Both the position numbers and the translations under genes were made by a program. Source: a virus. From it: a DNA stretch of 49,368 bases. Positions 1 through 49,368 of this stretch are shown here, in pieces (the stretch's first letter is position 1; the number at the start of each line of letters is the position of its first letter). The notes beneath the pieces are model-generated. The model worked only from the letters and a program-made list of their open reading frames with translations, was not told where the DNA came from and did not search any database. The stretch spans positions 1 to 49,368 of IMG/VR virus record IMGVR_UViG_3300034220_000009; one strand, written 5' to 3'.

Positions 1-127
1 GATTCATCGGATAGATGTAATCGTCATTAGGCATCGGATCAGTCCAGCTCCCACTCCAGTCTTCAGGCTTGCGGTACTTCGCGAAGAAGTAAGTCGGTGG
101 ATAGCCGAGATCGTGATCGACGATAAC
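1..127. repeat. Terminal direct repeat, left copy (identical to 49242..49368)
   Basis: Bases 1..127 (gattcatcggatagatgtaatcg...gatcgtgatcgacgataac) recur exactly at 49242..49368. The repeat lies inside an ORF, and 127 is a typical maximum assembler k-mer. It is most simply the overlap of a circular contig. Confidence 0.95.
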
Positions 128-703
128 CGAGTACCCGTTCGTGCCGTCCGGAATCCGTACGCCTGTATGTTGAATACCCAGCGCTTTAGCGTTGTTGTGC
201 AGCCGGAACTTCGTCATATCCGTATCTTCCAACCGAACGCCGGGGCCATCGATGACACGGATACCGTATCGGGAAGCAGAAGTGCGCGCGCCAAGTGACG
301 CCTGTCCCACTTCCTGTCGGAACTCCTGCGTAATGTCGACCGCGAAGACACGGATACGACAGCGGATTCTCAGTGCATCTGTCGGATCGCCGGGAACGAA
401 TATGCCTCGCAAGTACACCTTGTTCTTGGTAGCGACGATCTCGTTGGCTACATCTCGCGGAAAGAGAGGTGTGGTGATGTTCTCCTGCCTACAGGTGAAA
501 GCCGGGATATATCCTAGATCATGTGAAGCCAACTCCATACTCCAATAGCCTTCGGTCGCCGGCCATTCAGTCTTGTTGATCTCCATCTGAACGTCAACTA
601 CGGCGTCCATGAACGGCCAACGGTCATCAAGCACCCGTTGATAGTCTGCCGCACGGTCGACCGAAATGCCTTCTTGTGAGATACGGATGCCGGGGCGGCC
701 CAT
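1..703 (-). CDS. Virion-module protein, 5' part of a 274-aa ORF that crosses the contig junction (join 49120..49241 with 1..703)
   Basis: ATG at 703..701 (MGRPGIRISQEGISVDRAADY...). The frame is open to base 1 and continues through the terminal repeat to TGA at 49120..49122. Unique length is 825 nt = 275 codons. It contains two H-D-L-G-Y-x-P modules. Confidence 0.7.
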   Translation of the reverse strand, partial: MGRPGIRISQEGISVDRAADYQRVLDDRWPFMDAVVDVQMEINKTEWPATEGYWSMELASHDLGYIPAFTCRQENITTPLFPRDVANEIVATKNKVYLRGIFVPGDPTDALRIRCRIRVFAVDITQEFRQEVGQASLGARTSASRYGIRVIDGPGVRLEDTDMTKFRLHNNAKALGIQHTGVRIPDGTNGYSVIVDHDLGYPPTYFFAKYRKPEDWSGSWTDPMPNDDYIYPMN

Positions 704-979
704 CTAATCCTCCTGATCACCGATACGCATCATCGGCTCGCCTTCTTCATTGTCGACATCAATCTGACCTTGTGGGCCTTTGATATGGATCCGGCCGGCA
801 TTGAGCGTGTCGCCTAGATTACCGGACACACGCATCTCATCGAAGTTGATCTCCTGCGGTTTGTAGGCCCGCATCGTACCCACACTGCGCAAGCTGTTCT
901 CTATCGGCAAGCTGTTCAGAGTGCGGCGCATAAAGCCGTTATATCCGGCGCGCTGGTAGTCGTATTGCTGATCATCCAC
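704..979 (-). CDS. Hypothetical protein (91 aa)
   Basis: In-frame GTG at 979..977 overlaps the upstream stop (GTGGATGA), with GAGGAG about 10 nt upstream. The ATG-extended ORF 704..1060 would overlap the 663-aa gene by 89 nt. Confidence 0.45.
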   Translation of the reverse strand: MDDQQYDYQRAGYNGFMRRTLNSLPIENSLRSVGTMRAYKPQEINFDEMRVSGNLGDTLNAGRIHIKGPQGQIDVDNEEGEPMMRIGDQED

Positions 980-2963
980 TAGCAGGTGTCTCCTCGGAGA
1001 CATTGTACACCCACTCGATGCCCTCGATCTTTTGCGGGGCGCCTTCAGTAGATTGGTCAATGATCAGATCAGCAGTGCCGCCGGTAGGTATCTCAAGCCG
1101 GGGAGGGAACTCTATATATTCCTCTTCCTTCTGAATCTCACCGACTTCCTTGTGCTGGCCGTTGCCGACAGCGATCTTCACCTTCGCGCCTTTGGCGTTG
1201 TGTGATGTGATGATGACGCCGATGAACTTCTTCTTACGGCGCGTACCGAGATATGATCGTCCGGTCTGCTCCACGAAAGGAATGGACACACCGCCGTCAG
1301 TGTTGCCGGTGTCATCGATATAGAGTTTGCCGTCATCCGAGAAGAAATACGGCTTAACCGTACCGGTATAATCGTCAGTGCCTTGAAACAGTGCCTTCTT
1401 GCCAAGCGAATCAATGGCCCAGTTATTGTCATCAAAGCTATATACGATCCGAAGATTTTCATTACCACGTCCGACATCCACCGTGCCGAGATACAGCATG
1501 TAAGTGTTATTGATAACCGTGCTACTGCTAGTGATCAGATTGGCCTGCGGAACGTACTTCATGATCAGCTCGTACAAGCCGCGCGAAATGTATTCCTGCT
1601 GACCGGAGCTGTCGTTGCGCGCATGGATATGTCCCTTGGCGTCGACCCATACCAGCCAGTCATCATCGATATTCTGGATTGAGTGCGGCGCGATGCAACC
1701 GACGCTGCTACTGAATGTGACCATATTGCCGCCATCCCACTTTTGCGCGGAATTACGAGTGAAGACCACCAGACGATTGCTAGACTTACGCATCCCTGTG
1801 ATAGCGTTGCTGGAATCCGTACCGGGCCGTGTGCTTGTCCAATCAGCTCTTGCGGGTTCTGGGTGATCGATGTTCCAGAAGCGCGTCAGCAAGCCGTAGC
1901 GTCCGTCCAGCCACAGCTCATCGTTGTCGGCAAGGTTGTAATACAGGTTTAAAGTATGAGTACCAGAGCCGGTAGCTGTGATATCAATCGCCGTGCCGGC
2001 CGTGGCGAGAGCGGCCGTCGTGGCGAGCTTCATGGTCGTCGCGGAAAGATTGATGACGTAATACGTCGTACTGGCAGCCAAGCCTGTCGGCAATGTGCCG
2101 GTGGTAGAAACTTGTACCGGAGTGCCAGTAGGATAGAGCGTCGTGCTGGATACCGTCAGGATATCCGTAGTGGCAGCGGTGAACGTCTTCGTCTCACGAG
2201 TGAAGTACACGCGCTTGTTGGGACGATCAACCGACGTGATCGTGACGTCGTACAATTTTGTGCTGCCGCCGGCGGCGTAAATGTCGAGCATCATACCGGC
2301 CTTGAGGTAGCGCACCGAGTCGACCGTGATGTACGCCAACAGACCGTTGTGAGCGGCCTGTACGAATGTGATGCTGCCGAGCAAGCCAGATGACTTGTAG
2401 AGCCTATTGGGATAACGAACGCTATTGACCGTGACGTTGCCGGCGTACAGCGAACCGTTGAACTCTTCGATAAAGTAGGCGGCCGGCATGTTCAGGATGT
2501 TGCGGATCGCGGAGACGTCCAGAGTCTTGTCGACATTGTAGGCGTTCAGCGGAGCGCCGGTAGTAGCGTTGTAGCCGGAGATGTAGACCTCATCATTGTC
2601 GAGGAAGAAGAATACCTTGGCGTCAGCAGGATAACCGGTGACACTGGTCAGCGTCGTCCATGCGCCGGTAGCGGAATCCTGCACCCGGACAATCGTCGCC
2701 GTATCCGCATCATTGTTGACTGCTACGAACCTCTTGTTACCTGTAGTGAACCGGGCGATGAACGCGCCGGTCGGAGCATTACTGGCAGAGAAGACGCTGC
2801 CTACCTGCGTACAACCGTTGCGCCGAATGTATGATCCGAGCTGAATTCCAAAACGGCCATTGCGACCGTTGGCGAGTTCGTTCTGCTTCCGCATCGCTGG
2901 GTTGGTGGCGTATTGGATACCACCGCTAACATCCATCTGCGGGTAGTAGCGGATACCGCTCAC
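972..2963 (-). CDS. Large virion/tail structural protein (663 aa), possibly nozzle/tubular-B-like
   Basis: Uninterrupted ORF with a 4-nt overlap to the upstream gene. Composition is beta-rich (Ser/Thr/Gly/Asn). Function is guessed only from size and position after the fibre genes. Confidence 0.55.
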   Translation of the reverse strand: MSGIRYYPQMDVSGGIQYATNPAMRKQNELANGRNGRFGIQLGSYIRRNGCTQVGSVFSASNAPTGAFIARFTTGNKRFVAVNNDADTATIVRVQDSATGAWTTLTSVTGYPADAKVFFFLDNDEVYISGYNATTGAPLNAYNVDKTLDVSAIRNILNMPAAYFIEEFNGSLYAGNVTVNSVRYPNRLYKSSGLLGSITFVQAAHNGLLAYITVDSVRYLKAGMMLDIYAAGGSTKLYDVTITSVDRPNKRVYFTRETKTFTAATTDILTVSSTTLYPTGTPVQVSTTGTLPTGLAASTTYYVINLSATTMKLATTAALATAGTAIDITATGSGTHTLNLYYNLADNDELWLDGRYGLLTRFWNIDHPEPARADWTSTRPGTDSSNAITGMRKSSNRLVVFTRNSAQKWDGGNMVTFSSSVGCIAPHSIQNIDDDWLVWVDAKGHIHARNDSSGQQEYISRGLYELIMKYVPQANLITSSSTVINNTYMLYLGTVDVGRGNENLRIVYSFDDNNWAIDSLGKKALFQGTDDYTGTVKPYFFSDDGKLYIDDTGNTDGGVSIPFVEQTGRSYLGTRRKKKFIGVIITSHNAKGAKVKIAVGNGQHKEVGEIQKEEEYIEFPPRLEIPTGGTADLIIDQSTEGAPQKIEGIEWVYNVSEETPASG

Positions 2964-4162
2964 AGATGGAACCTTTTACGGAAAAGCGGACTGCGGCGTG
3001 GCGTGAAGCTCATCGGTGTACCGGCGTCCTTACGGTTGGCGCGTTGCATCTTGACGGCCTCATTGCCATACTTACCTTCCCACTGCTGGGCGAGACTGGC
3101 GAACTTTCCATCTGTCTCTGCCTTGGCGTGATAGTACTCTGCGCGGAACTTCATGCGATATATCAAAGAAGTTGGAGTAAGGACGCGATCAGCCAAACTA
3201 TCGAACTGCGGAAAATGCCGCCAGTAGTGTATCTCAATGCTGCCGGTCACATTAGTACGGGGCGCTGGGCCAAGATACAATCGGTTGCTGTCTTCATCGA
3301 GTGCGACGTCCAGTAGGTCGTCGCTATTCTGCCAGTTACCGCCACGATACTTCCGCACGAAAGCTTCGTACGTCAGTGGCTCTTCGATCTGGTAAGTACG
3401 GGTCACACCACCAAGAGTCCGGTTGTATGCCAAGAAGTTGAACTTCCAGAAGTCAGGCTCGTCGTTGGCGTCGAGACAGACCTGATCGAGATCGATGTAG
3501 TTGACGCCAGCCTGCGTGTCGACGGTAACGGACTTCTTGAGGAAGTCATACGGACGATGACTCTGGGTAGTCAGCTCATCATTCACCTCATTAGCCATGT
3601 CCATGTACTCTTCCGGTGTGAACATCGAGAATTGGGTGTCCCGAATACGACGAACATGGACATCGATCGCCGCGCCGATACTGCCGGCAGGATAACCGGT
3701 GGCAGACATTGGATCGGAGAAATCACTTTCTTCGCCGCTGGCACTATTAAAGAATTTGACCTTGTAGTAATTGGCACTTGTGCCGGTGACATCATCGTAG
3801 TAGGTAACGTGGTCATTGTTGTCGAAGTCTATGTTCTCAGTGGCGATCAGGGTGTAGCTGCCATCGATACTGTTGGCGCGGTAGAACTTCATCTGATTCC
3901 AGCGGAGTACATATACCGCGTCGTCGGCGTTATGTGCAAACTCTGTAGGATCAAAAAGGTTGATCGTCCCCTTACCTAAGATTCCATCAGTGATGAGCGT
4001 TTCAGTGCGCTCACCGCCATCTTCACCGACAAGAATAGCCAGATCAGCGGCAAAACGATCATTATTCTTCACGGAAAGCGTAGTTCGCCCGGCGGCATGG
4101 TCTTCCGAGAGGAAAGTCTTTTCAAGCTCACTAGTGCCGGGATTCATTGCGGGTACGTTCAT
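2960..4162 (-). CDS. Virion structural protein (400 aa) with N-terminal Ig/FN3-like segment, possible head-tail adaptor
   Basis: ORF in the structural operon. The segment YTLIATENIDFDNNDHVTYYDDVTGTSANYYKVKFFNSASGEESDFSDP looks like an FN3/Ig module. The role is positional inference. Confidence 0.5.
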   Translation of the reverse strand: MNVPAMNPGTSELEKTFLSEDHAAGRTTLSVKNNDRFAADLAILVGEDGGERTETLITDGILGKGTINLFDPTEFAHNADDAVYVLRWNQMKFYRANSIDGSYTLIATENIDFDNNDHVTYYDDVTGTSANYYKVKFFNSASGEESDFSDPMSATGYPAGSIGAAIDVHVRRIRDTQFSMFTPEEYMDMANEVNDELTTQSHRPYDFLKKSVTVDTQAGVNYIDLDQVCLDANDEPDFWKFNFLAYNRTLGGVTRTYQIEEPLTYEAFVRKYRGGNWQNSDDLLDVALDEDSNRLYLGPAPRTNVTGSIEIHYWRHFPQFDSLADRVLTPTSLIYRMKFRAEYYHAKAETDGKFASLAQQWEGKYGNEAVKMQRANRKDAGTPMSFTPRRSPLFRKRFHL

Positions 4163-4188
4163 AAGTGTTCCTGTCTGCTTTCAGCTTA

Positions 4189-7100
4189 CTATTTCAGCCG
4201 AGGTTTGTCACTTGAACCCATATGACGCAAACGCGGGAGTACGACCCGGTGAAAGAAGTTCGGCTGACGGTATCGTGTCAGCAGCTTCGGCTTTTCGCGG
4301 TAGTAACTACCGCCAATATAGGCGACGCCAGTCTGACTTTGTTGAACGGTCGCATAGATACGGGATCGGCCGGTTTGAACATGAAGCGTCACCGCCTGCA
4401 CGCGAGCAATGGCAGTCTGTGGTCGGGAGTAGCTGGCTTGAACGCGCGCCGCGCCGAGCTGGTCACGGGAGGTGATCGCCTGCACGCGCGCGACGCCGGT
4501 CTGATGATACGTCTGGACGACTACGACGGTTGCCTTGCCCGTCTGATCCTGCGTAACGGTGATGTGGATACGAGCTACGCCAGTTTGCGCGCGCGAGGTG
4601 TTCGTAGTGGTCAAGACGTGGGCTACGCCGGTCTGGTCGCGCGTAGTGGTTCCCGTCAACCGAGCTACACCCGTCTGGTCGCGAGTAGCTATCGCAAGGA
4701 TGCGGGCCGTACCCGTCTGCGCCTGAAGATTGACAATCTGAACGCGGCTGACACCGACCTGATTCCTACTGCTGGTCGCGGTCAGGCGAGCTACACCTGT
4801 TTGATTTTGACTGATGATCGCCAGTATCCGAGATTTTCCTGTCTGGTCTTGCGTAACGGGCCGTTGGATGCGAGACACGCCTGATATATCTTGAGCAACG
4901 TAATGATCGATCTTGGATACGCCGGTCTGGGTGCGCGTGAATAAGACGGCGACACGAGAGACGCCAGTCTGGTCACGAGTCGTAATCAGACTACCGAAGT
5001 CGAGGTTGAAGTAATCCGTACCAATGACGTGTGTTAACAGTGCGACGCCGGTCTGGATGCGACTACCGAGAATGACGAGGTTGGCTGCTCCCGTCTGATT
5101 GCGCGTAGCGACTACCTGCACGCGAGCCGCGCCAGTCTGGTCGCGAGAGATCGTAGTAGCGATACGTGCTGTCCCCGTCTGAAGACGTACCGTGGCAGCA
5201 GTAACACGAGAGACGCCGGTTTGCGTACGCGGCGTGGAAGCGGTCAGTCTAGCCTTACCGGTCTGATCTTGTGTACCGGTCGCCGTCACACGGCTTTTGC
5301 CTGTCTGGACTTGAGCGGCAGAAGCGGTGATACGGCTACTACCGACCTGCGTCTGTGATGCCGTCGCGGTGATCCGGCCCTTGCCTGTTTGAGTTTGTAA
5401 GGCTACAGCCGTAATGCGGCTCTTGCCGGTTTGAGCCTGTCCGACCACACTACTAATGCGAGAAACACCAGTTTGAGTGCGCGACGTCGTAGTGTCACTA
5501 GTCAGGGTGTTGAAAGTGTCAAAATAGGCTACCGTAGTGCCGACTTCAGGCCCGTATGCGCCGGCTGCGATACGAAGGTTTATATTGGTGACAGCGAACG
5601 GAGCGGCAAGGCTGGCGTAATTCGTCCAAGAACTACCGTCAGTAGAGTAATCCCAGTAGATCGTGCCAGCAGACTCACGGATTCGGAAGAACTTATGCAC
5701 AGCCGAGTTATAGGCCGTATCGTTGCGTTGGTCAGAGTAGCTGCCGGACACCTGCTTTTGAGCGACCAGCATACCGCCACCGATGATCCAAGACAGGGTA
5801 TTGGAAGCGTCGAGATACACCTGAACCGCAACAGCCTGAAAAGTCGGCAAGGACTGGTTGCCGGCGTTGACGAGCTGCGAATAAAGGTAGCTGCCGGTGA
5901 GGTTATAGTTGTTGACGCTCTTGTATGTCGAGTACACTCCGGATGACGAGACGTTCCCTAGTTCAAGCTGATTGTTCTGTTCAGCCCAGTTGCTACCTTC
6001 CGTATTCCACTTAGCAGTGTCGCGACTGTTGTCGTTGAAATTGTCTGTCAATGTCTGCGCCAAAGGAAGCGTTATATTAGCCTTACCCGTCTGCGTACGA
6101 TCTACCACGGAGCCAAGAATATTGGATACACCAGTTTGCAAACGGGATAGGGTAGCAAAGACACGGGCGATACCGGTCTGAGTACGGGTGGTCGTCACTG
6201 TACCATCATTGACGTGGGAGAATACAGAGAGTCCGACAAACTGGATCGTCGTATCGGCTGCGGCGCTAAGGTTTTTCGGCGTTATGCGTACACGGAAGTT
6301 GGCATTTGATAGTTCACTGACCGTGAAAGCGTGTCCCCATGCAGTCGGGCCGCCACCGACTTTGTACGTCTCTATCGCCACATCACCAAGCTTATTGGTC
6401 GGCTTCGCCGTAGTCCAAGAGGAACCGCCGTCCCAAGACAGTTCTACATCAATAAGAACCTGCGACGCATCTGCACTAGCGATAGCTTTGATAGTCACTT
6501 CAATGTCGTCAATGGTATGCCCGGCCAAGTTCGTGATGCCGAAATCCTTCAGGGTGAAAGGGCTGTTGGTCGACACGTCAGTTCCGACCGCACTACTGGC
6601 GTCGTCCGCGTACACGTTGCTAATATTCGCCCACGCCGCCGCGACATTCTCGCTCGCGCTAGGAAGATAGCTGTTGCTTACGCCGTCATACGTCACCGAC
6701 AGCTGCGCGTCGTTGGAAGTCTCGGACATGTCTACAGACAATGTAGTGGTCAGACCGGGAGTGTGCATCACGAAGAGTACAGCGTTTCCGGGAGTCCACC
6801 CTGCACGACTTACTACGGTTTGAAGGATTGAAGATACGTCGAATTCATACCATCCATCAGGAAGATCGTCGGTACGAATCTGTGCCGCCGGAACAGATGA
6901 AGTCAGCGTACGAGAAGAAATGTCATTGACGGTAGTGGTCAATGCCGGCGCGGTGTCGGCGTCTTGCGCACTCAGACTCCATATACCACCAGAAGATGTC
7001 GCGACGCCAGAAAGCCGCAAACGTAACTTGGCAGAACGAATTGTCGCGCCCTGCGGAGCGGTCAAGCCGGTGAAACGAAACGCGATCCAACCGTAGCTAG

Positions 7101-7203
7101 AAGAGGTAGTCGAGAGCGTGTGAGTAGAAGTCGTAAGATCTATAACGCCAGTGCTGTTGACCTGACCGCCATCGTCATTGACTACGAGAGACTGGTATGA
7201 CAT
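4189..7203 (-). CDS. Tail fibre/receptor-binding protein (1004 aa) with about 30 copies of a 14-aa QTGxxR repeat
   Basis: The N-terminal domain has the pattern GWIAFRFTGL...IRSAKLRLRLSG (DNRLRE-like, from motif memory). Residues about 385-565 form a lectin-like segment (LamG/ConA-type impression). Repeat blocks lie at residues 340-381 and 575-968, followed by a basic 36-aa C-terminal tail. Confidence 0.75.
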   Translation of the reverse strand: MSYQSLVVNDDGGQVNSTGVIDLTTSTHTLSTTSSSYGWIAFRFTGLTAPQGATIRSAKLRLRLSGVATSSGGIWSLSAQDADTAPALTTTVNDISSRTLTSSVPAAQIRTDDLPDGWYEFDVSSILQTVVSRAGWTPGNAVLFVMHTPGLTTTLSVDMSETSNDAQLSVTYDGVSNSYLPSASENVAAAWANISNVYADDASSAVGTDVSTNSPFTLKDFGITNLAGHTIDDIEVTIKAIASADASQVLIDVELSWDGGSSWTTAKPTNKLGDVAIETYKVGGGPTAWGHAFTVSELSNANFRVRITPKNLSAAADTTIQFVGLSVFSHVNDGTVTTTRTQTGIARVFATLSRLQTGVSNILGSVVDRTQTGKANITLPLAQTLTDNFNDNSRDTAKWNTEGSNWAEQNNQLELGNVSSSGVYSTYKSVNNYNLTGSYLYSQLVNAGNQSLPTFQAVAVQVYLDASNTLSWIIGGGMLVAQKQVSGSYSDQRNDTAYNSAVHKFFRIRESAGTIYWDYSTDGSSWTNYASLAAPFAVTNINLRIAAGAYGPEVGTTVAYFDTFNTLTSDTTTSRTQTGVSRISSVVGQAQTGKSRITAVALQTQTGKGRITATASQTQVGSSRITASAAQVQTGKSRVTATGTQDQTGKARLTASTPRTQTGVSRVTAATVRLQTGTARIATTISRDQTGAARVQVVATRNQTGAANLVILGSRIQTGVALLTHVIGTDYFNLDFGSLITTRDQTGVSRVAVLFTRTQTGVSKIDHYVAQDISGVSRIQRPVTQDQTGKSRILAIISQNQTGVARLTATSSRNQVGVSRVQIVNLQAQTGTARILAIATRDQTGVARLTGTTTRDQTGVAHVLTTTNTSRAQTGVARIHITVTQDQTGKATVVVVQTYHQTGVARVQAITSRDQLGAARVQASYSRPQTAIARVQAVTLHVQTGRSRIYATVQQSQTGVAYIGGSYYREKPKLLTRYRQPNFFHRVVLPRLRHMGSSDKPRLK
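4300..5481 (-). repeat. Tandem 42-nt (14-codon) repeat array, about 27 units, inside the 1004-aa fibre gene
   Basis: The protein reads RTQTGVSRISSVVG/QAQTGKSRITAVAL/QTQTGKGRITATAS/... through QSQTGVAYIGGSYY. One 14-aa non-repeat insert (TDYFNLDFGSLITT) interrupts the array. The DNA copies are diverged. Confidence 0.9.
6061..6186 (-). repeat. Three further 14-codon QTG repeats in the 1004-aa fibre gene
   Basis: RTQTGIARVFATLS/RLQTGVSNILGSVVD/RTQTGKANITL, immediately before the lectin-like segment. Confidence 0.8.
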
Positions 7204-9239
7204 TACTGATACACCCTTACATGAACTGCGTTATCGCTATCATAGTAGTTAGCAACATCGGTCGCGATAGAAGCCGTTAAGGTAATTTCGACATTCGAGG
7301 CAGTACTATTGTCGGTATCGATCGTCTCCCACGATCCACCAGCCACATTGTATATCTGCATATAAATCGGGCTAGAAGTGGTCGGCCGGGACGTCCGGCC
7401 TTTCCAAGTTGGTGTTAGCGGTGAAGTGTTAGTGGAGTGCGGAACGGAGAAGAGGTGTACGCCGTACAACTTGTCCTGCGTAAGATCAACGAACGAATCG
7501 TTGTCGGCAGCAGCGTCGGTCATCTGTACGCCGCTATAAGATGCAGCGAGCGACGTCTTGCCGGTGGGCAAGCTGGCAAGAGATTCTTTGGTATACAGCG
7601 GGGCAAGGATGCGTGCCGCGCCAGTCTGCGCGCGCGAAGTAGTACCGGTGGGGATATCAACGCTAGCAACGCCTGTCTGATTCTTGGTAGCCGTAGCGGT
7701 CAGCCGGGCCACGCCAATTTGTGACTGCTGTACGCTGGCAGTTACACGGGCCTTACCCGTCTGATCCTCTGATCTTGTCGTCAGGATTCGGGCAGTACCG
7801 AGTTGCAGCCGAGAGACTACCTCTTGCACGCGGGCGATGCCAGTCTGCGTACGAACAGCCTGTATTTGGACTCGGGAAACGCCTGTCTGAGTGCGAGGTG
7901 TAACAGTTTCCGCAACTTCAATAGCAGATGTGCCGAGTTGATCGCGGCTAGAAACGGTTTCAAGACGTGATTTACCTGTTTGGTCTTGCGAAGCGACGGC
8001 TTCTACTCGGGCCTTGCCCGTCTGATCCTGCGTGGTGGTGGTGTCGCTACTGCCGCCGGTCTTCGTAGTAACGATACGGGGAGTGACGGCGTTGGGGATG
8101 ACGACTCCGTTGCGAAGAACCCGGAAATCAATAGTGTCATTGTGGTCAACTTCTGCTGCTACGACTGTAATGGAATAGAGAAGCTCCATGTAATTACTGG
8201 CCGTGAGCTGTTTGCTGGTCACTAGACCTGTTTCAGAGATTTCACCGGCTACAAAGCTACCCGAGCCGCTACCTAATCTGTTGGTAGTCACGGTATCGTT
8301 TGCCAGGGACGCTGAAGCGAAGCCTAACACTGCGCTACTGCCAGTGGTAACGTCCGTATATGTGCCTCCATTCAGAGAATATTGGAGCCGGTAGTCGTCG
8401 ACTACGTTTCCAAAAACACCCGCTGTTTCCTGTATGCGGACTCTGACTTGTAGACTGCTGTCGCTGTCCAGTAAACGAGCGATCTGGGTGTTCTGAGCGT
8501 CAATCGCCGTCGATGTCGTTTCCGCGCCATCTTCGTAGAAGCAATAGGCTGCCAACTCAATCACCATAGGAGAGTTTTTTAGGGCAATAGTATAGCAAGT
8601 ATCTGTAGTGCTAGCCGACTTGCTCCGAATCGTAACGCCGATATCTTTAGGGGACAGGCAAATAGCTCGCGCTATTTGATAGCCGCCGCCATTTCCCTCG
8701 ATGAAGTTGAAGTCTACGATCTCGGATATGGAAGTAAGGTTAGCGTTTACGGGGTTGCCGAACTGAGTGCTGTTACCGTCGTCATTAGGTCTAGCCGTAA
8801 TGAAGAAGATGCTCGTATCAGGAACAGTCGTGGTCACGGCAGGTGAAGTTGCCGTGGTGCTGGGTGTCGACTTCACACTGGCAGCGATGCCGTCAAAGAA
8901 ATCTTCGGTGGGGTGAAGGTTTCTCCAAACAAATATACGACCAGAAACATGGTCTGTGCCCGGGCCGACGGTAACTGCTGGCTCTGAAGTAGTGGTCACT
9001 CTTTTCCAAAAAACATGCAGTTTGCTGCCGGCTGTAGTAGCGACATCAGTAATGGGCGAACCCGTTAGCGTAGTCCAACCCGTCGGCGCTGCAATATCGG
9101 CCGAGTTTCCTGATGTCTCGACTATCAAAAAACCTACATCGTTGAACGTAGTGCTAAGGCCAGTCGGCCATACAACCGAAACCGCAGCGCCCGTGCTGTT
9201 CGTCGCACTGCCTCTATCGAAGTATGCTGGCGCTGACAT
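7203..9239 (-). CDS. Tail fibre/tail spike-like protein (678 aa) with about 10 copies of the same 14-aa repeat
   Basis: ORF whose TAA overlaps the ATG of the next fibre gene (TAATG at 7201..7205). The central repeats read QDQTGKARVEAVAS/QDQTGKSRLETVSS/.../RAQTGAARILAPLY. Confidence 0.7.
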   Translation of the reverse strand: MSAPAYFDRGSATNSTGAAVSVVWPTGLSTTFNDVGFLIVETSGNSADIAAPTGWTTLTGSPITDVATTAGSKLHVFWKRVTTTSEPAVTVGPGTDHVSGRIFVWRNLHPTEDFFDGIAASVKSTPSTTATSPAVTTTVPDTSIFFITARPNDDGNSTQFGNPVNANLTSISEIVDFNFIEGNGGGYQIARAICLSPKDIGVTIRSKSASTTDTCYTIALKNSPMVIELAAYCFYEDGAETTSTAIDAQNTQIARLLDSDSSLQVRVRIQETAGVFGNVVDDYRLQYSLNGGTYTDVTTGSSAVLGFASASLANDTVTTNRLGSGSGSFVAGEISETGLVTSKQLTASNYMELLYSITVVAAEVDHNDTIDFRVLRNGVVIPNAVTPRIVTTKTGGSSDTTTTQDQTGKARVEAVASQDQTGKSRLETVSSRDQLGTSAIEVAETVTPRTQTGVSRVQIQAVRTQTGIARVQEVVSRLQLGTARILTTRSEDQTGKARVTASVQQSQIGVARLTATATKNQTGVASVDIPTGTTSRAQTGAARILAPLYTKESLASLPTGKTSLAASYSGVQMTDAAADNDSFVDLTQDKLYGVHLFSVPHSTNTSPLTPTWKGRTSRPTTSSPIYMQIYNVAGGSWETIDTDNSTASNVEITLTASIATDVANYYDSDNAVHVRVYQ
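7593..8030 (-). repeat. Tandem 14-codon QTG repeat array (about 10 units) inside the 678-aa fibre gene
   Basis: Residues 404-549 of the 678-aa ORF. Same consensus as the array at 4300..5481: [RQ]-x-Q-T-G-x-[AS]-R-[VIL]-x5. Confidence 0.85.
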
Positions 9240-9243
9240 CTGA

Positions 9244-9678
9244 TCACCTTATCGCAATCGTATATTGGTGATTCTTGCCGTCAGCGTCAGTGCATTGCCA
9301 GCCGATAAAGTAGCGGTTGATGTAACTGATCGTTTCGCCGGTCGCCATGTTCGTTTCGCGACGGGCCTCACGGAAGAAGATCAGACGAAGTTTGTAGTCG
9401 CGCGGGTTGAATAATTGAGGATGCACGTCGAACGGACGCCCATTGATCGCGAATGCGCCGCTCTCCATATCGACACTGTATACGTCTTGCGGCTCGGCCT
9501 GTTCGACAAGATGGAAGCGCTTCAGGCGGTGGTGTTCAACGTCACCGAACGCGGACTTGTTATGATCGGTGGTAGCGTCGTAGTCCTTGGAGCGATCGTC
9601 GGCCGGTTGCTCAAACATACTGCCGTCGTGGTATTCAGCTACGAAGAGGTACTTCAAGGGCGCGTCTATTGTTGACAT
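9244..9678 (-). CDS. Hypothetical structural-module protein (144 aa)
   Basis: Start ATG 9678 is preceded by GAAGGAGA 7 nt upstream. The longer ATG at 9810 would overlap the upstream gene by 89 nt and adds a basic low-complexity leader. Confidence 0.6.
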   Translation of the reverse strand: MSTIDAPLKYLFVAEYHDGSMFEQPADDRSKDYDATTDHNKSAFGDVEHHRLKRFHLVEQAEPQDVYSVDMESGAFAINGRPFDVHPQLFNPRDYKLRLIFFREARRETNMATGETISYINRYFIGWQCTDADGKNHQYTIAIR

Positions 9679-9721
9679 GGTATTGTCTCCTTCTGGCATT
9701 GTATTGCCGATATATTGTGAA

Positions 9722-9997
9722 TTACAGACTGTCGATGAGCTTGTGGGATTTGTCGATCGCTGCCTGTTCGGCTTCGACTTCTTCCGGATCACGAGCAACA
9801 ATGCCTTCATTGGCTTTGTTGTGCTTCGCGATCAGAGTGTCGAGCTGCTTTCGATCAAGGCCAGCAGGGAACTTCAGGAACTCGTTCTTGTCGACTGTAT
9901 TGGTCGCCAGAATCTCGCCATTCGGATCAACTTCGACGTGCCATGCGGTCTTCTTGCCTTGAGTAACGCTGTAGAGCTGGATAGTTTTTTCTGCCAT
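9722..9997 (-). CDS. Hypothetical structural-module protein (91 aa)
   Basis: ORF tightly packed after the 175-aa gene. No recognisable motif. Confidence 0.55.
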   Translation of the reverse strand: MAEKTIQLYSVTQGKKTAWHVEVDPNGEILATNTVDKNEFLKFPAGLDRKQLDTLIAKHNKANEGIVARDPEEVEAEQAAIDKSHKLIDSL

Positions 9998-9998
9998 A

Positions 9999-10526
9999 TT
10001 AGTTCTCGTTGTACTGTAGGGTTAAGGTTACTGTAGCGGTATCGCCAGCGGCGGCGGAAACGGTCGTCTGGAGCTGTGTGGCAAGGTATTGGGTGAATCC
10101 GGCGGCAGAGAGGGTGGTCGTCGGAGATGCGGCTTCTGGGCCGGTAGTGTGGAACAAGACAGCTGCGCCGGAACCGATCGCAATGACACTGGTCATGTTA
10201 GTGGTCAGCGCGGCGTTGGTAGTCGCTGATGGAGCGGCATAAGTGCTAGTGACAACACCCTTCAGGGTCAGGCCCGTGCCGAGAACGCCGGCGGTGTGCG
10301 CCCACAGACCTGCGCTAATCTGGTTGAACGTGCCAGTGAATTTGCCGAACTGATACTTGGTGAATGAGTTGTTGCCGTAAGTGATGGGGCTAGCGGTATA
10401 GGCGGTGGCTACGTCGTCGACGTTCTTCCAGTTGACCTGAGTGACGGCGGTGTTTCGAGTCGTGCCTTTGGATGGAGAACCGGTTGCTGCACCGTTGTCT
10501 TCGTTGTATTCAAATGTTGCTGCCAT
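9999..10526 (-). CDS. Hypothetical virion protein (175 aa), Ala/Thr/Gly-rich
   Basis: ORF downstream of the capsid gene. The composition is typical of a beta-sandwich structural protein. Function unknown. Confidence 0.6.
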   Translation of the reverse strand: MAATFEYNEDNGAATGSPSKGTTRNTAVTQVNWKNVDDVATAYTASPITYGNNSFTKYQFGKFTGTFNQISAGLWAHTAGVLGTGLTLKGVVTSTYAAPSATTNAALTTNMTSVIAIGSGAAVLFHTTGPEAASPTTTLSAAGFTQYLATQLQTTVSAAAGDTATVTLTLQYNEN

Positions 10527-10542
10527 AAATGCTCTTTCTGAT

Positions 10543-10887
10543 TTAAGTATCTATCATATCGTCATCTTGGTCAACGATATTCCGGTTTGTTTCCATAGTG
10601 TATTTCTTGTCGCCGTCAAAGTTCTCGCCATAGGTAATCTCTTCGTCGTCGTCTTGGGCGGTGGTCTTGATGTTTTGGTAGACGCCATCGGCGCGCGGTT
10701 TGAGATGGATATAGTTAAAAAACTCCGGGGCAGGAGGTATCTCGGTATTATCAGCGACCACCAAATAGTCCTCACCATCGACGCCGTAAGCGGTTGCCAG
10801 CTCTTCAGCGGTGAACGTCGCGACCTGACCATCGCGAAGCGTAACGGATCCGGGGTACACGGCGTATTGGATAGCAGGCAATGTCAT
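10543..10887 (-). CDS. Hypothetical acidic protein (114 aa)
   Basis: First ORF after the post-capsid terminator. An overlapping 92-aa alternative frame looks off-frame (Arg/Pro/Ser-rich). Confidence 0.6.
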   Translation of the reverse strand: MTLPAIQYAVYPGSVTLRDGQVATFTAEELATAYGVDGEDYLVVADNTEIPPAPEFFNYIHLKPRADGVYQNIKTTAQDDDEEITYGENFDGDKKYTMETNRNIVDQDDDMIDT

Positions 10888-10899
10888 ACCACTAGTATA

Positions 10900-10927
10900 A
10901 ACGAAAAATAGGGGCCGAAGCCCCTAT
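10900..10927 (-). terminator. Rho-independent terminator/attenuator directly after the major capsid gene
   Basis: The minus strand reads ATAGGGGC-TTCG-GCCCCTAT followed by TTTTCGTTT. The stem lies at 10908..10915 / 10920..10927. Confidence 0.8.
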
Positions 10928-10946
10928 CTTTACGAGAGACGGTAGA

Positions 10947-11864
10947 CTAGCTACCGTCACCAACGCTACCGTACACGCCCATCCAATCGGAGAATCCGAC
11001 GGAGAAGCGGCAAACAGCCTTCCACTTAGCGGCTTCGTTATCGAAGTCGAAAGTAGGCCCCTTGACTCCCTCATCCTTGCGTTTGAAGAAGTTAAGTTCG
11101 TGTGCCTTGGAGTCGATGACAAACCAAGCGGTCGAGCTGGTCAGGTACGGCCAGACAACGAGGTTCAGTGCGCCCTTGACGGCGTTGATGTCGTTGTTGG
11201 CGCTACCGACAACCTGCGTCGATTCAAGAATCACCCGGGCGGTAAACTCAAGAGCCGGTGGGATCAGCAGCGTATCGGGAGTGAACGTGATGATCTGGTT
11301 CTTAGAGTCACGCCGCGTCTTCATAGCTGTGATGACAGCCTGTAATGAAGTCGAGGACAGTGCCGTGGTGATCTTGTTACTCTGCGTGACGTTGCCATCA
11401 CGGTTGAGGTGAGCCGTTGAGAACAGGGCTTGTGCGTCGCCACCGGTAAAGGGAGCGTTACCGCCACCACCAGCAGTGAAGCCGTAGTTGAACACGTCAG
11501 CAGCAGCCCGCTCGTAAGTCAGGTTCTTGGCGTTAGCCAGTGACTTAGGCAAGCGCTGAATCATGTTGAACTTCTCATCGTCGATCATTTCCTGCGATAC
11601 CATCCGGCCCTTGGCGAACTTACGGTGAACGTAAGTCGTTTCCCAGCCGGGGCTAGCATCTTCGTAAGGGATCGCGCCGAGTTCGGAGACTTCCTCAAGC
11701 TGCCCGATACCACTAACAGCGGTGTCTTTTTCAAACGCCTTGTTAGAGTTCAGGACGTGGAAGATCCGACTATACATCGGCTGCCAAGCTTCGTCAGTCT
11801 CATGGAAAATTGCGCGGAAGGTAGGGTCTAGCGCCGCTACCCACTTTGGTCGTGTTTCAGCCAT
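10947..11864 (-). CDS. Major capsid protein (305 aa, HK97-fold type inferred)
   Basis: The size and the position after the scaffold gene fit. It is followed by a strong terminator. The sequence pattern is typical of HK97-like or Mu gpT-like coat proteins, judged from memory of the family. Confidence 0.75.
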   Translation of the reverse strand: MAETRPKWVAALDPTFRAIFHETDEAWQPMYSRIFHVLNSNKAFEKDTAVSGIGQLEEVSELGAIPYEDASPGWETTYVHRKFAKGRMVSQEMIDDEKFNMIQRLPKSLANAKNLTYERAAADVFNYGFTAGGGGNAPFTGGDAQALFSTAHLNRDGNVTQSNKITTALSSTSLQAVITAMKTRRDSKNQIITFTPDTLLIPPALEFTARVILESTQVVGSANNDINAVKGALNLVVWPYLTSSTAWFVIDSKAHELNFFKRKDEGVKGPTFDFDNEAAKWKAVCRFSVGFSDWMGVYGSVGDGS

Positions 11865-11903
11865 TGCTATTGCTCCAAAAGATTAGTTGTTAGAAGAAGC
11901 GCC

Positions 11904-12404
11904 TTACGGTGCTTCCTGCTGGTTCTCTGCGATGATGTAGATGCCGTAAGTGGCGTCAGTATCGCGGATGCCCGGGTTGTACTCGACACAAAGCAGCTGT
12001 GCGCCAGTCTGTGCGTGAGAACTCGAATCGACCAATTGCGAGCCGGGTGCGCCGATCAGGTCAGCGTAATCGCCGACGTGAGCAGCAGCGAAAGTAGTGG
12101 TATCGTTGTCGTTCTTGACAAGATAGCGCTCTTCCTTGTTGATGTTCACAAGCACCTTCACCGTACCAGCGGAATTGCCGGTAGCAGAGCCGCTCCATGC
12201 GCGGTCGAGGTTCTTGCTGTCACCGCCTACTACCGTACCAAGCAGACGCTTGCCGGCAACAGAGTCAGAAGTGACCCGGCCGTTGGCGTCAAGGTATACG
12301 AACTCGCGATCATATACGACAGAGCCATTGGCAACGGAGTATTCACGAGTGACGTTGTTCGAGTGGCCGTTGATGGCCCCTAGAGGTTGGATGGTTACAG
12401 CCAT
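11904..12404 (-). CDS. Capsid-associated protein (166 aa), possible decoration protein
   Basis: ORF between the scaffold and capsid genes with GGAG upstream. The functional call is positional only. Confidence 0.5.
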   Translation of the reverse strand: MAVTIQPLGAINGHSNNVTREYSVANGSVVYDREFVYLDANGRVTSDSVAGKRLLGTVVGGDSKNLDRAWSGSATGNSAGTVKVLVNINKEERYLVKNDNDTTTFAAAHVGDYADLIGAPGSQLVDSSSHAQTGAQLLCVEYNPGIRDTDATYGIYIIAENQQEAP

Positions 12405-12416
12405 GTCGTTCTCCGA

Positions 12417-13343
12417 TTAGTTTGCGTATTTCTCGATTTTTTCACGAGATACACCCATCGCTGCCCCGAACGATATTGCAGCATCGGACACCGGTTTCTT
12501 GTCGCTAGTCTTTGCGGATTTGCGGCTCGCGGTCGGCCGGGTGGGGGCCGCCAAGTTCTTCAAAGTAGAAGCGGTCTGTTGCTTCTCCGACTTCTCGTCT
12601 ATTCCCAAGTATTTCATGGCTGCACGCATGGCGTCACCGCCACTCATCAGTTTGCCGTTGTTCTCCTTGCGGTAGGCTGCGGCAAACGTGTCCATCCAAT
12701 ACTTTACCCGCTGACCCAACTCTGGATCAGAAGCAATCTCTGGGTGCGATTCCAGAATATCTTTCACTTCAGCTATACTTTTCTCTCTCATCTCCACACG
12801 CAAATGGGTAAGGAATGGGTCTTCGAGAGATTCTGTAGGCTCTGTGCTGCCTCCCGTGGGATCACCGGATTGGCTGGGGTTCTGCAACACCTTATTCAAG
12901 CGTTGCGCCAAGTCCGGATCTGCGGCAGCGGCCGACACGATAGCGTCTACCCGTCGCTGCGTCTGCTGCAACTCATTGTGCAACCGTACGCCTTCGGCGG
13001 AAGATTTGGAATATGCCTGTTCAAGATTTGAAATGTGCGCCGTAGGATTCTCGTCTACGAACTGTTTGAACTTGAAGTCCGTCGACTTCGCTTCCGGCTT
13101 CGGGTCTGACTCGTTTCCATCGTCCTCTTCCTCTTCAGCGTCAGCATCAGATTCCGTAGTGTCTTTTGGATCTTTGTCGTCGCCGTTTTTGTCAGCGTCG
13201 TCATTTTCAGGTGCGTCGTCGTCCTCGTTGGTCGTCAGCGGTGTCGGCGTCGGTTCGTCTTCCACAATTGCGGTTTCTACTGCGTCGCGTATCCGGTTAA
13301 CGTCTTCCAGACTGTCAACTACTCCTGCATCGGGTTCTGCCAT
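12417..13343 (-). CDS. Scaffolding protein (308 aa)
   Basis: Very acidic, low-complexity N-terminal third (DDDAPENDDADKNGDDKD...EEEEDD) and a helical remainder. It lies between the portal and capsid genes. Confidence 0.65.
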   Translation of the reverse strand: MAEPDAGVVDSLEDVNRIRDAVETAIVEDEPTPTPLTTNEDDDAPENDDADKNGDDKDPKDTTESDADAEEEEDDGNESDPKPEAKSTDFKFKQFVDENPTAHISNLEQAYSKSSAEGVRLHNELQQTQRRVDAIVSAAAADPDLAQRLNKVLQNPSQSGDPTGGSTEPTESLEDPFLTHLRVEMREKSIAEVKDILESHPEIASDPELGQRVKYWMDTFAAAYRKENNGKLMSGGDAMRAAMKYLGIDEKSEKQQTASTLKNLAAPTRPTASRKSAKTSDKKPVSDAAISFGAAMGVSREKIEKYAN

Positions 13344-13462
13344 GTAAACATCCTCTCTCCGTGGTTCGCCAGTTTTTATTCAGGCTAGACGTTTTTATTC
13401 GTCACGCGGCGATTAAGCTTTTGCCACCATTCTAACTGGCCGTTAAAATGGTCGCCTTGGGC

Positions 13463-13759
13463 CTAGTCCGCGTCGGGGTCATCGCTATCGGGATCGCCGT
13501 TCGCCTTTACCCAGCCAGACGCTACAGATTCCAGAGTCGTGAACATCTCGTCCGACTCGGCCAACATGCCTTTATAGTACCATAGCTCTTTTTCATCCTG
13601 CGCGAGACGGACTGCGAGCTGACCGATACGCTCCTGCCGGAACATCCGGTACTTCGACTTCAGAAGCTTGAACATGTCCGATTCAACAAACTTAGCGATC
13701 ATCTCTTTTTGGCTATCATTGAAACGTATGACACCGAGCTTCGCTTGTTTCTTCACCAT
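13463..13759 (-). CDS. Hypothetical protein (98 aa)
   Basis: ORF directly after the portal gene with an acidic C-terminus. No motif recognised. Confidence 0.55.
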   Translation of the reverse strand: MVKKQAKLGVIRFNDSQKEMIAKFVESDMFKLLKSKYRMFRQERIGQLAVRLAQDEKELWYYKGMLAESDEMFTTLESVASGWVKANGDPDSDDPDAD

Positions 13760-13787
13760 AGCCCCATCCTACAGGAAAAGTTGTTGA

Positions 13788-15995
13788 TCAGGCAACAGGC
13801 ATCGGGCCGTTGCCGGCAGTGACGTCGCCGCCGGTGACGGGCGCGGCTACTCCGGCAGAAGCGTCAAGCGATGGGCCGCCGGGCTGACCGGGCATAACGC
13901 CTTCGCCGCCTTGCGGCGCGTTCATCTTGGCGACCTGATCCGCGACCGCACCCGTATTCGGGTTCTTCTCGTGTTCGCCCATAACGTGTTGCTGCACGAC
14001 AGCCTTGACCGCTTCCGGCAGTTCTTCGTACAGTGGCGAGTTGATGAAGTCGAGGTGGACTTCGGTGTGGCTTTCAAGTGCGCCGGGGGTAGCTGGCAGC
14101 ATGTAAATTTTGCCATCCGTCGCCATCTTAACAAAGACGCTGTTTTCCAGATCGGCCAGATCACGCATCTCGGTTTCCGTCTTGCCGCTTCCGGGCATCC
14201 AATCGGCAGGGCGCTCGTTCGCCATCGTAGTAATACGCTTGACGGTCTTCTCGCCGTCCATGAAGCGGGCGGTGATCGGATTACCAAGGAAGCCCAGAGC
14301 CATCTCACTGATCCGCTGGAATTTGATAGCCGGCGATTCGACGATGCTGCTAGCTGCGTCGATGATGATATCGTCGTTCCCCTCAAGGTAGCGCGCGAAC
14401 GTCTTATCGAGCAATGTCCGGGTGTCGCCGGCGTATGGCTTGGCGACCAGTTCGCTCGCACCGCCGGAAGCGTTCTTGGTGACTTTGTACTCATAGCCAT
14501 CGATCTTGATGGTCTTGTACACCTGCTTGGTCTTGACCTCGTTCTTCTCGATGATCTGCTCTTCGCGGCCGGCAGGATAGAAGGTCTGAATGTTCGACCA
14601 CTTCTTGCGACCGATGCTCTTGAGTGTCGTCCAGTTCTGAAGTGTGTTGATCAAGTTGATACGCTTTTGTGCGGCTTCGGAGATGATAGCGCTCTCGGTT
14701 GCAGTTGAGCCACCGGCGGTCTGGGCCGGACGATCATCGAGGCCGTGCGCGCGCCGCTCATCAGTGAGCAGAGTGTCGTCCATCCGCATTGAGGACATCG
14801 GCACGTCATTGTAGTTGAGCGGCTGAATAGCCTGTTGGATCGGCAATCCATTGGTGTTCACCCGGATCATACCGTGCGGTCGCGGCGTCAGCTCATCCTC
14901 GTCCATGTCGAAGAGATCGTTGACCAAATACATACCCGCACCGATCATCTTGTTCCGGTCAAGAGCCATGTTCCGGCCTGAGCGGCGTTCTTCAACAAGC
15001 GAGTACATGATCTGTGGGATACCCAGCCCGTAAATCTGACCCGGCAGAGGATAGAACGTCCACTTGTCAATCGGCAGTTCTTTATGGCGCGACGGAAGCG
15101 GTGTCTGCCGGATCAGTACGTTGTTGGCTAATGAATCATAAGAGTCGGTGATGCGGTTGTAGTAGTGTAGGATTTCCACATCGTTGTCTTCCATGTCAGC
15201 GGCCTTTTGGAAGAAGCCCGCGTTGGGAGCGATGTTGACCGCCGGCACGACCTCATCGACATTCATGAAGCCGGACTTCCCTTGGTAGGAAGCTATGAAG
15301 TCTTCGTGCGAGAGGACTTCGCGGTAGATGCAGTCCCGTCCGTATTTTGGATCCTCGACCGAATCATCCGTAAAAACATTCCAGTTATCGACGAAGCGAG
15401 TATACACATCGTCAAAATCAACGATTTCCCTTTCGACATATTCAATCACTCCATTCTTAACGGACTTGATATCCTTCACCTTGCGCGTCTCGTAGCGGTA
15501 TTCTTCGATGGAGTACGCGTCGCCCCGGATAGCGGAGACGTTGCGGCACTTGTACGTCTCGATATCGAAGTCCGTCTTGTCCATAGCGTACTGGAAAGTA
15601 TGATTCTTGAACATCTTCAACGTCTCGTCGCTGGACTCAACACCTTCGATATGCGGCCGTGGCCGGAGTTGGATCGTCTCCTGCATGTGTGTCTGGACGG
15701 CAGAGAAGCCGTCCGGCAGAATGACGTCAGCCTTCCAGTCATCCTTGTCCCGGTCTGGCGACCACATGGAATACATCTTGTCACCCAGATCCCACCGGCG
15801 TTCCGCTTTCGCGCGCAATGGTGAGTCCTTCATCTTCTGATAACGATCCCAGACACGGCGGCGAGCATCCCTCTCCGACTTGTTGGACGGGTGGTATGTG
15901 TAGACGTGGCCTGACCCTTGCGTGGACAGCACCGCGTTCTTGTTCTCTTTCTTGCCTCGGTAGCCGTATATTGCGGGAAGTTTGTCGTGTGCCAT
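13788..15995 (-). CDS. Portal protein (735 aa)
   Basis: Large ORF abutting the terminase stop and upstream of scaffold and capsid. It has a Gly/Pro-rich C-terminal tail. The call rests on synteny and size. Confidence 0.7.
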   Translation of the reverse strand: MAHDKLPAIYGYRGKKENKNAVLSTQGSGHVYTYHPSNKSERDARRRVWDRYQKMKDSPLRAKAERRWDLGDKMYSMWSPDRDKDDWKADVILPDGFSAVQTHMQETIQLRPRPHIEGVESSDETLKMFKNHTFQYAMDKTDFDIETYKCRNVSAIRGDAYSIEEYRYETRKVKDIKSVKNGVIEYVEREIVDFDDVYTRFVDNWNVFTDDSVEDPKYGRDCIYREVLSHEDFIASYQGKSGFMNVDEVVPAVNIAPNAGFFQKAADMEDNDVEILHYYNRITDSYDSLANNVLIRQTPLPSRHKELPIDKWTFYPLPGQIYGLGIPQIMYSLVEERRSGRNMALDRNKMIGAGMYLVNDLFDMDEDELTPRPHGMIRVNTNGLPIQQAIQPLNYNDVPMSSMRMDDTLLTDERRAHGLDDRPAQTAGGSTATESAIISEAAQKRINLINTLQNWTTLKSIGRKKWSNIQTFYPAGREEQIIEKNEVKTKQVYKTIKIDGYEYKVTKNASGGASELVAKPYAGDTRTLLDKTFARYLEGNDDIIIDAASSIVESPAIKFQRISEMALGFLGNPITARFMDGEKTVKRITTMANERPADWMPGSGKTETEMRDLADLENSVFVKMATDGKIYMLPATPGALESHTEVHLDFINSPLYEELPEAVKAVVQQHVMGEHEKNPNTGAVADQVAKMNAPQGGEGVMPGQPGGPSLDASAGVAAPVTGGDVTAGNGPMPVA

Positions 15996-17768
15996 CTAAT
16001 ATCCTGTTATTGCGGAGCGCGGTCTGTTCAGATTGCGCAGGTAGGCTTTCCGCTTCTCGCTCTTCTCTCTTGATAATACAACGCCGCGTGCAGGCTGGGC
16101 AATCTCCAATATGCCAGCCCAGCAGTCCGACACGTCGTCAAACTTGGATTTAGGAAACCGTAGCAGCTCGTTTTCCAGCACGTCGATGTTGGGTGATTCG
16201 CGGACGTGGTACACCCGGTGGCTATCGTAGTATGGCTGCAATCCCATAATACGCTCTTCCTTCTGTGCGCGCTGCCCCCGGATCTCTTTGATCCGCAACA
16301 GCTCACCACGATTCTTCTGTTCTTGGGCGAGGAACCATTGGATCGACTTCTGGGTGGCGATCGTTTCCAACAACCATTGGCGAGGTTTGAACTGAGCGTG
16401 AATATCAAAGACGGCCTTGGCGATCTCAACATAATCGGCCTTCCAGCGTTTGACATAACGGACGTACAGATCACCGCGTGCATCCATGCCGCCGATCATC
16501 ACCACGGCCCAGTCAGACTTTTCACCCTTCCATGACGGATCGATCATCCCATACCAGTTGATCGGCTTGTCGCGGATACTGTCGGCCGTGACGTATTGGA
16601 ACATGCTGCGTTGGAAGTCGGCAGTCTCGTCGTCGACCGGATTGTTCAGGTATTGGCAGCTGAACAGATAGCCGCCCTGTTTCTTACGGAATTTGACCAG
16701 CTCCTTTTTCGACAGACGCTTCTCGTAGAAGATCGCGCCGTCTTCGGATTCGGCAGAACGGGTGATGAAGTTGAAGTCGTCCTGCTCTTCGTCGATGATC
16801 ATCTGGTAGAGGTCGTTGTAGTCCCAGCGTGTGCCGACGATCACCGCCGGGTGCGACGGTTCAAGCAGAGAATACACCAGCTTGTAGTGTTCCTTGACCT
16901 GTTCCAGTTGCTCGGAGGTCTTCGTGTTCTTCTCGGAATGGATATCGTCCATGATCACGAGGTCGTAGTGCATCCCGTTCTTGGTGGTGTCGATGCCGGC
17001 ACAGTCGATGCTCGGTTCCTTGCGCTTGCGGCGGCGGCAGGCCAGCACGATCTGCTCGGTCGACCATGTATCCGTACCCCGTGGGCTTTGGGCGCGCTTC
17101 TTTTCGTTTGGCATGATGCCATGGATGGTGTAGAACACCCGACGAAAGTCGATATTGTCCTCATAGTGGCCCTTGATCTCCGTCAAGAAGGCTTTTGATT
17201 TGGAAAACACCTCTGAATCCAACAGCACCCGGTCATCAGAAAAGTTCAGCAGCCATTGGATTGAGAATCCGATCGTAATAATGGAGGATTTCAGCGAACC
17301 GCGCGGCATCAGGGCAAGCAAGTTGGTCAGATCGACCTGTAGCTTGTCTTTGACGGCGTGCAAGTCGTCGATCCGGGGTTCAAACTGTGCTTCCCACTCC
17401 CAGAACGCCTGCTTCTCCGCTTCGGACGGCATCTGTTGATCCATCGGGATACCGGGAATCTCGTCGATCCCGTAATCTGACGGGAACTCATACTTCAACG
17501 CCTGATCCGGGTTCTGGTAGAAGAGTAACGGACGCAAGGCGCGGCACAATGGGCCATGCACCTTGGGATCCATCACCGCGCCGTAGCCCAGAATCTCTTT
17601 ACACAGGTAGTAAAGGTCGACCTTGGCCCGTTCGGCTACCATCTGATCGCCAACGTATCGTAGTTTCTGAAGGGTGTCTTGGATATCCATCTGCCCCCAG
17701 TGTACCAAAAACCCGCCGGTGGGATGGCGGGTAGTGGTTTGTTGGAAATTCTTTAAGGTGCAGGCCAA
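15996..17768 (-). CDS. terL: Terminase large subunit (590 aa)
   Basis: Walker A-like PRGSLKSS and Walker B-like YDLVIMDDIHSE, with a C-terminal nuclease-type half. It sits immediately upstream of the portal gene. Confidence 0.85.
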   Translation of the reverse strand: MACTLKNFQQTTTRHPTGGFLVHWGQMDIQDTLQKLRYVGDQMVAERAKVDLYYLCKEILGYGAVMDPKVHGPLCRALRPLLFYQNPDQALKYEFPSDYGIDEIPGIPMDQQMPSEAEKQAFWEWEAQFEPRIDDLHAVKDKLQVDLTNLLALMPRGSLKSSIITIGFSIQWLLNFSDDRVLLDSEVFSKSKAFLTEIKGHYEDNIDFRRVFYTIHGIMPNEKKRAQSPRGTDTWSTEQIVLACRRRKRKEPSIDCAGIDTTKNGMHYDLVIMDDIHSEKNTKTSEQLEQVKEHYKLVYSLLEPSHPAVIVGTRWDYNDLYQMIIDEEQDDFNFITRSAESEDGAIFYEKRLSKKELVKFRKKQGGYLFSCQYLNNPVDDETADFQRSMFQYVTADSIRDKPINWYGMIDPSWKGEKSDWAVVMIGGMDARGDLYVRYVKRWKADYVEIAKAVFDIHAQFKPRQWLLETIATQKSIQWFLAQEQKNRGELLRIKEIRGQRAQKEERIMGLQPYYDSHRVYHVRESPNIDVLENELLRFPKSKFDDVSDCWAGILEIAQPARGVVLSREKSEKRKAYLRNLNRPRSAITGY

Positions 17769-17792
17769 CAGCCCTACGATGATTATATCAAG

Positions 17793-18041
17793 CTATTGCT
17801 GCTTGTCGATCGTCGACGGATCGAGGTGATTGGCGAACGGATCGCCGCCATGCTGCTTCACAAGGGCCGTACCAAGACGCATCCGGCAGTCTTCGGCGTG
17901 ACGCTGGGCCAGTGTCAGCTCCGGCCCGGCCTGCGGGTGGCGGGCTGCCGCCAACTCTGAGATCGAATGTATAACATCAGTAAGTGTGCTGCGGATACGC
18001 TCAAGCTCCGCATCAAAGCGCTTCGTATTGTCTGCATCCAT
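17793..18041 (-). CDS. Hypothetical protein (82 aa)
   Basis: ORF just upstream of terL. It is helical and too small, with no HTH seen, to call a small terminase. Confidence 0.5.
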   Translation of the reverse strand: MDADNTKRFDAELERIRSTLTDVIHSISELAAARHPQAGPELTLAQRHAEDCRMRLGTALVKQHGGDPFANHLDPSTIDKQQ

Positions 18042-18070
18042 ATAGTTCTCCTTTATGTAGAGTCAGTATA

Positions 18071-18292
18071 TCACCGCCGTTGGTAGTCGGCGTCCGCGAT
18101 ATGATCGTCAGCGGTCTGAAGCGCGCGGACGGAGATTCCCAAGTGGGATTCTTCTGCCGGTTTAGCGTCAATCGCCAGAGACTTCAGCAGTTCTATCAGA
18201 TCATTCGTGACGGCACGGGCCGTCCGGTAGGCTTCTTTTCGGTTCTGAATATTATGCACAAGAAAATAGTACCACGCCGCCGGATTTGTCAC
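18071..18292 (-). CDS. Hypothetical protein (73 aa)
   Basis: ORF with a 4-nt overlap to the upstream gene. Confidence 0.5.
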   Translation of the reverse strand: MTNPAAWYYFLVHNIQNRKEAYRTARAVTNDLIELLKSLAIDAKPAEESHLGISVRALQTADDHIADADYQRR

Positions 18293-18531
18293 GATAGCTT
18301 ATTCTCGATCCGGCGTGTCGCCGCCATATCCTTCTCAAGATTCTCGTGCATCCGGGTAGCGTCGAGGTTCTGACCACGCACGATGATCAGCGCCAAAAAG
18401 ATCGCCAGTTCAGAGATGAACGACAGATACTCCCGGCCGATGATCGTGTGTGCCAGCGTCCAAACGAAGAAGAGGCCAACGGCCCAAGTTGAGCCGATGA
18501 CCTCCGTCGCGCGGGAGAAGAGGCTGTCCAT
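18289..18531 (-). CDS. Small membrane protein (80 aa)
   Basis: Two hydrophobic segments: VIGSTWAVGLFFVWTLAHTII and FISELAIFLALIIV. Confidence 0.55.
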   Translation of the reverse strand: MDSLFSRATEVIGSTWAVGLFFVWTLAHTIIGREYLSFISELAIFLALIIVRGQNLDATRMHENLEKDMAATRRIENKLS

Positions 18532-18668
18532 TCCCTCAGTTTACACTAGGGCTTCCCATGAGAGCTATCTTCACTTTCGGATAAACCGATGGGCTGACCA
18601 TAAGTCTGTTCTCTATCAGATAGAACGGAAGATCAGGCTGCACAGTCCGCTTGCGGTGGCGTTTCATA

Positions 18669-19052
18669 TCAGCAGCTTTTCATGCAGATCGTCTCTTCGA
18701 CAATCGGTTGGATCGGCTCTGCCGGTTTCTGAGCAGGAGCCGGTTTGGTAGCCGGTGTCGGCGGTTGTGGAGTAGGAGCGGTCACGGGAGCCGGCGCTGG
18801 AACGGGAGCTGGTACTGGCGCGACCTGTGGCGGTGGGGCCGTCGGCTGTACGGGCGGCGTCACTACCGGACAGTCCTTCTTACAATTGGGTTTTCCACAG
18901 TTCTGCTTCGGCTCTTCCTTGCCAGTACATTCCTTTTGTTCAGCCACCGGGGGCGAGGATGGTGATGGAACAGTGGCTTCGACGGCAGCGGTGACGCCGA
19001 ACGCCAGCGTCAGCGCGATCATCAGTACAGAAATCTTGTTGTTAATCTTCAT
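18669..19052 (-). CDS. Secreted proline-rich, cysteine-containing protein (127 aa)
   Basis: N-terminal signal-peptide-like MKINNKISVLMIALTLAFGVTAAVEA, then PxP-rich low complexity with seven Cys (CTGKEEPKQNCGKPNCKKDC...ICMKSC). Confidence 0.65.
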   Translation of the reverse strand: MKINNKISVLMIALTLAFGVTAAVEATVPSPSSPPVAEQKECTGKEEPKQNCGKPNCKKDCPVVTPPVQPTAPPPQVAPVPAPVPAPAPVTAPTPQPPTPATKPAPAQKPAEPIQPIVEETICMKSC

Positions 19053-19067
19053 AGAATCTCCTTTTAT

Positions 19068-19190
19068 TTAATCACTTATGTACATCATAGCCCCGAACAC
19101 GGCCAATCCGATCAGCACGCCGGCAGCCCCGGAGGACTGAAGCGCGGCCAGTACTATCCCGCCGATCAGCATCAGACAGAGGAACATCCA
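19068..19190 (-). CDS. Possible very small membrane protein (40 aa)
   Basis: MFLCLMLIGGIVLAALQSSGAAGVLIGLAVFGAMMYISD. An upstream in-frame GTG at 19211 is also possible. The long 105-aa ATG version overlaps the KGG gene and looks off-frame. Confidence 0.3.
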   Translation of the reverse strand, partial: WMFLCLMLIGGIVLAALQSSGAAGVLIGLAVFGAMMYISD

Positions 19191-19197
19191 CGCGCCA

Positions 19198-19404
19198 TCA
19201 ACGCTCACTTGCCACCGCCTTTCCACGCCGGGAGATGCGTCCACCCTTCGCGCCGGCGATCCGGGCCAGCTCGCGGTTGCTGAAGAAGCCGCCAGTCGTA
19301 CCCGCCTTCCCACCCATCGCGCCGATCCTCGCGTAAAAGTCAGCGCCATACTTCTTCTTGTTCGTCTCGGCGGCGCTGCGTCCACCTGTTTTTGTTCCTG
19401 CCAT
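19198..19404 (-). CDS. KGG-repeat (YciG/GsiB-like general stress) protein (68 aa)
   Basis: GGRSAAETNKKKYGADFYARIGAMGGKAG and FFSNRELARIAGAKGGRISRRG match the stress-induced KGG repeat pattern (G-x-RGFASM...A-x-K-GG), from memory of the family. Confidence 0.6.
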   Translation of the reverse strand: MAGTKTGGRSAAETNKKKYGADFYARIGAMGGKAGTTGGFFSNRELARIAGAKGGRISRRGKAVASER

Positions 19405-19430
19405 ACAATCCTTTCGTTATTGCACTTATC

Positions 19431-19760
19431 CTACTCCACGCACCGACGGTCTTTTTTCTTGTCGAAGCACTGGCCGATGGAATTGCCGTGGGGGCAGAGC
19501 TTTGTTTTTTTAGCCTTTGAAGCCGGTGGCTGCATCGGCGGGATACTCATGCCTTCGATCTCCGGTACGGCCATCGGAATCACGCCTTTGTCAGTCAATG
19601 GTGTCTTTTCGATATCGGCCAGTCCATCGATATCCGTTTGCTTCATGGCGTAAATACGATACTGCTGATCACCGCGAACTATCGTAACTGTTTCGCCGGT
19701 ATCGGCAGCATCAAGGGCTTCTTTCAATTTCTGACGTAGGTTCCGGACGTTTATGATCAT
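19431..19760 (-). CDS. Phd/YefM-like N-terminal domain protein, putative DNA-binding regulator (109 aa)
   Basis: MIINVRNLRQKLKEALDAADTGETVTIVRGDQQYRIYAM resembles the antitoxin-fold N-terminus. The C-terminus carries CPHGNSIGQC...C. ATG 19760 is chosen because the 21 upstream codons are translated GTGTACAC palindromes. Confidence 0.5.
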   Translation of the reverse strand: MIINVRNLRQKLKEALDAADTGETVTIVRGDQQYRIYAMKQTDIDGLADIEKTPLTDKGVIPMAVPEIEGMSIPPMQPPASKAKKTKLCPHGNSIGQCFDKKKDRRCVE

Positions 19761-19823
19761 GTGTACACAGTATCGTAGTGTGTACACACTTGCAAGGATT
19801 TTTGTGTACACACCCGTGTACAC
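19761..19823. promoter_or_regulatory. Operator-like array: four GTGTACAC palindromes
   Basis: GTGTACAC at 19761, 19780 (within the 12-bp palindrome GTGTGTACACAC), 19804 and 19816 (CGTGTACACG). They abut the start codon of the Phd-like gene. Confidence 0.7.
19767..19795 (-). promoter_or_regulatory. Putative leftward promoter giving a leaderless mRNA
   Basis: Minus strand: TTGCAA (19795..19790), 17 nt, TACTGT (19772..19767), then 6 nt (gtacac) and ATG at 19760. Two palindromes overlap it. Confidence 0.45.
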
Positions 19824-19862
19824 GGTACTGTGGGTCTACTCAAAAAATTTTCTAGCTATATA

Positions 19863-20330
19863 TAACAGGGGTCAGATAGGCATACTTGAAATTTTTTGTA
19901 GGTATGGGGGCGGTGAGGAGGCTATCTATATAGATATCGACACCGGCCGCAAGCTTTTCCGGGTGGCGGGGGGGTTCGAGGTCGCCTGTTGACAAGAGGT
20001 TAATATCATTACAGAACGATACACTCACCCCTGTTAAAGATGATGTATATACACGGCCATAATGGGCGGCATACGCTACAGATGGCACGAAATACGGGGC
20101 GCTGACCCCTGTTAGCGTCGCACATTCATCATTGTGCGCCTTCAACGCCAACGCATCACCTTGAGACACGACCATTAACAGGGGTGGAAGCAGGGCGAAA
20201 TCCATTCACCCCCGTTGAATGTCCGCATAATCTACCCATTGATTAACACTCATATACACACGATCTATTTGTATACGTGTATGTATATATGTGGATAAGT
20301 TAGCACGGGCTGGATTCGTAACCCCTGTTA
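19863..20330. repeat. Iteron array: five exact ACCCCTGTTA 10-mers in both orientations plus one degenerate copy
   Basis: Plus orientation at 20027, 20105 and 20321. Minus orientation (TAACAGGGGT) at 19863 and 20176. Degenerate ACCCCCGTTG at 20208. Confidence 0.85.
19923..19936. repeat. 14-bp perfect palindrome TATCTATATAGATA
   Basis: Read directly. It sits between A/T tracts (AAAAAATTTT near 19846, AAATTTTTT near 19890) in the control region. Confidence 0.8.
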
Positions 20331-20340
20331 CTCTACGTTG

Positions 20341-20370
20341 TCCGCACATTGGTATTGACAATCTCCGCAC
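20341..20370 (+). promoter_or_regulatory. Pair of TCCGCAC heptamers (23-bp spacing) flanking the -35 of the early promoter
   Basis: TCCGCAC at 20341..20347 and 20364..20370. An inverted partial copy GCGGACA lies at 20392..20398. Confidence 0.7.
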
Positions 20371-20383
20371 GCTGGCAGATACT
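20355..20383 (+). promoter_or_regulatory. Rightward early promoter (sigma70-type)
   Basis: TTGACA (20355..20360), 17 nt, GATACT (20378..20383). It is the first plus-strand signal upstream of the early operon. Confidence 0.65.
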
Positions 20384-20460
20384 AGGGGCTAGCGGACAGG
20401 CAGCCACCGCCACCACCGATACAAGGGGTAAAAACAGGCAGCACACACACAAATACTAAT

Positions 20461-20495
20461 ACGGCTCATCAATCGAAGTTAAGCCGTTTAACAAT
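20461..20495 (+). promoter_or_regulatory. Leader hairpin plus boxA-like TTTAACAAT upstream of the first early gene
   Basis: ACGGCT (20461..20466) pairs with AGCCGT (20482..20487). It is followed by TTTAACAAT (20487..20495), then GGAGG and ATG at 20511. Confidence 0.5.
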
Positions 20496-20510
20496 CTGGA
20501 GGTCATCACA

Positions 20511-20669
20511 ATGCGTGATATCTACCCATCAATCAAAGCACGGCAGGATAGCCGGACAGGATTGACCCAGCGGCAGATGGCAATCATTGACGGCATGTAC
20601 GGCGCTTGCGTCGTCATCAGCATGACGGTCATCGGCTGGACGGGATACACCCTACTAGCGCTAATCTAG
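20511..20669 (+). CDS. Small membrane protein (52 aa), first early gene
   Basis: GGAGG lies 8 nt upstream of the ATG. MRDIYPSIKARQDSRTGLTQRQMAIIDGMYGACVVISMTVIGWTGYTLLALI. It is below the ORF-track size cut-off. Confidence 0.6.
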   Translation: MRDIYPSIKARQDSRTGLTQRQMAIIDGMYGACVVISMTVIGWTGYTLLALI

Positions 20670-20740
20670 CGGAACGCTAGGCCGCCGGAACACTCCGGCA
20701 GCCTGTGGGCTTCACTAGTCCAGTACATTCACAAACAATA
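20667..20740 (+). repeat. Conserved early intergenic cassette, copy 1
   Basis: TAGCG-GAA-CGCTA (20667..20679). Hairpin GGCCGCCGG-AACACT-CCGGCAGCC (20680..20703). Then TGTGGGC, CACTAGTC (20713..20720) and TACATTCACAAACAAT (20724..20739). Confidence 0.85.
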
Positions 20741-20741
20741 A

Positions 20742-20755
20742 TTGCGGACAGATTG
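20742..20755. repeat. Inverted repeat A, left arm (TTGCGGACAGATTG)
   Basis: Perfect reverse complement of 21079..21092. It extends to 17 bp if one G-U pair is allowed. Confidence 0.9.
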
Positions 20756-20778
20756 TCAATCATAACGAAAGGACAATC

Positions 20779-21054
20779 ATGTTAGTACCAATTATCGAGC
20801 AAATGGAAGTCAGCGACATACATGCTTTAATCGGCATGAGCGTCATACTATTTGTAAAGATGCGGCTAGCAGGCGTGGACGTTGTAGTAAGCGGCAGTTA
20901 CGATATTGCCACGAACAACTTTAGTCCTACAGCCATACAGCAGGACGCCAGCGATGCAGGCACAAGTATAAAAGACTTTTGCGAATCGATGGAATGGGAT
21001 ACCGTAGGCACTCGACGTGAGATACAGCTAGCTGTAAACAACCGAGACTACTAG
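20779..21054 (+). CDS. Early hypothetical protein (91 aa)
   Basis: AAAGGA RBS upstream. The ORF is bracketed by inverted repeat A. Confidence 0.65.
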   Translation: MLVPIIEQMEVSDIHALIGMSVILFVKMRLAGVDVVVSGSYDIATNNFSPTAIQQDASDAGTSIKDFCESMEWDTVGTRREIQLAVNNRDY

Positions 21055-21078
21055 CAGCACGTCACCCATTGTGGGTGG

Positions 21079-21092
21079 CAATCTGTCCGCAA
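21079..21092. repeat. Inverted repeat A, right arm (CAATCTGTCCGCAA)
   Basis: Reverse complement of 20742..20755. Confidence 0.9.
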
Positions 21093-21108
21093 GCGAAAGG
21101 GGTAATCC

Positions 21109-21252
21109 ATGGGTATGACCTATGAATTGCAAGGCACTTTACCAACCGTACGGACTCTGACAGCGGAGGACTACGCATTTATAGATGCGTGCGCCACGCC
21201 TTACGAGCCTATGCCGACAGTATCGGCGGCAGATATGGCGGTGGCACTATGA
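21109..21252 (+). CDS. Early hypothetical protein (47 aa)
   Basis: AAAGGGG RBS. MGMTYELQGTLPTVRTLTAEDYAFIDACATPYEPMPTVSAADMAVAL. The stop overlaps the next start (ATGA). It is preferred over the GTG-extended frame of ORF 21189..21617. Confidence 0.5.
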   Translation: MGMTYELQGTLPTVRTLTAEDYAFIDACATPYEPMPTVSAADMAVAL

Positions 21253-21617
21253 AGGCGTTTAACTTCATCACGATGACAGAGTACGGCGGCCGCAACGCAC
21301 TGTTGGAAGGCAACGGCGATTTACCGGCGTTTGCATCATTCAATCAATTGCGTGATAGCGGCTATATGGTGAAAAAAGGCGCAAAATCCGTCAGTATCTT
21401 TTGCGGCTATCGCCAGCGGAAGGATAAGACAACAGGCAAGATGACGACAGTACCCACGTCCGGCCGAGTGTTCGACATCATCGACACGACCGCCGCCGAC
21501 GATAAGGGATATATAAAACATCTGAAGGCCGAAATCAAAAAAGGTAGGGTCAAGCCATCGCCAGCCGAAGCCGAAGCAATGGCAGGGGCGGCAGTGATGG
21601 AAGCATTGACAGCCTAG
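21249..21617 (+). CDS. ArdC-N (DUF1738)-like ssDNA-binding/antirestriction-type domain protein (122 aa)
   Basis: GGRNALLEGNGDLPAFASFNQLRDSGYMVKKGAKSVSIF resembles the ArdC N-terminal pattern (...G-x-N...-F-x-Q-...-G-x-V-x-K-G-E-K), from motif memory. Confidence 0.45.
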   Translation: MKAFNFITMTEYGGRNALLEGNGDLPAFASFNQLRDSGYMVKKGAKSVSIFCGYRQRKDKTTGKMTTVPTSGRVFDIIDTTAADDKGYIKHLKAEIKKGRVKPSPAEAEAMAGAAVMEALTA

Positions 21618-21686
21618 CAGAGCGCTACAGCGCCGGAATACTCCGGCACTGTATGGGCTTTACTAGTCCAGCACATTAAAACTAAT
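21615..21686 (+). repeat. Conserved early intergenic cassette, copy 2
   Basis: Starts on stop codon TAG. TAGC-AGAGC-GCTA. Hairpin CTACAGCGCCGG-AATACT-CCGGCACTGTAT. Then TGGGC, TACTAGTC and CACATTAAAACTAAT. Confidence 0.85.
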
Positions 21687-21699
21687 CAGAGGTAATAGC

Positions 21700-21906
21700 A
21701 TGTACATAGCTATCAGCCAATTTAATGACGTGGTGGTTTTGAACAAGCACCCGCGCAAGGAATTGCGGGATCTATACGGCCGTTCGGAACATACGAAGAT
21801 ACAGAAAATGTATCGAGATAAGGCCGACGGCGGCAGTAAACACGTCGGTTACGTTATCGACGGCTTATGGTTCACCTTATTTGAAGCCAAGCCATACGAA
21901 CGATAG
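21700..21906 (+). CDS. Early hypothetical protein (68 aa)
   Basis: AGAGG RBS. ORF ends in the TAG of cassette 3. Confidence 0.65.
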   Translation: MYIAISQFNDVVVLNKHPRKELRDLYGRSEHTKIQKMYRDKADGGSKHVGYVIDGLWFTLFEAKPYER

Positions 21907-21979
21907 CGACGCACTACAGCGCCGGACACTCCGGCGTTGTATGGGCGGCACTAGTCACCCAGTACTTTAATAAACAAAT
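21904..21979 (+). repeat. Conserved early intergenic cassette, copy 3
   Basis: Starts on stop codon TAG. Hairpin TACAGCGCCGG-ACACT-CCGGCGTTGTA. Then TGGGC, CACTAGTC and TACTTTAATAAACAAAT. Confidence 0.85.
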
Positions 21980-21998
21980 CTTGTGCGCTCATTGTCAG
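21980..21998. repeat. Inverted repeat B, left arm (CTTGTGCGCTCATTGTCAG)
   Basis: 19-bp perfect reverse complement of 22264..22282. Confidence 0.95.
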
Positions 21999-22018
21999 TA
22001 ATAAGACAAGGGGCGTAT

Positions 22019-22243
22019 ATGTACAATCTAATCGATATCAGTCAAAACACGAACATTGACCAAGCGTCAGAGCTTGTGGACTTGTTCCGCAAGCTGGACA
22101 AATACACCGAAGCAGGCAAGCCGGTAGTCATCGTAAAAGATGGCGAAATCAAGGCCGGTAACAGTCTGGCGTGGTCATGGTCAAGGGTTCATGACTTTCA
22201 GATAGGCGAGGGCATGGAGTACCGGCCATATACGAACGATTGA
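22019..22243 (+). CDS. Early hypothetical protein (74 aa)
   Basis: ATG 22019 is preceded by AAGGGG. The ORF is bracketed by inverted repeat B. Confidence 0.65.
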   Translation: MYNLIDISQNTNIDQASELVDLFRKLDKYTEAGKPVVIVKDGEIKAGNSLAWSWSRVHDFQIGEGMEYRPYTND

Positions 22244-22263
22244 TACACGCCAGCGGTTTACCG

Positions 22264-22282
22264 CTGACAATGAGCGCACAAG
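22264..22282. repeat. Inverted repeat B, right arm (CTGACAATGAGCGCACAAG)
   Basis: Reverse complement of 21980..21998. It is preceded by the local hairpin CAGCGG-TTTA-CCGCTG (22251..22266). Confidence 0.95.
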
Positions 22283-22316
22283 AGTAAGGGCGAAAGCCTA
22301 GAAAACGGAGCAAATC

Positions 22317-22721
22317 GTGATAGAACCTCTGACGAAATCAGAACGGGAAGAAACGGCGGCCGAATTGCGCAAGCTGTTACGTGGGCATCATGAGATATTG
22401 ACACTTGCGGAATGGCGAGGTAGCACGGCATATGTACGGCTATTCATCGTCAAACACAATCGACTGATTAACATCACGTCAAATGCAGGTGTGGCGATGG
22501 GCGAACGCATCAGCCACCGGCCAAGTCAGCCGTACGGATTCAAACGGGGCGGCTACGGATACGGACGTGAGTTTGATGTAGTGTACGGACTAGGCCGGAC
22601 GCTGTACCCAAAAGGCCACAAGCACACCGTGAAGCATTGTCACAGCAACGATCATAGCAACGGCGACAAACGTGCATGGCATCCTGACGGCGGTTACAAA
22701 TTTAATCAGCGAAGTATCTAA
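22317..22721 (+). CDS. Early hypothetical protein (134 aa)
   Basis: GTG start with GGAG 7 nt upstream. His/Gly/Lys-rich C-terminal half. Confidence 0.6.
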   Translation: MIEPLTKSEREETAAELRKLLRGHHEILTLAEWRGSTAYVRLFIVKHNRLINITSNAGVAMGERISHRPSQPYGFKRGGYGYGREFDVVYGLGRTLYPKGHKHTVKHCHSNDHSNGDKRAWHPDGGYKFNQRSI

Positions 22722-22951
22722 TGGCAGATAGCAAATACTATCAGGTAGTGCGATTCAGTCAAAAAAACGGACGTGGCAGAGTGCAGGCCAAGAATCTTAC
22801 GCTAGAACAGGCGAGAAAATGGTGCAATGACCCGCAAACGTCCAGCCATACAGCGGACAAGCCGCGCGGATGCGGCGGCGATGAAGCGATGATACAGCGA
22901 TGGAACGAAAAAGATAAACACTGGTTTGACGGCTACGAACAAATGCGATAG
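22721..22951 (+). CDS. Early hypothetical protein (76 aa)
   Basis: TAATG overlap with the upstream gene. Ends in the TAG of cassette 4. Confidence 0.65.
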   Translation: MADSKYYQVVRFSQKNGRGRVQAKNLTLEQARKWCNDPQTSSHTADKPRGCGGDEAMIQRWNEKDKHWFDGYEQMR

Positions 22952-23020
22952 CGGCACGCTAGGCCGTCCCACAGCGGGGCGGCCAATGGGTGACACTAGT
23001 CATCGGAACATTTAAACAAT
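22949..23020 (+). repeat. Conserved early intergenic cassette, copy 4
   Basis: TAGCG-GCA-CGCTA. Hairpin GGCCGTCCC-ACAGC-GGGGCGGCC (different stem sequence, same pairing). Then ATGGGT, CACTAGTC and AACATTTAAACAAT. Confidence 0.85.
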
Positions 23021-23030
23021 AGGGGGCTGT

Positions 23031-23387
23031 ATGTCAAAAGACGTTGCAGTAATACGAGACAATGACGACAAGTATATGTATCTGGTCGGTACTGATTATC
23101 CGATTGATACGCCACGGTTGGAAGAGGTCGGATACAAGCTGGAGGGCTGGCTAAGGCATAGCGAACAGTGGCAGGCCGATGATGGTTTGTACGATAAATC
23201 GGAGCCGGATAACGACCTGCTGGACGATGAGTCATACCACGGACCGCTATTCACGAACTGTATGCACCAGGTCGACCCGAACGACAAGACAGACAGCGGA
23301 TTGTGCAATGTGATGATAGCAATGTCATATGAAGGCGGCGCGCCGACATATTGCACACCGCACGAAGAATTGCACGAAGACGAATAG
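23031..23387 (+). CDS. Early hypothetical acidic protein (118 aa)
   Basis: AGGGGG RBS. Ends in the TAG of cassette 5. Confidence 0.65.
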   Translation: MSKDVAVIRDNDDKYMYLVGTDYPIDTPRLEEVGYKLEGWLRHSEQWQADDGLYDKSEPDNDLLDDESYHGPLFTNCMHQVDPNDKTDSGLCNVMIAMSYEGGAPTYCTPHEELHEDE

Positions 23388-23454
23388 CGATACGCTAGGC
23401 TGGCCGAACTATCGGCCGGCCGGTGGGTATCACTACCCGAACATTAACAATTTT
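23385..23454 (+). repeat. Conserved early intergenic cassette, copy 5
   Basis: TAGCG-ATA-CGCTA. Hairpin GGCTGGCCGA-ACTA-TCGGCCGGCC. Then GTGGGT, CACTACCC and AACATTAACAATTTT. Confidence 0.8.
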
Positions 23455-23469
23455 AGTGGAGGTTTGCAC

Positions 23470-23682
23470 ATGCGGACACTTCTATCAAACATAACGCCGG
23501 ACTGGCGTGGTCAACTCGTAAGCGCATCCGATGAATACGATGCAGCACGGATAGGACGAGAGGTTAGTATCAAGTCGCTAGTCAGAGGACGACCGGCGCA
23601 CTATAGCGAGGAACGGAACGGCGAAAAGTGTAGCATCATAATCTATTGCTTCGGCAACGTCTACGAGTTGCGAGCGGCATGA
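23470..23682 (+). CDS. Early hypothetical protein (70 aa)
   Basis: ATG 23470 is preceded by GGAGG. The longer ORF from 23329 runs through cassette 5. Confidence 0.6.
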   Translation: MRTLLSNITPDWRGQLVSASDEYDAARIGREVSIKSLVRGRPAHYSEERNGEKCSIIIYCFGNVYELRAA

Positions 23683-23723
23683 GATATGGCTGGCAAGCGA
23701 TACTAGCGGCTGGCGCTATCTGG

Positions 23724-24026
23724 CTAACCGTCGCCGTCAACACTGTCCGACGGCTGGCCGGTTGAGCAAACGGCGTTCATACAAACCCCATTAACTTCTA
23801 CACGAGAGCAGGCCGGACACAATCCGGCCTGTATCTTTTTATCATCAATGATCGCGGAGCGTCGCTGGCGGTAAATGCGCTTCGGAGCCTTACCCATATC
23901 ATCCATATGCAGCCGCACGAGCCTGTCACCGTACGCTATATCAACATATGCGCCGGTGTCACGCATGAGCCGGGTGAATATGTGGAAGTGTTTTTTAAAC
24001 TGATACAGCGTCAAGGGGCGCGCCAT
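23724..24026 (-). CDS. Hypothetical protein (100 aa) with C-terminal Cys cluster
   Basis: CPACSRVEVNGVCMNAVC suggests a zinc-ribbon-like motif. It is the second gene of the leftward island. Confidence 0.55.
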   Translation of the reverse strand: MARPLTLYQFKKHFHIFTRLMRDTGAYVDIAYGDRLVRLHMDDMGKAPKRIYRQRRSAIIDDKKIQAGLCPACSRVEVNGVCMNAVCSTGQPSDSVDGDG

Positions 24027-24591
24027 TGTTCAGCCTTACGATTATCTGATTGATTGTAATAGTGTCACCGTTTTTGATAGCTTCGGCCAGTGTTTGTGCG
24101 GCGCGCGCGTCGGCGGCGGTAGGGGTAACGGAGCCAGAGGGAGCCACCGCGCCGGGGCCGTCCTTGGTCTGGTTGTGCATCTTCTCAGTGACTTGGAGTA
24201 CATCTTTGACTGACAACTCAAGCAAACCGGCTTTTTTCCGTTTGTAATCAGCAAGTGTCATGTCTCCGTTGCGATACTCTTCATCAATGGCTGACAACTC
24301 AAGCTCATCGCCTGCCGCCTGATCCAGTTTGCGGCTCAACAGTCGAAGTGACTTCGCTCTGATCCGCTCCGCTTCAGACGCTTCCGCCTGCACTACCGTT
24401 CTTTCGATCTCAGCAATGACTTCCGGATTGCGTTTGCGCAGCATGGACAGTGCGTTGTTACTGTACTCAACGCCGTAGTTGTCCAGCAGGAACTTCCTGA
24501 TCTGCTTATACTTCTCGCCTCGCACCATCATGGCAAGGACTTGGATTTTCATAGGGTCGGTGATCTTTGGAGAGGTGAGCGCCTGGGTCAT
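23995..24591 (-). CDS. Putative HTH DNA-binding protein (198 aa), either a regulator or a small-terminase-like protein
   Basis: Start MTQALTSP at 24591, chosen because a -10 lies 6 nt upstream. The N-terminus KIQVLAMMVRGEKYKQIRKFLLDNYGVEYSNNALSMLRKR is HTH-like, followed by a coiled-coil middle. Confidence 0.5.
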   Translation of the reverse strand: MTQALTSPKITDPMKIQVLAMMVRGEKYKQIRKFLLDNYGVEYSNNALSMLRKRNPEVIAEIERTVVQAEASEAERIRAKSLRLLSRKLDQAAGDELELSAIDEEYRNGDMTLADYKRKKAGLLELSVKDVLQVTEKMHNQTKDGPGAVAPSGSVTPTAADARAAQTLAEAIKNGDTITINQIIVRLNNGAPLDAVSV

Positions 24592-24597
24592 GTGCCT

Positions 24598-24606
24598 AGT
24601 ATACCA
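24598..24606 (-). promoter_or_regulatory. Extended -10 promoter (TGGTATACT) placed for a leaderless mRNA
   Basis: Minus strand: TCCGCAC, 15 nt, TATACT, aggcac, ATG. The 6-nt gap between -10 and ATG is identical in length to that at the Phd-like gene. Confidence 0.5.
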
Positions 24607-24607
24607 C

Positions 24608-24636
24608 TTGCTCTTTAAGTGCGGATAGCGTATAAT
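24608..24636 (+). promoter_or_regulatory. Rightward promoter of the replication operon
   Basis: TTGCTC (24608..24613), 17 nt, TATAAT (24631..24636). The spacer contains GTGCGGA, the reverse complement of TCCGCAC. Confidence 0.5.
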
Positions 24637-24643
24637 GCAGCTT

Positions 24644-24687
24644 AACTTCAAGGTGTCGCAACCCTGAAGTTACATTCACAAAACAAG
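24644..24687 (+). promoter_or_regulatory. Leader hairpin plus ACATT/AACAA box (sixth box copy)
   Basis: AACTTCAAGG (24644..24653) pairs 9/10 with CCCTGAAGTT (24662..24671). It is followed by TACATTCACAAAACAAG. The 12-mer TACATTCACAAA is identical to cassette 1. Confidence 0.6.
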
Positions 24688-24735
24688 GGGTAATTTAAAA
24701 GCCGGCTATCCGAAGATGCCGGCCAAGGTGTCGCA
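24649..24735 (+). repeat. 12-bp direct repeat CAAGGTGTCGCA (two copies)
   Basis: Copies at 24649..24660 and 24724..24735, in the 5' leader of the replication operon. Confidence 0.85.
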
Positions 24736-24852
24736 CATATAGTGTAGCACACCGCCCTCGTAACACAAGATAGAGGGGGTAGCCTGAAAAAGAACAGTAA
24801 CGCGGAGGAAGCGCCACGGTACATACCGGACGCCTTCATCATTCCGTCGGCG

Positions 24853-25539
24853 GTGATGCTGGACGCTGAACTACAGCCGTTGGACTCGCGCGTGTACGGT
24901 ATCGTGCGGTGGCTGGAAACATTGAGCGCGGGAACGTGTACCGCGACCAACGCCACAATCGGCAAGTACGTCCACTCCAGCCCGAGCGGCGTCGGAAATT
25001 CACTTGTTAGACTACGAAACAGAGGATACGTCCACTGCCAATACGACGAACAGGGGTGGCGTACCGGCATTAACACCTTGATCCGCATGACCAAGACCCC
25101 TTACTCAAATGAGGAAGGGGGGGTTACTCAAATGAGTAATATAAAAGAGAACAATACTAAAGAGAATATATTGTCGATTTCGGACGATGAACTCACACTC
25201 GTCAACCGGCTCTACACTGGCTTCCTCATCGAATTCTATACCGACCGATCCCACTACTACGACGTGGCTGGTAAAGAAGAGCGTGACGCGATGGTGGCCG
25301 ACGCCACGAAGAAGTACCGCCTGACCGACAAACGTCGCGACCTGCTACTCCGTCGAATTAGGGACAAGGAAATCGGTTTTACGATGTGCCGGCAGGCGAT
25401 CAAGGGCTACGGATCGAGCGAGTTCCACCGTGGCGAGAACAACCGTAACTGGAAGGCTGATTTAGAGTTCATCTTTCGCAACTTCGAGAATATCGAAAAG
25501 GGTGCGAACAAATTTAAAGAAGGAGACGGTGATGGATAA
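24853..25539 (+). CDS. Winged-helix replication-initiator-like protein (228 aa or longer)
   Basis: LDSRVYGIVRWLETLSAGTCTATNATIGKYVHSSPSGVGNSLVRLRNRGYV is wHTH-like. The C-terminal GENNRNWKADLEFIFRNFENIEKG resembles phage DnaD/replication-protein C-termini. The frame is open from 24748, with an in-frame CTG at 24784 behind GAGGGGG. Confidence 0.55.
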   Translation: MMLDAELQPLDSRVYGIVRWLETLSAGTCTATNATIGKYVHSSPSGVGNSLVRLRNRGYVHCQYDEQGWRTGINTLIRMTKTPYSNEEGGVTQMSNIKENNTKENILSISDDELTLVNRLYTGFLIEFYTDRSHYYDVAGKEERDAMVADATKKYRLTDKRRDLLLRRIRDKEIGFTMCRQAIKGYGSSEFHRGENNRNWKADLEFIFRNFENIEKGANKFKEGDGDG

Positions 25540-25942
25540 GATCATCATACCGACAGTCCCAAAGATCGATGCACATTACGACCGCATAACCGGCGCTTAC
25601 CACGTCGAGTTTCCGGAAGGTGGCAAAGGTGACGTCTCTGACGGCTACCACACCTTCGATGATCTGTACCGCCACCGCTACGCGCTGTTCGTGGCACTGG
25701 CCGTCAGCTACCCGAACTTGTCGTGGTGTTCGCTGCTTCACGACGATGGTACGATGTTCGAGGACAGCTTCATCGTAGGCATGGACTTGCCAACCGGCAT
25801 GATCAGCTACCATCTTCCGATGCGCGAATATGAATGGGTTTCTAAGAAAATCAAAGTCATTGGCAACGCCCCGAAGTGGGACGGTCATACGCCAGAAGAC
25901 GTAATTGACCGCTTGAAGCGGTTTGTAACGGAGTATCAATGA
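25532..25942 (+). CDS. Conserved phage protein with WDGH motif (136 aa)
   Basis: GAAGGAGA RBS. The sequence contains APKWDGHTPEDVIDRL. Family assignment is from memory only. Confidence 0.5.
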   Translation: MDKIIIPTVPKIDAHYDRITGAYHVEFPEGGKGDVSDGYHTFDDLYRHRYALFVALAVSYPNLSWCSLLHDDGTMFEDSFIVGMDLPTGMISYHLPMREYEWVSKKIKVIGNAPKWDGHTPEDVIDRLKRFVTEYQ

Positions 25943-26370
25943 GTCATTTCAACACCCAGATGCAAGAAGAGGCAGAAGGCGCATGGCTGCCGGCCATACC
26001 GCTGCCATTGTTCGTCGAGGGCTGGTTCACCCGCTCTGTCGAATGTAGCGCCTGCGGCATGGGCTGCGGATCAGAAGAGAAGTACCGCTACCACTACCGG
26101 ACGGAACAGCTAAAGGAGGCGATGACCAGTCATGCCAGAACCGTCGAAATCAAAGACACCACCCTCGCTGTACTACATGAGGCGCTTGCGCTGGCTTCGG
26201 AAGATATAACGCGCGGCTGCCAACCCAACGTCGAACGTGAACCGGGCGAGCTGAAGGACTTCTACGTGATCCAAGCCCGACAGATGTCCCAGCAGCGCAA
26301 GCTGGCCCGACGTATGAACATCGATCCGGCACGAGTCGATGAACTCGCCCAAAACCTAAAAGATAGGTAG
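25939..26370 (+). CDS. Hypothetical protein (143 aa)
   Basis: ATGA overlap with the upstream gene. Contains CSACGMGC. Confidence 0.6.
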   Translation: MSHFNTQMQEEAEGAWLPAIPLPLFVEGWFTRSVECSACGMGCGSEEKYRYHYRTEQLKEAMTSHARTVEIKDTTLAVLHEALALASEDITRGCQPNVEREPGELKDFYVIQARQMSQQRKLARRMNIDPARVDELAQNLKDR

Positions 26371-26373
26371 CCC

Positions 26374-26601
26374 ATGCTTGATGAAGTCAGAGACGAAGAG
26401 CGGAAGCGTCTGTTCGATGAGCTGATGAAACAGTGGCCGAAGCGATACGACACCGGCCGGTTGAGCGAGACACCGGACGACGACCTGTTCTACCGGCTGA
26501 TCGGCCAGAACGACGCGCGCCGGTCGATCCGGCAACTTGTCGAAGAAGTCTTCGGACTATCGCATATTGATTGGGAGAAGAACCGGAGAAAAAGCAAATG
26601 A
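26374..26601 (+). CDS. Hypothetical protein (75 aa)
   Basis: Tightly packed ORF in the operon. Confidence 0.6.
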   Translation: MLDEVRDEERKRLFDELMKQWPKRYDTGRLSETPDDDLFYRLIGQNDARRSIRQLVEEVFGLSHIDWEKNRRKSK

Positions 26602-26711
26602 TCTGCGATATAAACGGCATCTGCGACTACTGCGGCGTGGTACACGACTGTACCGGCTGCCCGTACGATGTCATTAAGCCGCCTGTGCGGGATGAGGATA
26701 TGCCAGAATGA
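26598..26711 (+). CDS. Cys-rich mini-protein (37 aa)
   Basis: MICDINGICDYCGVVHDCTGCPYDVIKPPVRDEDMPE. ATGA overlaps at both ends. Five Cys, including CxxC twice. Confidence 0.45.
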   Translation: MICDINGICDYCGVVHDCTGCPYDVIKPPVRDEDMPE

Positions 26712-26974
26712 GCAACTCTACGATGGACGATACGAAATTCACGATAACAGCGGCGACGCCTAGGCATATTGCCGATTCTTCCGGTGGAGACGCCGTGGGC
26801 TTCCAGCAGAACAAGCAAGCGTACTCGCTTGGCATGAACATCGCGAAGAAAAAAGGATGGAAGATCAAGGAACGGGACGGAATTATCGTCAGCACCTTGG
26901 AGATATACGTCTTTACCCGTGACGAGCTGAAGGAGTTCCTAAAGGATCGGAGCCACTGCACTCATGAAGTATGA
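26708..26974 (+). CDS. Hypothetical protein (88 aa)
   Basis: ORF overlapping both neighbours by a few nt. Confidence 0.6.
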   Translation: MSNSTMDDTKFTITAATPRHIADSSGGDAVGFQQNKQAYSLGMNIAKKKGWKIKERDGIIVSTLEIYVFTRDELKEFLKDRSHCTHEV

Positions 26975-27941
26975 CGTCATCATCATCGGAAGTGGCCCAG
27001 CCGGACTGTCAGCTGCCGTCAACGCGGCCAGCGAGGGGCTACACACGCTTGTTCTGGAAGCCAATGAGCAGCTTGGAGGACAGGCGGGGAGTTCTACGCT
27101 GATCGAGAACTACGCGGGCTTCCGTGACGGCGTGACGGGCGAAGACCTTGCCGCCGCCATGATCGACCAAGCGACGAAGTTCCGTACGCAACTCATCGCT
27201 CCGAGCCGCGCCTGCAAGATTCAGCACGAAGCCGGTGGGTACGTCATCACGGACGACATGGATGAGCAGTACCACGCCAGATCAGTCGTCCTAGCCAACG
27301 GCGTACAATACCGCCGGCTGCACGCGGACGGTATGAGCCGCTACCTTGGCCGTGGCGTCAGCTACGGATCTCCGACGCTGGCTGCCGACTTCTGCAACAA
27401 GAGCGTGTACGTCATCGGCGGGGCCAACTCTGCCGGTCAAGCGGCGATGCACCTGTCGAAGTGTACCGGCTGCACCGTGCATCTGGTAGTGCGTGGCAAG
27501 GCTATCGAGGACAAGATGAGCAAATACCTTGTCGACCGGATCAAAGCCTGTCCCAACATATACGTCCATACCGACAGCGAGGTTGTCAGTGTCAGTGGTA
27601 GTGATCGGTTGACCGGCATCGAAGTCCGTACCGACGGTGATACTTGGCGCGGCGGCGTGGACAGCCTGTTCGTCCTGATCGGCGCTGTACCGCGTACGAG
27701 CTGGCTGCACGCTGACATCAAGCTGGACGACCACGGCTTCATCAGCACCGGTGACGACGTGCGTATCCAAGGTACGGACGTATTCGGCCGACGACCTCAC
27801 CCGCACGAGACGACACTACCCGGTATCTTTGCCGCCGGCGACATACGCGGAGGGTCAATCAAGCGCTGCGCCGCTGCCGTCGGTGAGGGCGCGAGCGTGA
27901 TACACGAAGTTCATCAATACCTTGCGGAGAGCCAGAAGTGA
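26964..27941 (+). CDS. Thioredoxin-reductase-like FAD/NAD(P)-binding flavoprotein lacking the CxxC redox centre (325 aa)
   Basis: FAD motif IIIGSGPAGLSAA, NAD(P) motif VIGGANSAGQAAMHL and C-terminal GIFAAGD. Where TrxB has G-V-S-x-C-A-T-C-D-G, this protein reads GRGVSYGSPTLAADF. Confidence 0.8.
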   Translation: MKYDVIIIGSGPAGLSAAVNAASEGLHTLVLEANEQLGGQAGSSTLIENYAGFRDGVTGEDLAAAMIDQATKFRTQLIAPSRACKIQHEAGGYVITDDMDEQYHARSVVLANGVQYRRLHADGMSRYLGRGVSYGSPTLAADFCNKSVYVIGGANSAGQAAMHLSKCTGCTVHLVVRGKAIEDKMSKYLVDRIKACPNIYVHTDSEVVSVSGSDRLTGIEVRTDGDTWRGGVDSLFVLIGAVPRTSWLHADIKLDDHGFISTGDDVRIQGTDVFGRRPHPHETTLPGIFAAGDIRGGSIKRCAAAVGEGASVIHEVHQYLAESQK

Positions 27942-28147
27942 GACACTTCCAATACTACGGAGTCAGGCACGGTCTGCCGACGTGGAGCTGGTTCCTTCTG
28001 CTTTGGCGCAAATTCCAGTGCCGTCGGGGCTGTCACCTGTTAGACGAGATACGAGATATGCGAGCATGGTTCATGGTATGTGATGCCTGCGGGCTGGAAG
28101 TGCATATCATGACCGTCGACGATCGTTATGTTAAGGAGGAAATGTAA
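27938..28147 (+). CDS. Small Cys-containing protein (69 aa), possible zinc ribbon
   Basis: CRRGC...CDAC. ATGA/TAATG-type packing with its neighbours. Confidence 0.5.
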   Translation: MRHFQYYGVRHGLPTWSWFLLLWRKFQCRRGCHLLDEIRDMRAWFMVCDACGLEVHIMTVDDRYVKEEM

Positions 28148-28743
28148 TGCAACCCTATCCGTTAAGGTGGCCGGCCGGCTGGTCGCGCACCCAAAATCCG
28201 AAATCATCAAAGTTCTTAGCGCCCACTATCTCCAGCGCCACCAAAGCCATCTACCGCGAGCTGCGACTGATGAAGGCAACAGGTGCGGTCATCACGAGCA
28301 ACATGACGTTGACCAAAAACGGCACGCCACACGGCCGTCAGCCGAACATCGAAGATACCGGCGTGGCCGTCTACTTCACCCTCAAGGGCAAGCCGCGCGT
28401 CATGCCGCTGGACACGTTCATCCGCATCGAGGACAACCTGCACGCTGCGGCAAAGTCACTCGGCGCAATCCGAGATATGGAGCGCTGGGGCGCGGCACAC
28501 ATGGAAGCCGCCATGCAGGGATATACCGCTCTACCAGAGACAGCTTCCTCCGCGAACATCGCCTCAAGTTGGGTCGAGATCATGGGTCTACAGGATATGC
28601 CATCGTTTACCCTAAACGATCTGCGCGACGCCTACAAGCGCTTGGCAAACAAATACCACCCGGATCGGCCGGGCGGTGACGCTATCAAATTTAATGAAAT
28701 GATACAGGCATACCAAGAAGGTCTGAAGTTCCTCCGAGGATAG
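28147..28743 (+). CDS. J-domain (DnaJ-like co-chaperone) protein (198 aa)
   Basis: The C-terminal LNDLRDAYKRLANKYHPDRPGGDAIKFNEMIQAYQEG carries the HPD signature. The N-terminal 140 aa are of unknown function. Confidence 0.8.
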   Translation: MQPYPLRWPAGWSRTQNPKSSKFLAPTISSATKAIYRELRLMKATGAVITSNMTLTKNGTPHGRQPNIEDTGVAVYFTLKGKPRVMPLDTFIRIEDNLHAAAKSLGAIRDMERWGAAHMEAAMQGYTALPETASSANIASSWVEIMGLQDMPSFTLNDLRDAYKRLANKYHPDRPGGDAIKFNEMIQAYQEGLKFLRG

Positions 28744-28747
28744 GTTT

Positions 28748-28975
28748 ATGGAAAGAAAATACTACTGGGCGCACGTCATAGACAACACCAAAGTCTACGG
28801 ACTCGACCCACAGATACCGAAGAACGAGCCTATGAAGTACCTAGTGCCTGAAGAGTATATCGAGGAATGGCGCAAGGACCCCAACATCCGGATAGAAGAA
28901 GCAGACTTTAACGATGAAGCCGTGATCGACGCTGAAGAGCGTGCGGATTACGAGGAAGAGCATGGTGACATATGA
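28748..28975 (+). CDS. Hypothetical acidic protein (75 aa)
   Basis: ORF in the operon with an ATGA overlap downstream. Confidence 0.6.
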   Translation: MERKYYWAHVIDNTKVYGLDPQIPKNEPMKYLVPEEYIEEWRKDPNIRIEEADFNDEAVIDAEERADYEEEHGDI

Positions 28976-29409
28976 ATGGTAACAAAATAGTAATCTGTGA
29001 TATCGACGGTACGATTGCCGATCTGACGCACCGGCTGCACTACATACAGGGCGAGACAAAGGACTGGGACAGCTTTTTTGCAGCCTGCGGAGATGACACG
29101 CCGCATGAAGATGTGATCGACCTTGTACGGCTCATACCGCACGATATGCCTATCTACTTGTTCAGCGGACGATCTGACACAACACGGGCCGCTACGGAAG
29201 CGTGGCTGGAACAGAATAACGTCCCCTATGATCAACTGCGTATGCGCAAGGCCGGTGACTATCGCCCCGACTACGAAGTTAAGGCCGACATGCTCCGAGG
29301 GCTGACGCCGGACGACGTGTGGTTTATTCTCGACGACCGTGACCAAGTAGTGAACATGTGGCGCGACAAAGGGTTCCGCGTACTCCAAGTGGCTGACGGT
29401 AAATTCTAG
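28972..29409 (+). CDS. HAD-superfamily phosphatase (polynucleotide 3'-phosphatase/nucleotidase-like, 145 aa)
   Basis: Motif I IVICDIDGTIAD and motif II LFSGR, with a later DDRDQVV. Confidence 0.7.
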   Translation: MNGNKIVICDIDGTIADLTHRLHYIQGETKDWDSFFAACGDDTPHEDVIDLVRLIPHDMPIYLFSGRSDTTRAATEAWLEQNNVPYDQLRMRKAGDYRPDYEVKADMLRGLTPDDVWFILDDRDQVVNMWRDKGFRVLQVADGKF

Positions 29410-29411
29410 TC

Positions 29412-30650
29412 ATGAGCTACACGCTACGACCCTACCAGCTGGGAGCCGTGAACACTGCCGTCAGCCGTCTTCGGGGACGCGTCGACAAGCCGTTCATCAT
29501 CCAAGCCGCCACCGGCGCGGGCAAGTCGCTGATCATCGCGGATATCTGCCGGCAAATGGACGAGCCAACGCTTATCCTTCAGCCGAGCAAAGAACTTGTG
29601 GAACAGAACTATGCCAAGCTGAAGAGTTATGGAAGCGATCTTGACATCGGAATCTATAGCGCCAGTCTGAACAGCAGGGAGATACGCAAGTACACCTACG
29701 CTACGATCAACAGCATCTACCGCAAGCCAGAGCTGTTCCAACAGTTCAAGAACGTCATCATCGACGAATGTCATCAGGTCAATCCGAAGAACCTTGGCGG
29801 CATGTACACGAAGTTCCTGAAGGACATCGGTACGCTGAACGTCTGTGGTCTGACGGCCACTCCGTACCGGATGCAGGAGAAATTCTTTGAAGAGAATGGC
29901 GAACGGTTCTACACAAGCCATCTGAAAATGATCAACCGGATCCACCCATTCTTCTTCAAGGAAGTGGCGTACAAGATCGAGACGCAAGAGCTGATCGACC
30001 AAGGCTATCTCGCTCCGGTCAGATACTACCGGAAGCATGTTGACTGGTCACAGCTTGAGGTCAACAAGACCGGTTCCAACTTCACGGAAGAAAGCGTCGA
30101 GCGGTTTTGGAATGACCAACGCATGAAGGATCTGTATTACGCCATGCAGCTCATCGACAAACATTGTAAGCGCAATCTGATCTTCGCATCCTCTATGAAG
30201 CAGGCAGATAACATCCTTGATATGCTGAAGGGTATGAACATGTCAGCAGGCATCGTCACTGCGAAGACCCCCGTGAAGGATCGGGAGCTTATCGTCGACG
30301 CCTATCGCCGTGGTGACTTCAAGCACATGGTCAACGTCGGCGTATTTACCACCGGCTTCGACGTTCCGGAATTGGATAGCGTCTGTCTCGCACGGCCAAC
30401 TATGTCGCTCGCACTCTACTACCAGATGGTCGGCCGGGGCGTCCGCATCGATCCTAACAATCCCGGCAAGAAGCTGCACGTCTTCGACTTCGCCGGCAAC
30501 GTCGACAAGCTCGGACGTGTCGAGACTATCCGTATCGAGAAGGAAGATGACGGTTTCCGTGACAAGGTGATGAGCGAAATCGGCCGCATGGACGAAACGC
30601 CCCTCTTCAAATTCGTAGTCAAAAACGGTAAATATGGAGGTAAGAAGTGA
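29412..30650 (+). CDS. Superfamily-2 DEAD/DEAH-type DNA helicase (412 aa)
   Basis: Walker A AATGAGKS, motif II IIDECHQ, motif III GLTATP and motif VI QMVGRGVR. Confidence 0.85.
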   Translation: MSYTLRPYQLGAVNTAVSRLRGRVDKPFIIQAATGAGKSLIIADICRQMDEPTLILQPSKELVEQNYAKLKSYGSDLDIGIYSASLNSREIRKYTYATINSIYRKPELFQQFKNVIIDECHQVNPKNLGGMYTKFLKDIGTLNVCGLTATPYRMQEKFFEENGERFYTSHLKMINRIHPFFFKEVAYKIETQELIDQGYLAPVRYYRKHVDWSQLEVNKTGSNFTEESVERFWNDQRMKDLYYAMQLIDKHCKRNLIFASSMKQADNILDMLKGMNMSAGIVTAKTPVKDRELIVDAYRRGDFKHMVNVGVFTTGFDVPELDSVCLARPTMSLALYYQMVGRGVRIDPNNPGKKLHVFDFAGNVDKLGRVETIRIEKEDDGFRDKVMSEIGRMDETPLFKFVVKNGKYGGKK

Positions 30651-30835
30651 GCGGTATCGATACATCGGTAGAATATTGGGTAAGCTACGGGAACACCACG
30701 ATCCAAAAGAAAGTCTTCTTCGATTCAACATCCGAAGAGAACGTACGGACAGCGATGGATGCTATCAGCAAAGGCATGAAAGACAATCTGACAGTGGCTC
30801 GCGAAGTGGAAGGGAAGCACTGTGGCGAAAAATAA
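30647..30835 (+). CDS. Hypothetical protein (62 aa)
   Basis: GTGA overlap with the helicase stop. Confidence 0.5.
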   Translation: MSGIDTSVEYWVSYGNTTIQKKVFFDSTSEENVRTAMDAISKGMKDNLTVAREVEGKHCGEK

Positions 30836-31070
30836 TCAGTCGAACCTCTGCGTGTTTGATGGGACGATCCTCGCGTACGCGCTGCGGTACACCCTTCCGC
30901 GCCGCACAAGCGCCGCCGTCGACGTACGGGCTGCTATCAAAATGAACATACTGAACATCGACAAGCCCGTTGCCCGGCGTATGCTAGACGATATGAGTGA
31001 AGTAGAGGATCTTGATTCCGGTTGGGGTGAGATCCAAGAAATCTTACGTCAAAGGATCAAGGGCCGATGA
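30822..31070 (+). CDS. Hypothetical protein (82 aa)
   Basis: GTG start behind GGAAGGGAAG. Confidence 0.5.
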   Translation: MAKNNQSNLCVFDGTILAYALRYTLPRRTSAAVDVRAAIKMNILNIDKPVARRMLDDMSEVEDLDSGWGEIQEILRQRIKGR

Positions 31071-31516
31071 GTCGACCAATATCCTATACGATTAACAGCG
31101 ACGCGTCGGTTGACGCCAAAACCCTGACGGCCGCCTACGCGTACTACATCCGGGGTGAAGACCTCTTCCGACGCGCCAGTGGGATTCTGGCGCTGAAGAC
31201 CAAGCACACCGGCGTCGCTGAACTACTGGCGATACGGCTGGCTATCACGCGCGTTATGGAATTTGACCACGATCCGCACGACGTCACGCTGCACATCAAC
31301 ACGGACAGCATGTGGGCTATCAACGCGTTACTGGGCGGCAAGGTCAAGGCTACGGAGTGGGCGCTGGTCAAGGCCGTACAGCACATGTTGAAGGGGTACG
31401 AGCTGATCCCACGCCACGTCAAAGCTCACAAACACACCAACGACGCCCGGCATTGGGTGAACGACTGGTGCGATAATGCGGCCAAGACAGCGCTGCGAGC
31501 GGAGCTAACTACATGA
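31067..31516 (+). CDS. rnh: RNase H (type 1-like, 149 aa)
   Basis: DEDD-type landmarks: INSDAS, GVAELLAIRLA, INTDSMWAI and HxxNDWCDNAAKTAL. Confidence 0.7.
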   Translation: MSRPISYTINSDASVDAKTLTAAYAYYIRGEDLFRRASGILALKTKHTGVAELLAIRLAITRVMEFDHDPHDVTLHINTDSMWAINALLGGKVKATEWALVKAVQHMLKGYELIPRHVKAHKHTNDARHWVNDWCDNAAKTALRAELTT

Positions 31517-32835
31517 TGGAAGACGGGAAGATTGCCATTCCGCACGCGGTTGAGTCAGAGCGTATGGTGCTTGGCTCGATCCTCATTGACAGCTCATCGA
31601 TGAAGAAGGTTGCACATGTCATCAGCCACAAGGACTTCTACAACAAAGGTAACGCACTGATCTACCGCTCAATGGAGAAACTGTACCACGACCAGCAGGA
31701 CATCGATGCCGTGAGCGTGATGGATGAGCTGAAGCTGCGTGGCTATCTGGAAGACGCCGGCGGTGCTGAATACCTGATCGGGCTGACGTCAGACGTAACG
31801 ACCGTACTGCATATCGTCACTCACGCCCGTACCGTCCAGAAGCGCGCGACCTTGCGCCGGATGATCCGGGCCGGAGCTGATATCGTACGCATGAGTCAGG
31901 AAGAAGGCGACCTCGACCAGCTACTCATGAAAGCGGAAGAGAAGTTGAAGGGTGTGACGCGCGCCGCCGCCCATGCCGAGAACAAGCTAGCACTGATCAA
32001 CCTCGAAGACTGGCGCGAGATAGCCCGGAACACCACGGCGCAGGCCGGACAAGTCAGAGGACTATCCTTCGGCTTCAAGAACCTCGACGACGTTACGGAG
32101 GGGATCGAACCGGGTGAGATGGTAATCCTGACCGGCCACACCAAACATGGCAAGTCCAAGCTCGCCACGAACATCGCGTACAACGTCGCACAATCCGGCA
32201 AGACAGTGTTGTTCATCAATACGGAGATGACCAAGCTACAGGTAGCGCGGCGCTTCAACGCTATCGACGAAGGCCCGATGAAGGGGAAGATTATCCTCAA
32301 CGACCGGGGAACGCTGCAATACATGGACGCGATTCACCTCATGGAGCGTGCCAAGGAAGTCGGCTGTGACCTTGTGATCATCGACCACCTGCACTTCTTC
32401 TCCCGTTCGCTGGACAATGAAGCCAATCAGCTATCGATCATCACGAAGGAATTCAAAGAAGCGGCAGTGGAGTACGAGCTACCACTGATCATGCTCTGCC
32501 ACGTCTCCCAGAGCAACACGAAACAAGTACCGACGCTGCAATCGATCAAAGGCTCCAGCTCGATAGCGCAGGACGCCGACATCGTATTGACCGTATGGCG
32601 CGATGATCGGCCGAACGCTCCGAATCCTGATGATACGAAGGTGGTACGTCTGGCGCATCGATCAGCGTCAAATGCCAACCGGACGGCCATACTGTACTCC
32701 GACGGGATGCGCCTGTCCGAGACGCCGTTCGCAAAAGATGGCCCTACTCAATATGAAATGGACGCTCAACGCTTGGGCGAGAAGGATGATGACCTAGAAG
32801 ATGTCAAATTCGATAATAAGGATATGCCGTGGTAA
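31513..32835 (+). CDS. dnaB: Replicative DNA helicase DnaB (440 aa)
   Basis: N-terminal IPHAVESERMVLGSILIDS, Walker A GHTKHGKSKLA, Walker B-like LVIIDHLHF and C-terminal SIKGSSSIAQDADIV. Confidence 0.9.
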   Translation: MMEDGKIAIPHAVESERMVLGSILIDSSSMKKVAHVISHKDFYNKGNALIYRSMEKLYHDQQDIDAVSVMDELKLRGYLEDAGGAEYLIGLTSDVTTVLHIVTHARTVQKRATLRRMIRAGADIVRMSQEEGDLDQLLMKAEEKLKGVTRAAAHAENKLALINLEDWREIARNTTAQAGQVRGLSFGFKNLDDVTEGIEPGEMVILTGHTKHGKSKLATNIAYNVAQSGKTVLFINTEMTKLQVARRFNAIDEGPMKGKIILNDRGTLQYMDAIHLMERAKEVGCDLVIIDHLHFFSRSLDNEANQLSIITKEFKEAAVEYELPLIMLCHVSQSNTKQVPTLQSIKGSSSIAQDADIVLTVWRDDRPNAPNPDDTKVVRLAHRSASNANRTAILYSDGMRLSETPFAKDGPTQYEMDAQRLGEKDDDLEDVKFDNKDMPW

Positions 32836-33010
32836 GAAGTGCCGGGACGTACGTGTGCCGGTGGCCGCGCTCAACAAGATTCGTGTCCTCAAAATCTGGT
32901 GGCCGCCTATCCACCGAATCAACCTCGGACAGTACAGTTTCATGCTGATGGAGATCGACCCTTGGCCGAAACCTAAGAACGCAGAACTGTTTGATCCGCA
33001 CAGTGATTGA
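32801..33010 (+). CDS. Possible small protein (69 aa)
   Basis: It fills the gap after dnaB, and third-position usage looks coding-like. It overlaps dnaB by 35 nt, and no clear RBS was seen. Confidence 0.3.
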   Translation: MSNSIIRICRGKKCRDVRVPVAALNKIRVLKIWWPPIHRINLGQYSFMLMEIDPWPKPKNAELFDPHSD

Positions 33011-33024
33011 CAAAACCTCCGCAC
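32995..33024 (+). promoter_or_regulatory. Pair of TCCGCAC heptamers (23-bp spacing) flanking the -35 of the middle promoter
   Basis: TCCGCAC at 32995..33001 and 33018..33024. The spacing is the same as at 20341/20364. Confidence 0.7.
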
Positions 33025-33035
33025 TTTGGTATAAT
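33007..33035 (+). promoter_or_regulatory. Consensus sigma70-type promoter with extended -10
   Basis: TTGACA (33007..33012), 17 nt ending in TGG, then TATAAT (33030..33035). Confidence 0.8.
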
Positions 33036-33061
33036 GGCAGGACTTGATATGAAAGGAACGT

Positions 33062-33277
33062 ATGCAACCCTCATTTAAAAAGCCGGCTACCTTGGAAGAG
33101 TTCAAGAAGCGAGCCGACGAAACTACTTCAACGGCCGCCGAAGCTATGGTACGAGTGCTGCAACGCAAACGCCGGCAGCTTACGTTGCCGCTCGACGCGG
33201 AGATCAGGCACTACGCAAACATCATCGAATATAAACGCACCGGTAGGATAAGTTGGAAGGCAGAGGGCAAAGCTTAA
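33062..33277 (+). CDS. Hypothetical basic protein (71 aa)
   Basis: AAAGGAA RBS. It is the first gene after the consensus promoter. Confidence 0.6.
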   Translation: MQPSFKKPATLEEFKKRADETTSTAAEAMVRVLQRKRRQLTLPLDAEIRHYANIIEYKRTGRISWKAEGKA

Positions 33278-34383
33278 TGGCAGAATTTGAAGAGACAAAG
33301 CATTACGGTGGAGTAGCGACCGTCAAGTTCTATCCCGGCAATCACGCCTATTATGTGAACGATCCGGCCGTCAAGGCTAAGAACAAGCGCACCGGTGGTG
33401 GCACGAGTATTACGGGTATGCTCGGCAAGGGCGAAGGTCTGATGAAGTGGCCGATGTGGGAGATGAGCAAGTATCTGGAAGAGTTCTTCGCTACCACGAC
33501 GATCACGGAAGTAGTTAATGGGCCTGTCACGATAGAGGACTTGCTGGAAGCAGGACGTGACGCGCACATCAAGAAGTCTGATCGAGGAAAGTCCGTCGGT
33601 ACTGATGCTCACGCTTGGATCGAAGAATGGTCGCGCCTAAAGTTAGTTTCTCAACACGACAAGACAGAGTTTACGCCACCACCGATCCCAGACGTAGAGG
33701 ACATCGCTGCCGTACTACGCCGATCCTACATCGACATCATCAAGCGGCTCAAGCCAAAGGCAGTGGATGAGTGGAAGAAACTACCGGCGCTGATCATGAA
33801 GGATATCGAAGTCCGCGAAGCAATGTGGACAGAAGCTACGATGGTACGTCAGTCTATCATGGCCGCGAAGGAATGGCTCGACCAACACGAGATCTTCGTA
33901 CACGGCGCTGAAGATACGGTCTACTCTCGCGAACTGTTCGTCTGTGGCAAGTACGACGCTGACTGGTCAGTGACGTGTAGCGAAAAGTGCGGCTGGTGCT
34001 ACATGAATGGAGCCAATTCAACCGAAGACCCATCTAACGGCCTAGAGTCTGGCGGTCGTACATTTGTCGGTCGCTACATCGTCGACTTCAAATCTACCAA
34101 CGCCAGTAGCAGCGCCCCCAAGGGCATCTACCCGGAATATCTGGTGCAGTGTGCCGTGTACGATGTGGCTATCATGGAAGAACACCCCGAGCGCGAGTAC
34201 CACGGCTACCTGATCCTGAACGGTTCCAAGAAGCCATTCATCGATAAGGCCGGCAACGAACACCCTCTGTTCAATACCCACTTCAGCTTCGATCGCAAGC
34301 GTTGGCAACGTGTCGCCAGTATGCTAGCGGTTGTCAAGGAAGACATGTTTGCTGCCGGAAAGGAGATCAAGAGGTCAGCATGA
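33277..34383 (+). CDS. PD-(D/E)XK (RecB/Cas4-like) exonuclease (368 aa)
   Basis: TAATG overlap start (MAEFEETKHYGG). The motif block is GKYDADW...YIVDFKST...EYLVQCAVYDVAI (D...D-x-K...Q-x-x-x-Y). Confidence 0.55.
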   Translation: MAEFEETKHYGGVATVKFYPGNHAYYVNDPAVKAKNKRTGGGTSITGMLGKGEGLMKWPMWEMSKYLEEFFATTTITEVVNGPVTIEDLLEAGRDAHIKKSDRGKSVGTDAHAWIEEWSRLKLVSQHDKTEFTPPPIPDVEDIAAVLRRSYIDIIKRLKPKAVDEWKKLPALIMKDIEVREAMWTEATMVRQSIMAAKEWLDQHEIFVHGAEDTVYSRELFVCGKYDADWSVTCSEKCGWCYMNGANSTEDPSNGLESGGRTFVGRYIVDFKSTNASSSAPKGIYPEYLVQCAVYDVAIMEEHPEREYHGYLILNGSKKPFIDKAGNEHPLFNTHFSFDRKRWQRVASMLAVVKEDMFAAGKEIKRSA

Positions 34384-34571
34384 GCGAAGTTAAAGACGAA
34401 CAATATGTCGGCGTCCCAGATGATGACCTCGCTATCAACGCATGGATGCTGTCATTAGGCTTCAAGTGGATCGTTTACAGCGTCAATCTTTCCCATGGCA
34501 TATGGACCAAAGGTGATCTTGAGTTCACCCAAAAGGAAGCCGCTTACTGGTATAAGGTAGCTCACCCATGA
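34380..34571 (+). CDS. Hypothetical protein (63 aa)
   Basis: ATGA overlap start. MSEVKDEQYVG... Confidence 0.55.
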   Translation: MSEVKDEQYVGVPDDDLAINAWMLSLGFKWIVYSVNLSHGIWTKGDLEFTQKEAAYWYKVAHP

Positions 34572-34822
34572 AGAAGAAGCTGTCCAAAGCGGAGTTGAAG
34601 CGCCGTCGCGCAGCCGCAGACCAGAAGCGTATCGTCACCATGAGGGCTAAGTATGGCCCCAAGTGGTTCACGGAGAACGCCAAGAAAGCCCGTTCACAAT
34701 CGCCTGCTACATTCACGTCGGAGAGTAGTCAGGCCGCAAATAAAGCTCGCTGGGATCGCTACCGCGCCGAGCAAGCAAAACGCCGACAGAAAGGAGATAA
34801 AGATGGAAGCATCGACTCGTAG
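34568..34822 (+). CDS. Hypothetical highly basic protein (84 aa)
   Basis: Lys/Arg-rich (KKKLSKAELKRRRAAADQKR...). A nucleic-acid-binding role is a guess. Confidence 0.55.
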   Translation: MKKKLSKAELKRRRAAADQKRIVTMRAKYGPKWFTENAKKARSQSPATFTSESSQAANKARWDRYRAEQAKRRQKGDKDGSIDS

Positions 34823-35054
34823 TACGATCAACCCCTTGCGCTGGAATTGGTCAGTGGTGGGTGAAGTAGTCCAAGAGTACGCCGGCACAGTCCTCGTGCT
34901 GCTGCTCATCACTAACGGACTCGCCACGTTCCTGATCATGTTCGACAAACTGGTGGTCAGCACCGACGTCCGACACTTCGTAGGCGCACTGTCACTAGCC
35001 TTCAGCGTACTTGTTGTCGGCTGGGCGGTACATCGTGCGATCCGCAGCCGCTAG
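34803..35054 (+). CDS. Membrane protein (83 aa)
   Basis: AAAGGAG RBS. Two hydrophobic helices: GTVLVLLLITNGLATFLIMF and FVGALSLAFSVLVVGWAV. Confidence 0.55.
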   Translation: MEASTRSTINPLRWNWSVVGEVVQEYAGTVLVLLLITNGLATFLIMFDKLVVSTDVRHFVGALSLAFSVLVVGWAVHRAIRSR

Positions 35055-35078
35055 CATCAAAATAAGGAGGACAATCAC

Positions 35079-35555
35079 ATGGAAAATGACAGCCATGAAA
35101 CGCCACAGGACAAGTACCACAAGCTGAAGCTGAAGAATGATTACGATCAGGAAGCAGCCGAGCAGTTAGCCGACGCTATGAATGAAGTGCGACGTCTGCA
35201 AGCACTGATCGATGACAACGAAGAGCTTCGACCGTACGTCTGGACTACAGCCGATGGCAGGAGCGCCGCGTTGCACAAGCTGGAAGACGACCATCTGAAG
35301 AACATCATGACATGGATCGTCAACGTGAACGGCGTTGCAGTGCCACGCGCCATCAAGGCCGAAGCCTTAAAACGAGGTTTTCCAATCCCGCGCCTACCAA
35401 AAAGCAGCCCGACACTTAATCCAGCAGAGCTGCCCCGGCTACTAAGTGAAATGCACAACTATCACAATGCGATAGTTAACGGAGACGTTCAAGCTCAACA
35501 GCTACTAATGAAAAGCCACATCATCGACGCCGATGACTACGGCGAAGTAGACTGA
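35079..35555 (+). CDS. Hypothetical protein (158 aa)
   Basis: AGGAGG RBS. No motif recognised. Confidence 0.65.
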   Translation: MENDSHETPQDKYHKLKLKNDYDQEAAEQLADAMNEVRRLQALIDDNEELRPYVWTTADGRSAALHKLEDDHLKNIMTWIVNVNGVAVPRAIKAEALKRGFPIPRLPKSSPTLNPAELPRLLSEMHNYHNAIVNGDVQAQQLLMKSHIIDADDYGEVD

Positions 35556-35599
35556 CCGTTCAATCGTCCTGATAAAGTAATCGTAAGAAAGAAGGTATC

Positions 35600-35824
35600 A
35601 TGTTAAACCCCGACCGCGCACAACAGGCGTACACGCTGAACAAGAAGACACTCGTCACTATCACCAGCAAGCGGAGCGGCACTGGCTACATCCACAAGGT
35701 CGCGCTCACGCACACGCTGCACACCGAGCAGCCGCTTCGCTTCGACGACAAAGAGAAAGTAGCCGAACTGATCGAAAATATCGATCTATCAGAAGAACAA
35801 AGAGAATTGGATTTGGAGAGCTAA
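35600..35824 (+). CDS. Hypothetical protein (74 aa)
   Basis: GAAGG RBS. ORF abuts the next gene. Confidence 0.6.
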   Translation: MLNPDRAQQAYTLNKKTLVTITSKRSGTGYIHKVALTHTLHTEQPLRFDDKEKVAELIENIDLSEEQRELDLES

Positions 35825-36388
35825 ATGGCAGATATCGTACATCCCGAAGCGCAGTACCGCGTACAGACCGTAGGCAAGGCTACCCCCGTCAACATGAAAG
35901 ACGGCGGCAAGCTACTCAGCTACGACATACAACTAGAAGGCATCCCTGATTGGGTGTCGATACTACAGGCTGAAACAACACCTGCTCCGAAGAAGGACGA
36001 CACGCTGGAAGGTCACGTCGAAGACGGTGGCAAGTACGGCCTGAAGTTCAAGAAGAAGCGTACAGGCGGCTTCGGTGGCGGTGGTGGTGGACAGGCCAGC
36101 CCGGGCGCTATCTGGTCGGCAGCGTTCGCTACGGCGGCGCACATCATGGCAGGGTACGTCGCTACCTTACCAGAAGACAAGCGGCCGAAGCGGATAGACG
36201 AGTACTTCGAGAGGGTCGAGCAGATCGCCGTCAACGTCAAGGCCGCCGTCGAACGCCGCGCAGGTGAGACGCCAGCCGCACCACCGACGCCACCTCCTGC
36301 ACCAGCCGCACCGGCCGCAGCGAAGCCGGCTGACAACACCAATGTAGAAATCGAAGACCTCGGACAGCAAGATCTAGGAGAGTGGTAG
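35825..36388 (+). CDS. Possible single-stranded DNA-binding protein (187 aa)
   Basis: Beta-rich N-terminal part, Gly run (GGFGGGGGGQ), Pro/Ala linker and an acidic C-terminal tail ending in an aromatic residue (EIEDLGQQDLGEW), as in SSB tails. Inference only. Confidence 0.4.
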   Translation: MADIVHPEAQYRVQTVGKATPVNMKDGGKLLSYDIQLEGIPDWVSILQAETTPAPKKDDTLEGHVEDGGKYGLKFKKKRTGGFGGGGGGQASPGAIWSAAFATAAHIMAGYVATLPEDKRPKRIDEYFERVEQIAVNVKAAVERRAGETPAAPPTPPPAPAAPAAAKPADNTNVEIEDLGQQDLGEW

Positions 36389-36876
36389 TGGAACAGGACG
36401 TATCGCAATTTGACCTCGGCACGATGCAAGGCATCAGAGATGCTTACGAATTCTTAGTCGGGGACGTGTTCTCCGTGGTGGAAGACATTACGGTAGAGAC
36501 ACGGAAGGCGCGCAAGGCGATGGACTACGATCCGGTGGACATGAATCTCATCGCCACCGCCGGACTTGAACTATCGATCTTGAATCAGCGTTTGGGCGAC
36601 CGGGTTTGGCAGGCTGGCGTCATTGAGCGTGCGTCCAAGAATCACTACGAGACTGTGCGTGAAGGCCACAAGGTACGGTTGGTCGAGGAAGAAGCGATGG
36701 CCGCCGGCGTAGCCGACAGTCACAAAGTAGGACTCGCTAAGAAGGAGTTCGAATTATCCAACGACGCCAAGGGCCTTCACGACAAGCTCCAATATCTACG
36801 CAAGTCGACGGACAAGACAATCGACATGATCCGATCCAAAAACAGCATAGCGAAGGTGGACTATGGACACTCCTAA
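36388..36876 (+). CDS. Hypothetical protein (162 aa)
   Basis: GTG 36388 lies 5 nt after GGAGAG. An alternative GTG at 36382 is also possible. Confidence 0.55.
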   Translation: MEQDVSQFDLGTMQGIRDAYEFLVGDVFSVVEDITVETRKARKAMDYDPVDMNLIATAGLELSILNQRLGDRVWQAGVIERASKNHYETVREGHKVRLVEEEAMAAGVADSHKVGLAKKEFELSNDAKGLHDKLQYLRKSTDKTIDMIRSKNSIAKVDYGHS

Positions 36877-36989
36877 AAAGGGTAATGTCCTGAACGGATT
36901 TGAATTATGGTGGGAAGAGATGCTGCCACCCAAGCGCAAAAAGCGCTAAACTATATACAAATGCAAGCATCATTCAAAAAGGAAAATCA

Positions 36990-37307
36990 ATGTTAGACTC
37001 ACTAGTGTTCTGGGCTTCACATGCCCCTGCTTGGGAAATCCTCATCGTCGAAGCACTCGGCATATTGGTGGTGATTCATATGGTAGGCGGTGTCGTCCAT
37101 CAATGGAAGGAAGATAGTAATGAACCCGAAACCCACAGACAGCCCTCTAATCGCCCACGCCAAGCGCGAACTACGGTACGCGGAGCTGGATCAGAAAGAC
37201 GCCGATTATGGAGGGATGCTTGGAACGGCTACGTTAGCGCTAGTAAGACTCTTCGCCAAGCAGCGACATTCCGGAACAAGCGGCCAGATCACTCTCGCGC
37301 TGTTTAA
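36990..37307 (+). CDS. Questionable ORF: N-terminal transmembrane segment, then an Arg-rich tail overlapping the next gene
   Basis: AAGGAA RBS and MLDSLVFWASHAPAWEILIVEALGILVVIHMVGGVV look genuine. After 37120 the frame reads like an off-frame translation of the next gene. Confidence 0.25.
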   Translation: MLDSLVFWASHAPAWEILIVEALGILVVIHMVGGVVHQWKEDSNEPETHRQPSNRPRQARTTVRGAGSERRRLWRDAWNGYVSASKTLRQAATFRNKRPDHSRAV

Positions 37308-37563
37308 CAAGCTCGTCAACTTCCAACCGCTGACACCGATCACCGACGACCCCAAAGAATGGCGAGACGTCGGCAAGGAAATGTTGAGTACCGAAGACCG
37401 CATGAGCGGCAAGCAGATATGGCAGAATATCCGCGCCCCACACTGTTTCTCGAATGACTCTGGTAAGACGTATTGGAACTCGATGGACAACGAGTACAAG
37501 ATCAAGTCACAACCGAAAGGTGACAAGAGCTTCGATGATCCAACGCCGGAGGAATCGAAATGA
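37120..37563 (+). CDS. Hypothetical protein (147 aa)
   Basis: ATG 37120 behind GGAAGGAAG. Confidence 0.6.
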   Translation: MNPKPTDSPLIAHAKRELRYAELDQKDADYGGMLGTATLALVRLFAKQRHSGTSGQITLALFNKLVNFQPLTPITDDPKEWRDVGKEMLSTEDRMSGKQIWQNIRAPHCFSNDSGKTYWNSMDNEYKIKSQPKGDKSFDDPTPEESK

Positions 37564-37754
37564 TCGAAGGACAGTTGAGCGTGCTGCTCGTCTTCTTTCT
37601 AACGGTGGCGGTGGTGATGTCGGCTGCGCTCCTCACTTACGTTTTTGTTACACCCCTACCGATGAAACGTAGAGAATACGAGACTATAATTATCGGAACT
37701 ATGACAGCCACAGCTTCATGGGTCGCCGTGATGTTGTTGGCAGGATCGAAATAA
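37560..37754 (+). CDS. Membrane protein (64 aa)
   Basis: Two hydrophobic helices. ATGA overlap upstream. Confidence 0.55.
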   Translation: MIEGQLSVLLVFFLTVAVVMSAALLTYVFVTPLPMKRREYETIIIGTMTATASWVAVMLLAGSK

Positions 37755-38125
37755 TGTGGCGCGAGCGTCTACAAGAGAAGGTTGAGAAGTATATCAGGCG
37801 TGACATCGCTGACTCTTGGCAGCTGGCTTTTCTGGACTGGTGGAAGAAGACCGGCCCACCGATCATGAACGAGTTTGAAGGAGAGGTCGAACGGCTAGCG
37901 GAAGGCCATAGCAAGCTGGAACTTTCCAACCTGTACGCCATCATCGAAATGGACGGCGCTATCGATAAGAAAGATCCGAACGTACAGCGCGTGCTAGCCA
38001 CGATCAACCGCATGGGTATGGAGCTGCGTCAACCTATCGACTATACCCAGCCGGAAGACGATACGCGTGGCGTGACGGGCGAAACGGATATGCGCGTCGT
38101 AGAAGCTCTGAAAGGCGACGAATGA
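37754..38125 (+). CDS. Hypothetical protein (123 aa)
   Basis: TAATG overlap start (MWRERLQEKVEKY...). Confidence 0.55.
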   Translation: MWRERLQEKVEKYIRRDIADSWQLAFLDWWKKTGPPIMNEFEGEVERLAEGHSKLELSNLYAIIEMDGAIDKKDPNVQRVLATINRMGMELRQPIDYTQPEDDTRGVTGETDMRVVEALKGDE

Positions 38126-38298
38126 CCCGGGAGCAACGCATCACCACTAGCCGTCGTCTCGGCTTCGTCACGATGTCCTCTGCCTTCCTCATGGTACTTG
38201 CATCGCCGTCGATGGCAGCTTGGCAAATGGTGGCAGCGTTCGTCTGGTACATCGTAGGTCTGGCGATAACGCTCACCGCTTATGCGACAGATTGGTAA
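38122..38298 (+). CDS. Small membrane protein (58 aa)
   Basis: ATGA overlap start. MTREQRITTSRRLGFVTMSSAFLMVLASPSMAAWQMVAAFVWYIVGLAITLTAYATDW. Confidence 0.45.
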   Translation: MTREQRITTSRRLGFVTMSSAFLMVLASPSMAAWQMVAAFVWYIVGLAITLTAYATDW

Positions 38299-38569
38299 GG
38301 TCGGACTCTACCGGATCAGACGCCGGCAGCAATGGGTGAAAGATCATCCACCCAATCACCAAGACGCGTGGGTATGTTATCTTTGTAAGCAGTGGGTGTA
38401 TCGACCTGATATGGAACTTGACCATGTACTCCCCAAGAGTTCGACATCGAAAGAGATAGCAGAACACGATGACAATCTGAAGCCTACCCACGGATGGTGC
38501 AATCAGAAAAAAAGTTCAAGACGGATTCCACCGCCTCGCAAAGTGCGCGAGCGGCCGGACACTTGGTAA
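38282..38569 (+). CDS. HNH endonuclease (95 aa)
   Basis: CYLCKQW...ELDHVLPKS...DNLKPTHGWCNQKK (Cys pair, H-N-H core). Confidence 0.8.
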   Translation: MRQIGKVGLYRIRRRQQWVKDHPPNHQDAWVCYLCKQWVYRPDMELDHVLPKSSTSKEIAEHDDNLKPTHGWCNQKKSSRRIPPPRKVRERPDTW

Positions 38570-38678
38570 CTTAGCAGACAGGAGAAGCCGCGCATGACTC
38601 TAGGGTTGCGTACCCGTTATGACACGCACTGTGGAAAAGTGTCCTAACAACTACTCATCAGGGAGCAATCTTTTACCT

Positions 38679-39314
38679 ATGAAATCTACCACAAAACTAG
38701 CCGGCCTTCTTCTCGTTGTCGCTACCGCAACCGCCATCGTGCCTGCGATCCAAACGACAAACTCCAACTACATTGAGCGTAAAGCCCAAGCCCAGCCGGC
38801 AAAAACCGAAACGAAAAAGAAAACGCCACCACCAGCACCCATACAGGTTGCCGCCGTGCCGGTTCCACCTCCCGCGCCGCCGGTCGATCCTAACGGTTGT
38901 GAAGCACAAGGTATGTGGTGGCGAGCAGACAACTTCGCCTGTATCCCAAAGCCAACGCCGGTAGCCGTAGCTACGACTGCGCCAGCCCCACGGGCAGCAC
39001 CCGTCGCAGGCTTCGGCAGCTGTGACCTAGCCAACAACTACGATTGGCCCGTAGCCACGGCTCGCGCCGTCTGCATGGCCGAGAGCAGTGGCAATCCTGC
39101 CAACGTCAACATGGCTGACAATCACGGCAAGTGCGTCGGATCCTTCGGATTGATGCAGATAGGCTGCTTCTGGTTCCCCTACTACGGATATGACTCTAGC
39201 CACCACGCCAACGGGCCGGTTAATATGGAGATAGCCTACAAGATTTACAAGCGAAGCGGCAACTTCAGCGCTTGGGGAGCTTACAATAGCGGGGCCTACC
39301 TGAAATACCTGTAA
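38679..39314 (+). CDS. Secreted lytic transglycosylase (SLT domain) with Pro-rich linker (211 aa)
   Basis: Signal-like MKSTTKLAGLLLVVATATAIVPA, then a PPPAP-rich linker. The SLT motifs are AVCMAESSGNPANVN and GSFGLMQI. An upstream in-frame ATG at 38619 is also possible. Confidence 0.75.
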   Translation: MKSTTKLAGLLLVVATATAIVPAIQTTNSNYIERKAQAQPAKTETKKKTPPPAPIQVAAVPVPPPAPPVDPNGCEAQGMWWRADNFACIPKPTPVAVATTAPAPRAAPVAGFGSCDLANNYDWPVATARAVCMAESSGNPANVNMADNHGKCVGSFGLMQIGCFWFPYYGYDSSHHANGPVNMEIAYKIYKRSGNFSAWGAYNSGAYLKYL

Positions 39315-39328
39315 AGAAGGAGAGCGTG

Positions 39329-39586
39329 ATGTTCCGGCATATACTACCGATCGGCGACAGCCAACCCCACCAGCAGCAATTGAACTGCCCGTGCAATCCG
39401 ATGCTACAAGAGGGTGATGAGTTCGATCTGGTAGTCCACCAGTTCTTCAACGGGACTGGAGTGGTGTTGCAAGCGGAGCTAGCGATGCACATGCGTTGCG
39501 AGGACTGCGGTCACTACATGAGCAGCACCGGTGAGCATTGTCCACCACCGGAACCGTACTACGAGTACGATCACGAAAAGCCGTAG
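39329..39586 (+). CDS. Hypothetical Cys/His-containing protein (85 aa)
   Basis: AAGGAGA lies 7 nt upstream. It is the last gene of the rightward block. Confidence 0.55.
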   Translation: MFRHILPIGDSQPHQQQLNCPCNPMLQEGDEFDLVVHQFFNGTGVVLQAELAMHMRCEDCGHYMSSTGEHCPPPEPYYEYDHEKP

Positions 39587-39608
39587 CACCAGAAAACGTC
39601 TCCAAATG

Positions 39609-39635
39609 AAAAGCGCCGGGAATTCCGGCGCTTTT
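39609..39635. terminator. Bidirectional rho-independent terminator between the convergent blocks
   Basis: AAAA-GCGCCGG-gaatt-CCGGCGC-TTTT. Confidence 0.85.
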
Positions 39636-39648
39636 CTGTATCTGTCGT

Positions 39649-39810
39649 CTAGCGCAACAGATGGGATGCGAGGTATAGGACGGCGACCAACGCGCCAGCC
39701 AGACCGGCGTACCGCTTGCGGTCAGGATCACTGGTAGCTGACAGGAACGCGTACACGACCAATGCTGCTACCAAACCCCATATAAGTGCCGTGAGTAATA
39801 GTCCGAACAT
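39649..39810 (-). CDS. Small two-helix membrane protein (53 aa), lysis-cassette member
   Basis: MFGLLLTALIWGLVAALVVYAFLSATSDPDRKRYAGLAGALVAVLYLASHLLR. It is below the ORF-track cut-off. Confidence 0.5.
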   Translation of the reverse strand: MFGLLLTALIWGLVAALVVYAFLSATSDPDRKRYAGLAGALVAVLYLASHLLR

Positions 39811-39812
39811 GA

Positions 39813-40103
39813 TTATCCCTTCATCCTTTCTTCTACTTCTTTGATAGTTTCAACTACGCTGACCGGCTTTTCGTCTCGCTTGATGTAGCCTGACACGAAC
39901 ATGATGAGCGCCTGACCTGCTGATACCAGCGTCAGAATGGCTACCATAGCTGACTGTGCTTGTGAGCTGATGTCGTCTGGTATGATGACGCCGAAAGCCG
40001 CTAGCAGAGCGACGATCGCCGGTACGATAGCGCCCGCCGTAGCGACTGCGACCATCTTAGGAACGGGCTTGCCGTTGGGCTGTTCGTACTTGATTGTTTC
40101 CAT
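39813..40103 (-). CDS. Holin-like membrane protein (96 aa)
   Basis: Two transmembrane helices and a charged C-terminus. It lies immediately downstream of the endolysin. Confidence 0.55.
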   Translation of the reverse strand: METIKYEQPNGKPVPKMVAVATAGAIVPAIVALLAAFGVIIPDDISSQAQSAMVAILTLVSAGQALIMFVSGYIKRDEKPVSVVETIKEVEERMKG

Positions 40104-40104
40104 G

Positions 40105-41403
40105 CTATTTGAACTCCTTAAAAGTCTTCTGTAGAAAGGATATCACCCCGTCCACCTTCCCTTCAATTGCAGTCAGCCGATCAGGCTGTGCCACCTCTGG
40201 TACGTCGTAGTTTTTCAGATCGATATCATCACCGCACAACGTCTTGGCGAGCTGATTATGTTCAACCAGTCGGAGCTGATATCCGTACTTGGCTTTCAGG
40301 TCACGAAGAAGGGAACGGGTACTCTCGATAGTGTCCTGATCCTGCACGGGGTCGATCTCAATACCGATGAAGTCATTACCGGCTGGCCCGGCGTGCCATG
40401 CCCGATCCTTCAGGCTGACCATCTGTATGACTCGCTTACCAGATACGACGAAGTGAGCCGATATCTCGACGTTCTGTCCTGTGAAGTAGTTGATCACGCT
40501 GCCCACAGTATTGACGTTTTTCGTACCGAAGTCGTGGAGGACAACCGCTTCTGGCCGATTAGGGAAGTTGCCGCGCTGGAAGTTGGTCGTGGCTGCCGGT
40601 ATCACTTCTGTAACACACATTACGTCTTTGTCAAAAACGTAACCTACAGGGGGGATAACGGGGGGGTTAGCCGGCGGCGTAACAGGGGTGGCCGGTGGGG
40701 ATAACGGGGGGATAGGTTTGGGGGTTAGATCAATCAGTCCTGTTGTGCTGGCATCGGTGAACGCACCCGACCAAAAGTAGGTGTCGCTGTAGCGGCCGAC
40801 ATACCAGATGTCATTACCGGCATACGGCTCGGCTTTGACGTAACCTTTGAAGTCCAAGATATCGTTGGCTGGAAACTCGCCAAGCACCACTCCGCTGATA
40901 CTGGGAGAAGCACGGCGATTGACACCGAAGCTTGCGACACGGCGTTGGTAGGGTTGCATCACATCCGGTGCGGGTGCGGGAGCTGGGGCCGGCGTTGGCG
41001 CGTATGTACCAGCGAGCCAGTCTGCCGGCGGTATAAAATCGTCGAAGCTCTCGGCCCGGTACTTGCGGCTGATATCCCAGTGGACATGAACGCCACTCGA
41101 CAAGCCGGTACTGCCACTGTCCGCGATATGCTGGCCTTCGTTAACGTCTTGGCCGACAGTGACATGTAGACGATTGTTGTGCATCAGGCGATGATAGAAC
41201 TGGCCGTCGTATAGGATGACCATATTGCCGCCGGTGGGATCCCATGCCGCAAAACTGACACGGGCTTTCGCCGGAGCAAGAACCTGTCGATCTGCACCTA
41301 GTCCGTAGTCGACGCCGGAGTGCCGACCGAAGCGGGCAAGGTTGCCGACATTCTCACCATGTTCCGTGGTGATTGTGTAGGGAGCGTCAACGGGTCGTCT
41401 CAT
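40105..41403 (-). CDS. Endolysin: M23 peptidase + central SH3-like/linker + N-acetylmuramoyl-L-alanine amidase (amidase_2) (432 aa)
   Basis: M23 landmarks HSGVDY and GVHVHWD. Pro-rich linkers. The C-terminal block AVVLHDFG...ISAHFVV...RAWHAGPAGNDFIGIEI is typical of PGRP/amidase_2. Confidence 0.8.
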   Translation of the reverse strand: MRRPVDAPYTITTEHGENVGNLARFGRHSGVDYGLGADRQVLAPAKARVSFAAWDPTGGNMVILYDGQFYHRLMHNNRLHVTVGQDVNEGQHIADSGSTGLSSGVHVHWDISRKYRAESFDDFIPPADWLAGTYAPTPAPAPAPAPDVMQPYQRRVASFGVNRRASPSISGVVLGEFPANDILDFKGYVKAEPYAGNDIWYVGRYSDTYFWSGAFTDASTTGLIDLTPKPIPPLSPPATPVTPPANPPVIPPVGYVFDKDVMCVTEVIPAATTNFQRGNFPNRPEAVVLHDFGTKNVNTVGSVINYFTGQNVEISAHFVVSGKRVIQMVSLKDRAWHAGPAGNDFIGIEIDPVQDQDTIESTRSLLRDLKAKYGYQLRLVEHNQLAKTLCGDDIDLKNYDVPEVAQPDRLTAIEGKVDGVISFLQKTFKEFK

Positions 41404-41407
41404 ATCC

Positions 41408-41776
41408 CTATTCTACAGTATCGACTTTGCGGAGCATTTGTATCCTCTCGCGCTCAACGGTGCGATAAAGATAGAACCATGCAGCACCGGAGATGGCCGC
41501 GAACGTAGCGTTCGAGAATGCGTACATCACGCCAAGCGAAGCCACCGGCTGCCGAACATATTCACCAGACAACGCGGCGATATCAATGACGATAGGCACG
41601 ACGTTTGCGAGTAGTAGCGTCAGTCCGAAATAGAACAGGATGCGGCGTACGAGCGTAAGGTCGCGTATCTGTTTCTTGAGAACTTTGTGTTGCTGGTACA
41701 AGACATAGCCGAAAAAGCCGAAGGCAATAAGCCGTAGCGTCAGGAGTAGAGCTGCGAATAGAGTGAGGTTTATCAT
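41408..41776 (-). CDS. Holin-like membrane protein (122 aa, 3-4 TM)
   Basis: Hydrophobic helices throughout. It lies directly upstream of the endolysin. Confidence 0.55.
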   Translation of the reverse strand: MINLTLFAALLLTLRLIAFGFFGYVLYQQHKVLKKQIRDLTLVRRILFYFGLTLLLANVVPIVIDIAALSGEYVRQPVASLGVMYAFSNATFAAISGAAWFYLYRTVERERIQMLRKVDTVE

Positions 41777-42006
41777 AAATTGTGGTGGTCTGGCTTGGCC
41801 GCTAAGTATATTTTAAGCGTAAAACCGTTTTCTACCAATAGCCCATTAAGATGTTCATTGGCAATCTTCGCCCGGTCTACCATTTCTTGTTTAGCTTCCT
41901 TGTGGGCGACGATCTCAATGGCCGCGCCGACCTCGCGATGAGGCAGCGTTATACCTTTGGCTTCTTTGATCTGCGGCTCCTGCTTTTTCTTCCTAAAAAA
42001 CCACAT
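41773..42006 (-). CDS. Hypothetical protein (77 aa)
   Basis: Start MWFFRKKKQEP at 42006, just after the upstream stop. Confidence 0.45.
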   Translation of the reverse strand: MWFFRKKKQEPQIKEAKGITLPHREVGAAIEIVAHKEAKQEMVDRAKIANEHLNGLLVENGFTLKIYLAAKPDHHNL

Positions 42007-42007
42007 G

Positions 42008-42295
42008 TTAGTGTCTCGTTCCAATCTGTTTACCAATCTCTATCTTCTCGCTTAGGATACGGATCGCTTGTGAGTTGGCTTGTAGGACTTCAGTGACATC
42101 ACGCGTCGTCTCGCGCTGATCAATCAGCCGAGCATCTTGTATTCCGTATATCTGTGCCTGTAACGATTTTTCCTCTTCCCTGTGCATCTTGTTATCCTCA
42201 CGATGCTCCCGCCGTTCTTGGATATATAGCCACAGAGCCACCGCCGCGACCAGGCCCAGACCGCCTTGAGTTATGAGTGGCCCTACAATTTCCAT
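42008..42295 (-). CDS. N-terminally anchored coiled-coil protein (95 aa), lysis-cassette member
   Basis: Single TM (GLGLVAAVALWLYI), then a charged helical region. The topology is spanin-like or holin-regulator-like. Confidence 0.5.
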   Translation of the reverse strand: MEIVGPLITQGGLGLVAAVALWLYIQERREHREDNKMHREEEKSLQAQIYGIQDARLIDQRETTRDVTEVLQANSQAIRILSEKIEIGKQIGTRH

Positions 42296-42352
42296 CTGCT
42301 AAGTTTCCTAAATATCACTACCATTGTAACGTAGGGACCGCAAAGGCGATGT

Positions 42353-42380
42353 AATAAAAAAGAGGCCCGGAGGGGCCTCT
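42353..42380 (-). terminator. Rho-independent terminator after the structural operon
   Basis: The minus strand reads AGAGGCCC-CTCC-GGGCCTCT followed by TTTTTTATT. Confidence 0.8.
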
Positions 42381-42385
42381 TTCGG

Positions 42386-42865
42386 CTAGACCTTGAGACT
42401 ACCGTTTTTGCGTAGCTTGTCGAGCTGTTTTTGGATTTCGGAGTCGGTCTTTTTGTTGTAGTTCTCTTCAGACAAAGGAACCATCAGGCCGCCGACATTG
42501 CGGACGTGGGTGTGTGGCGTCTTGCCATCGAAGACATCCACGGTGCTGCCATTCCGACGAGGAAAGCCCATACCAGCTTCGTCCTGTTGCAGACCACTAT
42601 CCACGACACGATCAGGTGTACCTTCGTCGCCTTCGTTGTTGAAGTTGGCTGGGACTGGCTCCTGATCGGCTGGGACTACTGGCTCCTGCGATCCATCGTC
42701 AACTTCTACGGTGTTGCCTTCGTCGTCGACGAACTCGCCGTCGCTGCTGGCATCCAAGGTAGCCTTCGCGTCTTCAGGAACTTCTGATCCCTTGACGCCT
42801 TTGCCATCTTCATCGAAGTAACGGACTTTACCGCTGGCATCGGTGCGCTTCTGGTAGTTTGGCAT
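42386..42865 (-). CDS. Hypothetical acidic protein (159 aa)
   Basis: Last ORF of the structural operon before the terminator. Confidence 0.6.
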   Translation of the reverse strand: MPNYQKRTDASGKVRYFDEDGKGVKGSEVPEDAKATLDASSDGEFVDDEGNTVEVDDGSQEPVVPADQEPVPANFNNEGDEGTPDRVVDSGLQQDEAGMGFPRRNGSTVDVFDGKTPHTHVRNVGGLMVPLSEENYNKKTDSEIQKQLDKLRKNGSLKV

Positions 42866-42900
42866 GTAGTTCTCCTTCTTATTACAGGTGCTATTATAGC

Positions 42901-45900
42901 CTATCTGGCAGTTCTCATCTGTTGTTCTTCCTCTTCCTGCTTGGCACGATCACGGGCGTTCCGTCGCCGGCTGCGGACTGCGCGACGGTTGAGGTTGAGC
43001 TTCTGTTGGTCGTACATCTCTTGCATCTGTGGCGTGGCCTTGGAGCCATGCTGTTCAGCCCACGGCTTGAAGCTCTGGGCCAGTTGTTGATTGTACTCAT
43101 CCGCGATCTGACGTGCCGTGGTGGTGTCGCCAGCCGCGATAGCTTCGTTGATACGCTTGCTCGCGCCAGCACGGAGCTTGGCCGTCTTGTCGAGCGTCTT
43201 GTAGAACTCATCCTTTTCTGCGCCACCACGCGCGCCGGTGAGTGCATCACCCACGCCGGAAACGGGATTGCTGGTGAACAGGTTGCCGGTCAGGGAGCGG
43301 ATAGCGGAATCGGTCTTGATCGGGGATCCACCGGTCAGGCCGGAGACAAGCTTCGCCGCGGTGCTGGTACTATCGCGTACCTGCATCTCGTCGGGAAGAT
43401 CTTCCATACCTTCCGGTACGATAGGTGAATCGAAGTACAGATTATGATTGGCGACGTTCTCTATCGGTGCTTTGATCGCTGGGTTGAGCAGACTGCCGGC
43501 GGTACGGCTTAGGTTGAACTTGCCGTCTTTGATAGTATCGATCGGCAGGACGCTACCAACCGCAGATAGGGCCGTCTCCCAAGCTGTCTTATCCGGTTGT
43601 CCGCGCAGATGGGCTAATATGCTTTCAGTAATGTTGCCGAATACCTTGTCCGGTTCGTTCTTCGGCAGCTTCAGTACTTGATCGTAGTTGCCCTTCTCGT
43701 CCTTCTTATCTCCCAGCACAAGAATGAAGTTGTTATCCTTCACATCTTGGCTGATCGAATCGTAGACTTCAGGGTATTGCGTGGTGTTCCATGCGTACAC
43801 GCTGGCAGCTGGGACAGCGATGTTGCTGGTAATCGCGACAGCTGCACGCTTCGGGTTGTTCTTGATGGCTGAGATGACATTCTTGTTACCTTGCAAACGG
43901 GTATTCAGGAAGAGCAGGTAGTCGTTCAACACGCGGCCTTCCTTACCGAAATTGGCGAAGTCGACCGTTACGGAGCGCGCGCCACGGGCAGCATCTTCGA
44001 TAGTGCCGCCAGCTTCCTTGATCGCCCGGGCTTCAGCCAGACGTGGCGCGTACTCAATAGCGCGGCCGGCAGCTTCAACACCACCGTACGCCTTGCCTAA
44101 GATACGGGTGACTTCATCCCACATGCCCTTCGGCGTAGTGATGTCCGGGCCGTTCACTTTACGGTCAAGGTCTTTGATGAGGTTACGGGACTTGTCGTAG
44201 TCGTTATAGATACCCCCGCCACCGCCGCCGGCAGATCGGACTTCCTTCGAGAGTTTGCTGTCGGTAGCCGCGTCAATGAAACCTTGCGCCCAGCGCTTCA
44301 TGTATGGTAGGACGGTGACATACTCCCACACGGGGATAGCCTTCGACGTGATAGCCGTCTGCCGGGCATCACGGATCGGGTTCTTGACGAATTGGAACGG
44401 CAGCGAGAGTGTCGTGACGGCAGCACGGAGCGGTTGTGCGACGTACTTAGCCACCTTACCGACAGTATCGCGCTGTGCTTCATTGAGGCCCATCCACGTA
44501 TCTGCAATCTCTTCCGGCAAGGCGATGCGTTCTTGGACGCCCTTGCGGATACGGCTGACCGCCTTGTAACCCTTGGGTACGTCTTTGTCGAGCAAGGTCT
44601 GGAACTCGTCCTTGTTACGGCTGATCGTTTCCAGCGCGTCATCGTAGTCCAGTGACAGGGCTTCCAGATCATCTAGCAACTCTGTCATGCGGCCTTCGCG
44701 GCTGCCGACCTTCTTCTTGAGCTTCTGGATTTCAGACAGTGGCGCTTCGACCAGCGAGCGCACGAACGCCGCCGTATCCTGCGGGCCGAGCTTGCTTGGA
44801 TTGACGGGAATTTCATCGCCAATCTCCTTGAGGATCGCCCGTTCTTCTGTCGAGGTAGGAACATTCTTGCCGGCTTGCGAGGTGGGGACCTTGCCGCCCA
44901 GTCCGGACGACGTGAACTGCGGCGTTGAATCGACGCCACCCTTCTTGAGTGATAGCTTCAGACCCTCTTTCTCGAAACGGTTGACTTCACTTTGCAGACG
45001 ACGGAGCCAGCGTTCGCGAGTGCCGATCAGCTTATCTACCTTGTTGGCGACCTTCCGGAGTTCGCGGTTCTCGCTGGACAAGCTCATGCGTTGCAGTACG
45101 TCATCGGCATTGCGAAGAGGAACGACCAGCGACGGATCGATTTCTTTGAAGCGCTCGGCCGCATCGAACATCTTGGACTTGTTGACGCGATCCATCACCG
45201 AACGGGTGGTATTGAGCATCGATTCCAGTGGATCGAGAATTTCGTACTGCTCGTCCTGCATACCTTTGACGGCCTGCAATATCTTATCCTTCGATGAGCT
45301 GCGGCTACCGACCGAGAACGCCTGCCGGTTTGAACCGTTGGCGAGGTATTCGACAACATTGCGCTTGGAGAAAAAGTTCGGATTCGTTTCCTTGATCTTG
45401 CTGTACGCCTCTTCCGTCAGGTCGCCACTGTCGACGAGCATCCGGAGCAGGGTGTCGTGGTGATTACGTACTGCGTTCACGGCAGCTTCAGCCTGTTCAA
45501 CCTCTTCGGGGCGGCGCTTCGACCGGATGGCTTGGATAGCGGCTTCGGCACGTTGCACGATCTCCGGGGCATACTTGTCAGCACGGTCAAGAATCTGCTG
45601 CGACTCACCCAATACCCGTACGTCATCCGTACCGCCCTTATAGAGTCCACCCAGTGCATCCATGACCGGAGCGATCTGTTCGCGGTTGGAGTCGTCCAGT
45701 CCATTAGCCAACTGTCGCCATGCGGCAGGATCATCAGCCGCCGCCAGCTTCCCACCGGTCTTCTCGGTGTAGCGACGGGAGAACTCATCAAGCGGTGCGT
45801 CACGGTTGAACAAGCCTTCATAGACACGCTGACGCCAGCCCTTCTTGGCCTGCATAGCTTCGACCTGCTCACCACTCCGCATCCGGGCCAGTACATCCTC

Positions 45901-46941
45901 ATCAGCATTTTGCATGTCCTCAAGCGGACGGATAGGATCGTCGTCCGGCAGCTTCGGTGTAGTAGCCGGCGTATTACGCGACGTACCGTACTGACTAGTG
46001 AGTTCTGCTGTAGACTTGCGCGCGCCAGTAGGTGTGATGGCTTGGACAAGTTCATCGGCCGGGTTCGTCTCGGCCACGGCGTTCGCTACGGTATCCCGGC
46101 CAACAAGCCGATTGATAGCGCTCATCGCAAGTCCGCTGTCAGCAGCGTCAGTAATCTTCTTGACCTGCTTCTCGTCAGTCGTACGAGCAATCGATGGAGC
46201 GATACGGTCGATAACGTCACTGGCGAACTTGCCCCGCAAGCTCTCACGCACCACGATCTCATCAGGAGTCTCGGCCAGATCTTTCGCCAGCTTCTTACCT
46301 ACGGCCTTCGGGCCAGCGCCAACGCCGGGAACGTCGAGGGCTGTAGCGCCGACAGCGCCAAGGTATGACAGTGGGCCGGCAGCACCCTTCACACCTGACC
46401 AACCGGGCGATGTTTCCACAGCCTGTTCATAACCTTCGCGGCGCTTCTGTATGCTCTCGACCGGTTTATCACCCAGAATAACCTTCTCGGCCTTGTTGTC
46501 TGGAATGAAGCTACGGGACTGCTCTACCTTCTTCTGGCTACGTTCCTTGATCCGCTTGAGCGCTTCATCGCTAGGGTCTTCCGCGCCATATATCTTGAGC
46601 GTGGTGCGGAGCGACGGATCGTTCTCCATAGCTTTTTTGCGGTCGTCGTACGACATCTTTTGGAAGGCGTCGATATCGGCGTCCAGCTTGTCGCGGGTGG
46701 TGCGGGTCTGCGTCTCGGTCATGGATTGGCCCATACCGATCACGCCGCGCGGGATTCCACGGGCGACCTCCACGGCAAAGTCGGTGACAGGTTTCGCTTT
46801 CTTGGCGGTGCGCTCACCGAAATCAAAGACGTCATCAACGAAACCGGCGGCCTTGTTTTTCAAGCCGCCTTTCTGATCTCGTTTCTGTTCGTCGTCTTCA
46901 TCCTGCCGAATCGTTCGCCAGATGTCATCCCAGATACCCAT
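42901..46941 (-). CDS. Giant virion protein (1346 aa), probable internal/ejection protein
   Basis: Longest ORF. It is largely helical with a Gly run (GGGGGGIYNDYD). It follows the 330- and 210-aa proteins, as the gp14-16 slot does in T7-like maps. No enzymatic motif was recognised. Confidence 0.5.
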   Translation of the reverse strand: MGIWDDIWRTIRQDEDDEQKRDQKGGLKNKAAGFVDDVFDFGERTAKKAKPVTDFAVEVARGIPRGVIGMGQSMTETQTRTTRDKLDADIDAFQKMSYDDRKKAMENDPSLRTTLKIYGAEDPSDEALKRIKERSQKKVEQSRSFIPDNKAEKVILGDKPVESIQKRREGYEQAVETSPGWSGVKGAAGPLSYLGAVGATALDVPGVGAGPKAVGKKLAKDLAETPDEIVVRESLRGKFASDVIDRIAPSIARTTDEKQVKKITDAADSGLAMSAINRLVGRDTVANAVAETNPADELVQAITPTGARKSTAELTSQYGTSRNTPATTPKLPDDDPIRPLEDMQNADEDVLARMRSGEQVEAMQAKKGWRQRVYEGLFNRDAPLDEFSRRYTEKTGGKLAAADDPAAWRQLANGLDDSNREQIAPVMDALGGLYKGGTDDVRVLGESQQILDRADKYAPEIVQRAEAAIQAIRSKRRPEEVEQAEAAVNAVRNHHDTLLRMLVDSGDLTEEAYSKIKETNPNFFSKRNVVEYLANGSNRQAFSVGSRSSSKDKILQAVKGMQDEQYEILDPLESMLNTTRSVMDRVNKSKMFDAAERFKEIDPSLVVPLRNADDVLQRMSLSSENRELRKVANKVDKLIGTRERWLRRLQSEVNRFEKEGLKLSLKKGGVDSTPQFTSSGLGGKVPTSQAGKNVPTSTEERAILKEIGDEIPVNPSKLGPQDTAAFVRSLVEAPLSEIQKLKKKVGSREGRMTELLDDLEALSLDYDDALETISRNKDEFQTLLDKDVPKGYKAVSRIRKGVQERIALPEEIADTWMGLNEAQRDTVGKVAKYVAQPLRAAVTTLSLPFQFVKNPIRDARQTAITSKAIPVWEYVTVLPYMKRWAQGFIDAATDSKLSKEVRSAGGGGGGIYNDYDKSRNLIKDLDRKVNGPDITTPKGMWDEVTRILGKAYGGVEAAGRAIEYAPRLAEARAIKEAGGTIEDAARGARSVTVDFANFGKEGRVLNDYLLFLNTRLQGNKNVISAIKNNPKRAAVAITSNIAVPAASVYAWNTTQYPEVYDSISQDVKDNNFILVLGDKKDEKGNYDQVLKLPKNEPDKVFGNITESILAHLRGQPDKTAWETALSAVGSVLPIDTIKDGKFNLSRTAGSLLNPAIKAPIENVANHNLYFDSPIVPEGMEDLPDEMQVRDSTSTAAKLVSGLTGGSPIKTDSAIRSLTGNLFTSNPVSGVGDALTGARGGAEKDEFYKTLDKTAKLRAGASKRINEAIAAGDTTTARQIADEYNQQLAQSFKPWAEQHGSKATPQMQEMYDQQKLNLNRRAVRSRRRNARDRAKQEEEEQQMRTAR

Positions 46942-47573
46942 TACAGACTGAAGCCCCCACCACTGGCCGTACCGGAACCGCCCATGCGGAATACAGGATT
47001 GCCGAGGTTGGCCTTCGATTTCTCATACTGACCACGGCCGAACATGTGTGGGTAACGATCGAGTAGTTGGCGTGTGATATCTTCAGGGCGCGGATTACCC
47101 TTCTTGAACAGATCAGGATAGTAGTCGCGGAACTCGTCGACCACTTCGCTATCATTACGGTAGAGGGCTTGCGCCAGATCGTTCATCTCCGTCCAGTCGT
47201 TCTCAAATTGGATATCCACAGGATTCTCGGAGTCTTTGATAGCATCAGTGCGCCGTACGCCGGTACGCTTGGCATAGGTGTCGATATCAATCTCCTTGCC
47301 TTCCGGATCGAAGAAGGCGAAACCGCCGTCCTCTTTACGGGTGCGTTGGTACTTGCCGGGATCCATCTGATCCTTCAGCCGGGCGGCGGTGGCCTGTCGT
47401 GCCGCTTCATCCTCGCCAGCACGGAAGTTGGTAAAGCCTTCATTGCTTGCGCCGGCTACGGCCTGATTCTGAAAAGCCCCGTTGAAAAAGTTCTGTACTT
47501 CCCCACCACCGGTCGCCGGTGCGGCTACTTGCCGTGCCGCTTGATTCGCGCGTAAAAAATCCTCTGGTGTCAT
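46941..47573 (-). CDS. Virion-module protein (210 aa), possible internal protein
   Basis: One-base overlap (shared nt 46941) with the giant gene's start codon. Positional inference. Confidence 0.5.
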   Translation of the reverse strand: MTPEDFLRANQAARQVAAPATGGGEVQNFFNGAFQNQAVAGASNEGFTNFRAGEDEAARQATAARLKDQMDPGKYQRTRKEDGGFAFFDPEGKEIDIDTYAKRTGVRRTDAIKDSENPVDIQFENDWTEMNDLAQALYRNDSEVVDEFRDYYPDLFKKGNPRPEDITRQLLDRYPHMFGRGQYEKSKANLGNPVFRMGGSGTASGGGFSL

Positions 47574-47574
47574 C

Positions 47575-48567
47575 TTATCCTCCTATTGCCTGTCGTGTAG
47601 CGGCAACGTCGGCGGCGCTGTAGCCTTGGCCCGGTAATCCGGCAAGGAACGTGTCGATCTGTGATGCGCGGTTCTGCCCCGTACGTTGCAAGACCTCACC
47701 CTGCCGCTCGACATCCTGCCGCGTCCGTTCGATACGCTCTTCAGCAGCAAGGTCTTCCATGTAACTATCAAGATCGAATTGCGCACGCGCACGTTGTTGA
47801 GTAGCCATCTCCCCGGCGCGGGTATCGCCCTTCGCGATGTCTTCAATCGTTCGGTCGCGAAACAGCTCTTTCGCACTACGCTGGTCTTTGAATTCCTGAA
47901 GCTGGCGGCCGTTGGTGACATTGCGAAGTCGCACCTGATCGACCTGCGCTTGTGCGCCAAGTCCGGTCGTAGCGTTGCCGGAAGCGGATAGCTCTTCGGA
48001 AAGCTGGCGATACTGTACGTCGAAGTCCTCGCCCTCATCGGTCTGGTAGTTCGCTTCCTGTTGCTGCGACTGCTGTAGCGCTGCCGCTACGTCTTCGACC
48101 GTACGGGTACGCTTGGTAGCGTTGTCTTCCAGAGTGTTCTTCTGTGTTGACGCGATCTCTTGGGTACTGAGTTGAAAGCCCTGCTGTGCCTGCGCGCGGT
48201 TGACGTTCTGGGCGTTCATGAATTCGCTCCACTTGCGCTCGTACAATGGGTTCACCGCTGCTTCGGCAGCCGACTTGGCCCGATTGTAGTTCCCCATGAT
48301 GTCAAACTGCGCTACCTTGGGGCGCGCATTAAGTGAGGCGATCATGGACTGCAAGCGGGCCATCTCCGCATTGTGCGCGGCATTACCACCGGAAGGTGGA
48401 GTCGGCATCGGCGGTGGGCTAATACCTGCCCCACCACTGCCGCCGGCACTCGTCGGCCGGTCGCCCCAACCGCCCCAGTCCGTAACACGGTTACTACCTG
48501 AGCCGGGCGTCAAGTAGTCGTATGTCCGTCCGAGAAAGCCTGCCGCTGATTTTACTAGATTTGCCAT
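47575..48567 (-). CDS. Gln-rich coiled-coil virion-module protein (330 aa), possible internal protein
   Basis: Gly/Pro-rich N-terminus, then long Q/E/R-rich helical sequence. Confidence 0.5.
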   Translation of the reverse strand: MANLVKSAAGFLGRTYDYLTPGSGSNRVTDWGGWGDRPTSAGGSGGAGISPPPMPTPPSGGNAAHNAEMARLQSMIASLNARPKVAQFDIMGNYNRAKSAAEAAVNPLYERKWSEFMNAQNVNRAQAQQGFQLSTQEIASTQKNTLEDNATKRTRTVEDVAAALQQSQQQEANYQTDEGEDFDVQYRQLSEELSASGNATTGLGAQAQVDQVRLRNVTNGRQLQEFKDQRSAKELFRDRTIEDIAKGDTRAGEMATQQRARAQFDLDSYMEDLAAEERIERTRQDVERQGEVLQRTGQNRASQIDTFLAGLPGQGYSAADVAATRQAIGG

Positions 48568-48613
48568 ACGTTCTCCTTGATAGAATTATGCCGTTATGCA
48601 GGCATTTTCGCAA

Positions 48614-49123
48614 TTAATAGCCTCGGGTATGATAGGAAGAAAGCCCACAGTCGTTAGACAGAATGTAATATTTGAAGCGGATAACATACTGATTCGCGTC
48701 CGAAGTATAGGCGATACCGTTGAAGTTATCCAACTGATGCACCACCTTGAGACTCGTGGCGCTGACTCGGATAAAAAGGTTGTCGGCTACCGTGCCGGCC
48801 GAACCACTGTAGATGAACGTATCGGCAGCGTAGCGTTGTGCTTTGGGATCGATTTCAGAGCCGGCGTAGCTTTGAGCGTAGAAGTACGCAAGAACGTCCG
48901 GGGTATACGGCAGCTTGTGTTCAATCTCAAGCAATGTCTCTTCCTGCTGACTGACGACACCGGCAGAACCGACGAACGCCGTACCGCCAGTGAAGCGAAG
49001 AACAGCCAAGTGCGCCGGGTTAGCCTTGAGATTGACCTGCCACCGGGGACGACGGCTATCATAACGTGGCCGATCTTCACCGATGATCTTGCCATTCTCC
49101 ATGATGATAATGCCGGCGCTCAT
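48614..49123 (-). CDS. Virion-module protein (169 aa), paralogous module to the junction-spanning gene
   Basis: ATGA overlap with the upstream stop. Contains EIEHKLPYTPDVLAYFY, similar to the HDLGYxP modules of the 274-aa protein. Confidence 0.6.
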   Translation of the reverse strand: MSAGIIIMENGKIIGEDRPRYDSRRPRWQVNLKANPAHLAVLRFTGGTAFVGSAGVVSQQEETLLEIEHKLPYTPDVLAYFYAQSYAGSEIDPKAQRYAADTFIYSGSAGTVADNLFIRVSATSLKVVHQLDNFNGIAYTSDANQYVIRFKYYILSNDCGLSSYHTRGY

Positions 49124-49368
49124 GCTGCTACCTCAATCGGATCCTTCACTATCAGGAAAGCGAAGCGTCCGGTAAGGAAGCCCTGCGCGCCGGCCAGCTG
49201 CAAACGGAAGGTGTTGGAAGTAGCCAATCCGAGCGGCGCTTGATTCATCGGATAGATGTAATCGTCATTAGGCATCGGATCAGTCCAGCTCCCACTCCAG
49301 TCTTCAGGCTTGCGGTACTTCGCGAAGAAGTAAGTCGGTGGATAGCCGAGATCGTGATCGACGATAAC
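49120..49368 (-). CDS. 3' part of the junction-spanning 274-aa ORF (see 1..703)
   Basis: The reading frame is continuous through the repeat: ...DDYIYPMNQAPLGLATSNTFRLQLAGAQGFLTGRFAFLIVKDPIEVAA, stop TGA at 49120..49122. Confidence 0.7.
   Translation of the reverse strand, partial: VIVDHDLGYPPTYFFAKYRKPEDWSGSWTDPMPNDDYIYPMNQAPLGLATSNTFRLQLAGAQGFLTGRFAFLIVKDPIEVAA
49242..49368. repeat. Terminal direct repeat, right copy (identical to 1..127)
   Basis: See the left copy. Confidence 0.95.

Follow-up and report, generated by a model that had tools for sequence, protein, structure and literature searches.

Analysis of a repeated intergenic element in the early region of an uncultured phage revealed that each of its five copies is a single bipartite hairpin, composed of a lower stem, an internal loop and an upper stem, with covariation behind both stems. 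Comparison with bacteriophage T7 indicates that these cassettes are probably T7-type RNase III processing signals in an early polycistronic mRNA.

Position and operon context of the cassettes

The window, i.e. the whole analysed stretch of 49,368 nt, harbors the cassettes at the five starts given by the first-pass annotation, all on the + strand and with no other copy (Table 1). The pattern TGGGNNNNACTA has five matches in the window, versus 0.74 expected and with no shuffle reaching five, and a search for TAGCGNNNCGCTA allowing at most one mismatch recovers the same five sites. As had also been proposed, every cassette opens on the TAG stop codon of the preceding gene, the upstream open reading frames ending at positions 20669, 21617, 21906, 22951 and 23387, respectively. 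All five are intercistronic and lie on the sense strand within one early operon, downstream of its promoter-like site and upstream of its terminator. This operon appears to extend from a sigma-70-like promoter, which is the sole strong + strand promoter-like site detected upstream of it by promoter scan and the presumed start point of the early polycistronic transcript, to a canonical intrinsic terminator. A 3' U-tract is present in that terminator and in none of the five cassettes, and no cassette is found among the + strand terminator-like sites, of which only the terminator itself qualifies within this operon; the earlier statement that the cassettes are not classical intrinsic terminators is thus borne out. 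No Rfam family matches the window at its gathering threshold, and Rfam holds no family of T7-type RNase III signals; OxyS, the sole match at E ≤ 5, was discarded as a chance match (17.5 bits against a threshold of 75).

Table 1. Features of the early operon in window coordinates; cuts and product hairpins are predictions, and E-values derive from a shortened calibration (R1, model of the window cassettes; R2, model of the T7 sites).
Feature	Span	Strand	Lower stem	Predicted cut between	Predicted 5' hairpin of product	R1 (bits)	R2 (bits, E)	Remarks
Sigma-70-like early promoter	20355-20383	+						TTGACA-17-GATACT; 10/12 consensus positions
Cassette 1	20667-20739	+	20667-20675 / 20709-20717	20706 and 20707 (U|GGG)	20707-20721	90.1		TAG stops ORF 20511-20669; upper stem ~20678-20705; A/U-rich tail to 20739
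Inverted repeat I3, 5' arm	20742-20765	+						Directly 3' of cassette 1; encloses ORF 20779-21054
Inverted repeat I3, 3' arm	21069-21092	+						
Cassette 2	21615-21687	+	21615-21623 / 21657-21665	21654 and 21655	21655-21669	87.2	21.4, 0.0063	TAG stops ORF ending 21617
Cassette 3	21904-21978	+	21904-21912 / 21945-21953	21942 and 21943	21943-21960	78.5	20.0, 0.015	TAG stops ORF 21700-21906
Inverted repeat I1, 5' arm	21979-21998	+						Directly 3' of cassette 3; encloses ORF 22019-22243
Inverted repeat I1, 3' arm	22264-22283	+						
Cassette 4	22949-23022	+	22949-22957 / 22990-22998	22987 and 22988	22989-23004	73.0	24.2, 0.001	TAG stops ORF 22721-22951; best R2 match window-wide
Cassette 5	23385-23455	+	23385-23393 / 23427-23435	23424 and 23425	23425-23438	78.2	17.3, 0.09	TAG stops ORF 23031-23387
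Intrinsic terminator	23808-23840	+						10-pair stem and T-run; end of early operon

Related phages, whose terminases are 57-72% identical, carry the same element after the stop codons of early genes, with compensatory changes; their stem sequences are wholly different and the fold is retained. The helicase is 58-66% identical in these relatives, and of the ten early proteins, nine lack a homologue there, although the cassette is conserved.

Fold and covariation

The lower stem is formed by the UAG stop codon and the next six nucleotides, which pair with N5-ACUA located about 35 nt downstream, giving nine positions (TAGC+N5 / N5+ACTA) that include a conserved C·A mismatch; the variable partners in copies 1 to 5 are GGAAC/GCTTC, AGAGC/GCTTT, GACGC/GCGGC, GGCAC/GTGAC and GATAC/GTATC, respectively. 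Above it lies a small, asymmetric internal loop of conserved sequence (5' side GC/AC then UA; 3' side ..UGG), followed by a GC-rich upper stem of 10-12 bp with an apical loop of 3-5 nt, the whole helix measuring about two turns. Among the five copies of the window, the lower stem has three covarying pairs and 92.5% of its cells are paired. Across the 13 family members, in an alignment (A3) that was fitted to the model and whose pair counts therefore lean to the model's structure, seven of the eight lower-stem pairs (87.5% paired) and all 12 upper-stem pairs covary, and the whole structure is 88.4% paired, a figure that drops to 33-46% on shifting the 3' partners by one to three columns. None of 500 shuffles attains the observed whole-structure score of the 13 members.

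This fold differs from the first-pass architecture of a mini-hairpin TAGCG-NNN-CGCTA at the stop codon (part 1), a GC-rich hairpin (part 2) and a linear CACTAGTC box (part 3), which was considered and rejected: the variable "loop" bases of part 1 pair with part 3 instead, so that parts 1 and 3 are the two strands of the lower stem enclosing part 2. The mini-hairpin is perfect in just three of the five copies, shows no compensatory change within the window, and across the 13 members has 10 unpaired cells and only two single double-changes. The remaining structural claims stood: pairing in the GC-rich hairpin is maintained across divergent sequences, with six pairs altered on both sides; the G-U pairs of copies 3-5 and the C·A mismatch shared by copies 1 and 2 are as described (pairs 16-35, 17-34 and 19-32); and selection on structure holds. 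The partial sixth mini-hairpin at 23704 and TAGCGCTA at 20656 are indeed present in the sequence, but both escape detection by either covariance model. Folded in isolation, cassette 2 and the 50-nt hairpin of cassette 4 have bipartite minimum free energy (MFE) structures, and cassettes 1 and 3 leave the full lower stem unformed, the competing folds being the mini-hairpin and an alternative hairpin, hp3; in cassette 3 the MFE structure favours the upper stem plus hp3.

The RNase III reading and its alternatives

Two covariance models, R1 built from the window cassettes only and R2 built from the five T7 sites only, were run without filters. With E-values that are modest and rest on a shortened calibration, R1 ranked R0.3 first (21.1 bits, E 0.0014), R1.1 second and R0.5 fourth in the 6.6 kb T7 early region, and R2 returned cassettes 4, 2, 3 and 5 as its top four matches in the whole 49-kb window, all full length and in register (E 0.001-0.09), cassette 1 being the only one unreported at E ≤ 10. 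When R2 was applied to 93.5 kb of related phages, its only three matches were the cassettes of relatives L008, L246 and L249. The MFE pattern (((.(((((.(..((stem))...).))))).))) is common to cassette 5, the L246 copy, T7 R0.3 and T7 R1.1, cassette 5 being identical to R0.3 in dot-bracket notation bar one extra upper-stem pair. RNA processing, the role listed first by the earlier annotation, is supported by this analysis, whereas attenuation or antitermination and a promoter-proximal function gain nothing, given that no sigma-70-like promoter was found in any cassette and no RNA polymerase family was matched by the six ORFs of at least 590 aa.

The T7 early precursor of about 7000 nt contains five RNase III signals, and an idealized substrate comprises 22 bp (PMC3867540). 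Internal loops restrict RNase III cleavage to one strand, leaving protective 3' hairpins (PMC3867540, PMC1540722). By analogy, the host RNase III would bind the cassette helix, and the internal loop would confine cleavage to a conserved U|GGG on the 3' strand, the position equivalent in the alignment to the UAU|GAU cut in the T7 signals. The upper hairpin would then form the end of the upstream message, shielding it from 3' exonucleases, and the TAGCG/CGCTA mini-hairpin might re-form next to it at the new 3' end. The freed 3' strand would pair anew with sequence lying downstream, placing a hairpin (GGGxx...xxCCC) at the extreme 5' end of the next message, ahead of an A/U-rich leader devoid of structure (ACAUU..AACAAU) and of the ribosome binding site. 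When folded from GGG onward, the fragments of all 13 members give a hairpin starting at nucleotide 1 or 2, as do about 2% of shuffles per sequence. As a net outcome, every small early gene would form its own message, insulated from its neighbours, and the conserved cassette probably also provides, as a by-product, a homology patch for swapping unrelated early genes. A bolder and rather speculative extension is that the cassette is a portable, self-insulating module with programmed refolding, in which the stop-codon strand and the ACUA strand pair to form the RNase III site and, after the cut, separate hairpins cap both messages. Conservation of the module exceeds that of the genes on either side of it, and its helix base recurs in T7 R0.3; for these reasons it may even be an ancient mobile RNA-processing unit, travelling with ORFans between unrelated phage families.

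Two inverted repeats may add further substrates to the same transcript. Repeat I1 forms a perfect 20-nt duplex (100% complementary, -35.9 kcal/mol) and I3 a duplex of 24 nt (83% complementary, -33.6 kcal/mol); both enclose a gene, and such gene-enclosing duplexes have counterparts in relatives L003 and L008. These 20-24 bp duplexes are consistent with a transcript that offers many double-stranded RNA targets.

In E. coli, A-U or U-A pairs at proximal-box positions pb2-4 and UA/UG in the distal box are favourable (PMC1540722). Mapped through the T7 alignment, pb3 is G-C or C-G in all five cassettes and pb2 in three of the five, and the two pairs beside the apical loop depart from the canonical UA/UG, all by E. 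coli rules that may not be those of the host enzyme; the pair next to the predicted cut is A-U or a mismatch, acceptable by the same rules. With these suboptimal upper-stem pairs, an E. coli-like enzyme might bind or cut the cassettes poorly. It is conceivable, albeit unlikely, that the cassette serves another RNA-level factor, such as RNase E, a phage-encoded nuclease or an RNA-binding regulator, the last in keeping with the phage-protein binding site listed by the earlier annotation; RNase E would cut in the A/U-rich tail, the hairpins acting as mere decay barriers. A conserved, unstructured A/U-rich tail does follow the hairpins in the window cassettes and in the relatives, and its ACAUU fits the RNase E preference, RN|WUU, a motif of very low information content. 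Protection of 3' ends by hairpins would hold for any cutting nuclease, and the GC-rich upper stem, suboptimal for E. coli RNase III (PMC1540722), is compatible with a different factor. Such a factor leaves unexplained the conserved, covarying long-range lower stem with its internal loop of fixed geometry, as well as the specific recognition of the cassettes by T7 RNase III-site profiles.

Readings at the level of transcription or of DNA fare worse. Promoter-early stem-loop (PeSL) cassettes of T4-type phages combine a strong sigma-70-like promoter with a terminating, GC-rich stem-loop, border ORFans within an early region of high variability, and may be recombination linkers (PMC2839356, PMC4122927). 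The cassettes resemble them as repeated intergenic units running from a stop codon to a Shine-Dalgarno sequence and flanking ORFans in a plastic region, in line with the above-mentioned lack of shared early proteins around a conserved cassette. They differ from PeSLs in that the promoter scan found no sigma-70-like promoter in any cassette, and in having as stem-loop a bipartite helix of RNase III type, which lacks the U-tract of the operon terminator. Moreover, the TGGG-to-ACATT spacing varies by 5 nt (16-21 nt), and AACAAT of cassette 4 stops 10 nt short of the ATG, a gap that contains the ribosome binding site. A PeSL-like mobile cassette, with internal promoter and terminator or attenuator, that chiefly ensures transcriptional insulation and ORFan recombination is hence improbable; a role in recombination would fit alongside the RNase III reading without displacing it.

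A stoperator-like DNA site for a phage repressor or regulator is highly improbable: the cassettes share one orientation, overlap stop codons within an early operon, and contain the palindrome ACTAGT, but the compensatory changes in two stems point to single-strand pairing rather than to a fixed duplex consensus, the relatives keep the fold with entirely different stem sequences, and the element matches T7 RNA processing sites. Least credible of all is that part 3 (e.g. GGTGACACTAG), which recurs before early genes and in cassette 4 has 10 consecutive bases in common with the SP6 promoter core, is a promoter for a T7/SP6-type single-subunit phage RNA polymerase, since its +1 would be C, covariation links the nucleotides preceding ACTA to others 35 nt upstream, an RNA-pairing signature, the same CACUA is the 3' strand of the T7 R0.3 lower stem, which is no promoter, and no RNA polymerase family was matched by the six ORFs of at least 590 aa in PHROGs or by four of them (663, 678, 1004 and 1346 aa) in Pfam.

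Comparison with known systems

Long RNase III processing stems flank the 16S and 23S rRNAs, and lambda sib is another example; formed by sequences around a functional RNA, such stems are cleaved on both strands. The gene-enclosing duplexes of the window, which are putative cleavage targets, resemble them but enclose small protein-coding genes.

The cassettes come closest to the T7 signals R0.3, R0.5, R1, R1.1 and R1.3, five intergenic sites in a host-transcribed early mRNA (PMC3867540), and are likewise five. The phage itself is unrelated to T7: its six largest ORFs match no RNA polymerase family, and its terminase is less than 30% identical to that of any catalogued phage. Several traits distinguish the cassettes from the T7 sites. 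Their upper stem has a much higher GC content, G-C pairs occupying positions at which E. coli RNase III favours A-U; the internal loop is GCUA / UGG, as opposed to ACUCAA / UUUAUGA in T7; UAG is the stop codon in every copy and invariably supplies the first three bases of the helix; and after cleavage a conserved alternative fold, the hairpin hp3, could form, perhaps along with the mini-hairpin. T7 sites also lie on or beside stop codons, the UGA of gene 0.4 being inside the R0.5 lower stem and R1 starting right after the gene 0.7 stop. Like the cassettes, they consist of a lower stem of about nine positions with one mismatch, a small asymmetric internal loop, an upper stem of 9-12 bp and an apical loop of 3-5 nt, and both share AG.. 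/ ..CU at the helix base as well as CU on the 5' side and AUG on the 3' side of the internal loop. T7 R0.3 and cassette 1 even have the same lower-stem bases, UAGCGGA / UUCACUA, C·A mismatch included. If the RNase III reading is true, the device by which T7 splits its early mRNA into separate messages is also present in an unrelated, uncultured phage.

Cassette copies and their revised fold

The cassette region, 20400-24000, was inspected directly. Across all 49,368 bases of the window there are five occurrences of the motif TGGGNNNNACTA, where chance would give 0.74, and a window search for TAGCGNNNCGCTA with at most one mismatch returned the same five sites, bearing out the five cassettes described in the first-pass annotation. 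The copies can be aligned across ~75 nt with a mean column identity of 75%, and in all of them an ORF does terminate on the TAG that opens the cassette, as had been claimed. Equally as described there, the GC-rich hairpin keeps its pairing despite sequence change (six pairs altered on both sides), copies 3-5 carry one G-U pair each, and copies 1 and 2 have a C·A mismatch in common. The two elements proposed as partial copies, TAGCG-GCTGG-CGCTA and TAGCGCTA, are present in the sequence; as cassettes they were detected neither by covariance model R1 (built from the five window cassettes) nor by R2 (built from five phage T7 sites, alignment A5). They have neither an upper stem nor an ACUA strand and are possibly remnants or chance matches.

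Coordinates of features in and around the early operon
Feature	Position	Strand	Predicted cut	Basis or remark
Sigma-70-like promoter, TTGACA-17-GATACT	20355-20383	+		promoter scan; precedes early block
TAGCGCTA	20656-20663			
Cassette 1 (start 20667), TGGGNNNNACTA	20706	+	20706/7	motif count
Cassette 2 (start 21615), TGGGNNNNACTA	21654	+	21654/5	motif count
Cassette 3 (start 21904), TGGGNNNNACTA	21942	+	21942/3	motif count
Cassette 4 (start 22949), TGGGNNNNACTA	22987	+	22987/8	motif count
Cassette 5 (start 23385), TGGGNNNNACTA	23424	+	23424/5	motif count
Early operon	20511-23682			ten small genes
118-aa protein	23031-23387			between cassettes 4 and 5
Last early gene	23470-23682			shared with relatives
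TAGCG-GCTGG-CGCTA	23704-23718			
Hairpin-plus-T-run terminator	23808-23840	+		terminator scan; closes early block
100-aa and 218-aa ORFs	23724-24651	-		converge on early operon
1346-aa ORF	42901-46941	-		LPD38 domain
Long-range repeat 1	20742-20765 with 21069-21092			24 nt, 83%; -33.6 kcal/mol
Long-range repeat 2	21979-21998 with 22264-22283			20 nt, perfect; -35.9 kcal/mol

RNA folding of single copies gave two competing pictures. The stop-codon segment had been drawn as a mini-hairpin, TAGCG-NNN-CGCTA; in the minimum-energy folds of copies 2 and 5 it is instead paired with the strand ending in ACTA and encloses the GC hairpin, and cassettes 1 and 3, when folded in isolation, adopt minimum-energy folds without the full lower stem. 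In all five copies the "loop" of the mini-hairpin is complementary to the variable bases preceding ACTA (GGAAC/GCTTC, AGAGC/GCTTT, GACGC/GCGGC, GGCAC/GTGAC and GATAC/GTATC). Among the five window copies, the lower stem (columns 1-9 with 43-51) has three pairs changed on both sides and 92.5% of cells paired, whereas the mini-hairpin, with 92.0% of cells paired, has no such pair and is broken in copies 2 and 3. Modelled from these pair counts, the element consists of a lower stem, an internal loop, an upper stem and an apical loop, and this fold replaces the mini-hairpin drawing. The lower stem spans nine positions, the fourth of which is a conserved C·A mismatch, the internal loop has conserved bases G/A-C then U-A on its 5' side and ..U-G-G on its 3' side, the upper stem is 10-12 bp long, and the apical loop comprises 3-5 nt.

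The covariance-model search of related viral contigs that the first-pass annotation had proposed yielded eight matches to R1: one each in the related phage loci L246 (E 2.5e-9), L249 (1.7e-6) and L008 (1e-5), three in L251 and two in L003. Every match is on the strand of the early genes. Six begin on the stop codon of the gene called upstream; of the other two, the L008 copy has no called upstream gene, and one of the L003 matches begins just after the stop. The lower stems of the relatives have changed in sequence and kept their complementarity (e.g., GGUAC/GUAUC and UUCUAC/GUAGAA), and L249 has a U-A pair in place of the C·A mismatch. In the resulting 13-member alignment, which was fitted to the model and is biased towards its structure (a bias of which the five-copy window counts are free), 19 of 20 pairs are changed on both sides, seven of the eight lower-stem pairs covary, and the whole structure has 88.4% of cells paired, a share that falls to 33-46% once the partners are displaced by 1-3 columns; none of 500 shuffles matched the observed score. 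The mini-hairpin shows ten unpaired cells and two isolated double changes in this alignment. More distant intergenic regions (L003b, L004b and L006b) are predicted to form long irregular hairpins that start on or right after a stop codon, with sequences unrelated to the cassettes.

Genome, early operon and neighbouring repeats

The window represents a nearly complete phage genome, encoding terminase, portal, capsid, helicases, a replication-initiator-like protein and an amidase, and its terminase was found on a 49,382-bp contig. Contigs of up to about 48 kb, in which the gene order is the same, carry terminase homologues with 57-72% identity; the contigs of L007 and L009 stop short of the early region. 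No close DNA relatives were found among the catalogued phages of INPHARED, a terminase-based IMG/VR search returned nothing, the IMG/VR pattern scan gave two matches, both by chance, and a relaxed pattern run on IMG/VR and metagenomes gave single-copy chance matches only. As to the host, there was no match among E. coli genomes, and a scan of GTDB genomes turned up nothing beyond one match at 23% identity. The 1346-aa ORF has a 'large polyvalent protein' domain (LPD38); it is also weakly similar to a PHROG profile of unknown function, 3427 positions long, over the C-terminal part of that profile.

The cassettes sit within a 3.3-kb block of ten small plus-strand genes. Given the canonical terminator at the end of this operon, the host polymerase apparently relies on ordinary terminators; lacking a U-tract, the cassettes are not terminators, in keeping with the first-pass view that they are not classical intrinsic ones. 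When nine related loci were searched by tblastn, nine of the ten early proteins went unmatched, and only the last is common to relatives (27-41% identity); the adjoining replication genes are conserved, the helicase being 58-66% identical to those of relatives. The 118-aa early protein is strongly acidic and without a homologue in a set of 5.8 billion proteins, and it retrieved no relatives when used as a query, i.e., it is an ORFan. Two minus-strand ORFs converge on the operon at its terminator, opposite the replication-initiator-like gene at 24853; of the two products, that of 218 aa is kept in all relatives (28-44% identity) and has no family match.

Two long-range inverted repeats start directly 3' of cassettes 1 and 3, respectively, each surrounding one complete small early gene with its ribosome binding site, and gene-enclosing repeats of other sequence were observed in L003 (7015/7604) and L008 (5558/5904 and 6328/6461). 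The duplexes they are predicted to form could be double-strand RNase III targets. Upstream of the operon, TAACAGGGG has six copies against 0.19 expected: one at 40680 and five, in both orientations, packed in 470 bp (19863-20330) immediately before the early promoter; this cluster looks like operator or iteron sites of a divergent control region. Another motif, TGCGGACA, is located at 20220, 20339, 20743 and 21084 (and 23471), around the early promoter and within the arms of long-range repeat 1, and the related ATGCGGACAT occurs at the early promoter of L003 (about 8940-8987). The genome-wide count of TGCGGACA is not significant (5 versus 2.3 expected), but the motif is clustered and conserved across phages, which suggests a regulator site.

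Other readings of the cassettes

An SP6-like GGTGACACTA had raised the possibility of a phage-polymerase promoter, which is unlikely: none of the six ORFs of at least 590 aa matched an RNA polymerase family, and the variable bases covary with upstream bases. A sigma-70 promoter inside the cassettes was rejected after the scan gave no match and hexamers picked by eye proved either unevenly spaced or incompatible with the ribosome binding site. A tRNA-like reading of three hairpins was dismissed, ARAGORN having found no genes.

The cassettes resemble the PeSL cassettes of T4-type phages in spanning the stop codon to the Shine-Dalgarno sequence and in their ORFan context, but PeSL cassettes are defined by a sigma-70 promoter (PMC2839356), and the promoter scan detected none in the window cassettes. 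In its evolutionary aspect the PeSL idea may nevertheless apply, as the cassette is kept while nine of the ten early proteins lack counterparts in relatives; conserved cassettes set against unshared ORFans offer a clean test case for regulatory repeats driving gene shuffling.

Likeness to T7 RNase III sites and predicted processing

In phage T7, an early precursor of ~7000 nt contains five signals cut by E. coli RNase III, an enzyme with an idealized substrate of 22 bp (two helical turns); cutting is confined to one strand by internal loops, and the remaining 3' hairpin stabilises the upstream product (PMC3867540, PMC1540722, PMC6993053). The cassettes are most likely RNase III processing signals of this T7 type, here in an uncultured phage clade unrelated to T7. 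When the five intergenic sites of T7 400-7000 were folded for comparison, R0.3 gave (((.(((((.(..(((((((((....)))))))))...).))))).))), a string that cassette 5 and the L246 copy reproduce except for upper-stem length, and R1.1 showed the same loop pattern. The helix-foot bases UAGCGGA/UUCACUA, with their C·A mismatch, are common to R0.3 and cassette 1. The T7 sites also adjoin stop codons, the UGA of gene 0.4 lying inside the lower stem of R0.5 and T7 site R1 (distinct from model R1) starting directly after the stop of gene 0.7.

Searches without filters agreed in both directions. Model R1 ranked R0.3 first in the T7 early region (21.1 bits, E 0.0014), R1.1 second and R0.5 fourth, all in register, and the four best matches of R2 in the whole window were cassettes 4, 2, 3 and 5 at full length (E 0.001-0.09), cassette 1 being missed by this T7-built model. 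Across 93.5 kb of relatives R2 gave three matches only, namely the L008, L246 and L249 cassettes. The Rfam search that had also been proposed found no family for the window, a result explained, and made uninformative, by the fact that no family matches the T7 sites either. Under E. coli RNase III rules pb2-pb4 should be A-U or U-A (PMC1540722), whereas the cassettes have G-C or C-G at positions mapping to pb3 (5/5) and pb2 (3/5).

In the R1/R2 alignments the T7 cut UAU↓GAU falls opposite a conserved U↓GGG, from which the cassette cuts are predicted; the T7 cleavage coordinates 890 and 1468 are consistent with the UAU↓GAU positions in the T7 folds. Folded from GGG onward, 13 of 13 members have a hairpin starting at nt 1 or 2 (GGG..CCC, with inner pairs varying among members, as in GGGUA/UACCC and GGGCU/AGCCC), which about 2% of shuffled controls per sequence equal. 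The upper hairpin would form the end of the upstream product, and the TAGCG/CGCTA mini-hairpin, found in the minimum-energy folds of 8 of 13 members, could form alongside it in most members. Mini-hairpin and third hairpin may then be folds of the cleavage products, a role that would explain the conservation of sequences competing with the lower stem. These conserved alternative hairpins raise the testable idea that cleavage products are capped at both ends.

Sites of this kind, for which no Rfam family exists, could be annotated in metagenomic phages with the two models, and the cassettes may serve as compact insulator parts in synthetic operons. T7-type RNase III signals have hitherto been regarded as belonging to T7 and its relatives; the same design, with some helix-foot and internal-loop bases in common with T7, in an uncultured clade without T7 machinery suggests a more general phage route to dividing early operons into separately stable messages.

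Follow-up and report, generated by a model that had tools for sequence, protein, structure and literature searches.

In bacterial operons, the 16S and 23S rRNAs are flanked by long-range stems at which RNase III processes the polycistronic transcript, and the early operon of phage T7 carries a series of intercistronic RNase III sites, R0.3 to R1.3. The ideal substrate for the E. coli enzyme is a helix of 22 bp, that is, two helical turns (PMC3867540). Pairing across a single coding region is known from the icaR gene of Staphylococcus aureus, in which the 3'UTR pairs with the Shine-Dalgarno (SD) region, blocks translation and provides a substrate for RNase III (PMC3868564). Phages also carry intergenic elements of other kinds around small genes. 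The PeSL elements of T4-type phages combine a strong sigma70 promoter with a terminator, recur as direct repeats, and act via DNA recombination (PMC2839356, PMC4122927), while the copies of the MPME1/2 elements are near-identical and are marked by a 6-bp insertion at the junction (PMC3029335).

The locus described here lies in the early operon of an uncultured phage, where two inverted repeats each bracket one small gene. The initial annotation drew attention to the first of these (bracket A) and overlooked its twin at 21979/22264 (bracket B), which is the stronger of the two. It proposed that the arms of bracket A would pair in RNA as a long-range stem that loops out the whole cistron, with the geometry of the rRNA processing stems, and this is the reading that fits the evidence best, given the predicted dominance of the helices, their length, the existence of the twin and the structured operon around them. 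We give about an even chance to the view that the paired arms form long-range helices in the early mRNA, each of which loops out one inserted cistron. So understood, the brackets would extend two known kinds of element, the long-range stems processed by RNase III and the pairing of 5' with 3' UTRs exemplified by icaR (PMC3868564).

The early operon and its two brackets

The window, by which we mean the whole 49,368-nt stretch that was analysed, represents all or nearly all of the genome of an uncultured tailed phage. Genes for the large terminase, a portal/adaptor-like protein, a capsid protein and an endolysin lie on the minus strand, and the plus strand carries the small early genes in a block, followed by helicases and an exonuclease. 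The terminase is 26-29% identical to those of Roseobacter, Lentibacter, Celeribacter and Vibrio ICP2-type podophages. Searches of 50,697 phage records with megablast and blastn gave no nucleotide match, and Pfam and PHROG scans of the large ORFs detected no phage RNA polymerase. An independent Logan contig carries the same sequence, the two assemblies being identical over 6.3 kb around the repeat. Because the two assemblies agree here, and because the arms are shorter than the assembly k-mers, an assembly artefact is an unlikely source of the repeat.

The early operon comprises about ten small genes. The features on which the analysis turns are as follows:

20355..20383, plus strand: sigma70-like early promoter (TTGACA-N17-GATACT), which drives the operon holding both brackets
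20666..20741, plus strand: intercistronic cassette 1, a conserved irregular hairpin followed by the tail ACTAGTC..ACATT..AACAA
20742..20765, plus strand: left arm of bracket A, with a core at 20742-20758 (14 perfect pairs, one G-U, two more pairs) and an inner extension at 20760-20765
20779..21054, plus strand: ORF91 (91 aa), an orphan with its own Shine-Dalgarno, AAAGGA, at 20769-20774
21061..21080, plus strand: small 3' hairpin of bracket A, core CACCCA-UUG-UGGGUG, -12.6 kcal/mol, with stop-N-CACG upstream
21069..21092, plus strand: right arm of bracket A, with a core at 21076-21092 and an inner extension at 21069-21074
21979..21999, plus strand: left arm of bracket B, 20 perfect pairs and one G-U, 21 bp in all
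22019..22243, plus strand: ORF74 (74 aa), an orphan with a strong in-frame codon signal
22251..22266, plus strand: small 3' hairpin of bracket B, CAGCGG-UUUA-CCGCUG, -10.3 kcal/mol, with stop-N-CACG upstream
22263..22283, plus strand: right arm of bracket B, ending 33 nt before the GUG start of ORF134
23808..23842, plus strand: intrinsic-terminator-like hairpin with a T-run, which closes the early operon

Cassette 1 is one of five paralogous cassettes in the operon, the further copies lying at 21614-21680, 21904-21978, 22949-23015 and 23385-23450. Each is an irregular hairpin of about 18-19 pairs that contains the TAG stop of the upstream gene within its base, and neither a sigma70-like promoter nor a T-run terminator was found in any of them. 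The cassette also occurs in related contigs with an ArdC-like protein 55-65% identical, and in 12 copies of the hairpin from four related phages compensatory changes were seen at 12 of the 19 predicted pairs. Because the cassette copies covary across four phages, structured intercistronic RNA is clearly a conserved property of this phage lineage. A scan of the sequence collection with the cassette pattern gave 22 single matches that are probably random, and a search of Rfam with positions 18000-26000 recovered no family, even at E = 1. Integron attC sites, CRISPR arrays and retrons were considered as identities for these repeats and rejected: no integrase, Cas or reverse-transcriptase gene was found, and the spacing of the repeats is irregular.

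One layout occurs twice in the operon, namely a cassette, a left arm, an SD with its orphan ORF, a small hairpin, a right arm, two overlapping resident genes and another cassette. Bracket A begins right after cassette 1, and bracket B follows immediately on the cassette at 21904-21978. When four cassette-to-gene junctions are aligned, the left arms stand out as additions of about 20 nt between the cassette tail and the SD.

The anatomy of bracket A is as initially annotated. The sequence TTGCGGACAGATTG (20742-20755) is the exact reverse complement of CAATCTGTCCGCAA (21079-21092), and in plus-strand RNA the helix reaches 17 bp (20742-20758 with 21076-21092) by way of the single G-U pair U20756-G21078. 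The arms, 323 nt apart, start just past the tail of cassette 1 and enclose one Shine-Dalgarno sequence and the ORF at 20779-21054, the whole segment measuring 351 bp. What the annotation had not included is that six further pairs (20760-20765 with 21069-21074, two of them G-U) follow beyond a 1x1 A/G mismatch, so that helix A has a total of 23 pairs and one mismatch. The left core ends 20 nt upstream of the AUG of ORF91. The right arm, whose inner end is overlapped by the small 3' hairpin, ends 16 nt before the AUG of a conserved gene pair, ORF47 and an ArdC-N-like gene.

Bracket B lies 1.2 kb downstream of A and is a perfect 20-bp inverted repeat, TCTTGTGCGCTCATTGTCAG at 21979-21998 with its complement at 22264-22283. 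It encloses the next-but-two cistron, ORF74 (22019-22243), with the same geometry in a segment of 305 bp; its arms are 265 nt apart, and the left one ends 19 nt upstream of the AUG at 22019. The spacings of A and B correspond, with 20 and 19 nt, respectively, from arm to AUG and 21 and 19 nt from stop codon to arm.

Both enclosed ORFs are orphans: a search of 5.8 billion proteins returned for each of them no match but itself. Pfam and PHROG gave no match to either, and the two are unrelated to each other. An AlphaFold model of ORF91 from the single sequence was uninformative (pLDDT 43), and no loci related to ORF91 or ORF134 were found in IMG/VR. Because the in-frame codon usage of ORF91 and ORF74 is typical of this phage, they are probably real genes and not non-coding RNA; given the clear in-frame signal in both ORFs, the idea that the enclosed segments are themselves non-coding RNAs was rejected. 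The minus strand of the interior of bracket A has no coding signal.

Predicted pairing between the arms

Considered by itself, the bracket A repeat is marginal, barely above chance, because 8.5% of dinucleotide-shuffled windows hold a perfect inverted repeat of at least 14 bp within 400 nt (mean 0.085, against two observed). Its setting is less ordinary. The entire 49 kb contains three perfect inverted repeats of at least 13 bp within 1500 nt, and all three fall in 19860-22290. Furthermore, the arm pattern TTG-N7-ATTGTCA occurs window-wide only at the four arms described here, apart from one-mismatch matches at chance level; it is absent from all of the relatives' sequences that were fetched, and the left- and right-module patterns gave no match among 2.9 million viral contigs in IMG/VR. 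Given the twin bracket, the clustering, the arm pattern and the partner specificity described below, the bracket A repeat is non-random.

In computed folds, which will predict pairing for any perfect repeat of 14-21 bp and which ignore ribosomes and co-transcriptional kinetics, helices A and B are both present in the minimum-energy and the centroid structures of the isolated segments, with whole-segment z-scores of -4.0 for A and -8.4 for B. The partition function of a 2-kb transcript (20390-22420) assigns most pairs of the two helices probabilities of 0.92-1.0, the pairs below this range being the outermost one of each helix and one in the extension of A (0.76).

The specificity of the arms was assessed by scanning each of them against every 31-nt window of the plus strand, and each left arm proved to have one outstanding partner. 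For the A left arm this is the A right arm, at -35.0 kcal/mol, with the runner-up at -27.5. The two B arms reach -39.5 kcal/mol with each other, and their next-best partners -27.1 (right arm) and -25.0 (left arm) kcal/mol. Cross-pairs between A and B are weak, in the range of -12 to -17 kcal/mol. When all ungapped helices in the window are ranked, B comes first and A third, and on the transcribed strand they occupy the first two places. No other helix in the ranking has both of its arms in intergenic positions around a single ORF; by this measure the energy of helix A (-28.5) is barely above that of the best coding-region background (-27.8). Both helices grow past the perfect DNA repeat through G-U pairs only, at positions where an antisense RNA would have A-C mismatches. 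A pairing of the leader (20385-20412) with 21066-21096, at -34.8 kcal/mol, was also considered and is not significant, because the G-rich right arm is promiscuous and finds background partners down to -33.5.

The two brackets resemble each other in ways that go beyond their geometry. Alignments link the left flanks of the two brackets, and likewise their right flanks, both of which have stop-N-CACG followed by a 6-bp hairpin. Between these two 3' hairpins (CACCCA/TGGGTG in A and CAGCGG/CCGCTG in B) there are three compensatory pairs. A comparison of the stems themselves, meaningful as a count of compensatory change only if the brackets share ancestry, gives 17 homologous positions, of which 11 are identical pairs, five have changed on both sides yet remain paired, and the last is G-U in one stem and A-U in the other; broken pairs number 0 of 17. 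Between A and B, 5 of the 7 core positions are different, and within each bracket the core is a perfect match to its own partner.

A candidate long-range helix around each inserted cistron

The favoured reading can be set out as a sequence of steps. A polycistronic mRNA running from the promoter at 20355 to the terminator at 23808 would carry both helices, and each of them would close a loop of about 270-320 nt containing one ribosome-binding site, one lineage-specific orphan cistron and one small 3' hairpin. Between each arm and the nearest start or stop codon there are about 20 nt, which should roughly clear the footprint of a ribosome, and translation of the enclosed gene should therefore leave the helix unmelted. 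Host RNase III would be expected to cut the helices, because they come near to the ideal two-turn substrate of 22 bp, with 23 pairs in A and 21 in B. Were the helices to form in vivo and be cleaved in this way, the accessory cistron would be excised as an mRNA of its own with paired ends, and the conserved downstream pair would be left beside the cassette that originally preceded it (ORF47 and the ArdC-N-like gene in the case of A, ORF134 and ORF76 in the case of B), with a presumed effect on expression. Because each bracket has a private core, its arms would pair with each other and not with those of the other bracket, and mispairing between A and B would be prevented.

The brackets resemble the rRNA stems in geometry. 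In both systems complementary segments hundreds of nucleotides apart can make a helix of about two turns that loops out one unit of a polycistronic transcript, and the segments that flank the enclosed genes here give a helix in or near the range of 20-22 bp (17 bp, a 1x1 mismatch and 6 bp in A; 21 bp in B). The brackets differ from the rRNA stems in that what they would loop out is a cistron of about 300 nt that is translated into protein, where the rRNA stems enclose a structural RNA. They are also near-perfect duplexes without the known features of rRNA stems, they are not conserved across relatives, no orthologous bracket having been found in any relative identified, and they are at this point candidate RNase III sites. 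Like the T7 early operon, the locus would give an early polycistronic phage mRNA, transcribed by the host RNA polymerase, in which structured elements lie between the cistrons and would give rise to individual mRNAs. It is the five neighbouring cassettes, as local irregular hairpins between cistrons, that resemble the T7 arrangement; the T7 sites are local hairpins with internal loops, whereas the bracket arms lie 265-323 nt apart on either side of a cistron. As in icaR, the segments on either side of one coding region would pair with each other across the ORF and so form an RNase III substrate that controls the gene. Unlike the icaR case, the SD is inside the loop and outside the helix, so that it is not occluded (the SDs at 20769-20774 and about 22007-22012 are at least 10 nt from the helix), and the unit is embedded in a polycistronic phage transcript.

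The early operons of phages rapidly gain and lose genes for anti-defence and host takeover, and how a new gene is slotted into a tight polycistronic mRNA without disturbing its neighbours is poorly understood. If the brackets are RNase III-cleaved helices with gene-specific codes, they would constitute a simple and transferable way to insulate an inserted cistron and to tune it separately. Control by 5'-3' pairing, known from single bacterial mRNAs, would then apply to units within phage operons too, and a compact design rule for synthetic operons would follow. A more ambitious version of the model, which we put forward tentatively and think rather unlikely, is that the brackets are portable RNA-level cassettes for newly acquired orphan genes, each with a private 'address' core, from which RNase III excises every orphan cistron individually and so restores the context of its neighbours. 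Modular gene insulation of this kind at the mRNA level would be a mechanism not described for phages.

Origin of the brackets and competing explanations

When the ArdC-like neighbour was used as a query, relatives were found at only 38-65% identity, and none of them has brackets. A scan for long-range helices in the early operons of relatives with an ArdC-like protein at 55-65% identity (about 37 kb) gave best values of -17 to -22.5 kcal/mol, none of them comparable to A or B; the bracket feature is not conserved in this phage group. In two of the relatives (L033 and L038), a small membrane-protein gene directly adjoins the ORF47-like and ArdC-like genes, with neither cassette nor bracket at that site. 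Because these genes abut, the region of cassette 1 and bracket A is a family-level indel, which can be read either as an insertion in this lineage or as a loss in others. In addition, removal in silico of 20742-21092 or of 21979-22283 leaves a canonical cassette-to-SD junction like those at cassettes 2, 4 and 5, and these junctions support the impression that the brackets have a cassette-like origin. The brackets are known from a single genome, and the covariation described above is between paralogues. Two independent inverted duplications would yield the same picture as the compensatory changes between A and B.

These observations bear on the possibility that the arms are insertion scars or cassette ends, that is, terminal inverted repeats or boundaries of a portable gene cassette with no present function in RNA. 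The cassette envisaged would consist of arm, SD, ORF, hairpin and arm, placed between an intercistronic cassette and a resident gene. The orphan status of both enclosed genes, the clean junctions left by deletion and the state of the site in L033 and L038 are all to be expected on this account, and precedents exist in MPME1/2, ultra-small phage elements of 439 bp with inverted repeats (PMC3029335), and in the PeSL cassettes present on either side of ORFans in T4-like phages (PMC2839356). Against it, the sequence shows no target-site duplication and no extra sequence at the junctions, and the unrelated interiors and differing arm cores make a single transposase for both elements unlikely. Pfam and PHROG scans of the ORFs of at least 150 aa, some of which encode proteins of unknown function, revealed no recombinase, integrase or transposase domain. 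The absence of the module patterns from 2.9 million viral contigs and the phage-typical codon usage of the enclosed ORFs also speak against such an element, and neutral remnants would not be expected to keep 17-21 bp of pairing with five compensated differences. On balance we regard the scar explanation as unlikely. If the brackets are cassette ends after all, an unrecognised mechanism of gene acquisition would be indicated. An origin as scars is compatible with a function of the arms in RNA.

Closer comparison with the two precedents shows that the brackets recall both in origin and have the defining features of neither. As with PeSLs, repeated intergenic stem-loops flank small orphan genes in a plastic early region that varies in presence and absence among relatives; in contrast to PeSLs, the cassettes and arms have no detectable promoter, the cassettes have no T-run terminator, and the arms are inverted and private to each gene. 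As with MPMEs, elements of 300-440 bp in a phage genome have short inverted-repeat ends and hold one small ORF. The brackets differ from MPMEs, and from MITEs generally, in their unrelated interiors and differing arms, in the lack of a junction signature or flank duplication, and in having no other copies in the window, in the relatives' loci or in IMG/VR.

A separate set of observations concerns the early promoter, to which the initial annotation had linked the arms through a shared -35 module and a proposed TCCGCAC regulator site. The likeness to the -35 module was confirmed. The promoter -35/spacer module ATTGACAATCTCCGCAC resembles the arms, and the minus strand of the A left arm, TGATTGACAATCTGTCCGCAA, which can be set beside GTATTGACAATCTCCGCAC at the promoter, shares ATTGACAATCT with 20355-20383 and then, after a 2-nt indel, CCGCA. 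Written as modules, the arms read TTGACAATCT(GT)CCGCA in A and CTGACAATGAGCGCAC in B, and the promoter reads TTGACAATCTCCGCAC. The regulator stays in the realm of speculation, as the arm module has no solitary copies and the core of B differs. The window contains exactly five copies of the 8-mer TGTCCGCA, of which four fall within 20220-21091, and the motif is present in untranscribed DNA upstream of the promoter as well; one-mismatch copies at 20362 and 20391 flank the core promoter as an inverted pair. The mRNA helix model leaves both the likeness of the arms to the -35 module and these upstream copies without explanation.

An alternative that takes them into account is that the arms are paired DNA operators, copies of the -35/spacer module at which a phage or host regulator would loop the DNA or block elongation. 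The clustering of TGTCCGCA and the near-copies around the core promoter favour such sites, and a parallel exists in the stoperators of cluster A mycobacteriophages, which are asymmetric intergenic sites with a primary operator that overlaps the -35 element (PMC3029335, PMC9283540). The cores, which differ between A and B and match within each pair, show the pattern expected of pairing strands rather than of sites for a common protein. The four arm copies fall into two sequence classes and occur in both orientations, unlike stoperators, and neither the window nor the relatives contain a lone copy of the shared module. When one mismatch is allowed, the window as a whole has 50 copies of the 8-mer where 49.6 are expected, which is no enrichment; the arms are not followed by any consistent -10 element, and Pfam and PHROG identified no regulator or repressor gene. 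A DNA-binding regulator is possible, and we would place the operator reading second or third among the explanations, with a chance that we consider slim.

Several narrower suggestions about the arms were set aside. They are not themselves promoters, since inspection of every arm on either strand found no acceptable -10 at 15-19 nt from TTGACA/CTGACA. One match to the promoter consensus does touch an arm, TTGTCA-N16-AATCAT on the plus strand at 20753-20780, and it is implausible as a promoter because it ends on the start codon of ORF91. The L5 stoperator consensus GGTGGMTGTCAAG (PMC3029335) can be matched to the right-arm sequence GGTGGCAATCTGTCCGCAAG only with indels, and the match was judged a coincidence.

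The initial annotation also pointed out that, in DNA, the geometry is that of an invertible segment, in which a site-specific recombinase would flip the 351-bp segment and its 305-bp twin to switch a gene on or off. Beyond this geometry of identical-core inverted repeats around a short segment, the suggestion found no support. Unlike the Hin, Gin and Fim systems, the locus comes with no serine or tyrosine recombinase domain in the scanned ORFs of at least 150 aa, and nothing was found that would make both orientations functional: the ORF has its own SD and there is no promoter inside the segment, the reverse strand lacks a coding signal, and a flip would do nothing except silence an SD-bearing gene. 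Both independent assemblies hold a single orientation, and the G-U extensions of the helices would be meaningless in DNA. We consider inversion highly improbable.

Equally improbable is a chance origin of the 14-bp repeat, for which the frequency of such repeats in shuffled windows and the closeness of helix A to the top of the coding-region background might be cited: the partner scan is specific, the intergenic arms bracket exactly one ORF and the arm module is confined to the four arms, and pure chance is excluded because a 20-bp twin with the same geometry shares its anatomy, down to paralogous flanks and hairpin.

Inverted repeats around orphan ORFs

The inverted repeat around the orphan ORF91 (bracket A) has a paralogous, stronger counterpart, bracket B, in which the orphan ORF74 (22019-22243) is enclosed by a perfect 20-bp inverted repeat:

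21979-21998 / 22264-22283, arms of bracket B, perfect over 20 bp (21 bp counting one G-U)

This second repeat was absent from the initial annotation.

Window 20670-21108 was compared with L033 (4606-5001) and L038 (2059-2354), two loci of related phages fetched via the ArdC-like protein. In both relatives, the counterpart of ORF47, the gene downstream of bracket A, directly adjoins a small membrane-protein gene. This gene order argues that cassette 1 (the intercistronic hairpin element directly upstream of bracket A) and the bracketed ORF91 were either inserted specifically in this lineage or deleted from the other phages.

Between the early transcript's 5' end (20385-20412) and the right arm of bracket A (21066-21096), the predicted pairing energy is -34.8 kcal/mol, close to the -35.0 kcal/mol for that arm with its own left arm. 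The right arm is G-rich and promiscuous, with many near-equal partners, and its pairing with the leader is therefore probably not meaningful. The leader motif GCCACCGCCACCAC is common to the window phage (20403-20417) and its relative L001 (4713-4730), whose ArdC-like protein is 54% identical.

Intercistronic cassettes

Copies of a conserved cassette were located in the window and in three related loci.

Copies of the intercistronic cassette
Window: 20666-20741, 21614-21680, 21904-21978, 22949-23015, 23385-23450
L030: 479-540, 929-988, 1373-1442
L033: 5344-5410, 5645-5705, 6134-6197
L038: 3485-3545

Each forms an irregular hairpin of 18-19 pairs, with the TAG stop codon of the upstream gene within the hairpin base and a conserved GGG..CACTA(G/C)..ACATTAA on the 3' side. 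The cassette had no match in Rfam; compensatory changes were found in 12 of 19 pairs when four phages were compared. The element is a candidate for a role in RNA processing or stability.

Control region and early promoter

Repeats are densely packed in the window's divergent control region; the control regions of three relatives are listed alongside it:

19750-20390, control region, window
3883-4226, L029
3701-4145, L033
about 4530, L001

Three to four copies of TGTGTACACAC lie at 19760-19828, and ACCCCTGTTA/TAACAGGGGT is present in five copies, among which is a perfect 13-bp inverted pair (19863/20102). Conservation of the ACCCCTGTTA/TAACAGGGGT motif in the control regions of the relatives suggests that it may be an operator or an origin iteron.

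The early promoter is the focus of clustering of another motif, TGTCCGCA:

20220, 20339, 20362, 21084, plus strand
20391, 20743, 23471, minus strand

The copies at 20339 (plus) and 20391 (minus) form an inverted repeat on either side of the -35/-10 core. With one mismatch allowed, overall enrichment of TGTCCGCA was nil; the motif is a possible regulator site.

Genes beyond the early repeats

Beyond the terminator-like hairpin (23808-23842), two minus-strand ORFs run towards the end of the early operon, convergent with it:

23724-24651, minus strand, ORFs of 100 and 218 aa
24068-24041, minus strand, promoter-like site

Neither ORF had a family match, and the pair may constitute a regulatory or immunity module. 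Four further gene products in the window were notable:

21249-21617, short ArdC-N-like anti-restriction domain protein, early operon
26964-27941, thioredoxin-reductase-like flavoprotein
37090-37563, Tad3 (anti-Thoeris) homologue (E = 1.4e-30)
42901-46941, minus strand, 1346-aa protein with an LPD38 domain

What the first reader, a model, noticed from the sequence alone, without database searches (positions are those of the whole stretch)
21980..22282. A second early ORF (22019..22243) is bracketed by a perfect 19-bp inverted repeat homologous to the first, with both arms co-varying
CTTGTGCGCTCATTGTCAG (21980..21998) is the exact reverse complement of CTGACAATGAGCGCACAAG (22264..22282). Aligned with repeat A, the left arms share the pattern TTG-G--C--ATTGTCA but differ at about 7 positions. 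Every difference is mirrored in the right arm. Two independent perfect pairs derived from a common ancestor mean that complementarity itself is under selection. Both left arms lie directly after a cassette (copies 1 and 3), and both enclose one small ORF of unknown function. A local hairpin CAGCGG-TTTA-CCGCTG (22251..22266) overlaps the right arm, which offers alternative pairing.
Basis: seen in the sequence. Interest (0 to 1): 0.7.

Follow-up and report, generated by a model that had tools for sequence, protein, structure and literature searches.

The report
RNA stems closing single phage genes
In the early operon of an uncultivated 49-kb phage, two small genes of unknown function are each enclosed by a long-range base-paired RNA stem; related phages have the same arrangement with compensating mutations, so the pairing is selected at the RNA level, most likely to process or protect each gene's message.

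Summary
A perfect 20-bp inverted repeat (21979-21998 / 22264-22283; 21 bp with one G·U on the sense strand) brackets ORF B (22019-22243). No perfect repeat longer than 16 nt appeared in 200 shuffles. Repeat A (20742-20758 / 21076-21092) is a paralogue: 10 pairs identical, 5 changed on both sides, 1 wobble change, 0 broken. The window is a new podovirus-like phage genome with no nucleotide match in GenBank phages. The repeats lie in an early operon with one sigma-70-type promoter and one terminator.

Relatives (TerL 43-70% identical) carry the same module: a 16-28 bp stem around one early ORF. In the longer stems every non-Watson-Crick pair is G·U on the coding strand, 17 in four stems. Two tandem modules in L043 differ by 4 double compensatory changes. 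The enclosed ORFs are unrelated ORFans, while the arms and a small hairpin abutting the 3' arm are conserved.

This favours an RNA helix over DNA inversion. No recombinase gene, target-site duplication or extra copies were found. The likeliest function, which is inferred, is an RNase III-type processing or end-protecting "panhandle", comparable to rRNA processing stalks, T7 early RNase III sites and hok tac/fbi. I rate it a new variant of a known kind.

The parts
20355..20383 (+). Sigma-70-type promoter (TTGACA-17-GATACT). It is the only strong + strand promoter upstream of the early genes and the presumed start of the polycistronic early transcript.
   Evidence: 10 of 12 matches; sequence. 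Equivalent TTGCAT/TTGCAA-17-TATACT/TAATAT promoters are seen by eye in L041, L043 and L029.
20666..20741 (+). Cassette 1: hairpins, then a CAGTACATTCA motif, directly upstream of left arm A.
   Evidence: (D1-D4)
20742..20758 (+). 5' arm of module A (TTGCGGACAGATTGTCA)
   Evidence: (I2). It is 17 bp with 1 G·U on the + strand.
20779..21054 (+). ORF A, 91 aa, no known family
21063..21077 (+). Local hairpin CACCCA-TTG-TGGGTG abutting 3' arm A (2 nt shared)
   Evidence: sequence; counterparts in wB and L147
21076..21092 (+). 3' arm of module A (TGGCAATCTGTCCGCAA)
   Evidence: pair probability of the closing stem is 0.97
21903..21978 (+). Cassette 3: it overlaps the stop codon of ORF 21700-21906 and holds a GC-rich hairpin GCGCCGGA-CAC-TCCGGCGT, then TGGGCGGCACTAGTC and CAGTACTTTAATAAACAAA.
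21979..21999 (+). 5' arm of module B (TCTTGTGCGCTCATTGTCAGT)
   Evidence: (I3)
21982..22019 (+). Predicted local alternative hairpin. Part of the 5' arm (21982-21996) pairs with 22005-22019 and so covers the SD. It is predicted only when the 3' arm is absent.
   Evidence: the SD unpaired probability is 0.13 for RNA truncated at the stop codon and 0.44 for the whole module.
22019..22243 (+). ORF B, 74 aa, an ORFan
   Evidence: (only itself among 5.8 billion proteins)
22251..22266 (+). Local hairpin CAGCGG-TTTA-CCGCTG abutting and overlapping 3' arm B
   Evidence: it is not part of the MFE of the whole module, so it is a competing or transient structure
22263..22283 (+). 3' arm of module B (GCTGACAATGAGCGCACAAGA)
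   Evidence: pair probability of the closing stem is 0.99
22288..22299 (+). Small GAAA-tetraloop hairpin between 3' arm B and the RBS and start codon (GTG 22317) of the next gene
   Evidence: MFE and centroid
23808..23832 (+). Intrinsic terminator-like hairpin followed by a T-run, at the end of the early operon

Best explanation
The two arms pair in the early mRNA, not in DNA. The early genes (20511-23682) appear to be read by host RNA polymerase from one sigma-70-type promoter to one terminator. Within that transcript a 21-bp helix (17 bp for module A) joins the sequence about 20 nt upstream of the ORF's start codon to the sequence about 20 nt downstream of its stop codon. The ORF and its ribosome-binding site are thereby closed into a 'panhandle' loop.

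Shown:
- The helix is far beyond chance.
- It is predicted to dominate the fold.
- It belongs to a family of homologous ORF-bracketing helices in related phages. These keep pairing through compensatory changes and use G·U pairs only on the coding strand.

Inferred: the helix is a double-stranded-RNA signal of about two turns that marks off the ORF as its own mRNA unit. Most likely the host RNase III, or an equivalent dsRNA endonuclease, cuts it. That would release a monocistronic message whose two ends stay paired and protected, and would free the downstream genes. RNase III works this way on the stems flanking 16S and 23S rRNA and on the T7 early precursor.

The conserved arms around unrelated ORFans suggest a portable frame that lets newly acquired early genes be expressed independently of their neighbours.
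For: Chance and fold:
- A perfect 20-nt repeat against a maximum of 16 in 200 shuffles.
- A and B are the only such pairs in the window.
- The MFE and centroid of 21970-22320 contain the 21-bp closing stem, z = -8.07. Module A gives z = -4.45.
- The closing-stem pair probability is 0.95-0.99 in six modules.

Strand asymmetry:
- A and B each gain one G·U pair on the + (sense) strand only.
- Relatives have stems of 28 bp/5 G·U (L041), 28/5 and 19/4 (L043) and 24/3 (L029). All are on the strand of the enclosed early gene.
- In an ORF-by-ORF scan of about 13,800 upstream/downstream pairings on both strands, six of the seven scoring 16 or more were these sense-strand early-gene modules. The seventh (L025, 21 bp with 6 G·U, AT-rich) was not followed up.

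Covariation:
- wA versus wB: 5 double and 1 wobble change, 0 broken.
- L043 M1 versus M2: 4 double and 3 wobble changes, 0 broken.
- Five sequences: 95.8% of cells paired, 14 of 19 pairs with double changes, 0 of 500 shuffles as high. Slid controls gave 30-44% paired.
- Orthologous modules L043-M2, L051 and L053 share the ORF (65% aa identity) and the 5' UTR, but their arms diverged with pairing kept.

Architecture:
- It is conserved down to 44% TerL identity. L147 has the inner half AGATTGC/GGCAATCT of wA and the same abutting 6-bp hairpin.
- The RBS always lies outside the arms.
- The arms are a 25-27-nt insert relative to arm-less cassettes.

Operon context:
- One promoter and one terminator.
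Against: - No cleavage, transcript ends or RNA structure have been measured, and the host and its RNases are unknown.
- The repeated cassettes may contain promoters of a type my scan does not recognise. In that case the 5' arm would sit at the very 5' end of a short transcript, and end protection without cleavage would explain the data as well.
- T7 RNase III sites are local hairpins with internal loops, not 300-560-nt-loop stems.
- A perfect 20-bp duplex cut on both strands can destabilise a message rather than stabilise it, as in the rnc and pnp leaders (my own knowledge).
- The arms contain conserved sequence blocks: ATTGTCA, AGATTG-C, CTTGTGCGCTCAT (which also occurs singly in L029), and TGCGGACA in both arms of A. 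A pure helix requirement does not explain these. They hint at a sequence-specific protein partner or a second function.
- Many relatives have no module (L040, L042, L004-L008), so it is dispensable.
Confidence: 0.5

Rival explanations
1. The same RNA helix forms but is not cleaved. It acts as a structural insulator and end protector. The 5' end of the message is buried in the helix, whether that end is a primary end from a cassette promoter or an end made by an endonuclease at the conserved AC/AUU(A) motif just upstream. This shields the mRNA from 5'-end-dependent decay by RNase E, RNase J or RppH, and isolates the folding of the ORF's ribosome-binding site from neighbouring sequence.
For: - The 5' arms begin 1-10 nt after the conserved cassette motif (G)nAC(A/T)TTAA in wA, wB, L041, L043-M2, L029, L051 and L053.
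- That motif fits the RN|WUU RNase E consensus (my own knowledge), or it could be a promoter -10 element.
- A 14-bp 5'/3'-UTR interaction modulates RNase Y cleavage of B. subtilis hbs mRNA (PMC5737220).
- The RBS is left outside the arms in all modules.
Against: - End protection needs only a short 5' hairpin. A partner 300-560 nt away and 17-28 bp of near-perfect duplex seem more than is required.
- The transcript continues past the 3' arm into the next gene, so the 3' end is not the mRNA end unless it is processed.
- The cassettes do not score as sigma-70 promoters.
Confidence: 0.22
2. The helix is a translational timing switch of the hok tac/fbi type. While the ORF is being transcribed, the 5' arm folds locally onto the Shine-Dalgarno region. 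Only when the 3' arm has been made does the long-range helix form and change ribosome access. Later trimming of the 3' arm reverses it.
For: - For module B the truncated RNA is predicted to form a 14-bp local hairpin (21982-22019) that hides the SD. The unpaired probability is 0.13, against 0.44 with the closing stem.
- Local competing hairpins exist at both arms.
- hok mRNA uses a 5'-3' tac/fbi stem plus a metastable 5' hairpin (PMC9841398).
- icaR uses 5'/3'-UTR pairing with RNase III (PMC3868564).
Against: - The effect on predicted SD and AUG accessibility is not consistent across modules. wA, L043-M1, L043-M2 and L041 are unchanged and L029 goes the opposite way.
- The arms never include the SD.
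- No antisense gene or promoter was seen.
- The ORFs are unrelated to one another and match no toxin or other known family.
Confidence: 0.1
3. The repeat is a DNA-level element. The arms could be recombination sites of an invertible segment, terminal inverted repeats of a small mobile cassette, or recombination hot spots for shuffling early ORFs.
For: - Homologous arms flank unrelated ORFans in hypervariable early regions. This looks like cassette exchange.
- Repeat B is perfect.
Against: - All 17 non-Watson-Crick pairs in four long stems are G·U on the coding strand. At DNA level these are mismatches, so the repeats are only 79-88% complementary.
- The arms of A and B differ at 5 of 17 positions, yet each pair matches itself. 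That is the opposite of what one recombinase site would show.
- No integrase, invertase or transposase was found among the ORFs scanned.
- There is no target-site duplication at the arm borders and there are no extra copies in the window.
- Inversion would put the ORF antisense to its only promoter.
Confidence: 0.06
4. The arms are paired operator sites for a phage DNA-binding regulator, with looping between two inverted half-sites, rather than an RNA helix.
For: - TGCGGACA occurs 5 times in the window, all within 20220-23478. Both arms of A are among them, and there are two copies next to the early promoter.
- ATG(C/T)GGACAT sits in the early promoter spacer of L041.
- CTTGTGCGCTCAT occurs singly in an early 5' UTR of L029.
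Against: - Module B and the modules of the relatives lack TGCGGACA.
- Operators recognised by one protein should be conserved in sequence, not co-vary.
- The G·U asymmetry has no DNA-level meaning.
- This rival could be an added layer for module A only.
Confidence: 0.07

Closest known systems
RNase III processing stalks of rRNA operons, and RNase III sites of the T7 early polycistronic mRNA
   Same: - About two turns of dsRNA mark off functional units inside a long precursor made by host RNA polymerase.
- In rRNA the two strands of the helix flank the unit at long range.
- In T7 the sites lie between early genes (PMC4858673).
   Different: - Here the enclosed unit is a small protein-coding ORF with its RBS, unlike rRNA.
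- T7 sites are local hairpins with internal loops that are cut once.
- Cleavage is not shown here and the host is unknown.
hok/sok-family mRNAs (tac/fbi long-range stem)
   Same: - The 5' and 3' ends of a 300-400-nt mRNA around a small ORF pair at long range.
- A competing local hairpin forms at the 5' arm.
- The pairing was originally supported by covariation (PMC9841398).
   Different: - There is no antisense RNA, no overlapping leader ORF and no toxin-like peptide.
- The SD is not consistently sequestered.
- The modules sit inside a polycistronic phage operon and the transcript runs on past the 3' arm.
5'/3'-UTR interactions in bacterial mRNAs (S. aureus icaR; B. subtilis hbs)
   Same: - Base pairing between the UTRs flanks one ORF and controls ribonuclease action.
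- The nuclease is RNase III for icaR and RNase Y for hbs (PMC3868564, PMC5737220).
   Different: - Those are single cellular genes with 14 bp or shorter, imperfect pairings, and in icaR the pairing overlaps the SD.
- Here there is a multi-member, co-varying family of 16-28-bp helices in phage early regions.
PeSL regulatory cassettes of T4-type phages
   Same: - Short repeated promoter/stem-loop cassettes lie between small ORFans in hypervariable early regions.
- This resembles the five hairpin cassettes of the window that precede the arms (PMC2839356, PMC4122927).
   Different: - PeSLs are direct repeats with a sigma-70 promoter and a terminator.
- They do not bracket the ORF with complementary arms.
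- The cassettes here do not score as sigma-70 promoters or U-tract terminators.

Membership tests
RNase III substrate (processing-stalk type) | Continuous or nearly continuous dsRNA of about 20 bp or more, formed in the transcript | tested here: met
   Predicted stems are 21 bp (B) and 17 bp plus 6 bp after a bulge (A). Relatives have 16-28 bp. Pair probability is 0.95-0.99.
RNase III substrate (processing-stalk type) | Staggered cleavage by RNase III in vitro or in vivo | not testable with these tools
   No RNA data are available and the host is unknown.
RNase III substrate (processing-stalk type) | Lies in a polycistronic precursor | tested here: inconclusive
   There is one sigma-70-like promoter and one terminator for 10 ORFs, but the cassettes could hold unrecognised promoters.
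hok-type tac/fbi mRNA | Long-range pairing of the 5' and 3' untranslated regions around a small ORF | tested here: met
hok-type tac/fbi mRNA | The closed form sequesters the SD; a metastable 5' hairpin forms during transcription | tested here: inconclusive
   A local SD-covering hairpin is predicted for B only. There is no consistent SD effect in six modules.
hok-type tac/fbi mRNA | Small hydrophobic toxin ORF and a cis-antisense RNA | tested here: not met
   - The ORFs are 48-171 aa, unrelated to each other and match no family.
- Read by eye, ORF B looks soluble; hydrophobicity was not computed.
- No minus-strand promoter lies inside module B.
- No Rfam hit.
Invertible DNA segment (Hin/Gin/Fim/shufflon type) | Inverted repeats flanking the segment | tested here: met
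Invertible DNA segment (Hin/Gin/Fim/shufflon type) | A site-specific recombinase gene nearby, and the same core sequence at all sites | tested here: not met
   - No recombinase family among the scanned ORFs.
- The arms of A and B differ at 5 of 17 positions.
- The relatives' arms are imperfect as DNA but perfect as sense-strand RNA.
Invertible DNA segment (Hin/Gin/Fim/shufflon type) | Both orientations present in a population | not testable with these tools
MITE / TIR transposon | Terminal inverted repeats plus target-site duplication, multiple near-identical copies, and a transposase in cis or trans | tested here: not met
   - Flanks are AAACAAA|...|GTAAGGG (B) and CAATAA|...|GCGAAA (A), so there is no duplication.
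- Only one copy of each arm pair exists.
- No transposase was found.
PeSL cassette (T4-type) | Sigma-70 early promoter plus a terminator stem-loop, repeated as direct copies between ORFans | tested here: inconclusive
   Five direct copies with hairpins lie between early ORFs, but there is no sigma-70 consensus or U-tract in them. This applies to the cassettes, not to the inverted repeat.
Any curated RNA family (Rfam 15) | Match to a covariance model | tested here: not met
   No hit at E <= 1 in 19500-25000.

The most novel reading that the evidence does not exclude
The arm-ORF-arm units are a previously undescribed class of portable phage 'panhandle' expression modules. A conserved, sequence-specific long-range RNA helix with an abutting hairpin would be recognised by a dedicated phage or host factor. 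It would let freshly acquired early ORFans, probably host-takeover or anti-defence genes, be excised from the early precursor, stabilised and expressed autonomously. The same arms might also serve as the joints at which such ORFs are swapped between phages.
Probability: 0.2. Interest if true: 0.75.

Novelty: new variant of a known kind. Interest (0 to 1): 0.6.

Why it matters
How phages express and exchange the many small, fast-evolving early genes is poorly understood. This includes most anti-defence and host-takeover genes.

A conserved RNA frame that closes single ORFs into their own loop would be a simple natural insulator or processing device. It would be analogous to the ribozyme, RNase III or Csy4 insulators used in synthetic biology.

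It would also extend long-range 5'-3' mRNA pairing from a few isolated bacterial cases (hok, icaR, hbs) to a recurrent, co-varying family. The modules mark out a set of ORFans for functional testing.

The idea is directly testable with transcripts of about 350 nt and purified RNase III, or by structure probing.

Tried and rejected
- Nucleotide search of 20600-23100 against GenBank phages: no match.
- IMG/VR searches with ORF B, the 134-aa neighbour, TerL and ORF A as single proteins: none found.
- ORF B against 5.8 billion proteins: only itself. Covariation therefore could not be tested on orthologues of module B itself.
- tblastn of all window early ORFs against the relatives' loci: no hits. 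The early regions are hypervariable.
- Exact 17-mer of arm B in IMG/VR: five hits, all inside unrelated coding sequence with no partner arm. I read these as chance and rejected them.
- Perfect-repeat scan of relatives: missed the modules. They appear only when G·U is allowed.
- L009 perfect 20-bp repeat: it brackets a noncoding AT-rich region near a contig end, so it is a different thing.
- L021/L022 21-nt repeat: it lies inside a + strand structural gene with its G·U pairs on the antisense strand, so it is not this class.
- A general SD-sequestration model: predicted accessibility is not consistent across modules.
- Sigma-70 promoter or U-tract terminator in the cassettes or arms: not supported.
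- Rfam: nothing.
- MAFFT alignment of arm constructs put gaps on one side only and broke the register. I used a structure-anchored ungapped alignment instead. That alignment is built from arms chosen because they pair, so its shuffle statistics overstate independence.

Full report
1. THE OBSERVATION

The sequence at 21979-21998 (TCTTGTGCGCTCATTGTCAG) is the exact reverse complement of 22264-22283. On the + strand a T21999·G22263 wobble extends it to 21 bp.

The repeat encloses ORF B: ATG 22019, stop 22241-22243, 74 aa, SD AAGGGG at 22008-22013. The hairpin CAGCGG-TTTA-CCGCTG at 22251-22266 is present and shares 3-4 nt with the right arm.

Chance is excluded:
- In the whole 49-kb window the only perfect inverted repeats of at least 14 nt with a 60-900-nt gap are this one and repeat A.
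- In 200 composition-preserving shuffles the longest such repeat was 16 nt, against 20 nt in the real sequence.

Repeat A is 20742-20758 / 21076-21092: 14 nt perfect, or 17 bp with one T·G on the + strand. It encloses ORF A (20779-21054, 91 aa). Arm by arm, A and B share 10 identical pairs. Five pairs are changed on both sides and one is changed on one side (T·G to T-A). None is broken.

2. CONTEXT

The window is essentially a complete genome of an uncultivated phage. The same proteins sit on a 49,271-bp Logan contig from SRR10948661. Its gene content:
- Structural and lysis genes: terminase, an SU10-like portal, a capsid protein, an amidase/M23 endolysin and a large LPD38-domain protein.
- Replication genes: helicases, DnaB, RNase H and a PNKP-type phosphatase.
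- No nucleotide match in GenBank phages.

I found no RNA polymerase, sigma factor, RNase III, integrase, invertase or transposase among the ORFs scanned.

The + strand early genes (20511-23682, ten small ORFs) lie between the only strong sigma-70-type + strand promoter (TTGACA-17-GATACT, 20355-20383) and the only strong + strand terminator (23808-23832).

Five repeated cassettes lie between the early ORFs. Each consists of hairpins followed by a conserved (G)nAC(A/T)TTAA motif. Aligning the five cassette-to-ATG regions shows that the two left arms are a 25-27-nt block inserted between that motif and the RBS. The block is absent from cassettes 2, 4 and 5.

3. RELATIVES

ORF B is an ORFan, and the window's early ORFs have no homologues in the relatives' loci. 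I therefore found related phages through the terminase. There are many contigs of 40-50 kb with 43-72% TerL identity and the same gene order.

I ran two scans:
- a G·U-aware scan for long-range stems;
- an ORF-by-ORF scan that pairs the 70 nt upstream of each start codon with the 70 nt downstream of its stop codon, on both strands.

In one search, about 13,800 pairings gave a background that tails off at a score of 13-14, plus seven outliers at 16 or more. One outlier (L025, 21 bp with 6 G·U, AT-rich, near the end of its locus) was not followed up. The other six are all on the coding strand of early genes:

| Module | Stem | Enclosed ORF |
|---|---|---|
| L043-M2 | 28 bp, 5 G·U | 95 aa |
| L041 | 28 bp, 5 G·U | 171 aa |
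| L029 | 24 bp, 3 G·U | 48 aa |
| window B | 21 bp, 1 G·U | 74 aa |
| L043-M1 | 19 bp, 4 G·U | 96 aa |
| window A | 17 bp, 1 G·U | 91 aa |

Further modules turned up elsewhere:
- L147: 16 bp with 2 G·U.
- L051: 26 bp with one mismatch.
- L053: about 26 bp with a 1x2 loop, and possibly a second, tandem module.

Not every relative has a module. L040, L042 and L004-L008 have none.

4. RNA OR DNA?

Three observations favour RNA.

(a) Strand asymmetry. In the four long stems of the relatives, all 17 non-Watson-Crick positions are G·U on the strand that encodes the enclosed gene. On the other strand, and in duplex DNA, they are A·C mismatches. As DNA repeats the arms are only about 79-88% complementary.

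(b) Covariation.
- The two tandem modules of L043 are paralogues. They share an identical 12-nt spacer TTGCAACCTAAC between the stop codon and the 3' arm. Their arms differ by 4 double compensatory changes and 3 wobble-compatible single changes, and no pair is broken.
- L043-M2, L051 and L053 enclose orthologous ORFs (65% aa identity) and have nearly identical 5' UTRs. Their arms have diverged extensively while pairing is kept.
- In a structure-anchored alignment of wA, wB, M1, M2 and L051, 95.8% of cells pair and 14 of 19 pairs show changes on both sides. No shuffle out of 500 reaches these values. Sliding the partner by 1-3 columns gives 30-44% pairing.
- Caveat: these arms were selected because they pair, so illustrates the covariation and is not an independent test.

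(c) Thermodynamics. The closing stem is in both the MFE and the centroid of the module RNAs (B: -130.6 kcal/mol, z = -8.07; A: z = -4.45). Its pair probability is 0.95-0.99 in six modules.

Against DNA-level models:
- No recombinase or transposase was found.
- There is no target-site duplication.
- There are no extra copies.
- The arms of A and B differ from each other.
- Inversion would put the ORF antisense to its only recognised promoter.

5. ANATOMY OF THE MODULE

From 5' to 3' the module consists of:
1. a cassette motif;
2. 1-10 nt, then the 5' arm;
3. 18-27 nt containing the RBS (only 5 nt, with no visible RBS, in L029);
4. the ORF;
5. 11-21 nt;
6. the 3' arm;
7. the RBS of the next gene, or the next module.

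In the wA/wB/L147 subfamily a 6-bp hairpin abuts the 3' arm, shares 2-4 nt with it, and co-varies: CACCCA/TGGGTG, CAGCGG/CCGCTG and GCCAGC/GCTGGC.

The arms also carry conserved blocks:
- TTG...ATTG(T/G)CA is shared by wA, wB, M1 and M2.
- AGATTG-C/GGCAATCT is shared by wA and L147.
- The first 13 nt of arm B (CTTGTGCGCTCAT) occur once, unpaired, in an early 5' UTR of L029.

The enclosed ORFs are unrelated to each other and have no known function. Of 79 IMG/VR homologues of the L043-M2 ORF, L051 and L053 are clearly bracketed. L103, L130 and L127 are borderline. The helix is therefore not a property of that gene family. It belongs to the slot in this phage lineage.

6. MECHANISM

Shown: a selected long-range RNA helix closes each ORF and its RBS into a loop.

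Inferred: the helix is a dsRNA signal that delimits the ORF as its own mRNA unit within the early precursor. The best analogies are two RNase III substrates. One is the stems flanking 16S and 23S rRNA. The other is the T7 early precursor, which RNase III cuts at five sites into mono- and dicistronic mRNAs (PMC4858673). After cleavage the two remaining half-arms would stay paired and would hide both ends of the message.

I give the RNA-helix core about 0.85 and the RNase III step about 0.4-0.5.

Rivals:
- An uncleaved helix that protects the 5' end and insulates folding, as in the hbs 5'/3'-UTR interaction (PMC5737220).
- A hok-like timing switch (PMC9841398). For B a local hairpin (21982-22019) is predicted to hide the SD when the 3' arm is absent (unpaired probability 0.13 versus 0.44). 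The effect is not consistent across modules.
- A DNA-level cassette or inversion element.
- Operator sites. TGCGGACA is clustered in 20220-23478 and lies in both arms of A.

7. COMPARISON AND NOVELTY

Long-range 5'-3' pairing around an ORF is known from single cases: hok, icaR (PMC3868564) and hbs. RNase III processing of phage early precursors is classical. Repeated regulatory cassettes between early ORFans are known as PeSLs (PMC2839356).

What appears new is a multi-member, co-varying family of ORF-bracketing helices in phage early operons. The arms and an abutting hairpin are conserved around unrelated ORFans. Nothing in Rfam matches.

I rate it a new variant of a known kind, with interest 0.6. 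The function rests on inference until transcript ends, cleavage or structure are measured.

Noticed in passing
window 20220-20227(-), 20339-20346(-), 20743-20750(+), 21084-21091(-), 23471-23478(+); L041 about 8939-8987 and 9108-9120: The octamer TGCGGACA occurs five times in the window, all within 3.3 kb of the early region. Two copies flank the early promoter, two are the arms of repeat A, and one overlaps the start codon of the last early ORF. ATG(C/T)GGACAT also sits in the spacer of the early promoter of relative L041. It looks like an operator-type motif.
   Followed up: partly
window 19858-20330 (for example 19863-19875, 20026-20036, 20102-20114, 20176-20186, 20320-20330); L008 9341-9738; L009 about 375-390 and 660-672; L041 about 9245; L043 about 7250-7330: Repeated (T)AACAGGGGT / ACCCCTGTTA motifs lie in both orientations in the noncoding region between the late and early genes. 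They are conserved in relatives with 52-70% TerL identity. They are candidate iterons or regulator sites.
   Followed up: no
window 19753-19830: A cluster of GTGTACAC palindromes (TGTGTACACA repeated at least 4 times) lies at the divergent regulatory region.
   Followed up: no
window 20666-20741, 21614-21690, 21903-21978, 22948-23020, 23384-23455: Five intergenic cassettes have the same layout:
- a stop-codon-overlapping 5-bp/3-nt-loop hairpin (TAGCG-nnn-CGCTA);
- a GC-rich hairpin;
- a third hairpin that co-varies (GGGTA-nnnn-TACCC, GGGCT-n5-AGTCC, TGAC-ACTA-GTCA);
- the motif (G)nAC(A/T)TTAA.

They have no U-tract and no sigma-70 consensus. The motif fits the RN|WUU RNase E site (my own knowledge), or it may be an unrecognised promoter. 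Similar cassettes occur in L041, L043, L029, L051 and L053.
   Followed up: partly
window 42350-42364 / 42872-42886 (minus strand): A 15-bp stem with 2 G·U (TGTAATAAGAAGGAG / CTCTTTTTTATTACA) brackets the minus-strand ORF 42386-42865 (159 aa). The 5' arm includes the RBS. Its score (13.8) is at the edge of the background tail, so it may be chance.
   Followed up: no
L029 7046-7058 (minus strand): The first 13 nt of window arm B (CTTGTGCGCTCAT) occur once, with no complementary partner. They lie about 12 nt upstream of the RBS of a 28-aa hydrophobic early ORF in a phage with only 43% TerL identity. About 0.01 such matches are expected by chance (my estimate). This suggests the arm sequence has a function of its own.
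   Followed up: partly
L009 92-111 / 638-657: A perfect 20-bp inverted repeat brackets a 526-bp AT-rich noncoding region just upstream of TerL and next to the contig end. It encloses no ORF. It may be related to genome ends or an origin.
   Followed up: partly
L021 9421-9441 / 9964-9984 and L022 5778-5798 / 6345-6365: A 21-nt inverted repeat (2 transitions) lies inside a + strand structural gene between the portal and capsid genes, and is conserved in two relatives. Its G·U pairs are on the antisense strand, so it is not of the class described here.
   Followed up: partly
L044, L045, L009 (contig ends 600-730 nt upstream of TerL): Several 40-49-kb contigs of relatives end just upstream of the terminase gene. 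This suggests that the physical genome ends or terminal repeats lie in the regulatory region between TerL and the early genes. In the window that junction is internal, consistent with a permuted assembly.
   Followed up: no
window 22270-22287: The right arm of repeat B contains a five-codon mini-ORF, ATG AGC GCA CAA GAG TAA, with no SD upstream. It is probably meaningless. It explains why the exact arm sequence turns up by chance at gene starts in unrelated viral contigs.
   Followed up: partly
window 21249-21617: An early ORF has weak similarity to the ArdC N-terminal domain and to anti-restriction proteins (phrog_7245, E = 1e-5; PF08401, weak). This is consistent with the early operon carrying anti-defence genes.
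   Followed up: no
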